Below are positions 1 through 34,695 of a DNA stretch of 34,695 nt, in pieces. Source of the stretch: Candidatus Heimdallarchaeota archaeon (GTDB lineage Archaea; Asgardarchaeota; Heimdallarchaeia; Heimdallarchaeales; Heimdallarchaeaceae). The DNA is taken from assembly GCA_021399345.1 (NCBI GenBank), contig JAAFKI010000009.1, forward strand, positions 1 through 34,695, read 5' to 3'. The notes beneath the pieces were generated by a model that was given only the letters and a program-made list of their open reading frames with translations, was not told the origin of the DNA and did not search any database. A program made the translations under genes and the position numbers. How positions within the stretch are numbered: the first letter of the stretch is position 1; every line of letters starts with the position of its first letter.

Positions 1-1545
1 AAGAGGGTATAAATCAACAGAAATAGCGGAACCATCAATTAAGTAAAATACTGCTCCAGACAGGTCGCTCCAGGTATTTCCTTCTAGGGAAACATCATCA
101 AACCATGTGTTCCTAGTTCCATCATCATATGCCTGGGAAGTTCCTCCAAGATTGTTATCTACAAAGGTATTATGGTGAATAAGAGTATTATCAGAATTGG
201 TATTCAAGAAAACTCCATAACCTTCGTTTTCCTGTAAAAGATTGTAAGTAATAATACAAAAATCAGAAGAGCCAATGTTGATACCCAAGTCGCTGTTGCT
301 GCATGTGTTGTTGGTAATTATAGTATTATCAGAAGCATAAAATTCGATAGCAGTCTCATCGTTGTTGCTAAAAGTGTTGTTGACAATAGTAGAACTACCC
401 GAGTGTGAAAGATAGATACCATCCCGGTAGTTGTTATTACAAGTATTGTTAGTTACAGTAGAATTAGCAGATAAGTCAATATAGAGGCCATAACCACCAT
501 TGTTGCATATGTTGTTGTTGATAATAGAATTACCAGAAGAGTGAAGTTCAACACCTGAATTCCAGTTACTGCACGTGTTGTTAGCAATAGTAGAATAAGT
601 AGAATAATGAAGGATGATACCATCGCTATTGTTGCTGAACGTGTTGTTAATAATAACTGAATATACACAGGAGTGGAGAAATAGACCAATTGAAGCACTA
701 TTTATTGCTTGGTCACGTACTGTCACATTAGTACAATTGACTAATATTAATTGCCCATAATTAGGTTCCGCAATGATTGTAAAGTCAAGGTTTGTGTAAA
801 AACCTAGTTTTTTCCCATTCACCCAATTATTCTCAATAGTATATGATAGGAAAGCATCAACGGTATCTATGTATATACGTAAACCACAATTAGTAAAAGT
901 GTTGTTGACAACAGTAGAACTACCCGAGAATATAAGATAGAGGCCATAACCGTCGTTGCTGAACGTGTTGTTGGTAATGATAGAACCACCAGAATACATA
1001 AGTTCGACACCTGCAATATTGTTGTTGCACGTGTTGTTGGTAATAATAGAATTACTAGAAGAGTAAAGATTGATACCCCCCCAGAGGTCGTCATTACAAG
1101 TGTTGTCTATAATAGTAGAACCACCAGAATAGTAAAGATCGATGCCACCTCTGTAGTTGTTGTTGCACGTGTTGTTAACAATGGTTGCCGTACCATAATC
1201 TACATAATAGAGAGAAATTCCGTAATCTACTGCATCAATATAGCAATTTCGAATAACGAAATATTTCGTTGTATCAGAGATATGGATGCCAATTGCATCA
1301 GTCGTTGTAATATTATATCCATCAATAACATAAGGATCAGTTACTATACCTGTTCCAGGAAAACTATAAGTTATGAAATCAGCATCAGAATCTATCACAA
1401 AAGATGCATGAGGTGTTAAGGATAGAATTGTAAAATCTCTGATTTGATCTTGCTTTATACTAGTGTTTCCTCCTTCTATCTGTAAGTTAAATGAAGTAAG
1501 AACTAAACATATAATTGATATTACTAGAAGCGCATTTCTTTTCAT
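1..1545 (-). CDS. Secreted right-handed parallel beta-helix (NosD/PbH1-repeat) protein, 3' end runs off the window
   Basis: Absent from the ORF track; translated by hand from ATG 1545: MKRNALLVISIICLVLTSF (signal peptide) ... PHASFVIDSDADFITYSFPGTGIVTDPYVIDGYNI ... then repeated ~22-aa units (IVNNTCNNNYRGGIDLYYSGGST; IITNNTCNNNIAGVELMYSGGS). The same frame reads ...YLIDGSAISVDLYPL at position 1. Confidence 0.9.
   Translation of the reverse strand, partial: MKRNALLVISIICLVLTSFNLQIEGGNTSIKQDQIRDFTILSLTPHASFVIDSDADFITYSFPGTGIVTDPYVIDGYNITTTDAIGIHISDTTKYFVIRNCYIDAVDYGISLYYVDYGTATIVNNTCNNNYRGGIDLYYSGGSTIIDNTCNDDLWGGINLYSSSNSIITNNTCNNNIAGVELMYSGGSIITNNTFSNDGYGLYLIFSGSSTVVNNTFTNCGLRIYIDTVDAFLSYTIENNWVNGKKLGFYTNLDFTIIAEPNYGQLILVNCTNVTVRDQAINSASIGLFLHSCVYSVIINNTFSNNSDGIILHYSTYSTIANNTCSNWNSGVELHSSGNSIINNNICNNGGYGLYIDLSANSTVTNNTCNNNYRDGIYLSHSGSSTIVNNTFSNNDETAIEFYASDNTIITNNTCSNSDLGINIGSSDFCIITYNLLQENEGYGVFLNTNSDNTLIHHNTFVDNNLGGTSQAYDDGTRNTWFDDVSLEGNTWSDLSGAVFYLIDGSAISVDLYPL
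290..1185 (-). repeat. Intragenic ~66-69 bp degenerate repeats encoding beta-helix coils
   Basis: Recurrent gcacgtgttgtt / gaacgtgttgtt / aaagtgttgtt cores; 369-403 and 894-928 match at 34/35 nt. Confidence 0.8.
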
Positions 1546-1739
1546 TTCTTTTCCCTAAATCCAACCTTATTCATCGAAATTTATAAATGTAGTGGGAAGG
1601 GAATTTTTGGTTTATATTTGTTCTTTCTTTTGATTTTTTGACTTCAACAAACAAAAAAATGCATTACAGTTCTAGATTTGAACATGTAAATTCTAATGAT
1701 AGATACGAAAAGATAGAATCCTAGAGATTTGAGAATTGG

Positions 1740-2009
1740 TTACTCCCTCAATCTTTTAACTTCGTAAACAAGAGGATTCCAAGCATCTGGGCATGCATGG
1801 GTTGAAACATCATCATCTTCTAACCAAGGAAATTTAGCATCATATGCCATAGCATAGACTTTTGGTAAAACTGAATATAACGCATGGAGACATAGTTTCC
1901 CCTTAATCTCATTTTTATCAAAACTGATTAGAATTTCATCTCCTACTTTATGTCCAGCCGCACAAGTTCCTTCCTGCTTGATTACTTTTAATTTAATATC
2001 GTGTGCCAT
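1740..2009 (-). CDS. TIGR04076-family small Cys-containing protein
   Basis: KLKVIKQEGTC..GHKVGDE, LCLHAL and ACPD..NPLVYEV match the family pattern of three conserved Cys. Confidence 0.8.
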   Translation of the reverse strand: MAHDIKLKVIKQEGTCAAGHKVGDEILISFDKNEIKGKLCLHALYSVLPKVYAMAYDAKFPWLEDDDVSTHACPDAWNPLVYEVKRLRE

Positions 2010-2059
2010 AATATTTTCAAATATTTAAGGTTTAAATATCTATTCCTCAATAGTAGTAT

Positions 2060-3124
2060 ATGGATGAAATGATTCAAAGTGATATACTAATAGAGGGAGA
2101 AGGGTTAACTGCAGCTGTTTTATCCTATTATATTTCAACAATGAAACAAGATAAATCCATAAATCTAGTTTTGCATAAAAGGGAAAATATTAGTTCTCCT
2201 ATCTACACTTCTGGAAGTATTTCTCCCATATTTAAGCTTCCAAGTCTATTAATGGAAAAAGTATTCAATAGAACCAAGGAAATAATTGTAGATCTTCACT
2301 CAACAGCATCCTACTTTGAACTCTATCAAAATCCATATCTTGTCCTATACAGGGATAAAAACTCTTTTGCACAGATGATCGAACATAGAGAAAAGCTGTC
2401 AAACACAAATATAAGACATGCTAATTTATCGCTTGAAGAAATAGAAAATTATTATCCTTTCATTAATACAGCTAAAGAAATCTACCTCACAGAAATCTAT
2501 AATTCTTACACTTGTTCAAATCCATATGAGTTGTTTACTACTTATCTGAAGTTAGCAGTTGAAAATGATGTTAAAGTAATTAATGATAACTCTGAAATCA
2601 TAATTAACGATAAAGGAGAAATGGTTACTGAAAACACACAATATATTGCTAGAGATAATACGGTTACAACTTCCATAAATCAATGTCCTGAATCCTTTTT
2701 AAAAAGTAGAAGAATTCTAAAAGTTGTTACTCCAATTTTCGAAAAATTCCCAAGGATTAGTATATATGACATGTCAACCTCATCTGCAATGTGGTTGGAA
2801 GAAGCAGGCTACTTTCACATTTTACAGTCTTTAGGAAGAGAAGATGAGAGAAAGAGCATTAGTAAGGTAAAAAGTGATTTTAGTAAAATATTTTCTTTAT
2901 CAGATTCTCTGGAGATTATTGATTCATATCACACTCAAATCAGTATATGTGATTCAATAAATGATTGGATACAAGTTTCTGCATCAAAAAAGATGTTTCA
3001 CTTCAATATACCTTTACAGTTTGAACTATCAGTAGCTCCAATTCTTGCAAAGAGTTTTTCGCAAAAACTAGACAAAAAAGAGGATTTCAGAGAAGGGCCT
3101 ATATCCATTGAAGAAATCCTTTGA
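2060..3124 (+). CDS. FAD-dependent oxidoreductase (DAO/glycine oxidase)-like protein, degenerate
   Basis: N-terminal Rossmann-like DILIEGEGLTAAVLSYY (GxGxxG degraded to GEGLTA); LSLEEIENYYPFI; C-terminal LSVAPILAK resembling the DAO terminal helix. Confidence 0.55.
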   Translation: MDEMIQSDILIEGEGLTAAVLSYYISTMKQDKSINLVLHKRENISSPIYTSGSISPIFKLPSLLMEKVFNRTKEIIVDLHSTASYFELYQNPYLVLYRDKNSFAQMIEHREKLSNTNIRHANLSLEEIENYYPFINTAKEIYLTEIYNSYTCSNPYELFTTYLKLAVENDVKVINDNSEIIINDKGEMVTENTQYIARDNTVTTSINQCPESFLKSRRILKVVTPIFEKFPRISIYDMSTSSAMWLEEAGYFHILQSLGREDERKSISKVKSDFSKIFSLSDSLEIIDSYHTQISICDSINDWIQVSASKKMFHFNIPLQFELSVAPILAKSFSQKLDKKEDFREGPISIEEIL

Positions 3125-3133
3125 ATTCTTAAT

Positions 3134-5485
3134 TTATTGATAATCCTTGATGAAATTATTAAAATCTATATTTTCATCTTGGCAATACTTTCTAATTGCT
3201 CTTATATGTGATTTGAGAATCAAAGGTGTTAACTTTTCTAATTTATCAGCTTTTTTTGTAGCTTGAAGTAGATTAATTATGATTTCTGAATCAATGCCTT
3301 TGCTCTTTTCTATAAAAGTATTTTTTCGTTTTAGAGATGCTTTTTTCAATTCATTTACCAATTGTATTGAACCATCAAATCCAATATTATTGAGCGCTGT
3401 AACACCAGTTTTTGTATCACCTTCATTTATCATTTTAATGATATCTAACATAATTGAAGTATCCTTTGCTTTTGATAGTAAGATGATAAGTCTAGTCCTT
3501 GTTTTTTCATTCTTCTCCCTATTATATTGGGCTTTAAGGACTGGAATTGCTGATGCACCCATTTTTTCTACAATACGTTGAAGATTTCTAAACCACCTCT
3601 CGTCCTTTGATTGCAGGTTAGAAAATGTCAGTTCAAGAACTTTCGAATCCATTTGACCAATAGCATCTACTGTAGCGTTAACTAAATTATTGTTAGGGGA
3701 ATTAAGATTAGAAAATAACTTCTTTGCAATTGGAGCTCCAATATTTACAGCTGCATAAACAGCTGCATCTCGAACCAATTGTTTTGGTCTTCTCATATTA
3801 TGGATTATAACATCGATAACTCCAGGATCTTTTAACTCTCCTAAAGCACGAGTAGATATTTCAGCAATTACATCATCACTCTTCTTTGCTGCGGTTATTA
3901 GAGTTATTAGAGCTCTTTTATTTTTAATTCTTCTAAGAGATTCAACTGCTTTTCTTCTAACTTGAATATTAGGATCTGCGAGGAGATCCGATAGAGCTGG
4001 AACAGCTTTTGCTCCAAATTGGGGAATTATACTACAACCTTTTTCCCTTATTTCGTGATCGATTTCCCCCAATGATTTTAAAACTATATTGAATATTTCG
4101 TCTTCTTTACTTAGTAATTTTCCTGATCGAATAGCGAAGGAGTACCCAAGATTCTGCAGATCTTCGGTAGGATAGTACAGATATAAGATGATACCCAATT
4201 TTACAACTAGAGAAAGATCGACATCTAGCAAACCATCTAAGCATAAGTCAATATTATCAGAGCCAAAATAGTGTAACACCTCTATAGCGTTCTTTCTTAA
4301 CCTTAAATCATCTTCAATCAGCTCTTCAATTAATACCCTTATTGATGGTGTTCCTAAGGTTAACAAAGCTTCAGTCACAGCTTCTATAATAGAAGGATTC
4401 TTACCTGCTAATTGACCTGTGAGCAATCTTATTGCTCCTACATAGCCATATTTTTCACTCATAACAAGAGTTAAACATTGAGCAGCATTTCTTCTAACGT
4501 TTCTCTTACCTTTATGGAGAGCGGTCATTAAATGATCATAACTTGAATCGCCAATTCTTTTCATAGTCTCTATTATGAAAGGAATATTCTTATCGTCTTC
4601 AAGAGCTGAGATAAGAAAAGGTAGAACATTGTCACCAAGTAAGGCAAGAGATCTAGCTGCATAGTGTGCTAAGGGCTCTCCTTTTTCGAATTGTTCGATT
4701 AGAACTTCACAAGCATTATCATTACCTAAATTCCCTAAAGCCTCGATTATTGCGAGTTTAGTATCAGTTGAATCATTCTTATTTGCAAGTCTTTCTATTA
4801 AGACATCGCTGTTTTTTGGTTCATCAACCAGCATTAGTGCCAAAGAGCCATATTGAATATTTACTTCACTCTTGTCTTTTAAAATAATATCTCTGATATT
4901 TTTGATAATCAGAACGGCTAACTCAGGAAATTTCGTAACTGTAAGAAGAGTTAACTCAGGAAATATAGTAGTAGATTGTTTTATTCTATAGGATAGAATT
5001 TTCTTAATTTCTTTTGCTTGCATAGATATGAAGTTGTAAGTTATAAATGAATCCTCTAGATTAGAAAAATCTGAATCACAAGTTCTCAAGGTAAGTTCTG
5101 TCAGAGTTGACAAGATTGGAACAGTCTTATAAGATTCCTGAATTGATTTAAACAACTGATCTGGTTTAGAAGGAGAAATAATATCATAAATCAAATTAAA
5201 ACTAGAATCATTGGTTAAATATTCATAGAGAATTGGTATGAAATACTTCAGGTTTTTAGTAATTACTTGTTTAATATGCGGATGAGGGTTTTTAAGATAA
5301 AATTCAACTATTTCTTTTGTTGGAATGAATTCCGTACTAAAAATCAAGTCTGAGCTCTTACTTCTTACTCTTTCATCACTATCAGCCATCAACTCAACCA
5401 GTATATTAAGTACTTTGAGATTTCCTAAAGGAATTTCATCGTATTGATTACTTTGAAGATAAGATCGTAAAGTATCTATATTCAA
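3134..5485 (-). CDS. HEAT-repeat (PBS-lyase HEAT-like) alpha-solenoid protein
   Basis: Many HEAT units (AIIEALGNLGNDNACEVLIEQF; AVPALSDLLADPNIQVRRKAVESLRRI; VRDAAVYAAVNIG). TTG start overlaps the GTPase stop (TTGA, 5482-5485). Confidence 0.9.
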   Translation of the reverse strand: MNIDTLRSYLQSNQYDEIPLGNLKVLNILVELMADSDERVRSKSSDLIFSTEFIPTKEIVEFYLKNPHPHIKQVITKNLKYFIPILYEYLTNDSSFNLIYDIISPSKPDQLFKSIQESYKTVPILSTLTELTLRTCDSDFSNLEDSFITYNFISMQAKEIKKILSYRIKQSTTIFPELTLLTVTKFPELAVLIIKNIRDIILKDKSEVNIQYGSLALMLVDEPKNSDVLIERLANKNDSTDTKLAIIEALGNLGNDNACEVLIEQFEKGEPLAHYAARSLALLGDNVLPFLISALEDDKNIPFIIETMKRIGDSSYDHLMTALHKGKRNVRRNAAQCLTLVMSEKYGYVGAIRLLTGQLAGKNPSIIEAVTEALLTLGTPSIRVLIEELIEDDLRLRKNAIEVLHYFGSDNIDLCLDGLLDVDLSLVVKLGIILYLYYPTEDLQNLGYSFAIRSGKLLSKEDEIFNIVLKSLGEIDHEIREKGCSIIPQFGAKAVPALSDLLADPNIQVRRKAVESLRRIKNKRALITLITAAKKSDDVIAEISTRALGELKDPGVIDVIIHNMRRPKQLVRDAAVYAAVNIGAPIAKKLFSNLNSPNNNLVNATVDAIGQMDSKVLELTFSNLQSKDERWFRNLQRIVEKMGASAIPVLKAQYNREKNEKTRTRLIILLSKAKDTSIMLDIIKMINEGDTKTGVTALNNIGFDGSIQLVNELKKASLKRKNTFIEKSKGIDSEIIINLLQATKKADKLEKLTPLILKSHIRAIRKYCQDENIDFNNFIKDYQ

Positions 5486-6081
5486 GTACTCTTCCTCCTC
5501 ATATCTTTCCTAAACTGAATGAAGTCAATAATTTTGGATCCTAGGTTTTCAAAAGCACTGCTGACGTTCTCATCAGTTTTAGCAGATGTTTCAAAGTATT
5601 CCACTTTAAAACCTCTTTCTTTGTATTTCTTGTTCAAAGTTTGAACATAAGTTGAAACTCTAGCTCTAATTTTCTCACGAGTGGCTGGTGATATTAAATC
5701 CATTTTGTTTCCTAAAATAGAGAATGGAACAATTCCTCTCTCGGTTCCTGTTTCTAATTCTGCAATCCATTGATCTAACTTCTTTAAAGTGGTCAATTTC
5801 TTCGCATCAAACACCATCAAAGCCCCCAAAGCACCTTTATAATACATCATGCGAAGGTTCTCAAAGATTTTTTGTCCCGCAATATCCCATATTTGGAAAA
5901 GTACGGAATAATCTTGAACTTTTTTGGGTAGAGAGGCAAAATCAGCACCAATAGTTTGGAGATGTTCTGTGATGAAACCATCACCTAGATATGAACGACG
6001 TAAACTTGTCTTTCCAACCCCAGCTTCACCGGCAAGTATAATCTTCAGGTATAATTTTTGTCCATAACTCAAAATATTCAC
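5482..6081 (-). CDS. Rab-like Ras-superfamily small GTPase
   Basis: G1 GEAGVGKT, G2 TIGADF, G3 WDIAGQ, YYKGA, G4 NKMD, G5 ETSAK. No C-terminal Cys; ends in basic FRKDMRRKST. GTG start. Confidence 0.95.
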   Translation of the reverse strand: MNILSYGQKLYLKIILAGEAGVGKTSLRRSYLGDGFITEHLQTIGADFASLPKKVQDYSVLFQIWDIAGQKIFENLRMMYYKGALGALMVFDAKKLTTLKKLDQWIAELETGTERGIVPFSILGNKMDLISPATREKIRARVSTYVQTLNKKYKERGFKVEYFETSAKTDENVSSAFENLGSKIIDFIQFRKDMRRKST

Positions 6082-6111
6082 TTCTTCTAGTCTGAAAACT
6101 GTTTGTAAATT

Positions 6112-7833
6112 TCAGTGTGCTATATTAGATAATAAATTACCTAATTTAAAGATTTTAGGAAGTACTAGTGAGAGAGTATTAAGAACTAAAATTGAACCAA
6201 AAAACATACTAGAAAGCATTAGAAAAGGATTATTGAGGATAACACCGTTACTAGAAACGAAAATCAAACCTAGTATTAGTTCTGTAGCTATATTGATGAA
6301 AATAGCAGTATGAATTCCAAATTTACAAAAAGCATATCCACAGATTAATCCAACAATAAAGGTGTAGATCATCTTTCCTATATTCCAACCATATATAGGT
6401 TGGACATAGGCATAAGCGATAGAAGAGAAAATCATTAGTATACCAGTTAGTCTATCTACTTTTCCCCACCCTCCTGTCAAATAGAAAAGAAGATTTCCTG
6501 GTTGCCTGCTTTTGATATATCTTACAAGGATAGAAGTTTCATCAACATTCTTAGATTTCGTTCTTGAGCGATATTCAACCAATTTCTGTATAAGATAGAT
6601 AAGACCTCTTATCAGAAAAAGTGGTAATCCAAAAAGAAGTAATCTGAACATGATTTCTTCTCCAAAACCCTCCCAAAATGACTGAGTTAGATGAACAAAA
6701 CTAGTATAGTTCCTTCCATCTGACAAAATAGATCCAAGAACACCTGTATTTTGAAAAATGCTAATGAAGAACAAAGTAGAAAAAAAACTTAGTAATATAA
6801 GCTTCATAACTGATACAGAATTGCTGTTACTTACTCTAGAAAACACCATTTCATATCTTTTTGGTGTTTTAGATTCAATAAGATGTGATGGTACGAAATC
6901 AGATGTTTTAATTTCAGGATTAAGTATTTGAAAAGCTATATCTTCTTGGGTTTTTTCTGCCTTCTTTTCTTTAAACTTCTCAAGATTAGTTTTAATATTC
7001 TCTTCAGTATTTCTCTTTTTCAGAAGAAGAATGGAGAAAGTTAAGCAAATTAAAAGAATTGACAAAATAGCTTGAGTAAGTTTCCAATCAAAAACGATAT
7101 TTGAAGGCAATGATGTCTTCTTGAAAAACTCTTGAGCTAAACCATTTATCGGATCAAAATGATACCAAAAGTTTGGGTAAAAGAAATCTAAACTTGCATC
7201 AGCAACTGAAGCTTTAATTGAAGGATAAAGAATGATAATAATTAGATTACCAACCACAATTACACCAGCTAATCCAATCGCTAGAAAAACGTTGAATTTT
7301 CCTAAATTCTGTTTTAGTTGCTTTGGAAACAAGCCTAAACCATACCTGTCACTTTTACTTTCTATGGGGGTTCTCTTCAGCAATTTACAAATCTTATTCT
7401 CAATTCTAGGAAATAGAAAAACTCCTAGTATTGTACTGATTACAACCAGCTGTAGATTCTCTAGAAATATAGATGAAATTCGAACGAAGATATGCAATTC
7501 TGGAAGATTCAGAAAGGAAACAATAATAGAATAGATTAAAAGAATAAGAAATATTGGCAAAAAAACTATTATAATGTGATTAAGAGAATTGTCTTCAGAT
7601 TCTAGATTCTTTTTGATGAACCATTTTCTTAAGGACCAACCATACAAGAAAAAAAGTATTATTATACCTATAGAGAGAAAAATTGAATTTTTAGAATTAA
7701 CTCCATAAAGTGTAGAATCTGAATTTGCTTCATTCACAGGTAAATACAAATCGAAAACTAAACGGATAATGGAAAAAGAAAATACACTAACAGAAAAAAG
7801 CAAAGAATCTAGAAGAAAACGTCTTTTTTGCAT
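6112..7833 (-). CDS. Multi-pass membrane protein with C-terminal CPBP (Abi/Rce1, type II CAAX protease)-like domain, catalytic His residues apparently lost
   Basis: Motif 1 EEIMFR is present (6643-6660). Expected FxxxH reads AYAYVQ and expected HxxxN reads INIATE. About 10 hydrophobic segments. Confidence 0.7.
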   Translation of the reverse strand: MQKRRFLLDSLLFSVSVFSFSIIRLVFDLYLPVNEANSDSTLYGVNSKNSIFLSIGIIILFFLYGWSLRKWFIKKNLESEDNSLNHIIIVFLPIFLILLIYSIIVSFLNLPELHIFVRISSIFLENLQLVVISTILGVFLFPRIENKICKLLKRTPIESKSDRYGLGLFPKQLKQNLGKFNVFLAIGLAGVIVVGNLIIIILYPSIKASVADASLDFFYPNFWYHFDPINGLAQEFFKKTSLPSNIVFDWKLTQAILSILLICLTFSILLLKKRNTEENIKTNLEKFKEKKAEKTQEDIAFQILNPEIKTSDFVPSHLIESKTPKRYEMVFSRVSNSNSVSVMKLILLSFFSTLFFISIFQNTGVLGSILSDGRNYTSFVHLTQSFWEGFGEEIMFRLLLFGLPLFLIRGLIYLIQKLVEYRSRTKSKNVDETSILVRYIKSRQPGNLLFYLTGGWGKVDRLTGILMIFSSIAYAYVQPIYGWNIGKMIYTFIVGLICGYAFCKFGIHTAIFINIATELILGLIFVSSNGVILNNPFLMLSSMFFGSILVLNTLSLVLPKIFKLGNLLSNIAH

Positions 7834-7910
7834 TTTAATCTACTCGTATAGAAACCTTTCTTGTGAAACAGAAGTCTAGATGTTTATATACATTTATGCT
7901 TCAAAAAATA

Positions 7911-7927
7911 GGAAAAATTTTTAAGCG
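7911..7927 (+). promoter_or_regulatory. Putative archaeal BRE/TATA element for alba
   Basis: ggaaaaatttttaagcg: purine-rich BRE-like run followed by TTTTAAG, upstream of alba in a divergent intergenic region. Confidence 0.4.
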
Positions 7928-7993
7928 TGTTTAATGCCATTTCTATCAATTACTCATAAGCGTAATAATGAAAACTAGTTACAGGTGAATAAA

Positions 7994-8392
7994 ATGAGTG
8001 AAGAAGAAACAATTGAAAAAGAAGAACCTAAGAAAAAAGCTCCTGCTAAGAAGAAAGCTCCTGCTAAGAAGAAAGCTCCTGCCAAAGAAGATACAACAAA
8101 GAAACCTGAGAAACAACAAAGCCAAATAATTTACATCGGCAAGAAAGACACCATAAGTTATGTCTTAGTTGCAGTTACAATACTCAACAAGAGTGACATG
8201 TGTTCAATTCAAGCTCGGGGAAGACAGATTTCAAAGGCCGTAGATATTGCAGAAATTACCAGAAGAAAGTTCTTACAAGACATGATAGAAGTAGATGATG
8301 TTATAATCGGTTCTGAAGAGATAATTTCTGATGAAGAAGGAATACCACCTAAGACAGTCTCAACAATAGATATAATATTGAAGAGGAAATAA
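7994..8392 (+). CDS. albA: DNA/RNA-binding protein Alba with N-terminal acidic and (KKKAPA)3 extension
   Basis: IYIGKK..SYVL, ARGRQISKAVDIAEITRRKFL, IIGSEE, VSTIDIIL. Start is probably ATG 7994: aggtga at 7983-7988 looks like a ribosome-binding site and contains the GTG used by the ORF track. Confidence 0.95.
   Translation: MSEEETIEKEEPKKKAPAKKKAPAKKKAPAKEDTTKKPEKQQSQIIYIGKKDTISYVLVAVTILNKSDMCSIQARGRQISKAVDIAEITRRKFLQDMIEVDDVIIGSEEIISDEEGIPPKTVSTIDIILKRK
8030..8083 (+). repeat. 18-bp tandem repeat x3 encoding KKKAPA
   Basis: aagaaaaaagctcctgct / aagaagaaagctcctgct / aagaagaaagctcctgcc. Confidence 0.95.
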
Positions 8393-8475
8393 ACTTCGTC
8401 TACACAACTTGAGTAAAAACCTTTCTCACATTTTTTACTTATATTGAATATTAGGGCTTTTATCCTCTTATTGGT

Positions 8476-9885
8476 TCAGATAAAATCTCCCGTTTCTATT
8501 TTTTGAGGTAAATAGAAATTTGTAATATATTGAGGATCTCTTGCATTTAAGGCTTGTATTTCTGCTTTGTAGCCACTAGCAAGTAATATTTGCAGTTGTT
8601 CTTCCCATCTTGGTTTTCGTTTCACAAACTCTTCTTCCAGCATTAATTTAGATCTGTGGATGTCTTTAGAAGTTAGCTTAAGTAAAGCACTTCTGGGAAT
8701 GTCAAAACCACTTTCTTGAGATAAATCACTTGGAAGTAATCCCAACCATTTGATATTAGGAACAGCTAAATGGCTGGATTCAAAACTTAACGCTTTACTA
8801 CCAACACTGTAAACTCTCATAATCTCAAAACCGTAAGGATCGGCATCCATTATTGCGAATATAGGGATGCTCAAATCATCATTTATTTTCTTAAGGAACT
8901 GTCTTGTAGCTATATCCGGTTGGCCTTTAGCAGTTATTAAAATACTTGGAACATAATCGTAGAAATGATCTTCAGCTAAACGATTGAAAACAGCATCTTT
9001 CTCTATAACCAAACACATTTCTGCATCAGTATCGAAATCGTCTATATCATCAATATTAGGAGAGATAGCTTTCCCAGCACCAATTGCTCTGCAGTCAATT
9101 AAATCTCCTTTTTCCTTGAAGCTAATTCTTCCAACAACTATTCCTTTGGAGGATGCACTCACATTAAGAGAAGACCGAGTTACTTGAAGCATTGCACCGA
9201 GATCTTCAACTAAGGAATCTGAAACAGACTGTTTTTCAAAGGAGTTAACATCCATATAGAAAATATCTCTTTTTGTACTGTGAATGTCTCTAGAAAGAAT
9301 ATTATGTATTATTTTCATAATTATGGTCATTTGTTCAACAGAACTGACAGAAGAAAGGCTTCTAAATTGTCGTTCAATCATCTGTCTACCAATTAACACA
9401 AGTTCTTGTTCTTCATCAAAACCTACATTTGATCCACTTCTAGAAGGAATGTGAAAAGATGCATCATAGGGATTAGCCAAAGCTTGTTTTAGAAAATCTA
9501 AAGCATACTCAACAAGCAAATTATTTGTATCTTGAGATGACTTTGTTTCTACATGAGTTACACCATAAGGCATAAAATATTCCTTTTTCTTTAGAAGATC
9601 TTTCTTTAAAGCTTTAACATTATCCAAAGTAACAGTTTTTTTAACACTTACACTCATTGTAGTTTTTTCTAAAGGATATCTAGATAATTTCCTGGTTGGT
9701 TCAAGTAGATACCATTTTCTGCGACTTCTCAGAAATAGAACGAAAGACCCTCTCTTTAAATCAAAAGTATCTCTCGCCCATCCATACATTTCTCTTGTAA
9801 CAATTTCTTTACTAAAACCTACTGCACGCTCTGTTGCAGGTAAAACTGTTGAATTTGAAAAAATAAAATTACTCATTTCTGTCAT
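8476..9885 (-). CDS. top6A: DNA topoisomerase VI subunit A (Spo11 family) with ~100-aa N-terminal extension
   Basis: STKRDIFY (catalytic Tyr in WHD), TOPRIM LVIEKDAVF, KGQPD, DADPYG, KAEIQAL. ATG overlaps the top6B stop (ATGA, 9882-9885). Confidence 0.97.
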   Translation of the reverse strand: MTEMSNFIFSNSTVLPATERAVGFSKEIVTREMYGWARDTFDLKRGSFVLFLRSRRKWYLLEPTRKLSRYPLEKTTMSVSVKKTVTLDNVKALKKDLLKKKEYFMPYGVTHVETKSSQDTNNLLVEYALDFLKQALANPYDASFHIPSRSGSNVGFDEEQELVLIGRQMIERQFRSLSSVSSVEQMTIIMKIIHNILSRDIHSTKRDIFYMDVNSFEKQSVSDSLVEDLGAMLQVTRSSLNVSASSKGIVVGRISFKEKGDLIDCRAIGAGKAISPNIDDIDDFDTDAEMCLVIEKDAVFNRLAEDHFYDYVPSILITAKGQPDIATRQFLKKINDDLSIPIFAIMDADPYGFEIMRVYSVGSKALSFESSHLAVPNIKWLGLLPSDLSQESGFDIPRSALLKLTSKDIHRSKLMLEEEFVKRKPRWEEQLQILLASGYKAEIQALNARDPQYITNFYLPQKIETGDFI

Positions 9886-12800
9886 TTATCTCCACCCTTT
9901 GAATTAGTTGATGATGTTTTACTCGTCTTTGAAGACGTTTTCTTCTCCCCAGACCTAGTAGCTAAATCTAATAAGGTAGTTTGTTTTGTGGAAGCCTTAG
10001 TTGGTGCTTTCTTCGGTGTCATTTTTGTAACTGGCGGTTTCATAGTAGTAGTTTTGGGGATTGCTTTTGCAACAGGTTTAGCTGTAGCAGGTTTCTTAGC
10101 AGGAGCTTTCTTAGCAGGCTTCTTAGTAGGCTTCTTAGTAGGCTTCTTAGTAGGCTTCTTAGTAGGTGGTTTGGTAGCAGGCTTAGCTTTTATTGTCTTT
10201 ATTTTCTTCAGGGGTAGTTTACTTTTGATTCTCTTAATAGCGATATAACTAAGGTTGGTTTTTCCATCAAGAGTTGATGATGGGTATACTGCAAATTCTC
10301 TAAAGGTTGTTATGCCTAATTGTCTAATCTGTTTAACAACTTCAGCATCAACATCGATTTCGTTAATTGTCTTATTCAGATGCTTCTTTAAATCAGATAC
10401 TTGCTGTAATTTCAAAACAGGTGATTTCTTTTTATCTTCGGAAGGAAACATTATTTCTTGGAGTGATTCAAAGCCCGAATTCTGTAATGAAACTACAGCT
10501 GATGCTTCTAAATAAGGCAATGTATCTTTTACAAGAATTTGATCTTTTTGGGCCAATTTAATTGATTGGTCAGTTAATGTTGATAGATAACTCTTAACCT
10601 GTCTATCAGTAATTTTGATGATTTTTGCCAAATCTTTTGTGTTGTATGCATAAACCCCCCACAAGTTGAAAATACCCTTTTCATACATTGCAAAAACGCT
10701 ACCAGGATTATCTCTAATCATATCTGTCAAATAGTAGACTGGAGAATCAAGTATTCGGTTTATTTTTACCAAGATTGAACTTCTTATTTTAGATGAACTG
10801 GCAAGAATTTCATCGGATATGTTTAGATGAGAAATTGTAGAATACCCAGTTCTAATTAATTGTTTCCTTGAATTTTCGTCAATAAAGCTAACTTTCGAAA
10901 TAGGATATAAACTAGATAAGAGTTGATTAATACTGATGAAATTAAGCTGCTTAATTATGGTTTGCATTGATGTTTGTTGTTTTTCAGTTAAACTTGACTT
11001 GATTTGTTTATTAATATCTGTAGGTAAAACTAGATCTAATACTTGATGGATATTCAAATCTCTTAGCTTCTTAAGGAGAGTTTGATCAAACGTGAATATT
11101 GATAAAGGTGCCCTCAAAGTCGATAGAATCTGTTCGAATTCTTGCTCCAAATTTTGAGCAGATGTTATTTTAACATAATTAATAAGGGATCCAAAAGTTC
11201 TAATTTTCTTCCTTTTTAGAAACTGCAAGTATTCAGTCGTTTTAAAGAAACTACTTAATCTGCTTTGTTCATTGCTTACCGATTGAGTTATCTTATCAAA
11301 TTTCAACACAGATAAAATATCTGAACATAATGCTTTAGATTCTACTTTCTGAGTAGTTTTGCAGAAGGTTAGAAGATCATACACATTGCTCAGTTTCAAC
11401 CTAGTTACTTCTTCTGATTTTCTTTTGTCCTGTATTATACTTGGAAGTACTGTCAAATCAGTTTCCATAACTTTACTTATCTTATTGCAAATAGTCAGAA
11501 CCTTAGAATCACCCTTCTTACTCTGCTCAAGAAAGACTAAAGCCTCTTCTATTGATTTGATATTGCTATTATTGAGAGTATTCACCTCAGTTGTCGTAAG
11601 AAGGGAAGATGGGAATGATGTCATGTTCTGCGATAATTCTTGTAATAAACTTAAAGAGAGGTTTCGAACATTACGCTGCACATTTTTATCAGAAATCTGG
11701 TCGTATAGTTGTTTTCGGGATAACAATAGAAGCTCACTTATCTTCTTATATTTAGTAGAGGATACTTGATGAATAGAATCAGCGGTTAGTTTAGTTAAGA
11801 TTACAGGAGAGCGATTTAGAGAGGAGAAAAGTAATTCAATTGTTGGTTTTATTTTGTCATGTAATTTACGCCAAATTTCATCAAACATTTGTGCATTATA
11901 TTCTTTAAGAAGAAGTAAATATTCAATTGACATTTCTGGACAATGGGATTTCTTTGCACTTGGGTCAATTTTCAAAATGGTACATAATTGTGTCCCTCTG
12001 GAGAAAAAGAAATCTGCTGTTGATACGATTAATTCTTTCTGTTTTTTAGTTATAGCTAGGTTTTCTGTACTATTAATGAGGAAGAGTAACTCAAGTATTG
12101 TTAATGATTCATCGAGTTTAGGTTCATAATTCTTGATATCGAATGTTTGAATGAAATCCATTTTTGGTTTAATTGTCTTAGGTATAGCTTTGTCGGAGTA
12201 GAGGTTTTCTACTAGTTGATCATATGTTTTGTAACCTATATTGTTTAATTTTTCTATATCCTGTTGGGAAAAAATAATATTGGATTTCAAGGAAGGTTCC
12301 CTAATCATATTCTCTACGTTGAATGAACTCCTTATTTTAGGGATATCACTCTGGGGAATTGAAAGAAAAGATGAAAGATCCTTGTCTGAGAGTTTTAAAA
12401 GATCTGTTACAGTATCATTCGATGAGTGAAGTTTCTTCCAAACTTTAAGAGAGATTTTAGGGACCATAATTAGTTTTACAGGTGTTGTAAGTGTCCTCTG
12501 AACCTTATTGATTAAAGTTCTAGAAACGCCATAATCTTCTGATTCAATGGCATAAAGAATTTCATCTATAGTTTGATAATATTCACTAATTTCTTTGATT
12601 GTTTCAGCATCAAATACGCCTAGGGATGAAATATCAGGTCGTTTTCTAATCTGGCTTTTGATTTTACTTAATGTCAATGTTGAAAGTAATGCGAGAACCT
12701 TAGAACCTGTTGGTTTTGCCGAAAACTCGTTCCAATAAGTTTGAGATTTGATAAGAATATCTATAATTAGGAAATTGTTATTCTTGTTAAGGTTCTTAAC

Positions 12801-15800
12801 ATCGCTTGTAGTCAATTTCGACAAAGCTGATAGAGGATGTTTAAGAGTTCTGAGAATTTTCTTGTTAGGTTCTGAGATCTTTTCATAATTCTTATACAAT
12901 TCTGAAAGAAACTCATTTAGCTGCTTAATTTTCTTCTTAGGAATAGATTTAGAAAGTGTAATTAATTCTGTCTCGGAAAAGAGCTGAGCAGCTGTAATAT
13001 ATTCTTTGTCCAATTGTTCATCTACTGAGGCAAACTCTTGTAGAAAAGTAATAATTGTCTTAGTTTCAACCTCATCAACCGAACTAAGAAGGTCTTGGAT
13101 ACTGAAGATTCCTTTGTCATAATATTGCTTCTCGATTTCTGAAATAGTCAATTTGGTTATGTTTGGATAATAGAGTATAGATGTTTCCAGAATTGTTTCA
13201 ATTTTATCTTTGATCTTCTTGAGCTTATTCTCTGAAATTAACCAAGAATAAGCTGAATATTCGTTCAAATCAGATATACTATAAATTCCAATTGACTTTA
13301 GGAAGTCTTTGTCAGTATTAGATAATAAGAAGAACTCACGATCAACTGATTCTATATTTGCATCTATTTTTTGTTTTAATTCTTCATAAATGATTGAATC
13401 TATTGTGGTTGTTATTTTTGATATACTCATTTTTGTTTGAGTTGCAATAGTTTTTGGTGAAACTACTAATAAATCAGATATTGTAAAAATACCTGAACGC
13501 TTCAATCTATTATACTCAGTAGATTCTAAATCTAGAAATCGTAAATTAGCCAATAGATAAGGTGCAAATTTTGAAAACAACTCTTTATCTGTCTTAAAAT
13601 TCGCAGAAGTTAGCAAAGAGGTATAAGAATAATATCCTCTTTTCTGAAGATCTTGTTCAGTTTCAGATAGTGATTTAACAAATCCTACTTCTGAAATTGT
13701 CTTAATTGCTTTTAGGGAAGGAGTAATTTCATCTCGTATTTTCTTCGGATGATCCTTGAAATAAATCAATAAGTCTTCAATGATTTGAAAATTATTACTC
13801 AAACAGTATTCAATTGTTTCATTTGTTAAATTGGGTAAAATACTAACGCTTCTACCTAATCTGTCTCTTAATTCAAGAAGATCAGTGAGTTTAATTTGGC
13901 CTTTAGAAGTCAAATACGTATCAGGAACATAAAGAAGATGATCCACCGTAGATAATCCTGTCTGTAACATCGAAGCTGTAACTGATTTGGCCAACCCTAG
14001 TTCTTCAACCGACATACCAAACTTTTGGATGCCGTATAACTGTTTAATCAGAAAAGTAGGATCAGTTTGCTGATTGGATATCAACTTCTTAAGACTAGAT
14101 GGCCATTTTTCTTGAGGTATTTCTAACAAATCAGTATATGTTAATATTTTTTCGTCAACTAGTTGTTCAATATTCTTTCTGCTCATTTTCAGAACTTTAC
14201 CAATTAATGTAATAGGAGTTTGAAGTATAGAGACTAGTTCTCTGACACTTTGCATCTCTTCTTCAGTTAGAGGAAGCTCGTTTATCTGAAGGTGTGCAGC
14301 CTGTGTAAGTGAAACACACCCGTGTTCCATCAAAACCCTCTTTATTTTATCATTTAGTTTTCCAATAAGTTGTATATCTAATCCAACTAGTTTTGCGTTT
14401 GATTCAAGAACTTCTAAATCAATGTTTAGCTTTATTTCCTCTATTTTTTCTTTACTTACATTCATGAATTGGGATAAATAAGAAACAGGCATAAATAAGA
14501 ACTGAAATACATTTCTTACACCTTTTTGTTTCAATTTCTTAACATTAGATACAGATAAGCCATCTATGGATGCAACACTGAAATTCTTCAGAGAGAGTAG
14601 TATTGACCTTAACTCCTCATACACAGAATGATTTTCAATAATGAGACTATCCAAAGAAAGCAGTTCATCCAAATATAGTACTTTGGCTGTTTTTAGCTTC
14701 CTCAAAAGTTTTTGATCTTTGATGAGATTTAAGTCAGTAAGTTTAAGCGACCATTCTGGAGGTTTAATTTTGAAGATATTCTCATTGACCACTTCTTTAA
14801 ATTTAGAATGAAACTGCTCAGAGAAATATCTAGTATCAGTTGATTGTTTATCATCATCCAGCATTAAGAGAGCAGAAATGATGTTGTTTACCTTCTTATC
14901 TCTAAAAACAGTTAAGTCTTCTAGTTGGAGATCTGATTGATCTACTAACCAGGTAACAGGTTTGAATAAGTTTGATGTAGCAGTACTTAGAAGATTTTTC
15001 TCCTTATTTGTTAATTCAAACAATGGATGGTGCATAAAATCAAAAAGGAATAGAGCGGTAGTTAGTCCATAGGTCTTGAATTTTCCGCGCATTTCTTTAG
15101 GTAAACTAAGTTTTTGTTCGATATATGGGGAAAATGTTTCTGACATTCTAACACTTAGATTGAAGCTGCGTTGAAACTCTCTGATAGCTCTAACTGCTTC
15201 TCTTGGAATATCTTTGAGATCTTGTATATTTGTTGAGATAAGTTCAATCACATGTTTAATCCCCATATTCCAAAGAACTGCTTTGGTTTCAATATCAAAA
15301 TATGAAAGAGAAAGAGTACTCAAGCTCAAGAAACTCACTAACTGCTCAACAAATGATATATTGGTGATTTTTTCTATTCTTTCAGTTTCAGTAAATTGCA
15401 ATAAATGTTCAGGAACAAACCCAAACAAATCCTCAACAGTTTTCTTTGATGGTTCAAAATAAAGATCCCTTAAAATGTTGAGAATTGGTTCATTGAGTAG
15501 CAGTTCAGTTCCCTTTATCAGAGTGAAATTACCCCTTCTAACCTCATTGGTTTCTTTGCTAAATTTCCCACCTAAGGCATTCTTTAATTCTGAGTCATTA
15601 GTGCATAAGAAATCGATAACTCTAAGAATACCCATTTGCGATAATTTTATTTTTGTTTCTGGTGATAACTCCTTAATGCGGTAAATTGATACGTTACAGC
15701 TGTTAAGGAAGTCTCTCAGAACATTATCAGAAACATTAGCAATTGTAAATGCCTGGTAATATTGACTATAGACATCTTGAACCAGATCCCTATCAGATTT

Positions 15801-18800
15801 TAGTAGATAGTTCACAGTTGATTTGGAAAGAACAGGAAAGTCTGTCAGTTTTACTCCCTTCTTTTCTATTTCTTCAAGAAGATTTTCAGAGTTTATCTTA
15901 TCTAGGTACTTTCGTACTTCTGTTTCTTCCATGTCCAGAATTATTGCAATGGTTGAAACATCTTCAGTAATAAATGAAAGTATATCTCCAACTCCAGAAT
16001 AAACTAATTTCTGTACTTGTTGATTATTCAATCCAAGGAAGGCAACTGATGAAAGATATAACTGAACATCACGAAATACATCAAGCTTAACTAAGTGAGG
16101 ATGAGAATCTCTTAATTCAGACATTCTAGAATTGAAATCTTGAATTGAGTTTATACCCAATTGCTTAATTTTCTCAAGATAATCCTCCTCTATCGAAGGT
16201 AACAAATCTAAAGATAAAGCGGTTTCTGCTCTCTTCTCTGCGACTTCATCTAAGGAGAGAATATCTAGTGCATGAAATTCCTTGTAAATTGGATTCTGTG
16301 TTATATGAAATAATTCTTTTTTGTTTAATAAAGCTAAATCTATAACAGAATTAATGTCATAAAATTCTAGCCTTTTAATCTCATCAGAGGCCAAGAAACC
16401 AACAAATCTTATTGAGCCTGAGAGAATTTCCTTCACTTTTGAATAGTTTTCAGCAGGTAAAACTGAAGACACGTTCTGTGTTTCAGCTGAGTAGTAAAGT
16501 GATTCAATATCAAGAATACCTATCTTCTTTAAGGATTCAATATGTTTATCCGTTATGAGTACAGAAGCAACAATGTCATGGGTTTGAGCTTTTTTAAATG
16601 ATTGAATTAATGAATAATCAAGATTATCTTGAATTTCTCTAATATATCTTTGAGGTATTCCTGTTATTTCTGAAATTGTTTTAACTGGTGTTGAGAAGAA
16701 GTCTATTAATGTGTTAATTGAGGATTTACTTAGTTTTAAAGCCAATTCTCTTGGTAATCCCATTGAGGAAATTGGAACAGCCAAATCAGCAACCATGTTA
16801 TTTAAAGAATCAACTTCCTGCAATTTATTATAAAATGGTGCTAAAGCTGAATGTTCAACTAAGTCAATGTCAAATACATCACCAATTTTAGTATTTTTGT
16901 ACTCCTCTCTTCTAATCTTCTTGATTCTATTGAAAAATGGAGTTATTCTGATAGGAAGTTCGAGAAGAGCTCGAATTAGTGTTAAATTATAATTATCAGT
17001 AAGAGAGTGTTTATCTTTTGAGAGTAGAAGTGAAATAACTTTTTTGTCAGTTACAACATCTGAAAGTGTTTTTTCTTCAAAATCTTGAACTATATTCCTG
17101 AAGAATGAAGAATTGTAAACGGATGATGGCAATTTTGCAAAATAATGGAATGCGCGCATTTCTAGCATTTTAGAGGAATAAGTAGAAATTGACCTATAAA
17201 GAACAGGATCTTTTATTTCTTCATCAGGAAGGAAGAGGAGTTGGTGCACATATTTAATATTATTATGTTCCCATACCTCTAGCGAATATTCTGATATTTC
17301 AGTGAAGATTCTTAATGGCAAATCTAGCACCTTTTTAACAGCTGATACTTTTGACCACAAATCTGGGTTTGATGGATAGAATTCTTCCTCTACGACATAG
17401 TATATTTCTTGAATTGTCTGAAATCTTTCAAATTGGATAATTGAATCACGGCTTAACTGTCTTTGTTCTAATTTGTCAAATAACTTTGTTTCTGCAGCAA
17501 ATATTCCCCTATCTTCATATGAAGCTTGTATGGTCTGAGCAGTTAATGAATTTTTTAATGCATTTAGATCTTTAGATGGGATTTCCAGCAATTTAGTTAA
17601 TTTCTGATTCGATGTTAAAATGAAATCAGCTATGGTTGGAATTTTAATTTCTCTTAAAATCTCTGTCTGTTCAAATGTTAGAGAGGGAATGTAGTAACTT
17701 GGCAGTGTAAAAGTACCTAAAATATCAGATAATGCTAATCCTCGCTTAATATTTTCAAAACGTTCATCTGGGATTCCAGTTTTTTCCATTAAATTCTCTG
17801 GTGAGATAAGCATGAATCCTAGTAGTGTTGTAATTTCAACTTTCTTCAGGATTTCAATAAGTTCCTTATCTAGCATATCGGAGATATATTTCAGTGGTAA
17901 GTTCAATACTTGTTTGAATGATTTAATTATCTTCCATGGAAGTTCAGAAACGGTCCATTCACGTTCAGAAGTGGAGAAATAAATGTCTTCAATTGTAACT
18001 AAATTATATTCTTCTAGGATATCAACAATATGTGGCTTAAAGATATCTAGCTCTGAAAGATCTGTTCCAGTGTCACTTATTCTTAAGTTTCTTTGCATTA
18101 ATGCTGCTTCTTTTGGACTAATACCCAAGACAGACTCAAGAATATCCTTCTTAACGATCAGTAAATCAACAATTCTAGAAATTCCGCTATTTCTAAGTGT
18201 ATTCAATTGATCGGTAGAAAGAGTAGAGATTTGAATTTCATCAATTTCCTTTATCGTTTCAGTTTCTTCATCCTGCACTTCTTTCTTAACAACTTTCTCC
18301 CAAGCTACTAATGTGAGTGGTGATCGTAATAGTTTTCTAAACTTATCAATTACATTCCAATGGACTAAAGAAGCAGAAAAAGTTAAGGGGTGGGATAAAT
18401 AGAAAATCTTGTCAACTGAATCATAACCAGCTAGAATCAGTGATTCAATTTCATGAGTGGAAAACCGTTCGGATTCCTCATATTCAAAGGAAATTAAGGA
18501 TTTTAACCGACTTCTTTCTCCCTTGATAAAGAAACTAGTTCCTTTCTGCTCAATTTTGAAATCTTTGAATATATTATTAATTCCATCTTCAGTTTTGTTA
18601 AGAATAGATCCCAATTCTTTTGTTGAGTATTCAAATAATTGATGCATAGCTATAATATTTTCTGTTCGTAAATCTTCATATTCTTGTAAAGTAAGATTAC
18701 CAATTCTCGATATTGGTAAACTTAAAGCTCTTTCAAACTCATCATATTCACTAATCAATAGAACTTGTTTGTTTAAGTCACTTGTTTCCTCAATATCTCG

Positions 18801-21800
18801 ATTCTTTATCATATGATAGAGTTCTAAAATAATTTTTCTATGGGAAGCTGTTGATAGCTCAGATTCAATGATTTCAGGGATAAGGTCTAGAAATTGTCTG
18901 ATGGTAATAATGTTTCTTACATTTAATCTTAGAAGAGCTTCTTTCACTTCCCCTAGTTTCTTGGAGTTCTTAGAGAATAATTGTGCAAGTTCTATAATTT
19001 CAAGCTGGGAAAGCTTGCTCAAGTGATCAATCTTCTTCCATAATCCTTGTGATAAACTAACTTTTTCTGAGGGGTAGAGATAAAATAAATCTTGAAGGGT
19101 TTCATTAGTTTCTCCAAAATAAGAGATTAACCGTGGAAATAGACTGTTCAACTGAGATAGAGGTTTACCGAATGTTTTTCTATTAATCTCAATTTCAGCA
19201 AGAGAAACAACATCTTTCATTGCTTCTATTTCTTCTATTTTGTAACCCAATATACTTGCTAATTCTTCATCAGGCCAGATCAGAAAGCGACCCAAGCAGT
19301 TAATCCCCACTTCTTTCAACAAGTAGGATGATTTTCTAAGTTGTGGGAACGAGAATATGATAGGTGTTCTGAGAATATTTGCTATTTCAAAATATTTCTT
19401 TTTATTCTCTGCTGATAATAAATAAGATTCAGCTGAATTGAAGAACAACTCCTCTAGAACAATAATCCCACATTCTTTTAGTATTTCTTCGTGTCCCAAC
19501 CACTTTGGTAATGGTGTTCCTAGGGTTTTCTTGATCTGGTCAACTTCTCTCTTCTTTAGACCCATTTTTCTTAGTTGCGGTGAAGAATAAGAGAGAAATA
19601 TTGAAGAATTAAAAATCTGGTTTCGGTGCAGTTCTGTTTCGACATTACTAGGTATAATCTTAATATGGCTTGAATTGTGACCTTTTTCAGATATTTGCAG
19701 AGAAAACAAAATTGTGAATTTTGTTTCTTTCATAAGTAGTTCTGCGAGATCGATTAATTTCTTGTCTTGAATTTCTTCAGCTGCAAAATATAACAGCTGA
19801 GCTAAAGATTTGACGCCCTTGGCTGCCAATGATTTAATCATTAAAGCTTCATCATTTTTGAGCTCCTTACTCTCAATAAACTCAAAAGCTGAAAGATTGA
19901 TTGATGGAGATTGTTTAACAAGGAGTTTTAGATAGGTTGAATACAAAATCCTTTCCATTTCTTTAACTTGGACAAGATCATCTGTAGAAGTGTTAATGAA
20001 GCTCTCAATTGTTCTAATTTTTCTCCTATGAAAAGCATTTTTTGTATATCCATCTGTCCAATCGGGAGTCATTTTAGTTATGTTTGTGGCTTTGAAAGTA
20101 GGAAACTTATTTGACATTTTAATGAATACTTCTTTTAAGTAATCAATGAATATCGCAGTTATTTCCTGTTGATAGTTAATCCCATCGGGAAGTTGTGTTT
20201 GATAAATAAATTCTTCAACAGTTAAATCAGCTGCTAGAATTTCATTTGATAGTTTTTTGAAGACTTTGAAAGGTGGGAAGAGATGTTCAATTTTCAATTG
20301 ACCTTTAGCAGTTAAAGAATCAGCAACAAATTTGCTTTTAGGTGAAGTCTTTGAACCATCATTCTTTCTGTTCTGGAGTAAAAGTTGATTAATTAACTCA
20401 TCTTTCTTGTTCTCAAACAATTTCTCTAAAAGACCAGAGACTGTTTTTAATTTTGCAGATTCAGTAGCTAAATAATGGTAACTATTTTGAATCCATCTTC
20501 GATTTAGAGCATCTTTTAATGAAATAGAATTTTTGTCAAATCGTTTTTCTACAGCTCTTGAAACAAAGATTTTAGAGTCAAATTGAGGACTTAGTCCTTC
20601 CTTATCTAACTCAAAAATTGTTCTTAGTTTAATATTGTAAATAGATTTTTCATCAAGTGTTAAAATAGTCATTAAAACCTTATTTGGTGTTAGTAAGAAA
20701 TCAGAAACTGACAAGATATTCTTGTTCTTTAATATATTTTGAGTTGATGTAGAACACCAAATATTTAGACCGAAAAGTCTTTGTCCTAGAGGCATGAATA
20801 ACTTTGCTTTTTTAGAAGATCCATGAGCTAAAGAAGACGCAATTCTATTTTTCTCAAATCGAAAATCAGCCATCCCAATACCTTCATCCTCAATAATCTG
20901 AGAAAGATTTTCTACAATTATAGGTGCAGATTTGACGAATCGTGATAGTCTAGCATGTTCTCTTCGCCTTCTTTTAGCCCTACCCAAGAAGGTCTTTAAT
21001 CTTCTTCCAAGTTGTTGCAGAGCTAATCGTATTTCTTCTTCAATCTCTGGAACAATGGAGATATATTCTTTACTTGTCTCTGGAAAAGGTATTTTTGTAC
21101 TAACTACTGAAACTGTAACAGCTAAAGGATCTGATTGTCTAGTAAGCCCATATTCATTCCATCTTATGGAAGAAACAACATGACTAATAACATCATTACC
21201 TGCACCAAAAATCAAAGGGATTCTGTTTGCATACCGGTAAATTATTTTATTATCTTGAACATTGGTACCTCGTTGTTGAGAAGCTTCTGTAACACCCCCC
21301 CCATAACCTATGGCTGCTTCTACAACAAACGGATGTCCAGAATAAGCTTTTGGTGGTCTAGAAATAGCTTCAGCAAATTTAGGATTTAATTCTTTTTCAA
21401 GACCTCTCTTCAATCTCCCTGCACCGAGAGGAGAAAGTGCAGTCCCTTTTGGTGGATCAAACTGAAAAACTCTATCACGTTTTCGTTTTACTTCTTTTGC
21501 TTCTTGATAGGCTTTCACAAATCCCTCATGTACAATTCTACGTATTTCTTTTGAAGTTAACTCGTTAGGATGTTTATTGGGATCTATTTCTAATAATTGA
21601 AAGAAATCTTCAGCAATTTCTTTGGTTACTCCCATAAATTGATTTGCAAGAAAATCTTTGAGTTTTTTATCATTATTCGCGCTCAATTCTGCTTTGAACT
21701 GTGTGATATCACACCCATATGGATGAATCTTGACAACTTGAGGAGGTGGAGGCATGTCATCTACTACACTCTCAAAAATGAATTCATCAAATTCACCCTC

Positions 21801-22496
21801 TTTATCACCTGGTACTTTTACTTGGAAAGAGGAATAAGGCGTGATTATCGCTAGTTGTCTAAAGTATTCTCTAACGCTGTTCTTGGCGAGATTCCATGCA
21901 CCAGTAAATGTAATTGAAATTTCAGTTCCTGCTTCTTCAAGATAACCCTCATCCCCTGGCAGAAATTCTCGCTGCTCCATAATTATGGGTTCATTTTTCT
22001 CAAGATTGATCATTAAATGCATTTCATGTGTTATATCATCCATGAAATATCTTGATCTAATTTTAGCTGGGAGGTCAACAGAAGACATGGAATACAATAA
22101 ACACATCTTGGCTCCTAAACCAAAACGTCCTCGTGTCTGAATAACACCATACTTAGTTCCTGTGAGAACTCTACCGAAAAGGTCAGCAATAAGATGTCCA
22201 GGAACACCTGTACCATTATCTGTACAGGTAAGTTGTAAGAAGTCTAGGTGTTTCTCTAATTTCTTATATTGTTTAACATCAAGAAGTTCATTTATTTCTC
22301 TACTAGATAATTTTCTTAAATCAATTGAGATGTTAGGATTTATCCCTCTGTTTTCTGCAGCATCTAAACCATTTTCAACTAATTCGCGTATGCTAGTAAA
22401 CACAGCTCGCATAGAATTTCCAAAGCCAGCAATTGCTCTATTTTCGTTGAAAAAAGAAGCGGCAGACATCTTCTTAGTAACTGAATTTTCAGACAC
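9882..22496 (-). CDS. top6B: Giant DNA topoisomerase VI subunit B (core aa ~1-550) with ~3500 aa of tandem HhH-like repeats and a basic tail
   Basis: RELVENGLDA, DNGTG, QTRGRFGLGAK, GTEI, KIHPYG, RYANRIPL, WNEYGL, STKIPFPETSKE are all intact. One uninterrupted 12.6-kb ORF; GTG start preceded by GAGGT. Confidence 0.95.
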   Translation of the reverse strand: MSENSVTKKMSAASFFNENRAIAGFGNSMRAVFTSIRELVENGLDAAENRGINPNISIDLRKLSSREINELLDVKQYKKLEKHLDFLQLTCTDNGTGVPGHLIADLFGRVLTGTKYGVIQTRGRFGLGAKMCLLYSMSSVDLPAKIRSRYFMDDITHEMHLMINLEKNEPIIMEQREFLPGDEGYLEEAGTEISITFTGAWNLAKNSVREYFRQLAIITPYSSFQVKVPGDKEGEFDEFIFESVVDDMPPPPQVVKIHPYGCDITQFKAELSANNDKKLKDFLANQFMGVTKEIAEDFFQLLEIDPNKHPNELTSKEIRRIVHEGFVKAYQEAKEVKRKRDRVFQFDPPKGTALSPLGAGRLKRGLEKELNPKFAEAISRPPKAYSGHPFVVEAAIGYGGGVTEASQQRGTNVQDNKIIYRYANRIPLIFGAGNDVISHVVSSIRWNEYGLTRQSDPLAVTVSVVSTKIPFPETSKEYISIVPEIEEEIRLALQQLGRRLKTFLGRAKRRRREHARLSRFVKSAPIIVENLSQIIEDEGIGMADFRFEKNRIASSLAHGSSKKAKLFMPLGQRLFGLNIWCSTSTQNILKNKNILSVSDFLLTPNKVLMTILTLDEKSIYNIKLRTIFELDKEGLSPQFDSKIFVSRAVEKRFDKNSISLKDALNRRWIQNSYHYLATESAKLKTVSGLLEKLFENKKDELINQLLLQNRKNDGSKTSPKSKFVADSLTAKGQLKIEHLFPPFKVFKKLSNEILAADLTVEEFIYQTQLPDGINYQQEITAIFIDYLKEVFIKMSNKFPTFKATNITKMTPDWTDGYTKNAFHRRKIRTIESFINTSTDDLVQVKEMERILYSTYLKLLVKQSPSINLSAFEFIESKELKNDEALMIKSLAAKGVKSLAQLLYFAAEEIQDKKLIDLAELLMKETKFTILFSLQISEKGHNSSHIKIIPSNVETELHRNQIFNSSIFLSYSSPQLRKMGLKKREVDQIKKTLGTPLPKWLGHEEILKECGIIVLEELFFNSAESYLLSAENKKKYFEIANILRTPIIFSFPQLRKSSYLLKEVGINCLGRFLIWPDEELASILGYKIEEIEAMKDVVSLAEIEINRKTFGKPLSQLNSLFPRLISYFGETNETLQDLFYLYPSEKVSLSQGLWKKIDHLSKLSQLEIIELAQLFSKNSKKLGEVKEALLRLNVRNIITIRQFLDLIPEIIESELSTASHRKIILELYHMIKNRDIEETSDLNKQVLLISEYDEFERALSLPISRIGNLTLQEYEDLRTENIIAMHQLFEYSTKELGSILNKTEDGINNIFKDFKIEQKGTSFFIKGERSRLKSLISFEYEESERFSTHEIESLILAGYDSVDKIFYLSHPLTFSASLVHWNVIDKFRKLLRSPLTLVAWEKVVKKEVQDEETETIKEIDEIQISTLSTDQLNTLRNSGISRIVDLLIVKKDILESVLGISPKEAALMQRNLRISDTGTDLSELDIFKPHIVDILEEYNLVTIEDIYFSTSEREWTVSELPWKIIKSFKQVLNLPLKYISDMLDKELIEILKKVEITTLLGFMLISPENLMEKTGIPDERFENIKRGLALSDILGTFTLPSYYIPSLTFEQTEILREIKIPTIADFILTSNQKLTKLLEIPSKDLNALKNSLTAQTIQASYEDRGIFAAETKLFDKLEQRQLSRDSIIQFERFQTIQEIYYVVEEEFYPSNPDLWSKVSAVKKVLDLPLRIFTEISEYSLEVWEHNNIKYVHQLLFLPDEEIKDPVLYRSISTYSSKMLEMRAFHYFAKLPSSVYNSSFFRNIVQDFEEKTLSDVVTDKKVISLLLSKDKHSLTDNYNLTLIRALLELPIRITPFFNRIKKIRREEYKNTKIGDVFDIDLVEHSALAPFYNKLQEVDSLNNMVADLAVPISSMGLPRELALKLSKSSINTLIDFFSTPVKTISEITGIPQRYIREIQDNLDYSLIQSFKKAQTHDIVASVLITDKHIESLKKIGILDIESLYYSAETQNVSSVLPAENYSKVKEILSGSIRFVGFLASDEIKRLEFYDINSVIDLALLNKKELFHITQNPIYKEFHALDILSLDEVAEKRAETALSLDLLPSIEEDYLEKIKQLGINSIQDFNSRMSELRDSHPHLVKLDVFRDVQLYLSSVAFLGLNNQQVQKLVYSGVGDILSFITEDVSTIAIILDMEETEVRKYLDKINSENLLEEIEKKGVKLTDFPVLSKSTVNYLLKSDRDLVQDVYSQYYQAFTIANVSDNVLRDFLNSCNVSIYRIKELSPETKIKLSQMGILRVIDFLCTNDSELKNALGGKFSKETNEVRRGNFTLIKGTELLLNEPILNILRDLYFEPSKKTVEDLFGFVPEHLLQFTETERIEKITNISFVEQLVSFLSLSTLSLSYFDIETKAVLWNMGIKHVIELISTNIQDLKDIPREAVRAIREFQRSFNLSVRMSETFSPYIEQKLSLPKEMRGKFKTYGLTTALFLFDFMHHPLFELTNKEKNLLSTATSNLFKPVTWLVDQSDLQLEDLTVFRDKKVNNIISALLMLDDDKQSTDTRYFSEQFHSKFKEVVNENIFKIKPPEWSLKLTDLNLIKDQKLLRKLKTAKVLYLDELLSLDSLIIENHSVYEELRSILLSLKNFSVASIDGLSVSNVKKLKQKGVRNVFQFLFMPVSYLSQFMNVSKEKIEEIKLNIDLEVLESNAKLVGLDIQLIGKLNDKIKRVLMEHGCVSLTQAAHLQINELPLTEEEMQSVRELVSILQTPITLIGKVLKMSRKNIEQLVDEKILTYTDLLEIPQEKWPSSLKKLISNQQTDPTFLIKQLYGIQKFGMSVEELGLAKSVTASMLQTGLSTVDHLLYVPDTYLTSKGQIKLTDLLELRDRLGRSVSILPNLTNETIEYCLSNNFQIIEDLLIYFKDHPKKIRDEITPSLKAIKTISEVGFVKSLSETEQDLQKRGYYSYTSLLTSANFKTDKELFSKFAPYLLANLRFLDLESTEYNRLKRSGIFTISDLLVVSPKTIATQTKMSISKITTTIDSIIYEELKQKIDANIESVDREFFLLSNTDKDFLKSIGIYSISDLNEYSAYSWLISENKLKKIKDKIETILETSILYYPNITKLTISEIEKQYYDKGIFSIQDLLSSVDEVETKTIITFLQEFASVDEQLDKEYITAAQLFSETELITLSKSIPKKKIKQLNEFLSELYKNYEKISEPNKKILRTLKHPLSALSKLTTSDVKNLNKNNNFLIIDILIKSQTYWNEFSAKPTGSKVLALLSTLTLSKIKSQIRKRPDISSLGVFDAETIKEISEYYQTIDEILYAIESEDYGVSRTLINKVQRTLTTPVKLIMVPKISLKVWKKLHSSNDTVTDLLKLSDKDLSSFLSIPQSDIPKIRSSFNVENMIREPSLKSNIIFSQQDIEKLNNIGYKTYDQLVENLYSDKAIPKTIKPKMDFIQTFDIKNYEPKLDESLTILELLFLINSTENLAITKKQKELIVSTADFFFSRGTQLCTILKIDPSAKKSHCPEMSIEYLLLLKEYNAQMFDEIWRKLHDKIKPTIELLFSSLNRSPVILTKLTADSIHQVSSTKYKKISELLLLSRKQLYDQISDKNVQRNVRNLSLSLLQELSQNMTSFPSSLLTTTEVNTLNNSNIKSIEEALVFLEQSKKGDSKVLTICNKISKVMETDLTVLPSIIQDKRKSEEVTRLKLSNVYDLLTFCKTTQKVESKALCSDILSVLKFDKITQSVSNEQSRLSSFFKTTEYLQFLKRKKIRTFGSLINYVKITSAQNLEQEFEQILSTLRAPLSIFTFDQTLLKKLRDLNIHQVLDLVLPTDINKQIKSSLTEKQQTSMQTIIKQLNFISINQLLSSLYPISKVSFIDENSRKQLIRTGYSTISHLNISDEILASSSKIRSSILVKINRILDSPVYYLTDMIRDNPGSVFAMYEKGIFNLWGVYAYNTKDLAKIIKITDRQVKSYLSTLTDQSIKLAQKDQILVKDTLPYLEASAVVSLQNSGFESLQEIMFPSEDKKKSPVLKLQQVSDLKKHLNKTINEIDVDAEVVKQIRQLGITTFREFAVYPSSTLDGKTNLSYIAIKRIKSKLPLKKIKTIKAKPATKPPTKKPTKKPTKKPTKKPAKKAPAKKPATAKPVAKAIPKTTTMKPPVTKMTPKKAPTKASTKQTTLLDLATRSGEKKTSSKTSKTSSTNSKGGDK
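10116..10163 (-). repeat. 12-bp perfect tandem repeat x4 encoding (TKKP)4 in the top6B tail
   Basis: aggcttcttagt x4 on the + strand. Confidence 0.95.
10215..20740 (-). repeat. Protein-level array of ~60-aa HhH-like repeats inside top6B
   Basis: About 40 recognisable L-x-x-x-(G/N)-(I/Y/F)-x-(T/S)-h-x-(D/E)-h-h units, e.g. LRNSGISRIVDLL, LKKIGILDIESLYY, LKRSGIFTISDLL, LQNSGFESLQEIMF, IRQLGITTFREF. Confidence 0.8.
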
Positions 22497-22619
22497 GTTT
22501 GTTACCTCTTACACTTGAAATGGTATTCCCCTTAATATTATGATAATATTGTCGGAATATATAACATTATGAGTATATTATAAGTTATATCTATATAAGT
22601 GTAAATTTTAAAGGCAATT

Positions 22620-22651
22620 GAAGGAAAAAGGAAGGAAAAAAAGAGGTAAAA
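22620..22651 (-). terminator. Pyrimidine/oligo-T tract, probable archaeal terminator
   Basis: The minus strand reads ttttacctctttttttccttcctttttccttc just after the stop at 22658. Confidence 0.45.
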
Positions 22652-22657
22652 TGTTTT

Positions 22658-25600
22658 CTAATTGTCTGGAATCTCTTCTTTTGGTTTAAATTTGTTAAGA
22701 ACTACTGAAGTAATGACAAAACCTGTAGCAACTAAAAACATAGAACCAAAAGCACCAATTGTACGGGAAGCATCTGCTCCTTTTATTCTATCCAAGAATT
22801 GTTCTTTAATAGCGTCATAAAATATTTCTGTTGCAAAATGAACATCTTCTTGCCAAAGGATTGTTGCCATACCTCCTGGTAATGCAGGAAATGTTGTATG
22901 CCAAGTTGGATATCGATGAATTATAGGAAGGCTTTGAACAGGATCATCATATTTGGAACTATTAAGGAGACTAAAAGCTTCAATAAAATTGGTTGCAAAC
23001 GTATTATATTGTATTCTGTCTGTTCTTCCAACAACACTACCTGTTACTGGCTCGACCATCATTGTTTGCATGTGAAAAGGATCTCGTCCTACTTGTCCTG
23101 GTAACGAGAATGTTAAGAACAAATCTTTTGGTTCCAAATCAATATCATACAAACTATTCCATTTTCCAGCTTGAATAAAGCTTGCATTTATGAAGTTTGC
23201 ATCATGCATCCAGTACAAATCATAAGTATCCAGTTGACGATAGGGTGATCCTGATCGTGCAGAATAAACGTGTACAGTTTCATCAAAGAATAATGCTGAA
23301 TCTGTTAGAGAAGTATAAGCAAATGGCCTTAGGAAGAACTGATTCCATTGTAGTCTCAATCCTTTTTCTATATCAGGTTGGACAGCAAATGAGTCATAAG
23401 TATAGTTAAATAACTCTATATTGGCATCTACAGCATCTGGACCCAAATCCCATAAACCAAATTGAACTTTACTATCTCTTTGCCAGCATTCAACAAATGT
23501 ATGAAGTTCATCCTTTTCAACAAAATCAAAATTGCTAGTAAGATAGTTAAACTCCAGATGAACAAGACCCTGTTCAAAATCTGCTAAATAGATATCATTG
23601 CCATGAGCGTAGATACCAAAAGCTGTTCCGAGATGGTCAGTTCCATTGAATCTGTAATCTTCTGAAGGATTGGCTTTAGTTGAGATGTCAACAACCATGA
23701 AACCATCGCTACCTTGAGTTAAATAGGCTGTGAATCCATCTTCAGTTACGTACATGTCTTTGAAAGGTTCATCTCCAGGATAAGCAGCAAATTGACTGAT
23801 TTCTGTTAAGGTTTCGTTTGATTCTATATGGAAAATCAGTAATCCTTCTATTGCGTCTAAGACATAAAGATAATTTCCTACAACTGATACGTCTCTTACA
23901 TCTTTTAGATTTGTGAAGTTTGCTGAATCATAATGCCACAATAGTTCTATATCATTGACATATTCTATGTCTATCACATCAATTCCATCAGTTCCTAAAG
24001 CAACAAAAGCTTCAGCATTTGAAAAGTCAAGTCTTGCATCAACAGCAATAGCTATACCAGAAGTATTTAGGAAGGTATAAGCAGAACTAACAGATTTGGT
24101 ATCACCACTAAGAGAGGCAATTTTTAATCCATAATTACCATTAGCTATTACTAAAGCATCGAAAGGGGTAACACCAAGAGGATAAAATACGCTAGCAACA
24201 CCTCTCATATCATTATTTCCAGAATTCCATTGAGTAATTTGATCAATTGAGTATGGATTTGTTGCATTGAGAATTTCTAAACCTGCAGTTCCCTCTAATG
24301 CATAAATATACCCATCAATTACAGTATAATCATAGATTTGACCATCATAATCTCCATACTGACCGATTGCTCTGAAGAGTGAATCAGTAGTATTTACTAT
24401 TTTGATATCTGTTCCATCTTCTAGAACATAAGCAAGATTATCTTCCATAACTACATCCATTGATTTAGAGTAGTGAAAATAGGGTAAATTGGCTATTCCA
24501 ATTATAGAACCCATCTCTTCAATGTTATTCAGACCTAATTTTTCTGCATAATAAATGTCTTTGTCCAAATCTATACTCGATGAAGATAATGTTTCATTTA
24601 TAAGTAATGGAAATTTCATACCGTTTAACAATGGGTCCTCAATACCAACAACCCATTCCATTGCAGTTCTATCGCAGACATATGATATTTTGTTATCGTA
24701 TAACCAATCAAGTGATGGCCTTCCTAGAAGATAATTCATATATGCTGCAAAAGATTTTGCTGATTCAATTTCTGTTGGTGTATCAATATCGTAAATGTCA
24801 GCTAATAGCTGTACAACATCTACAGTTAGGTCATCAGGTTCAGTATAATCTAATCCTCTTACTAAATCCAAGAAGAATTTAGCGGAACCTGTGTCTCCAG
24901 TTAATACTGAATAATCTTTACCTCCATAGGTTGCGTTATAGAGTATTTTATAGCTTGTTGCTTGATTGATATCTAAATCTTGAAAAGCTGGACGAACACT
25001 TATCCAATTGTGAGGTAGATATGTTCCTGTATCCACTAAACCTTCACTTTCAGCATAAGCTCTATTCAGAACTGCATAAGCAATTTCACTGTAAGTGTAT
25101 GTTGAGTTGAGAAGATCAATTTCAGAACCTAGGAGATAAGAGGCTATATAAGCTTGAAAACCATATTCTGTTCCATTTCCAAAATTTTCAATATAATAAG
25201 GCCACATGTAATTGAAATTCAAAACTGTCTCATTTCCAAATAATGTGGAAGCTGTAGAATTATAGATATAATGTCTTCTACTAGCAAATACAACATAATC
25301 TTCTTCCTCATTGTATTCAAACACCGTTTTATTAATAACTATATCAAATACAAGTTCTCCTTGCACATAATAATAAGAAATTGGTGTATTATAATCCAAG
25401 TAACCCTCACGATCACTCACATTATAGAATTCGATAAATGCTTGATCATAAAATCTTGACTCATTGTCACTTCTATCAGTAAACATCCAGTCAGAATATG
25501 AACCAGTTCCATCATTAGGTTTTAGATCATCTTCATTTAACTGTCCAAATTCGTTTAATTCAGCATTAATCTCGTTAATTATATTTATAGAATTAATTGG

Positions 25601-25684
25601 CAGAACTACTCCAATCACAACAGCAGAACTAAAGGTAACTGTCAAAATCAAAGCGCCTATTAATGTTCGAAGTCTTTTTTCCAT
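22658..25684 (-). CDS. CD36/LIMP-2 (scavenger receptor class B)-like two-TM membrane protein with inserted LVIVD beta-propeller
   Basis: N- and C-terminal TM helices. CD36-like blocks in the expected order: SYSDW..FIEFYNV, RTAMEWVVGIEDPLL, FFLRPF, HMQTMMVEPVTG..DRIQYN, ILWQE. LVIVD repeats (YIYALEGTAGLEILNATNP, YLYVLDAIEGLLIF, AYLTQGSDGFMVVDISTKANP). Start is ATG 25684 (GAGGA upstream) or 25711. Confidence 0.75.
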   Translation of the reverse strand: MEKRLRTLIGALILTVTFSSAVVIGVVLPINSINIINEINAELNEFGQLNEDDLKPNDGTGSYSDWMFTDRSDNESRFYDQAFIEFYNVSDREGYLDYNTPISYYYVQGELVFDIVINKTVFEYNEEEDYVVFASRRHYIYNSTASTLFGNETVLNFNYMWPYYIENFGNGTEYGFQAYIASYLLGSEIDLLNSTYTYSEIAYAVLNRAYAESEGLVDTGTYLPHNWISVRPAFQDLDINQATSYKILYNATYGGKDYSVLTGDTGSAKFFLDLVRGLDYTEPDDLTVDVVQLLADIYDIDTPTEIESAKSFAAYMNYLLGRPSLDWLYDNKISYVCDRTAMEWVVGIEDPLLNGMKFPLLINETLSSSSIDLDKDIYYAEKLGLNNIEEMGSIIGIANLPYFHYSKSMDVVMEDNLAYVLEDGTDIKIVNTTDSLFRAIGQYGDYDGQIYDYTVIDGYIYALEGTAGLEILNATNPYSIDQITQWNSGNNDMRGVASVFYPLGVTPFDALVIANGNYGLKIASLSGDTKSVSSAYTFLNTSGIAIAVDARLDFSNAEAFVALGTDGIDVIDIEYVNDIELLWHYDSANFTNLKDVRDVSVVGNYLYVLDAIEGLLIFHIESNETLTEISQFAAYPGDEPFKDMYVTEDGFTAYLTQGSDGFMVVDISTKANPSEDYRFNGTDHLGTAFGIYAHGNDIYLADFEQGLVHLEFNYLTSNFDFVEKDELHTFVECWQRDSKVQFGLWDLGPDAVDANIELFNYTYDSFAVQPDIEKGLRLQWNQFFLRPFAYTSLTDSALFFDETVHVYSARSGSPYRQLDTYDLYWMHDANFINASFIQAGKWNSLYDIDLEPKDLFLTFSLPGQVGRDPFHMQTMMVEPVTGSVVGRTDRIQYNTFATNFIEAFSLLNSSKYDDPVQSLPIIHRYPTWHTTFPALPGGMATILWQEDVHFATEIFYDAIKEQFLDRIKGADASRTIGAFGSMFLVATGFVITSVVLNKFKPKEEIPDN

Positions 25685-25920
25685 TGTGAATCCTCTTTTC
25701 TCACTATACATTGTTTCGTCTCACGAGAGATATTTAAAGTTAATGACGACAGCATGAACTTTAAGAGACTAATTTAAGTTGTTTTAAGATAGAGCTATTA
25801 TATATTTTACGCATTGGAAGAAATTGGTAAAGTTTGGTAAGAAGAGGTTCCTATAAATCGCTCTAAATTGCATAAATTTAATCCTGGAACTGAAAAGAAT
25901 CCAAAAAAGAACTGAAAAAA

Positions 25921-27171
25921 TCACTTCAGTTTCTCAACAACAGGTAATGAAATCACCCATTTAGATGCATCGAAAACCGCACCTAAAAATGTGGAATCTT
26001 CAGACATAATTCTATTACTTAGTTCATCATACAAGCTAATCGATAATTTTCCTAGATTCTCAAGACGTTTTAGTATTTCTCTTGGTAAAATATTGTAAGC
26101 TAAAATGCCTCTTATAATTGCTCCATTTTCTCGTTTTTGCGGAAATGAGAAGATTACATCTGAGTTACTGAAACTCTCTCTAATCCTTCTATAACTTGCG
26201 GTTGTTAATCCAGTAGGACCAGGTTGAATAAGGAAAAATCCTCTTGTAGCTCTAGATTTTAATGGAAAACTATCACCTTCATGAATTTTTGTTAGGATAT
26301 TGGATAATTCAGGATTATTGTCATAGACATCAAAACTAATGAGTCTGCAAATGCCTCTGGCATCTTGGAAAATTCTCAGGAAATTACTTTGATCAACTCG
26401 GTAAAATTCTGAAGTCTGTTGTAGACCTATAATAAAATCTGCGATTAGATTTGCTTCTCGTCGGGCAAAAGTAGCTAGTATTTCTTCTGAATCTTTGTTT
26501 TGATTATTCTTGATGAGTTTTTCATCATCAACTAGAACATAGGGAAGAGGATTCTTCTGAGATTTTCTTGAGAGACCATAGAGAAATGTCATAATTGAAA
26601 ATTCGTCTGTGATATTTTTTTCAGCAATAGGCAAGTGTACAAACATAACGGGCTGTTTACCTGAAGAAAGGATATACAAAGCTATTTCTTCAAAAAGACT
26701 CAAAACAAACGCATTATTTTCTGGAAAAAGAAAGACTAATGATTTATTACTAATTAATTTATCAATATAAGAATTAATTCTTTCTTCATTTGCTGTATAC
26801 CACTTCTTACCTTGAAAAAAAGTCATTTCTTCTTCGGGGAGAGAAGGAAGTTCAATTGAAGGAAGCTTACTATAGATATCTGAATTTCCAGAAGGAGTTG
26901 TAATAACAAGTGAAGAAGGAAATTGATTATTGAATCTTTCCTTCATATTCTCAAGAATGTTTAACCCATAATTTTCACCAAAAACTAATCCAATTGTTGA
27001 TTCTTTTATATCTCCTTCAATAAATAGAGTATCAGAAATTTCACATCCATTCAGATCTTTATCAGCTATAATATTAGAATGGTTAAATCTGTATAAGCCA
27101 TTGAATAAGACAGGATGTTCATCAGCTGATTTTTTCTTACCTTTACTAAAAATAGAACGAATCCATGACAT
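25921..27171 (-). CDS. Tubulin/FtsZ-superfamily paralog lacking the GTP-binding signature (pseudo-GTPase)
   Basis: Colinear similarity to 30152..31291: GKQPVMFVHLP/GEPPTVIFVLP; PYVLVDDEKLIK/PIILFDNEKLLK; QDARGICRLISFD/RDARGLGIIISLD; RATRGF/RAKLGY; IIRGIL/TIRGVL. No GGGTG. Start is probably ATG 27171 (MSWIRSIF). Confidence 0.75.
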   Translation of the reverse strand: MSWIRSIFSKGKKKSADEHPVLFNGLYRFNHSNIIADKDLNGCEISDTLFIEGDIKESTIGLVFGENYGLNILENMKERFNNQFPSSLVITTPSGNSDIYSKLPSIELPSLPEEEMTFFQGKKWYTANEERINSYIDKLISNKSLVFLFPENNAFVLSLFEEIALYILSSGKQPVMFVHLPIAEKNITDEFSIMTFLYGLSRKSQKNPLPYVLVDDEKLIKNNQNKDSEEILATFARREANLIADFIIGLQQTSEFYRVDQSNFLRIFQDARGICRLISFDVYDNNPELSNILTKIHEGDSFPLKSRATRGFFLIQPGPTGLTTASYRRIRESFSNSDVIFSFPQKRENGAIIRGILAYNILPREILKRLENLGKLSISLYDELSNRIMSEDSTFLGAVFDASKWVISLPVVEKLK

Positions 27172-27238
27172 TTTTGTTTCAATTATATTTAGTTGCAAGG
27201 ATTTTTAAGACTTTTCAGCTAGCTACATGAAAAAGAGA

Positions 27239-28663
27239 TTATTTCTCAGTTGATAATGTTTCTTCAACATTTAACAACTGAATTGTATGGGTTTTTCCTG
27301 AGATTCCTACCATTGATCCAGCTACCAATACAACATTGTCTTTTGCATCAATGTACTTATCTTCATGAAGTTCCTTAATAACATTGAATACTAGCTCATC
27401 GTAATTATCTTCATACTTATGAAAAATAGGTTTAACGCCCCAAAATAACCTTGTTACACGTTTAGTAAATTGATTATGAGAAACGGCATAAATAGGTAGA
27501 TTTTCCCTATTTCTAGAAACCATACTTGCTGTATACCCAGTTTGAGTAAGAGCAATAATTGCCTTTACTGACATTCTCTTAGCCAACCTAACTGCAGAAA
27601 TACCAATTTCATTACCAATATTAACCTCAGTATCAACTACTAAAGGACGATCTAAAGCTAGGTTTTTCTCAGCTTCTAGAATAATATCATTCATTATTTT
27701 CATAACTAGGAGAGGATGTCTTCCTGTTGCTGTTTCAGCTGATAACATTAGAGCATCGGCTCCATCAAAAACTGCATGAGCAACATCACTTGCTTCAGCT
27801 CTTGTAGGAATGGATTCTTTGGTCATGGATTCTAACATCTGTGTTGCAACAATAACTGGTTTAGCTAAACTCATACCTAGTTGGATCAATTGTTTTTGCA
27901 AGATAGGAACCCTAGCAGGACCTACTTCAATAGCTAAATCTCCTCGTGCAACCATCAAACCATTACTAAAGGAAGCGATTTCATTTATTGAATCTAGAGA
28001 ATCCTGATGTTCGATTTTTGCAATGAGCTGAATGTCTTCGTTAGTTTTTGATTCAACAATTTCTTTTACTCTTTTAAGATCATCAACGCTTCGTACAAAT
28101 GAGATAAATAGAAAATCAGTTTCCCAATCACAAGCTTTTTCGATATCTACTATATCTTTCTTAGTTGGTACTCTTATAGATAAATCTGCATCTGGAATAT
28201 TTACTCCTTTTCTAGATGAAATTTCACCCCCATCTATCACCTTACAAACTATTTCATCATCTGTAATTGATTCAGCGTTCAATCTAACTAGACCATCGTT
28301 TATGAAAAGAGAAGTATTAACTTTTAATTCATTAGTTAATTTGGGATAGTTGATTGGAATAAGATTATCTTTTCCAATTATGTCCCTAGTAGTAAGCTTA
28401 ACAATTTCATCTCTTTTGAGAATTTTTACCTCCTCTAACATCCCTAATCTAATTTTAGGACCACTAATGTCAATACCTATTGCAAGATCATTGCATAGAT
28501 TTCTGAGATTATTGAAGGTTTCTTCATGACTTTGATGATTTCCATGGGAAAAATTCAATCGAGCTAAATCCATTCCATTGTCAATCATTTTTTTCAGAAT
28601 ATTCTCAGAACTAGATGAAGGACCTATTGTACAAACTATCTTTGTTAATCTCAATATTATCAA
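27239..28663 (-). CDS. pyk: Pyruvate kinase
   Basis: TKIVCTIGP, ARLNFSHG, GPKIR, IAKIE, MVARGDL, ATQMLESM, PTRAEASDV, DGADALMLSAETA. Confidence 0.99.
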   Translation of the reverse strand: MIILRLTKIVCTIGPSSSSENILKKMIDNGMDLARLNFSHGNHQSHEETFNNLRNLCNDLAIGIDISGPKIRLGMLEEVKILKRDEIVKLTTRDIIGKDNLIPINYPKLTNELKVNTSLFINDGLVRLNAESITDDEIVCKVIDGGEISSRKGVNIPDADLSIRVPTKKDIVDIEKACDWETDFLFISFVRSVDDLKRVKEIVESKTNEDIQLIAKIEHQDSLDSINEIASFSNGLMVARGDLAIEVGPARVPILQKQLIQLGMSLAKPVIVATQMLESMTKESIPTRAEASDVAHAVFDGADALMLSAETATGRHPLLVMKIMNDIILEAEKNLALDRPLVVDTEVNIGNEIGISAVRLAKRMSVKAIIALTQTGYTASMVSRNRENLPIYAVSHNQFTKRVTRLFWGVKPIFHKYEDNYDELVFNVIKELHEDKYIDAKDNVVLVAGSMVGISGKTHTIQLLNVEETLSTEK

Positions 28664-28714
28664 GAAAACATGGAAGTACTAGATTAAAATTCTTACTAAC
28701 CCCCTAACTCTTTC

Positions 28715-28729
28715 GAAACGATTAAAAGC
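28715..28729 (+). promoter_or_regulatory. Putative BRE/TATA for a leaderless transcript starting near 28754
   Basis: gaaacgattaaaagc about 25-30 nt upstream of ATG 28754. Confidence 0.3.
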
Positions 28730-28753
28730 AAGCACAGACTCTATGAAATTGTT

Positions 28754-30151
28754 ATGGAATCTAATCCTCAAAAACCTACTTCATTTAAAGCAAAAACTAT
28801 TGTTCCTGATGATATTGAAGTTCCCTCGTTTGATTTTGAGAATTTATTATATGAACACTACAAAAAATATCCACAAACAGCTGCATTGGTTGAAAAACCC
28901 ATTTACCTAGAGGCTCTAATGAATCCTTTCAAAAGATTCTATCTTGTGCCTATTGCTCTTCTCAAGCTAAAATTAAATACAATTTTATCTTTAAAATGGA
29001 AGGATTTTCTAAAACTGTGGATTTTTATTGTGTTGATGTATATTCCATCATTGTTATTTGTAATGCTACCATTTCAAACGAATGGAAGGTTATTGTTTGA
29101 CATTATTTTCAATGTTGGAACTCCAATACTTATAGCAATTCTGTTATCACTATTCTACATGAAATATACTCATAATGGTTTTCTTGGGTTAACTCTTGCT
29201 AAGAGAGTAGAATGGTTAGAGAAACCGGTTAGAGAATATTATACTAAATATTATGATAGACATATTCCTAAGAATCCAATTATAATATTAGCTTCTTTAG
29301 CAACTGGAATTGGTATTCAAATTCCTATGTTAAAAGTCGCTTTTGGTAATAATCCTGTAACTTCAGTATTTGGTAATGTGGGGGCATCTATTCTTAATCC
29401 AGCATATTTTAGCAGCAATGCAGCAGAATTTTTTGGTATTCTTACATGTATATTCAGTCCTTTTCTATACTATATTTTCTTTGTAGCAGTCTATTTCATG
29501 TTCTTTAATACACGAATTTATTCCAAAATTCTTAAACCAATCAAACAAAAAATGGATGTTTACAGAAAGGAATATGGCACTCTTTTAATGAGAGAAAACT
29601 ACGATATAATTTGGTCTTTGGGAGATAAATGGTCAAGAGGAAGAACGATTAGTCAACTAGAAAATATACCTACAGCAGGTATACTATCTGCTCTGATCAT
29701 TATCATAGCTATGTTTATGGGTAATATAAATCAGCTAATGTACTCATCTCCTCCTCCTGGAATGCCTACACATAACGTAAATTTCATGTTTCTAAAAGCT
29801 GGACAACCCGCAACAATTCTAGTTGTAACTATTTCTGCTTTAATTGCTGTACTGATGGTTTTCTACGTAATCCTTCCATTATGGGCTTTCAGTATCAAAG
29901 CTAGAAAATTCAAAATTAAAGCACTCATGGAATTAGACAATTATATTTTCGCAAATGTGGTAGAATTCGGAGAAAAATATTCAGAAGAAGCAAAGAGAGA
30001 AAATGTTACAATGCTGCAACTAAGAGAATATGTAGCTTCAATGAGAATATTTCCAATATCAACGCAAAAAATATTCAAAACAATCATGATTATTGCTATA
30101 TGGGTGATAAACATACTCAAAATTATTAGGTCAGTAGGAGGAGGAATCTAA
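28754..30151 (+). CDS. Multi-pass membrane protein of unknown function
   Basis: About 7 hydrophobic segments. Its stop codon directly abuts the next ATG (TAA ATG). Confidence 0.85.
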   Translation: MESNPQKPTSFKAKTIVPDDIEVPSFDFENLLYEHYKKYPQTAALVEKPIYLEALMNPFKRFYLVPIALLKLKLNTILSLKWKDFLKLWIFIVLMYIPSLLFVMLPFQTNGRLLFDIIFNVGTPILIAILLSLFYMKYTHNGFLGLTLAKRVEWLEKPVREYYTKYYDRHIPKNPIIILASLATGIGIQIPMLKVAFGNNPVTSVFGNVGASILNPAYFSSNAAEFFGILTCIFSPFLYYIFFVAVYFMFFNTRIYSKILKPIKQKMDVYRKEYGTLLMRENYDIIWSLGDKWSRGRTISQLENIPTAGILSALIIIIAMFMGNINQLMYSSPPPGMPTHNVNFMFLKAGQPATILVVTISALIAVLMVFYVILPLWAFSIKARKFKIKALMELDNYIFANVVEFGEKYSEEAKRENVTMLQLREYVASMRIFPISTQKIFKTIMIIAIWVINILKIIRSVGGGI

Positions 30152-31291
30152 ATGTCTTGGCTTAAAAGAAAAATCTTCCGAAAGAAGATATCTATTTCAG
30201 TTATAGGTGTTGGTAACGCAGGATGCAAAATAGGTGAAAAACTTATTCAAGAGTTACGTGAAAGTAAAATCACCATAAAATCATTAGCGGTGAATCTAGC
30301 TGATAACTTTGAACCAAAAATCAGCAATTTTTCAGACAACTTCTGGTTTGGAGCAAAAGACTATGTTTCCTCAGATTATGATTTTGAGAAAGCATACAAA
30401 CAATTGAAAGCTAAAGAGATGGAGATGAAATCTAAACTAGAGAAAGTTGTCTTTTACAAACGTGATGAAAGAAAAGATGAAGACGATTTAGCTCTTCACC
30501 TAATAATAGGTAGTGGTGGCGGAACTGGTAGTGCTGGAACCATTATTGTTAGCAAGTTACTAGCTGATATAACAGGGGAACCACCAACAGTTATCTTCGT
30601 ATTACCGGAAAAAGATGAACCTTCACTTGTTCAATATAATTCTGCAAGAGCTCTACATTACCTCGGATTTGACACACTTGGTCCTCATTGTCCAATCATA
30701 TTATTTGACAATGAAAAACTCTTGAAACTCTACGAAGATGAGAGTATAGAAATAGTTCTAGAAAAAAGCAATGAGTTGCTAGCTGAAACCTTCACTACAA
30801 CTGTTCTTTCGGCTCTTCAAGAAAGCACTCATGAGGAATTCTACGCAGATCTAAATGATTTCTTCAAATCATTCTCTAGAGATGCTAGAGGTTTAGGGAT
30901 AATTATTTCTCTCGATAAGGAATTTGAAACTTTAGAAAAGGCTCAAAATACAAGATTTTCTGATCTCTTCTTTAATGAATTAGATGAAAGTTCAAGTTTA
31001 ACAGCTGATGTGACTAGGGCTAAATTAGGTTATTTAGCAATAACTATGCCAACAACTTATCAGTCTACATTTGAAACAAGAAAAATAGTCAAAAAATTCG
31101 AAAAAGGAGACATAAAAGTTTCTTTAAATCCCATAGATGAACCAATTTTAACGATTAGAGGAGTGCTCACTGGAATCCACCCCGATTACGTGGAAAGGTT
31201 CTGGGAAGTGCTTGAGAAGGGAAGAGATACTAGAAAGGAAATCATTGAGGCTGAAACAAAGATAAAAGAAACTTATATCGAAACCGAGTAG
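30152..31291 (+). CDS. Tubulin/FtsZ-superfamily GTPase (divergent, CetZ-like rather than canonical FtsZ)
   Basis: T1 VIGVGNAGCKIG, T2 AVNLA, T4 GSGGGTGSAG, T5 LPEKDE, T6 FDNEKL, T7-like ADLNDF. Confidence 0.9.
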   Translation: MSWLKRKIFRKKISISVIGVGNAGCKIGEKLIQELRESKITIKSLAVNLADNFEPKISNFSDNFWFGAKDYVSSDYDFEKAYKQLKAKEMEMKSKLEKVVFYKRDERKDEDDLALHLIIGSGGGTGSAGTIIVSKLLADITGEPPTVIFVLPEKDEPSLVQYNSARALHYLGFDTLGPHCPIILFDNEKLLKLYEDESIEIVLEKSNELLAETFTTTVLSALQESTHEEFYADLNDFFKSFSRDARGLGIIISLDKEFETLEKAQNTRFSDLFFNELDESSSLTADVTRAKLGYLAITMPTTYQSTFETRKIVKKFEKGDIKVSLNPIDEPILTIRGVLTGIHPDYVERFWEVLEKGRDTRKEIIEAETKIKETYIETE

Positions 31292-31331
31292 TTTTTCCTT
31301 CTACTCATTCAGTTTTTTTCTCCAAATAGAT

Positions 31332-32330
31332 ATGAATATAAATATACATAGCCAGAGTTTCATGAACATAATGAGTGTGAATAGTGAATGCCCCATTTGT
31401 TTTAGAAAAATACGTTCAACCTCAAAATTTTGCAAGTATTGTGGGGGTTCTCTTAAGAAATGTCCTGAATGTCAAAATTTGAATAAAGCAGAAGATCTTT
31501 TTTGTGCTGAATGCGGTTATGACATCAAAGACGTTGAAGTACCAGTCTCAACTCCTTCGCAAGTTGCTGGAAGAACTGGTGTTTTTCAACCGATCATTCA
31601 AAGAAGTGCTGGACAAGAGGATGACGATTCCCAACCTAAACTTATACTTTGGCCTCCTTTGCCAGCTCAGCAACCAAGCACAGCTGCTTATCCTAGACCA
31701 TTCCCTCCTGCTCAAAGAGCAATCCAGTTCACTGAAGTTGAACCAACTTATGAACCTGAAAAATTAGAGTATAAATATAAAAAAGTCAAGTTTATAGGTT
31801 TTCTTGAAGGATCTATTCCCAGTTCAAGTGCTTTAGCAGCTACTCTTGAAGCTTTTGGAATCGCTTTAATTCTAATTGCATTTGGTGTAGGTGTTGTTGC
31901 AATAGGATTAACCACTTTTAAGTCAGAGATTTTTGCAGTAATTATGGGTATAATTGGAAGTATTTTCGTCTTTTCGGCTCCTATGTTTGGTTTATATTTT
32001 ATTAGCTCAAGATGGCTTTACAGAGCATTTGAAATAAAAAGACCAGTTCGATTGAGCACAATAATCATGAATTATTCTCTAGGAGTACTAGTATTTGCTC
32101 TACTGGGTTTGATGTTAGCCCCAGTTTTCCTGTTAGGGGGAGCTATTGGTTGGACTCTTTCAGTAATAGGAGGAGTTGTAACAGTTATGGGGTTAATTGT
32201 TGTTCCTTTAAAAGCTTATTTGGCAGATTTGGTTTATGTTAAAGCAGCTGTAAATCTGAAGAACAAAGAAAAAGATAATGATTCAGAAGAAGAATCTGAT
32301 GAAGAAAAATCTGATGAAGAAAAAGATTAA
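31332..32330 (+). CDS. Double zinc-ribbon protein with Pro-rich linker, ~4 TM helices and acidic tail
   Basis: CPIC..FCKYCG..CPEC..FCAECG; WPPLPAQQP..PRPFPP; hydrophobic C-terminal half; DSEEESDEEKSDEEKD. The start may be a downstream ATG (31362 or 31371). Confidence 0.85.
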   Translation: MNINIHSQSFMNIMSVNSECPICFRKIRSTSKFCKYCGGSLKKCPECQNLNKAEDLFCAECGYDIKDVEVPVSTPSQVAGRTGVFQPIIQRSAGQEDDDSQPKLILWPPLPAQQPSTAAYPRPFPPAQRAIQFTEVEPTYEPEKLEYKYKKVKFIGFLEGSIPSSSALAATLEAFGIALILIAFGVGVVAIGLTTFKSEIFAVIMGIIGSIFVFSAPMFGLYFISSRWLYRAFEIKRPVRLSTIIMNYSLGVLVFALLGLMLAPVFLLGGAIGWTLSVIGGVVTVMGLIVVPLKAYLADLVYVKAAVNLKNKEKDNDSEEESDEEKSDEEKD

Positions 32331-32366
32331 GGAGTACTATATTACTTCTTTAGGATTAGAACTCCA

Positions 32367-32948
32367 TTAAGTCAGTTTTTTAATTAATTTTACCTTAGTA
32401 GCTGAATCATCTGTCTCGACAATATCACTGTTTCGCAAATCATGAATTGATCTAATAATAGCTGCAGGAGAGAATCCAGTGGTTTTAACTAGCTCATCCC
32501 TTGTCCATTCTTCCTTGTTGACGCCTTGGAGTAACAAGAGAATTTTAGTGTGGGGATTAGCAGCAAAGACCTTTTCAAAAAGAACGGTATAGATAGCTAG
32601 AAGATCTTGTATATCAATATCTTCAGCTCTTTCTTGGGCCATTTCTTCATATATCTCACGCAACCCTTTCATTTGTTCTTCAACGCTCTCAAACTTGATT
32701 TTATATTGATTGGCTTCTTTCAAAGCATCTTCAATAGAATTATCCTTTGTCTCATATTCTTTTTTGAGTTTAGAGAATTTTTCTTCTATATCCTTAAGCT
32801 TAGACTTCAAATCAGAGTTTTCTTTAATTATGTCATCAGAATAACTTGAAAGCTTTGTTAATACTGTTGGAAGTTCTGCGAATTTATCTTTAATTTGTGA
32901 GTAGAGTTCAATGAATTCTTCTAAGGGTGTTTTAGTTGTTCCTTCCAT
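32367..32948 (-). CDS. Coiled-coil protein with C-terminal winged helix-turn-helix
   Basis: Heptad-rich aa ~35-110; PHTKILLLL..WTRDELVKTTGFSPAAIIRSIHDLRNSDIVE. Confidence 0.75.
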   Translation of the reverse strand: MEGTTKTPLEEFIELYSQIKDKFAELPTVLTKLSSYSDDIIKENSDLKSKLKDIEEKFSKLKKEYETKDNSIEDALKEANQYKIKFESVEEQMKGLREIYEEMAQERAEDIDIQDLLAIYTVLFEKVFAANPHTKILLLLQGVNKEEWTRDELVKTTGFSPAAIIRSIHDLRNSDIVETDDSATKVKLIKKLT

Positions 32949-33007
32949 GATGTTTAGACGAGAATTTCCTTCAATATTAATTTTGTGTAATTACTAGGGG
33001 GAAATTG

Positions 33008-33024
33008 GCAAAAACTTATTTAAC
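33008..33024 (+). promoter_or_regulatory. Putative BRE/TATA for the nucleotidyltransferase gene
   Basis: gcaaaaacttatttaac about 25 nt upstream of ATG 33046. Confidence 0.4.
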
Positions 33025-33045
33025 CTTCTTCAAACCGATTAAAGC

Positions 33046-33753
33046 ATGGACTCGATTATACTCTGTGGAGGACTAGGAACTAGAATCCGAACTGTTACTC
33101 AAGACAGTTATCCAAAAGCTATGGTTGAAATCATGGGAAAAACCATTTTAGCTTGGGAATTGTCGTGGTTAAGAAAATATAACATAATACATGCTATTTT
33201 AGCTGTAAGATATTTAGCGGGATATATTGAAGAGCAGTTTGGAAGAGTATATGAAACACCCTATGGCCCAATAGAAGTTAGCTATAGTAGAGAAAAAGAG
33301 AAACTCGGCTCAGGAGGAGCAATAAAACTAGCACAGAGCTTTGTATCGAGTAATAATGTTGTTATTATGAATGGGGACATACTGACTAACTTCAACCTAG
33401 ATGAACTTGTTAAGCATCATATTGGAAGCAAAGAACTTGGAACCATAGCCGTTGTTAAAATGAGAAGTCCATTTGGAATCGTTGAAATAAAAAATGATGA
33501 TTGTATATCTGAATTCAGAGAAAAGCCTACACTAGATCATTGGATTCATGCAGGTATTGACTTATTCAAAACAGATATTTTGGATAGGTTTCCCAAAATA
33601 GGGCAAATGGAAGAAACAATTTTCGTAGAGTTAGCAAAGGAAAAACAACTGAAAGCTTTCAGAGTTGATCCTAAATTCTATTGGAGAAGCATTGATAGTC
33701 CTAAAGATCTCCAAGAAGCAGACAAAGAATGGAAGGGAATAGATTTAAAGTAA
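33046..33753 (+). CDS. Sugar-phosphate nucleotidyltransferase (NTP_transferase family)
   Basis: ILCGGLGTRIR, PKAMV, EKEKLGSGGAI, MNGDIL, FREKP. Confidence 0.93.
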   Translation: MDSIILCGGLGTRIRTVTQDSYPKAMVEIMGKTILAWELSWLRKYNIIHAILAVRYLAGYIEEQFGRVYETPYGPIEVSYSREKEKLGSGGAIKLAQSFVSSNNVVIMNGDILTNFNLDELVKHHIGSKELGTIAVVKMRSPFGIVEIKNDDCISEFREKPTLDHWIHAGIDLFKTDILDRFPKIGQMEETIFVELAKEKQLKAFRVDPKFYWRSIDSPKDLQEADKEWKGIDLK

Positions 33754-34554
33754 AATATTTGAGGTAGAGGGATCCCAATCAAATCTTTTCTGGAGATAAG
33801 GTGATTCGAAACCAATCCCTTTGTAAAGCAATTCAGCTCCAGAATTTTTCTGAGCTTGAAGACAAAAACGGAGATGAGGATTCAGTTGAATCTTTTCTGT
33901 AAGATAATTGGACATCATAGTTTTTGCATACCCACTTCGTCGATATTTTTTCTTAGTACCTACTCCATATATTCCAATATAGTTTTTATCCTTAAACGAG
34001 CAGAAGCAACTCACATCCTTATTAGAAACCTTACCCACATAAAACTCAATCCCATTCTCATGTTGCTTCTTTACCATAGAAGTAATGTATTTTTTCAGAT
34101 GAGAAGGATAGATAAAAGAATCAAAAAAGACTGATATCCAACGATTGACTTTCTTCAGGGAGAGTAAGTCTATTTCAAGAGAGGGAAGAGGAGTAATCTT
34201 ATCTTTGTAATCTCCTTTCCATGACATTACAACTGTATCTAGATGATATTGGATTAGTTTCTTATTTCTCAAAAGCTTTGAATTCTTCTGAAAGGTATCG
34301 TTGTTATACACTTTGATAATATAGTATTCCTTACCATCTGAGAAGTAAGAATGTGTGAAATCTAGAAAGTCTTGGAAATTTTCATCTCCATATTTTGTTG
34401 GAACAACGTAGCTATAAGTTTCAATGGATTTATTTTTTATGAAATAACCTAACTCATTTAATACAACTTCAGAATCTGGCATATAATAATAAAAGCCATA
34501 TTCATTTAAGTCTAATAATTCCCTTTCACTTGGAATTGTATTTTCGTTAGTCAT
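33745..34554 (-). CDS. GNAT-family N-acetyltransferase
   Basis: Motif A IYGVGTKKKYRRSGYAK; motif B GAELLYKGIGF. The 3' end overlaps the convergent neighbour by 9 nt. Confidence 0.85.
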   Translation of the reverse strand: MTNENTIPSERELLDLNEYGFYYYMPDSEVVLNELGYFIKNKSIETYSYVVPTKYGDENFQDFLDFTHSYFSDGKEYYIIKVYNNDTFQKNSKLLRNKKLIQYHLDTVVMSWKGDYKDKITPLPSLEIDLLSLKKVNRWISVFFDSFIYPSHLKKYITSMVKKQHENGIEFYVGKVSNKDVSCFCSFKDKNYIGIYGVGTKKKYRRSGYAKTMMSNYLTEKIQLNPHLRFCLQAQKNSGAELLYKGIGFESPYLQKRFDWDPSTSNILL

Positions 34555-34695
34555 TTCTGATAGTCTTTTTACCTAACAAAAGATAAATCTTGCTTTTAGG
34601 TAATTTTTACTCGAGCAAAAAAGATTTAAAGTGTCTTTTTTTCTGCAATTTGAAGTTCAATGAGTGTCAGATACGATAAAGATACAAGAAAAGCT

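Follow-up and report, generated by a model that had tools for sequence, protein, structure and literature searches.

Canonical archaeal Top6B, as known from the structures of S. shibatae (1mx0, 2zbk_B) and M. mazei (2q2e_B, 9o0g_B), is built from a GHKL ATPase domain, an H2TH domain, a transducer and a stalk, and its gene is paired with that of Top6A. Such proteins are 530-620 aa long and end, at most, in an Ig-like C-terminal domain (CTD) of ~100 aa (PMC9348778, PMC11302465). The Top6B that we describe here has the same four domains and the same top6B-top6A gene pairing, but unlike its canonical counterparts it continues into a ~3650-aa, all-helical repeat arm with a basic tail and a PIP-like motif, which brings it to eight times the usual size of this subunit; it also differs in the WKxY motif, where Asn replaces Lys, and in its partner Top6A, which carries a ubiquitin-like domain (Ubl). 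Methanopyrus topoisomerase V (type IC) resembles it in layout, with tandem HhH-type domains (12 (HhH)2; PMC9489208) behind a topoisomerase domain. However, the catalytic domain and mechanism of topoisomerase V are unrelated, the N-terminal domain in our case being a GHKL Top6B and not type IC, and the arm consists of about 54 Rad51-N-type units, mostly without the GhG hairpin. That the armed Top6B works like topoisomerase V can be proposed only by analogy. A single unit has the same fold as the N-terminal domain (NTD) of Rad51/RadA paralogues, the RNA polymerase alphaCTD, the NusA AR and SAM domains; in those cases a protein has one or two copies, whereas here the fold recurs as a packed array on a topoisomerase.

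Villain et al. (2022) proposed that CTDs of Top6B serve to specialise Top6 in the presence of gyrase (PMC9348778). The gyrBA-top6BA cluster of Hodarchaeales fits this proposal, but the CTDs treated there are globular domains of ~100 aa and not HhH arrays, and arms are also present in two families (f7 and f28) in which gyrase was not found. We found no description of a giant-arm Top6B in the searchable literature, supplements and subscription journals aside, and to that extent the claim of the first-pass annotation that no such Top6B had been described is upheld. A giant HhH arm is absent from the main text of PMC12680538, PMC9348778, PMC9665070 and PMC11302465, which deal with Asgard replisomes, gyrase/Top6 co-evolution and Top6 phylogeny; in the Top6 phylogenetic studies, sequences were trimmed to the core and the arm goes unmentioned. 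NCBI carries such giant proteins simply as Top6B.

The features of the locus are collected in Table 1, with positions given in the window, by which we mean the whole 34,695-nucleotide stretch of DNA analysed. The 12.6-kb top6B gene is the longest ORF of its genome, and the armed protein is the only Top6B found there (89% complete, 199 contigs). A giant Top6B with an intact core is what the first-pass annotation had read from the letters, and the stop-free 4204-aa frame agrees: residues 7-538 exceed two curated cut-offs (NCBIfam PRK04184.1, 456 against 274 bits; TIGR01052, 389 against 381), and H2TH and transducer are present (PF09239, E 6e-53). Across 35 orthologs, E38, N42, D93, G95, G97, G113 and G123-G128 of the GHKL N, G1, G2 and G3 boxes are invariant, as is the transducer column of K476, which we take to be the switch Lys of Top6B. 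In the WKxY motif, a DNA-contact motif of Top6B (PMC13040014), W446 and Y449 are invariant, the preceding Arg is present and, in the window protein, the Lys is replaced by Asn. An AF2 model of aa 1-1000 has a pLDDT of 83, and the core model matches S. shibatae Top6B 1mx0 in Foldseek (E 3e-37, TMt 0.85). By every sequence feature except this one Lys, the protein is a member of the Top6B family. Its partner is likewise the only Top6A found in the genome; it passes the PF04406 and PF21180 cut-offs with the catalytic Tyr and the Toprim residues intact.

Table 1. Features of the armed top6B-top6A locus, in window coordinates; residue numbers refer to the encoded protein.
Feature	Position	Strand	Basis
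top6B gene, 4204 aa	9882..22496	(-)	single stop-free ORF, GTG start
Top6B catalytic core, aa 1-538	20883..22496	(-)	GHKL ATPase, H2TH, transducer, stalk helix 483-538
Junction, aa 539-575: linker and short helix into unit 1	20772..20882	(-)	AF2 helix 549-558; ortholog identity
Array of ~54 (46 firm) Rad51-N/alphaCTD/SAM-like helical units, aa 576-4095	10212..20771	(-)	ortholog profile, AF2, VIA-align
Lys/Pro/Ala/Thr-rich low-complexity tail, aa 4096-4204	9885..10211	(-)	12-bp DNA repeat at 10085-10177
Degenerate PIP-like motif KQTTLLDL, aa 4171-4178	9963..9986	(-)	conserved island, tail otherwise unconserved
top6A gene, 469 aa	8476..9885	(-)	4-nt overlap with top6B stop; catalytic Y210, Toprim E295, D347, D349
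Top6A N-terminal ubiquitin-like domain, aa ~5-82	9640..9873	(-)	ortholog profile, Pfam, RefSeq name

When an ortholog-averaged profile is run along the arm (aa ~576-4095), 46 units score above the best reversed-sequence score and 54 are found at a relaxed threshold, with a few longer gaps between units leaving room for up to ~57. The spacing mostly alternates between 50-57 and 60-69 aa and thus defines a pair of ~120 aa. Both results are close to the 50-60 repeats and the alternating long and short units of a ~125-aa dimeric super-repeat that had been suggested earlier, and the two repeats quoted at that time as examples lie at aa 2998 and 1922. Self-BLAST of the protein detects no repeats, and DNA repeat finders run over top6B report no duplication apart from the 12-bp repeat of the tail, from which we conclude that the repeats of the arm are old. 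An AF2 model of aa 1255-1780 (~8 units, 27 orthologs) reaches a pLDDT of 87.5 and a pTM of 0.72 and shows regular short helices plus one inserted beta-hairpin; a model of this confidence indicates that the units are folded and probably packed on each other. AF2 periodicity, VIA-align and Pfam agree on a compact fold of 4-5 helices and ~60 aa. The best VIA-align alignments of a single unit are to the N-terminal domains of RAD51C (Z 8.1, rmsd 2.2, 64 aligned) and RAD51D (Z 8.3), the RAD51-type matches together covering Z 8.1-8.3, rmsd 2.2-3.3 and 61-64 aligned residues, with Z values close to where the tool advises caution for helical folds; further matches are AF1548, NusA-AR (Z 6.4), alphaCTD (Z 6.0) and SAM domains. 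Pfam RAD51D_N reaches 70 bits on the arm against a cut-off of 27. These alignments bear out the Rad51-N/alphaCTD/SAM-like fold named in the first-pass annotation. No topoisomerase V chain is among the arm fold matches listed, and Foldseek of the 526-aa arm model against the PDB gave no match at E<=0.001.

A survey of Top6B length across Asgard genomes, which had been suggested as a check, finds giant frames throughout the Heimdallarchaeaceae (family f1) and shorter ones elsewhere. In f1, 17 other genomes have Top6B open frames of 4140-4305 aa, two of these genomes being single contigs of 3.08 and 3.33 Mb, and the identity between orthologs runs uninterrupted across the core/arm junction. The frame is at least 4244 aa in f2, 3470-3590 aa in f3/f4, 2310-2350 aa in f5 (B3_Heim type, one single-contig genome included), which we take to be the Hodarchaeales, and 1110-1155 aa in f7 (Gerdarchaeota/Gerdarchaeales). 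Nearly every Heimdallarchaeia genome searched has an armed Top6B, which in most is the sole Top6; outside this class, among the matches listed, an armed Top6B occurs only in f28 (Ca. Borrarchaeum, Sifarchaeia), where 2290 aa hold about 17 units and then a different region. Armed Top6Bs form one clade (SH-aLRT 100) and so, as judged from this tree, have a single origin. Positional orthology links units 1 and 10-16 of the 4200-, 3500- and 2300-aa forms, and distal blocks match at several places between size classes, which is the pattern expected from lineage-specific block duplication. A search of the arm profile against 1.84 billion representatives returned 85 matches; the strong ones are Top6B or fragments of it, and the weak ones include unrelated alphaCTD-like arrays. 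Finally, dN/dS is 0.03-0.06 over the core and 0.04-0.19 along the arm, the best-conserved arm block being units 11-26, and by this measure the arm is under purifying selection. Orthologs, low dN/dS and a single clade all speak for the old, maintained architecture that had been supposed at the outset.

We rejected the long Lokiarchaeia Top6Bs (1123-1156 aa) as armed forms, no such repeat being found in them; the proteins at L102:5220-8687 and L103:4850-8218 are very divergent, with large internal insertions, a different C-terminal region and no HhH array. Ca. Borrarchaeum has two tandem Top6B-Top6A pairs (L041:4865-19001), one normal and one armed, with a 970-aa HEAT-repeat gene between them, and the last ~600 aa of its armed Top6B have no Pfam match. 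A Gerdarchaeales-type top6B contig (L060, G003:C200) in a genus-g1 genome with two gyrA copies is likely a case of mis-binning.

Now we consider the end of the protein. The tail cannot be aligned between orthologs except for the KQTTLLDL island, which is kept in 12 f1 orthologs. The PIP box reads QxxhxxAr-Ar (PMC4929162); the window protein has the Gln at position 1 (Q4172) and the aliphatic residue at position 4 (L4175), in a disordered C-terminal tail, and has Leu and Ala in place of the aromatics at positions 7 and 8. Some distant relatives have Phe or Tyr at position 7, with ends closer to the canonical form (e.g. QKSLNAF, QTSLDEY), and armed Top6Bs of Hodarchaeales type end in a conserved LDxYM. 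A PIP-like motif is present in 28 of 43 tails against 0.7 expected from shuffles, a count in which the pattern was picked after seeing the data and the related sequences are not independent; it was not seen in the tails of the 3500-aa family (f3/f4) or at L027. The Fen1-, RfcL- and polymerase-like proteins of the window genome, which has one PCNA, encoded at C115:12077-12862, keep both PIP aromatics, unlike the Top6B tail. We treat KQTTLLDL as a putative, degenerate PCNA-docking (PIP-like) motif. Neither this motif nor the Ubl of Top6A had been noticed in the first-pass annotation. A Gerdarchaeales Top6B (L044) has a conserved PIP-like SIAEFL at aa ~955-965, in a Lys-rich internal linker before its last two HhH units.

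The gene order adds a further context. Hodarchaeales-type genomes have gyrB-gyrA-top6B-top6A in a row (L036:13743-18223, L038:1131-5685, L048, L034). Gyrase is found in f1-f6, which generally have a single, armed Top6 pair; it was not found in f7 (0/12 genomes) or f28 (0/4, two of them 100% complete), and both of these have a second, normal-size Top6 pair beside the armed pair, a pattern that comes from few independent lineages and from incomplete genomes. A strict rule of 'arm only with gyrase' is rejected by f7 and f28. That in both settings the armed enzyme is kept although another enzyme could relax supercoils suggests, from these few lineages, that it has a specialised job. Several f1 GyrA frames are 1270-1726 aa long with a split topoisomerase domain (e.g. 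G054:C1:2232384-2235911), probably because of inteins.

What could this job be? M. mazei Top6 is a slow, distributive and preferential decatenase (PMC8837201). Our main reading, to which we give a probability of roughly 45%, is that the arm is a semi-rigid tether whose basic ends and PIP-like motif hold such a distributive decatenase near replicating DNA, the armed Top6A2B2 being a working type IIB topoisomerase, as its intact catalytic motifs would suggest. In the holoenzyme, two long arms would leave the base of the stalk, each of them folded, semi-rigid and mainly a tether and spacer. The arm would have started out as a short HhH array that bound DNA, a form that is still found in canonical shape in Gerdarchaeales, and would have been lengthened by block duplication within each lineage, while most middle units lost the hairpin that contacts DNA and turned into structural spacer. 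Anchoring to DNA and to PCNA left behind forks would come from the distal basic units, the Lys-rich tail and the PIP-like motif, and would raise the local concentration of a slow enzyme, so that the tethered Top6 could reach and unlink sister-duplex crossings behind replication forks; supercoils would be left to gyrase or, where gyrase is missing, to the second, normal Top6. Consistent with a tether are the invariant catalytic residues, the packed units, the low dN/dS of the arm, the positional orthology of units 1 and 10-16, the loss of GhG and the acidic middle (see below), as well as the PIP-like tails, the one PCNA, the gyrBA-top6BA row and the gyrase/second-pair pattern. Against it count the missing PIP aromatics in the window protein and the tails of f3/f4 and L027, in which no PIP-like motif was seen; nor is it obvious why a tether should require 55 conserved and position-specific units, or why the length of the arm varies fourfold between lineages.

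The meiotic Spo11-TOP6BL complex, in which the C-terminal region of TOP6BL recruits partners, descends from Top6. We consider it quite unlikely that the Asgard class of this genome unlinks its chromosomes with a PCNA-tethered Top6 whose two arms, by our estimate of the order of 100 nm when extended, double as a chromosome scaffold and are the ancestral counterpart of this TOP6BL region.

The arm could instead act through proteins altogether, its SAM/NusA-AR-like units binding proteins or self-polymerising to build a chromosome-axis or nucleoid scaffold that recruits histones, SMC and repair factors, with the Ubl of Top6A as a further docking site. We judge this unlikely, although several observations lean towards it. 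The fold matches include the protein-binding NusA AR1/AR2 and SAM domains (Z 5-6.4), and three size classes share an invariant acidic aromatic patch (EDLYF, W); this patch, however, may simply be inter-unit packing. Since the strong arm-profile matches are all Top6B or fragments, there is no free-standing arm member among the 85 to hint at a partner. The Ubl itself is found over its whole length by a profile of 20 Top6A orthologs against the PDB (ubiquitin, E 4e-4, single domain) and by Pfam ubiquitin in 5 of the 20 (best 2e-7), and the Borrarchaeum ortholog is named 'ubiquitin-like protein' in RefSeq; no usable match to the N-terminus of Top6A came from the ESM Atlas. The Ubl is an integral domain, and none of the 20 orthologs has after it the C-terminal diglycine of a conjugatable modifier. 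Top6As with a Ubl group in one clade (100/99) and accompany arms of at least 2290 aa, the Top6A of Gerdarchaeales having no Ubl. They belong to the conserved Asgard Top6A group, where the Top6A of the armed pair sits, and not to the divergent extra copies; in PMC12680538 it is the conserved Asgard copy that lies next to eukaryotes.

A second alternative follows the DNA-wrapping arm of the first-pass annotation: the whole arm would form a positively lined groove or superhelix that surrounds long DNA as in topoisomerase V, serving as a built-in processivity clamp or biasing T-segment capture. The fold is closest to the DNA-binding N-domains of the Rad51 family and to alphaCTD, and the HhH units in the short arm of Gerdarchaeales are canonical (HHH_5, E 1.5e-30), with 0.53 GhG hairpins per 60 aa. 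In f1, however, GhG is ~40-fold rarer (0.014 per 60 aa; 0.014-0.07 in the giant forms overall), and we found no unit with Gh[GST] kept in at least half of the f1 orthologs. The charge is also uneven: in the window protein, the extension is basic over its first ~300 and its last ~900 residues, and unit by unit 2-7 are mildly basic, the conserved 11-26 mostly net acidic and the distal ones mildly basic, while the extension as a whole is net negative in f2-f5 (-14 to -97). In topoisomerase V, only repeats 3-6 and 9 contact DNA and the array still aids processivity (PMC9489208). For this reason sequence charge alone is a weak test and, with 5 of 12 domains on DNA in that enzyme, the loss of GhG and the acidic middle are evidence against uniform wrapping without being decisive. 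The earlier proposal is only partly supported: the whole arm as a surface like that of topoisomerase V or the GyrA CTD is not borne out as stated, and the window genome has in any case a gyrase that carries a C-terminal repeat domain. We hold this alternative to be rather unlikely.

A largely neutral expansion, in which few units matter and the rest were duplicated and persist because they must fold, would account for the fourfold spread in arm length between lineages and for distal units that are only 25-40% identical within f1. It is very unlikely in our estimate, because length is fixed within families (4150-4305 and 2310-2350 aa), dN/dS is 0.13-0.19 even distally, and a gene of 12.6 kb, larger than any other in the genome, carries a cost and could easily be shortened. 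Finally, an artefact of assembly or two genes read through by chance, which one might fear in a fragmented MAG of 199 contigs, and with it the earlier worry of a chimera or frameshift at the junction, is refuted by dozens of genomes that were assembled independently, single-contig ones included, and show the fused frame as well; we give it practically no chance.

The rest of the window holds several other features. An Alba gene with a Glu/Lys-rich N-terminal extension (7985-8392, +) is convergent with top6A and contains an 18-bp DNA repeat at 8028-8091. A divergent tubulin/FtsZ-family GTPase (30152-31291, +; PF00091 E 2e-10, over the cut-off) lies between an orphan of 465 aa and a protein with a double zinc ribbon, a Ras-family small GTPase overlaps a 783-aa HEAT-repeat gene (3134-6081, -), and a 69-bp tandem repeat lies at 955-1176 (3.3 copies, TRF score 207).

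To return to the armed enzyme, the comparisons made here identify it as a real and ancient variant of a known topoisomerase, with a predicted role for the arm, for which a tether is our leading proposal. Two of the shorter forms, that of Gerdarchaeales (1110 aa) and that of Hodarchaeales (2310 aa), are of a size that permits expression. The Asgard class to which this genome belongs includes the closest known relatives of eukaryotes. The finding raises testable questions about the targeting of a type IIB enzyme to forks and its division of labour with gyrase, and about whether such an arm was present in the eukaryotic ancestor and then lost.

What the first reader, a model, noticed from the sequence alone, without database searches (positions are those of the whole stretch)
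25921..31291. Paralogous tubulin/FtsZ-superfamily pair: one intact GTPase and one pseudo-GTPase in divergent operons
Seen: 30152..31291 has T1/T4/T6/T7-like motifs. 25921..27171 aligns with it over the C-terminal ~250 aa, but GSGGGTGSAG is replaced by about PENNAFVLS, T1 by FGENYG, and T7 ADLND by VDQSN. They flank pyk on opposite strands. Known: alpha/beta tubulin and BtubA/B are heteropolymers of paralogs with unequal catalytic roles. Inference: a two-component filament system in which the dead paralog acts as co-polymer, nucleator or cap. The degenerate copy would probably be annotated as hypothetical.
Basis: partly seen in the sequence, partly recalled or inferred. Interest (0 to 1): 0.8.

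Follow-up and report, generated by a model that had tools for sequence, protein, structure and literature searches.

The report
Tubulin-like gene pair, one copy inactivated
A Heimdall-group Asgard archaeon keeps two anciently duplicated tubulin/FtsZ-like genes next to a gene for an insect-chemoreceptor-like membrane protein; one copy has lost every GTP-binding and catalytic motif but keeps the fold and is still under selection, so it probably works as a non-enzymatic partner, though contact between the proteins is untested.

Summary
30152-31291(+) encodes a 379-aa tubulin/FtsZ-family protein ('a') with intact T1, T4 and T7 motifs. 25921-27171(-) encodes a 416-aa paralog with no Pfam match. Its predicted structure is a full tubulin/FtsZ fold (pLDDT 89.6; Z 28 to CetZ), yet T1, T4 and the T7 acid are all replaced.

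In sister families of the same order an intact ortholog ('b', with GGAG, GGTG and DLNE motifs) sits in a three-gene operon b-membrane protein-a. In Heimdallarchaeaceae b was uncoupled, degenerated along a long stem branch, and now always sits upstream of a family-specific CD36-like gene. It remains an open frame in 28 of 30 family genomes, with dN/dS 0.20-0.36. Family f3 shows the reverse case: 'a' lost T4 and b kept it.

The membrane protein (28754-30151) models as a 7TM ion-channel fold like insect gustatory and odorant receptors (Z 13.8). It occurs only in genomes that carry the pair (46 of 400 Asgard genomes).

A heteromeric role for the dead copy (partner or cap) is inferred, not shown. 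The scan reached a similar reading earlier on another genome (e1-5718992). I found no paper describing the pair.

The parts
25921..27171 (-). Degenerate tubulin/FtsZ-fold paralog ('dead b', 416 aa). It is the ortholog of the intact 'b' GTPase found in sister families.
   Evidence: No Pfam or NCBIfam hit. AF2 pLDDT 89.6, pTM 0.90. Foldseek hits TubZ, FtsZ and CetZ at E 1e-15 to 1e-13. VIA Z 28.4 to CetZ 3zid, 27.6 to TubZ. hhalign to intact b gives E 9e-31 over 388 columns. dN/dS 0.20-0.36.
26965..26982 (-). T1-equivalent loop FGENYG, replacing the glycine-rich GxGGAG
   Evidence: Alignments; translation
26698..26724 (-). T4-equivalent PENNAFVLS, replacing the tubulin signature GxGGTGxG. E151, N152 and F155 are invariant within the dead family.
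26383..26397 (-). T7-equivalent VDQSN. The first Asp is kept and the catalytic Asp/Glu is replaced by a conserved Asn.
27022..27120 (-). Conserved N-terminal extension (aa 18-50), shared with intact b and absent from 'a'. It is among the best-conserved parts of the dead protein.
   Evidence: Invariant residues P20 to L49. pLDDT 96-97. Regional identity 0.48. Aligned to b.
27130..27171 (-). N-terminal basic amphipathic peptide MSWIRSIFSKGKKK
   Evidence: similar peptides occur in the b and a families
27239..28663 (-). Pyruvate kinase. A frequent neighbour, but a variable one that is probably not part of the module.
   Evidence: Pfam PK and PK_C. Present near the module in f4 as well, but absent between the genes in G010, G018, G020, G002 and G003.
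28754..30151 (+). Seven-TM membrane protein (465 aa) with a 7TMIC fold like insect gustatory and odorant receptors. It is always encoded directly upstream of 'a'.
   Evidence: Seven hydrophobic segments. AF2 pLDDT 67.7, pTM 0.65, with long helices 216-274 and 352-405 and a split last helix. The VIA top 20 hits are all insect Gr/Or, Z 13.8-9.6, and the next hit is Z 7.0. Found in 46/400 Asgard genomes, exactly those that carry a/b.
30152..31291 (+). Intact tubulin/FtsZ-superfamily GTPase 'a' (379 aa)
   Evidence: PF00091 E 1.9e-10, above the cut-off. T1, T4 and T7 present. Profile hits to CetZ 4b46 at 7e-5 and OdinTubulin at 4e-3. dN/dS 0.065-0.093.
30132..30154 (+). Junction between the membrane-protein gene and 'a': GGAGGAGGA, then TAA directly followed by ATG
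   Evidence: sequence read directly
30152..30187 (+). N-terminal basic peptide MSWLKRKIFRKK of 'a', the most conserved region of that protein (83% mean identity across genera)
22658..25711 (-). 1017-aa CD36-like/propeller membrane protein. It lies directly downstream of the dead gene, co-oriented, about 210 bp away.
Evidence: Adjacent in every f1 locus examined. Present in 29/30 f1 genomes and in none of the f2-f3 genomes; the only f4 hits are weak partial ones in G036.

Best explanation
The window carries a lineage-specific, membrane-associated cytoskeletal module of one order of Heimdallarchaeia. The module has three parts: two anciently duplicated tubulin/FtsZ-superfamily proteins, 'a' and 'b', and a seven-TM channel-like protein encoded between them.

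Shown:
- a, b and the dead copy form one clade, separate from FtsZ, from bona fide Asgard tubulins and from two other Heimdall tubulin-like families.
- In sister families b-7TM-a is a tight co-oriented operon, and both proteins keep their nucleotide motifs.
- In Heimdallarchaeaceae, b was uncoupled from the operon, placed upstream of a family-specific CD36-like gene, and lost T1, T4 and the T7 acid. It kept the two-domain fold and stays under purifying selection.
- In family f3 the opposite partner ('a') lost T4.

Inferred:
- a and b act together, as alpha/beta-type partners, so that one nucleotide site is enough.
- The dead b keeps a conserved T7-face (D-x-S-N-F, H8 and the C-terminal domain). 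This face could dock on the GTP-bearing face of 'a' without triggering hydrolysis.
- Its own filled-in pocket cannot offer a nucleotide interface to the next subunit.
- The result would be either a stable a-b unit with a locked GTP or a filament-end cap or regulator.
- The shared N-terminal basic peptides place both proteins at the membrane or on the cytoplasmic anchor domain of the 7TM protein.
For: Fold.

Homology chain: dead to b, E 9e-31 over the full length; a to b, E 1.5e-37; dead to a, E 2e-12. Intact intermediates were found in the search of 1.84 billion proteins and match Pfam Tubulin.

Motif states.

Tree: (a+b+dead) has support 98*, a 97*, dead 100* with a stem of 1.67 substitutions per site, and b+dead 86. 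The AU test disfavours a dead+a_f1 clade (p 0.049).

Distribution:
- dead: 28/30 of f1.
- a: 29/30 of f1, plus all of f2-f4.
- 7TM protein: 46/400 Asgard genomes, the same set.

Operon structure in f4.

Linkage in f1: the 20 same-contig pairs lie 1.45-6.2 kb apart, and 3 more are joined through a split 7TM gene.

Selection: dN/dS is 0.20-0.36 for dead against 0.065-0.093 for a. No stop codon was seen except one TAA in the fragmented MAG G012.

Translational coupling of 7TM and a.

Reciprocal degeneration in f3.

The dead gene never occurs without a, whereas a occurs without dead in G008 and G013.
Against: - The dead gene is no longer in the a operon. Its invariable neighbour is the CD36-like gene, which may be its real partner.
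- Two congeneric genomes deleted it cleanly and kept a plus the 7TM protein, so it is dispensable.
- It evolves about 3-4 times faster than a.
- Regional conservation does not single out one face. N-domain identity is 0.35 and T7+C-domain 0.46, the same ratio as in a.
- The b+dead node has only 86% SH-aLRT support on a quick tree, and the AU p value is borderline.
- The AF2 alignment included intact relatives, which may flatter the model.
- The 7TM model has only moderate confidence.
Confidence: 0.55

Rival explanations
1. The dead paralog has been repurposed away from the tubulin system. It serves as a nucleotide-independent scaffold or adaptor for the CD36-like/propeller membrane protein encoded directly downstream, and it no longer interacts with 'a'.
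For: The co-oriented dead-then-CD36-like adjacency holds in every Heimdallarchaeaceae locus examined, across the four of its five genera whose loci could be read. The CD36-like gene is specific to the family in which b degenerated: 29/30 against 0 in f2-f3. Uncoupling from the b-7TM-a operon coincides with the motif loss. New conserved motifs (ENNAF, the N-terminal extension) suggest a new binding surface.
Against: The dead gene still lies within 6.2 kb of 7TM-a wherever the contigs allow a check. The gap to the CD36-like gene is about 180-240 bp, not a tight operon junction. In G008 and G013 the CD36-like gene persists without the dead gene. T7, H8 and the C-terminal domain, the part still alignable to a, remain the best-conserved globular region.
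Confidence: 0.25
2. The degenerate copy is a decaying relic with no function, drifting after it lost its GTPase role.
For: It evolves about 3-4 times faster than a: 30-43% against 59-74% identity across genera, with dN/dS 0.2-0.36. It was cleanly lost in 2 of 30 genomes. It matches no Pfam family.
Against: The frame is open at full length in 5 genera even though synonymous sites are saturated (dS > 1.5), and dN/dS is well below 1. 78 columns are invariant among members only 38-40% identical, including replacement motifs in the former pocket. The fold prediction is very confident.
Confidence: 0.05
3. The pair arose by a recent duplication of 'a' inside Heimdallarchaeaceae, and one copy then decayed. 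This is the simple reading of 'paralogous pair in divergent operons'.
For: The two genes are neighbours. Both begin with MSW plus a basic peptide. Direct similarity is confined to the C-terminal half.
Against: The dead profile matches intact b over its full length, including the b-specific N-terminal extension, at E 9e-31, against E 2e-12 over half its length to a. The tree places dead with b, not with a_f1. Forcing a dead+a_f1 clade costs 20.8 lnL, AU p 0.049. Sister families have b in the syntenic module.
Confidence: 0.05

Closest known systems
CetZ (archaeal tubulin-like cell-shape proteins; PDB 3zid, 4b45, 4b46)
   Same: Best structural neighbour of the dead-copy model: Z 28.4 over 316 residues to 3zid, and 27.2 to 4b45. 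Best PDB sequence match of the 'a' profile: 4b46 at E 7e-5. One 'a' ortholog (Heimdallarchaeota AB_125) is annotated 'Tubulin-like protein CetZ'. Santana-Molina et al. 2023 (PMC9871819) describe CetZ-like 'Asg.Tub' groups in Heimdallarchaeia and Lokiarchaeia with unknown neighbours.
   Different: Similarity is marginal: E 1e-4 to 1e-9, about equal to the matches to TubZ and FtsZ. No CetZ sequences could be placed in the tree. The genes come as an a/b pair with a 7TM gene, which is not reported for CetZ. They carry N-terminal basic peptides. Whether 'a' belongs to Asg.Tub could not be checked.
Alpha/beta-tubulin, BtubA/B and Asgard AtubA/B heterodimers
   Same: Adjacent paralogous genes of the superfamily with unequal catalytic roles. 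The dead copy's T7 lacks the catalytic acid, as beta-tubulin's does (established knowledge: alpha E254 against beta K254). Structural Z is about 23 to tubulins, BtubA and AtubA/B2. AtubA/B and Heim-alpha/beta form heterodimeric mini-microtubules (PMC13394414, PMC13371889).
   Different: The a/b/dead clade is separate from the true tubulins of G037. In tubulin both subunits bind GTP, whereas here one subunit has no nucleotide signature at all. Heterodimer formation is untested. The third gene is a channel-like membrane protein, not a BtubC-type factor.
TubZ (plasmid and phage segregation tubulin-like GTPase; PDB 4ei7, 2xka)
   Same: Top Foldseek hit of the dead-copy model (E 2.8e-15), with Z 27.6. 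Best PDB sequence hit of the intact-b profile: 5.9e-11 over residues 60-386. The alignment reaches into the N-terminal extension (model residues 42-43 onward).
   Different: No TubR, tubC or plasmid context. The genes are chromosomal, family-wide and vertically inherited.
ARC3 of plant chloroplasts (a protein with a degenerate FtsZ-like domain that regulates FtsZ)
   Same: It is a precedent for a non-catalytic FtsZ-fold protein that acts on the polymer of its active relative. [quoted passage not shown]
   Different: ARC3 has additional middle and MORN domains, is eukaryotic and of independent origin. The analogy is functional only and was not tested here.
7TMIC superfamily (insect gustatory and odorant receptors; 'Heimdallarchaeota 7TMICs' of Himmel, Moi and Benton 2023)
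   Same: The model of the membrane protein aligns over about 300 residues to Gr9, Gr43a, Orco and ORs at Z 13.8-9.6. These are the top 20 hits, and the next hit is Z 7.0. It has seven hydrophobic segments, long cytoplasmic extensions of helices 4 and 6, and a split last helix. The paper reports eukaryote-like 7TMICs in Heimdallarchaeota.
   Different: No sequence-level match to any Pfam family. Model confidence is moderate (pLDDT 67.7). Identity with the published Heimdall 7TMIC set was not checked. The paper mentions neither tubulin, FtsZ nor operons, so the linkage to tubulin-like genes appears to be unreported.

Membership tests
Tubulin/FtsZ superfamily - dead copy (25921-27171) | Two-domain tubulin/FtsZ fold (Rossmann-like N-domain, helix H7, C-terminal domain) | tested here: met
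   AF2 pLDDT 89.6, pTM 0.90. Foldseek E 1e-15 to 1e-13 to TubZ, FtsZ and CetZ over 317-361 columns. Z 28.4-22.6 to more than 50 entries.
Tubulin/FtsZ superfamily - dead copy (25921-27171) | Glycine-rich nucleotide motifs: T1 (GGGxG-type) and T4 signature (GGGTGS/TG) | tested here: not met
   FGENYG and PENNAFVLS stand at the aligned positions. All dead-family members examined lack T4. There is no PF00091 hit.
Tubulin/FtsZ superfamily - dead copy (25921-27171) | Catalytic acidic residue in the T7 loop | tested here: not met
   VDQSN: Asn stands at the position of the Asp of a and the Glu of b. Of the 14 dead-family members displayed, 12 have Asn, one Ser and one Asp (the G006 lineage).
Tubulin/FtsZ superfamily - intact copy (30152-31291) | Pfam PF00091 above the gathering score, with T1, T4 and T7 present | tested here: met
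   41.8 bits against a cut-off of 33. GVGNAGC, GSGGGTGSAG and ADLND are present. GTP binding and hydrolysis were not assayed.
FtsZ proper | NCBIfam TIGR00065 equivalog score; grouping with FtsZ in a tree | tested here: not met
   26.5 bits against a cut-off of 295.2. The a/b/dead clade is separated from all Heimdall FtsZ at 100*. The genome has its own canonical FtsZ on contig C84.
Bona fide tubulin (alpha/beta, Asgard AtubA/B) | Grouping with tubulins; strong PF00091 score | tested here: not met
   The tandem tubulins of G037 score E 1e-58 and 1e-56, against 2e-10 for a, and fall outside the a/b/dead clade, which has support 98*. The tubulin row is a long branch, so its exact position is unsure.
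CetZ | Membership of the CetZ clade in a superfamily phylogeny | tested here: inconclusive
   Only profile and structure similarity could be measured. No CetZ sequence with a usable reference was available for the tree.
Alpha/beta-type obligate heteromer | Paralogs encoded together and co-inherited | tested here: met
   Operon b-7TM-a in f3, f4 and one f5 genome. Linked in f1. The genome sets are the same.
Alpha/beta-type obligate heteromer | Physical a-b interface and co-assembly | not testable with these tools
   Only single-chain prediction is offered. Indirect support comes from reciprocal loss of T4 in a (f3) against b (f1).
7TMIC superfamily - membrane protein (28754-30151) | Seven TM helices, N-terminus in and C-terminus out, long TM4-TM6, split TM7 | tested here: met
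   Seven hydrophobic segments. Basic residues are concentrated in the N-terminus and in loops 132-174, 247-304 and 374-439 (sequence). Model helices 216-274 and 352-405, then 411-428 plus 437-462. Z 13.8 to Gr9 and 13.7 to Gr43a. The model is of moderate confidence, and helical bundles can reach similar Z by chance.

The most novel reading that the evidence does not exclude
The a/b pair is an obligate heteromer that assembles on the cytoplasmic anchor domain of a eukaryote-like 7TM ion channel, so that a tubulin-like polymer positions or gates a channel. Within one archaeal order the pair has twice independently evolved a catalytically silent subunit: b in Heimdallarchaeaceae and a in family f3. 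This would be a separate re-run, in archaea held to be among the closest relatives of eukaryotes, of the division of labour seen in alpha/beta-tubulin.
Probability: 0.22. Interest if true: 0.85.

Novelty: new variant of a known kind. Interest (0 to 1): 0.68.

Why it matters
Tubulin-superfamily polymers built from unequal paralogs (alpha/beta-tubulin, BtubA/B, AtubA/B) are central to ideas about how microtubules arose. This is a separate paired lineage of the superfamily, in archaea held to be among the closest relatives of eukaryotes.

Three natural states of the pair can be compared: both subunits intact (f4), b silent (f1) and a silent (f3). That makes the evolution of catalytic asymmetry directly testable with recombinant proteins.

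The module also gives the eukaryote-like Heimdall 7TM channel-like proteins a conserved genomic context for the first time, namely two cytoskeletal GTPase-fold genes. It also links the silent subunit to an archaeal CD36-like membrane protein. Either link would give a starting point for the cell biology of membrane-cytoskeleton coupling in Asgard archaea.

Tried and rejected
Synteny was obtained through the genome search and the fetch from genomes instead.
- Pfam and NCBIfam on the dead copy and on the membrane protein gave nothing.
- A PDB sequence search with the dead-family profile gave nothing.
- Foldseek on the membrane-protein model gave no hit below E 0.001. Only the VIA re-alignment separated the Gr/Or hits clearly.
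- I asked whether the former nucleotide-binding domain of the dead copy is relaxed more than its T7/C-terminal half. It is not: the ratio to 'a' is 0.57 against 0.61. No interface-specific argument can be made from this.
- The hypothesis of a recent duplication of 'a' within the family is disfavoured, although the AU p value of 0.049 is borderline.
- The zinc-ribbon protein downstream of 'a' (31332-32330) is not a conserved neighbour: G010 and G007 have FAD-oxidase genes there.
- pyk is not a fixed part of the module.
- CetZ, TubZ and eukaryotic tubulin sequences could not be put in the tree because no referable sequences were available. Placement against them rests on profile and structure scores only.
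- The 'careful' bootstrap tree was not run, for lack of time on one CPU.
- Literature searches found no description of this pair or of a link between tubulin-like genes and 7TMICs. The library does not cover most subscription journals.

Full report
**What is in the window.** The window is contig C52 of a 3.27-Mb, 88.6%-complete Heimdallarchaeaceae MAG with about 33% GC. The region holds five genes, in this order:
- 22658-25711(-): a 1017-aa membrane protein.
- 25921-27171(-): a 416-aa protein, called 'dead b' here.
- 27239-28663(-): pyruvate kinase.
- 28754-30151(+): a 465-aa polytopic membrane protein.
- 30152-31291(+): a 379-aa protein, called 'a' here.

The membrane-protein gene ends GGAGGAGGAATCTAA, and its stop codon is followed directly by the ATG of 'a'. 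Those two genes are therefore one transcription and translation unit.

**Checking the observation.**
- 'a' matches Pfam Tubulin/FtsZ above the gathering score (E 1.9e-10). It carries GVGNAGC (T1), GSGGGTGSAG (T4) and ADLND (T7).
- The 416-aa protein matches no Pfam or NCBIfam model.
- It is nevertheless homologous to 'a': BLASTP E 1e-8 and 25% identity over 201 aa; family profiles give 97.7% probability, E 2e-12 over 190 columns.
Two corrections apply. The directly alignable part is about 200 aa, not about 250. A membrane-protein gene, as well as pyk, lies between the two genes.

**Fold of the degenerate copy.**
- AlphaFold2 on a 40-sequence alignment gave pLDDT 89.6 and pTM 0.90.
- Foldseek against the PDB returned only tubulin-superfamily chains: TubZ 4ei7 at E 2.8e-15, M. 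jannaschii FtsZ at 1.3e-14, and CetZ2 4b45 at 2.2e-14 with TM 0.76.
- VIA-align gave Z 28.4 to M. thermophila CetZ (316 residues, 3.4 A), 27.6 to TubZ, about 24 to FtsZ and about 23 to tubulins, BtubA and AtubA/B2.
- Caveat: the alignment given to AF2 contained intact relatives.

**Where the dead copy comes from.**
- A profile of the dead family was searched against 1.84 billion representative proteins and found 33 proteins.
- The weaker hits among them (E 1e-25 to 1e-10, 413-454 aa) are intact relatives. Nine of ten match Pfam Tubulin. They align end to end with the dead family and carry GxGGAG, GxGGTGVG and DLNE where the dead family has F-GENYG, xENNAFxLG and D-x-S-N.
- The named ones come from Heimdallarchaeota MAGs.
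- Profile comparisons give dead to intact b at E 9e-31 over 388 columns, including a roughly 50-residue N-terminal extension that 'a' lacks. They give a to b at E 1.5e-37.

**The tree.**
- A 64-row maximum-likelihood tree (quick search, LG+C20) groups a+b+dead at 98*. This clade is separate from the Heimdall FtsZs, from the true tubulins of G037 and from two other Heimdall tubulin-like families.
- Within the clade, 'a' is one group (97*) and b+dead the other (86).
- The dead clade has support 100* on a stem of 1.67 substitutions per site, against 0.74 for the a_f1 stem.
- Forcing dead+a_f1 together costs 20.8 log-likelihood units (AU p 0.049).
- The dead gene is therefore the Heimdallarchaeaceae ortholog of b, not a recent copy of a.

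**Distribution and gene order.** Counts below are for the 83 Heimdallarchaeia genomes held.
- The dead family is in 28 of 30 Heimdallarchaeaceae (f1).
- 'a' orthologs are in 29 of 30 f1 genomes.
- In sister families f2, f3 and f4 and in one f5 genome, intact b and a lie about 1.4 kb apart in the same orientation. The gene between them is a homolog of the window's membrane protein.
- The membrane-protein family occurs in 46 of 400 Asgard genomes. These are exactly the a/b-bearing families; none of the 317 genomes outside the class has it.
- In f1 the arrangement is dead <-> 7TM-a. In the 20 genomes where both genes lie on one contig they are 1.45-6.2 kb apart. Three more cases are joined through a 7TM gene split across contig ends.
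- pyk lies between the genes in some genomes and not in others, and it is also nearby in f4. It is treated here as a bystander.

**Is the dead copy still used?**
- Against five close relatives with unsaturated dS (0.07-0.30), its dN/dS is 0.20-0.36. That of 'a' is 0.065-0.093.
- Across genera it retains 30-43% identity, against 59-74% for a.
- The frame is open in all 5 genera. The single exception is one TAA in the fragmented MAG G012.
- 78 columns are invariant among members that are only 38-40% identical. These include the replacement motifs E151, N152 and F155, the motif D260-x-S262-N263, and the N-terminal extension.
- It is therefore a constrained protein, but one that evolves 3-4 times faster than its partner.
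- It is also dispensable. In G008 and G013 (the AB_125-like lineage) the locus reads a, 7TM | pyk, CD36-like, with no dead gene and none elsewhere in the genome.

**Reciprocal degeneration.**
- In family f3 (G033, G034) it is 'a' that lost T4 (SSDGFSTAF, SSGTFSSG). b keeps GxGxTGVGG there, although it is weakened in G034.
- In f4 both copies keep T4, and 'a' has an unusual CGDxG T1.
- Loss of nucleotide motifs in either partner, but not clearly in both, is what one expects if the two work as a unit in which one site is enough. This is the strongest comparative argument for coupled function. It remains indirect.

**The membrane protein.**
- It has seven hydrophobic segments. Basic residues are concentrated in the N-terminus and in loops 132-174, 247-304 and 374-439, which implies N-terminus in and C-terminus out.
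- The AF2 model (15 sequences, pLDDT 67.7, pTM 0.65) has very long helices at 216-274 and 352-405 and a split last helix at 411-428 and 437-462.
- Foldseek was weak (best E 0.014). VIA-align put 20 insect gustatory and odorant receptor entries on top, at Z 13.8-9.6 over about 300 aligned residues, and then dropped to Z 7.0.
- This fits the 7TMIC superfamily. Himmel, Moi and Benton (bioRxiv 10.1101/2023.08.30.555482) report eukaryote-like 7TMICs in Heimdallarchaeota. They do not mention tubulin, FtsZ or operons.
- I could not verify that this protein is in their set. Helical bundles can also reach such Z values by chance.

**A new neighbour for the dead copy.**
- In every Heimdallarchaeaceae locus examined, the dead gene is followed on the same strand, after about 180-240 bp, by the ortholog of the 1017-aa protein.
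- That protein is present in 29 of 30 f1 genomes. It is absent from f2-f3, and the only f4 hits are weak partial ones in G036.
I did not retest that and saw only an LVIVD repeat hit.
- The degeneration of b thus coincides with leaving the b-7TM-a operon and joining this gene.

**Likely mechanism.**
- Shown: the homology, fold, motif states, history, linkage and selection described above.
- Inferred:
  - a and b are alpha/beta-type partners at the membrane.
  - The dead b retains a conserved T7, H8 and C-terminal-domain face. In that face the catalytic acid is a conserved Asn, comparable to the beta-tubulin K254 position or to FtsZ D212N-type mutants (established knowledge).
  - It could therefore sit on the GTP face of 'a' without firing hydrolysis.
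  - Its own pocket is filled by bulky residues and cannot supply a nucleotide interface.
  - That predicts either a stable a-dead unit with a locked GTP or an end cap or regulator. ARC3 is a precedent for the latter, being a degenerate FtsZ-like protein that acts on FtsZ.
- The N-terminal peptides are strongly basic (net charge +6 and +5) and amphipathic: MSWLKRKIFRKK, which is 83% conserved and the best-conserved part of 'a', and MSWIRSIFSKGKKK. They may bind the membrane or the cytoplasmic domain of the 7TM protein.
- The main rival is that the dead copy now serves the CD36-like protein instead.

**Comparison with known systems.**
- The a/b clade belongs to the tubulin/FtsZ superfamily but to none of its named families as far as could be tested.
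- It is not FtsZ: TIGR00065 scores 26.5 against a cut-off of 295, and the tree separates it.
- It is not bona fide tubulin.
- Its sequence scores to CetZ, TubZ and FtsZ are similar.
- It may overlap the CetZ-like 'Asg.Tub' group of Santana-Molina et al. 2023, which is described only as having unknown neighbours.
- No paper in the library describes the pair, its dead member or the 7TMIC linkage.
- The scan itself reached the core reading earlier on another genome (e1-5718992). My results agree with it independently. They add the 7TMIC fold, the reciprocal case in f3, the CD36-like adjacency and the clean losses.

**Verdict.** The finding is a new variant of a known kind: a paired tubulin-superfamily system with a pseudo-GTPase subunit and a dedicated channel-like membrane protein. 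Interest is 0.68. It is real, conserved, unreported in the literature I could search, and it offers natural intact/silent combinations for experiment. The key claim of hetero-assembly remains untested.

Noticed in passing
window 22658-25711 (-), and loci L003-L017, L019-L025, L027, L037, L038: The 1017-aa CD36-like/propeller membrane-protein gene lies directly downstream of the dead tubulin paralog in every Heimdallarchaeaceae locus seen. It is specific to that family within the order (29/30; 0 in f2-f3).
   Followed up: partly
L086 (G008:C23:2900-4900) and L087 (G013:C114:13450-15450): Two congeneric genomes (the AB_125-like lineage, whose 'a' has an acidic C-terminal extension of 387-391 aa) have pyk directly followed by the CD36-like gene with no dead paralog. 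This is a clean loss.
   Followed up: yes
window 28754-30151 (+): The membrane protein models as a 7TMIC fold like insect gustatory and odorant receptors (Z 13.8). It probably belongs to the eukaryote-like 'Heimdallarchaeota 7TMICs' reported in 2023. Its fixed position between two tubulin-like genes appears to be unreported.
   Followed up: partly
L088 (G033) and L039 (G034), family f3: Here the 'a' paralog, not b, has lost the T4 signature. In G034 the b T4 is also weakened and 'a' has Asn at the T7 acid.
   Followed up: partly
G037:C52:9085-11038 (L058): One f4 genome carries two tandem bona fide tubulin genes (PF00091 E 1e-58 and 1e-56, 440 and 436 aa) in addition to the a/b module. These are presumably the Heimdall alpha/beta-tubulins of the recent literature.
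   Followed up: no
whole-genome PF00091 census: Genomes of f1 to f4 show a single canonical FtsZ match, including the closed genomes G006 and G007. Family f7 shows two. Family f5 has one FtsZ plus two other tubulin-like families with a GECGSN T1 motif (445-470 aa). Which FtsZ paralog was lost was not resolved.
   Followed up: no
window 31332-32330 (+) and 32367-32948 (-): Downstream of 'a' are a 332-aa protein with an N-terminal double zinc ribbon and a 193-aa coiled-coil protein with weak ATG16/crescentin-rod-like hits. The zinc-ribbon gene is not a conserved neighbour in G010 or G007.
   Followed up: partly
window 9882-22496 (-): A 4204-aa open frame. It was not examined here.
   Followed up: no
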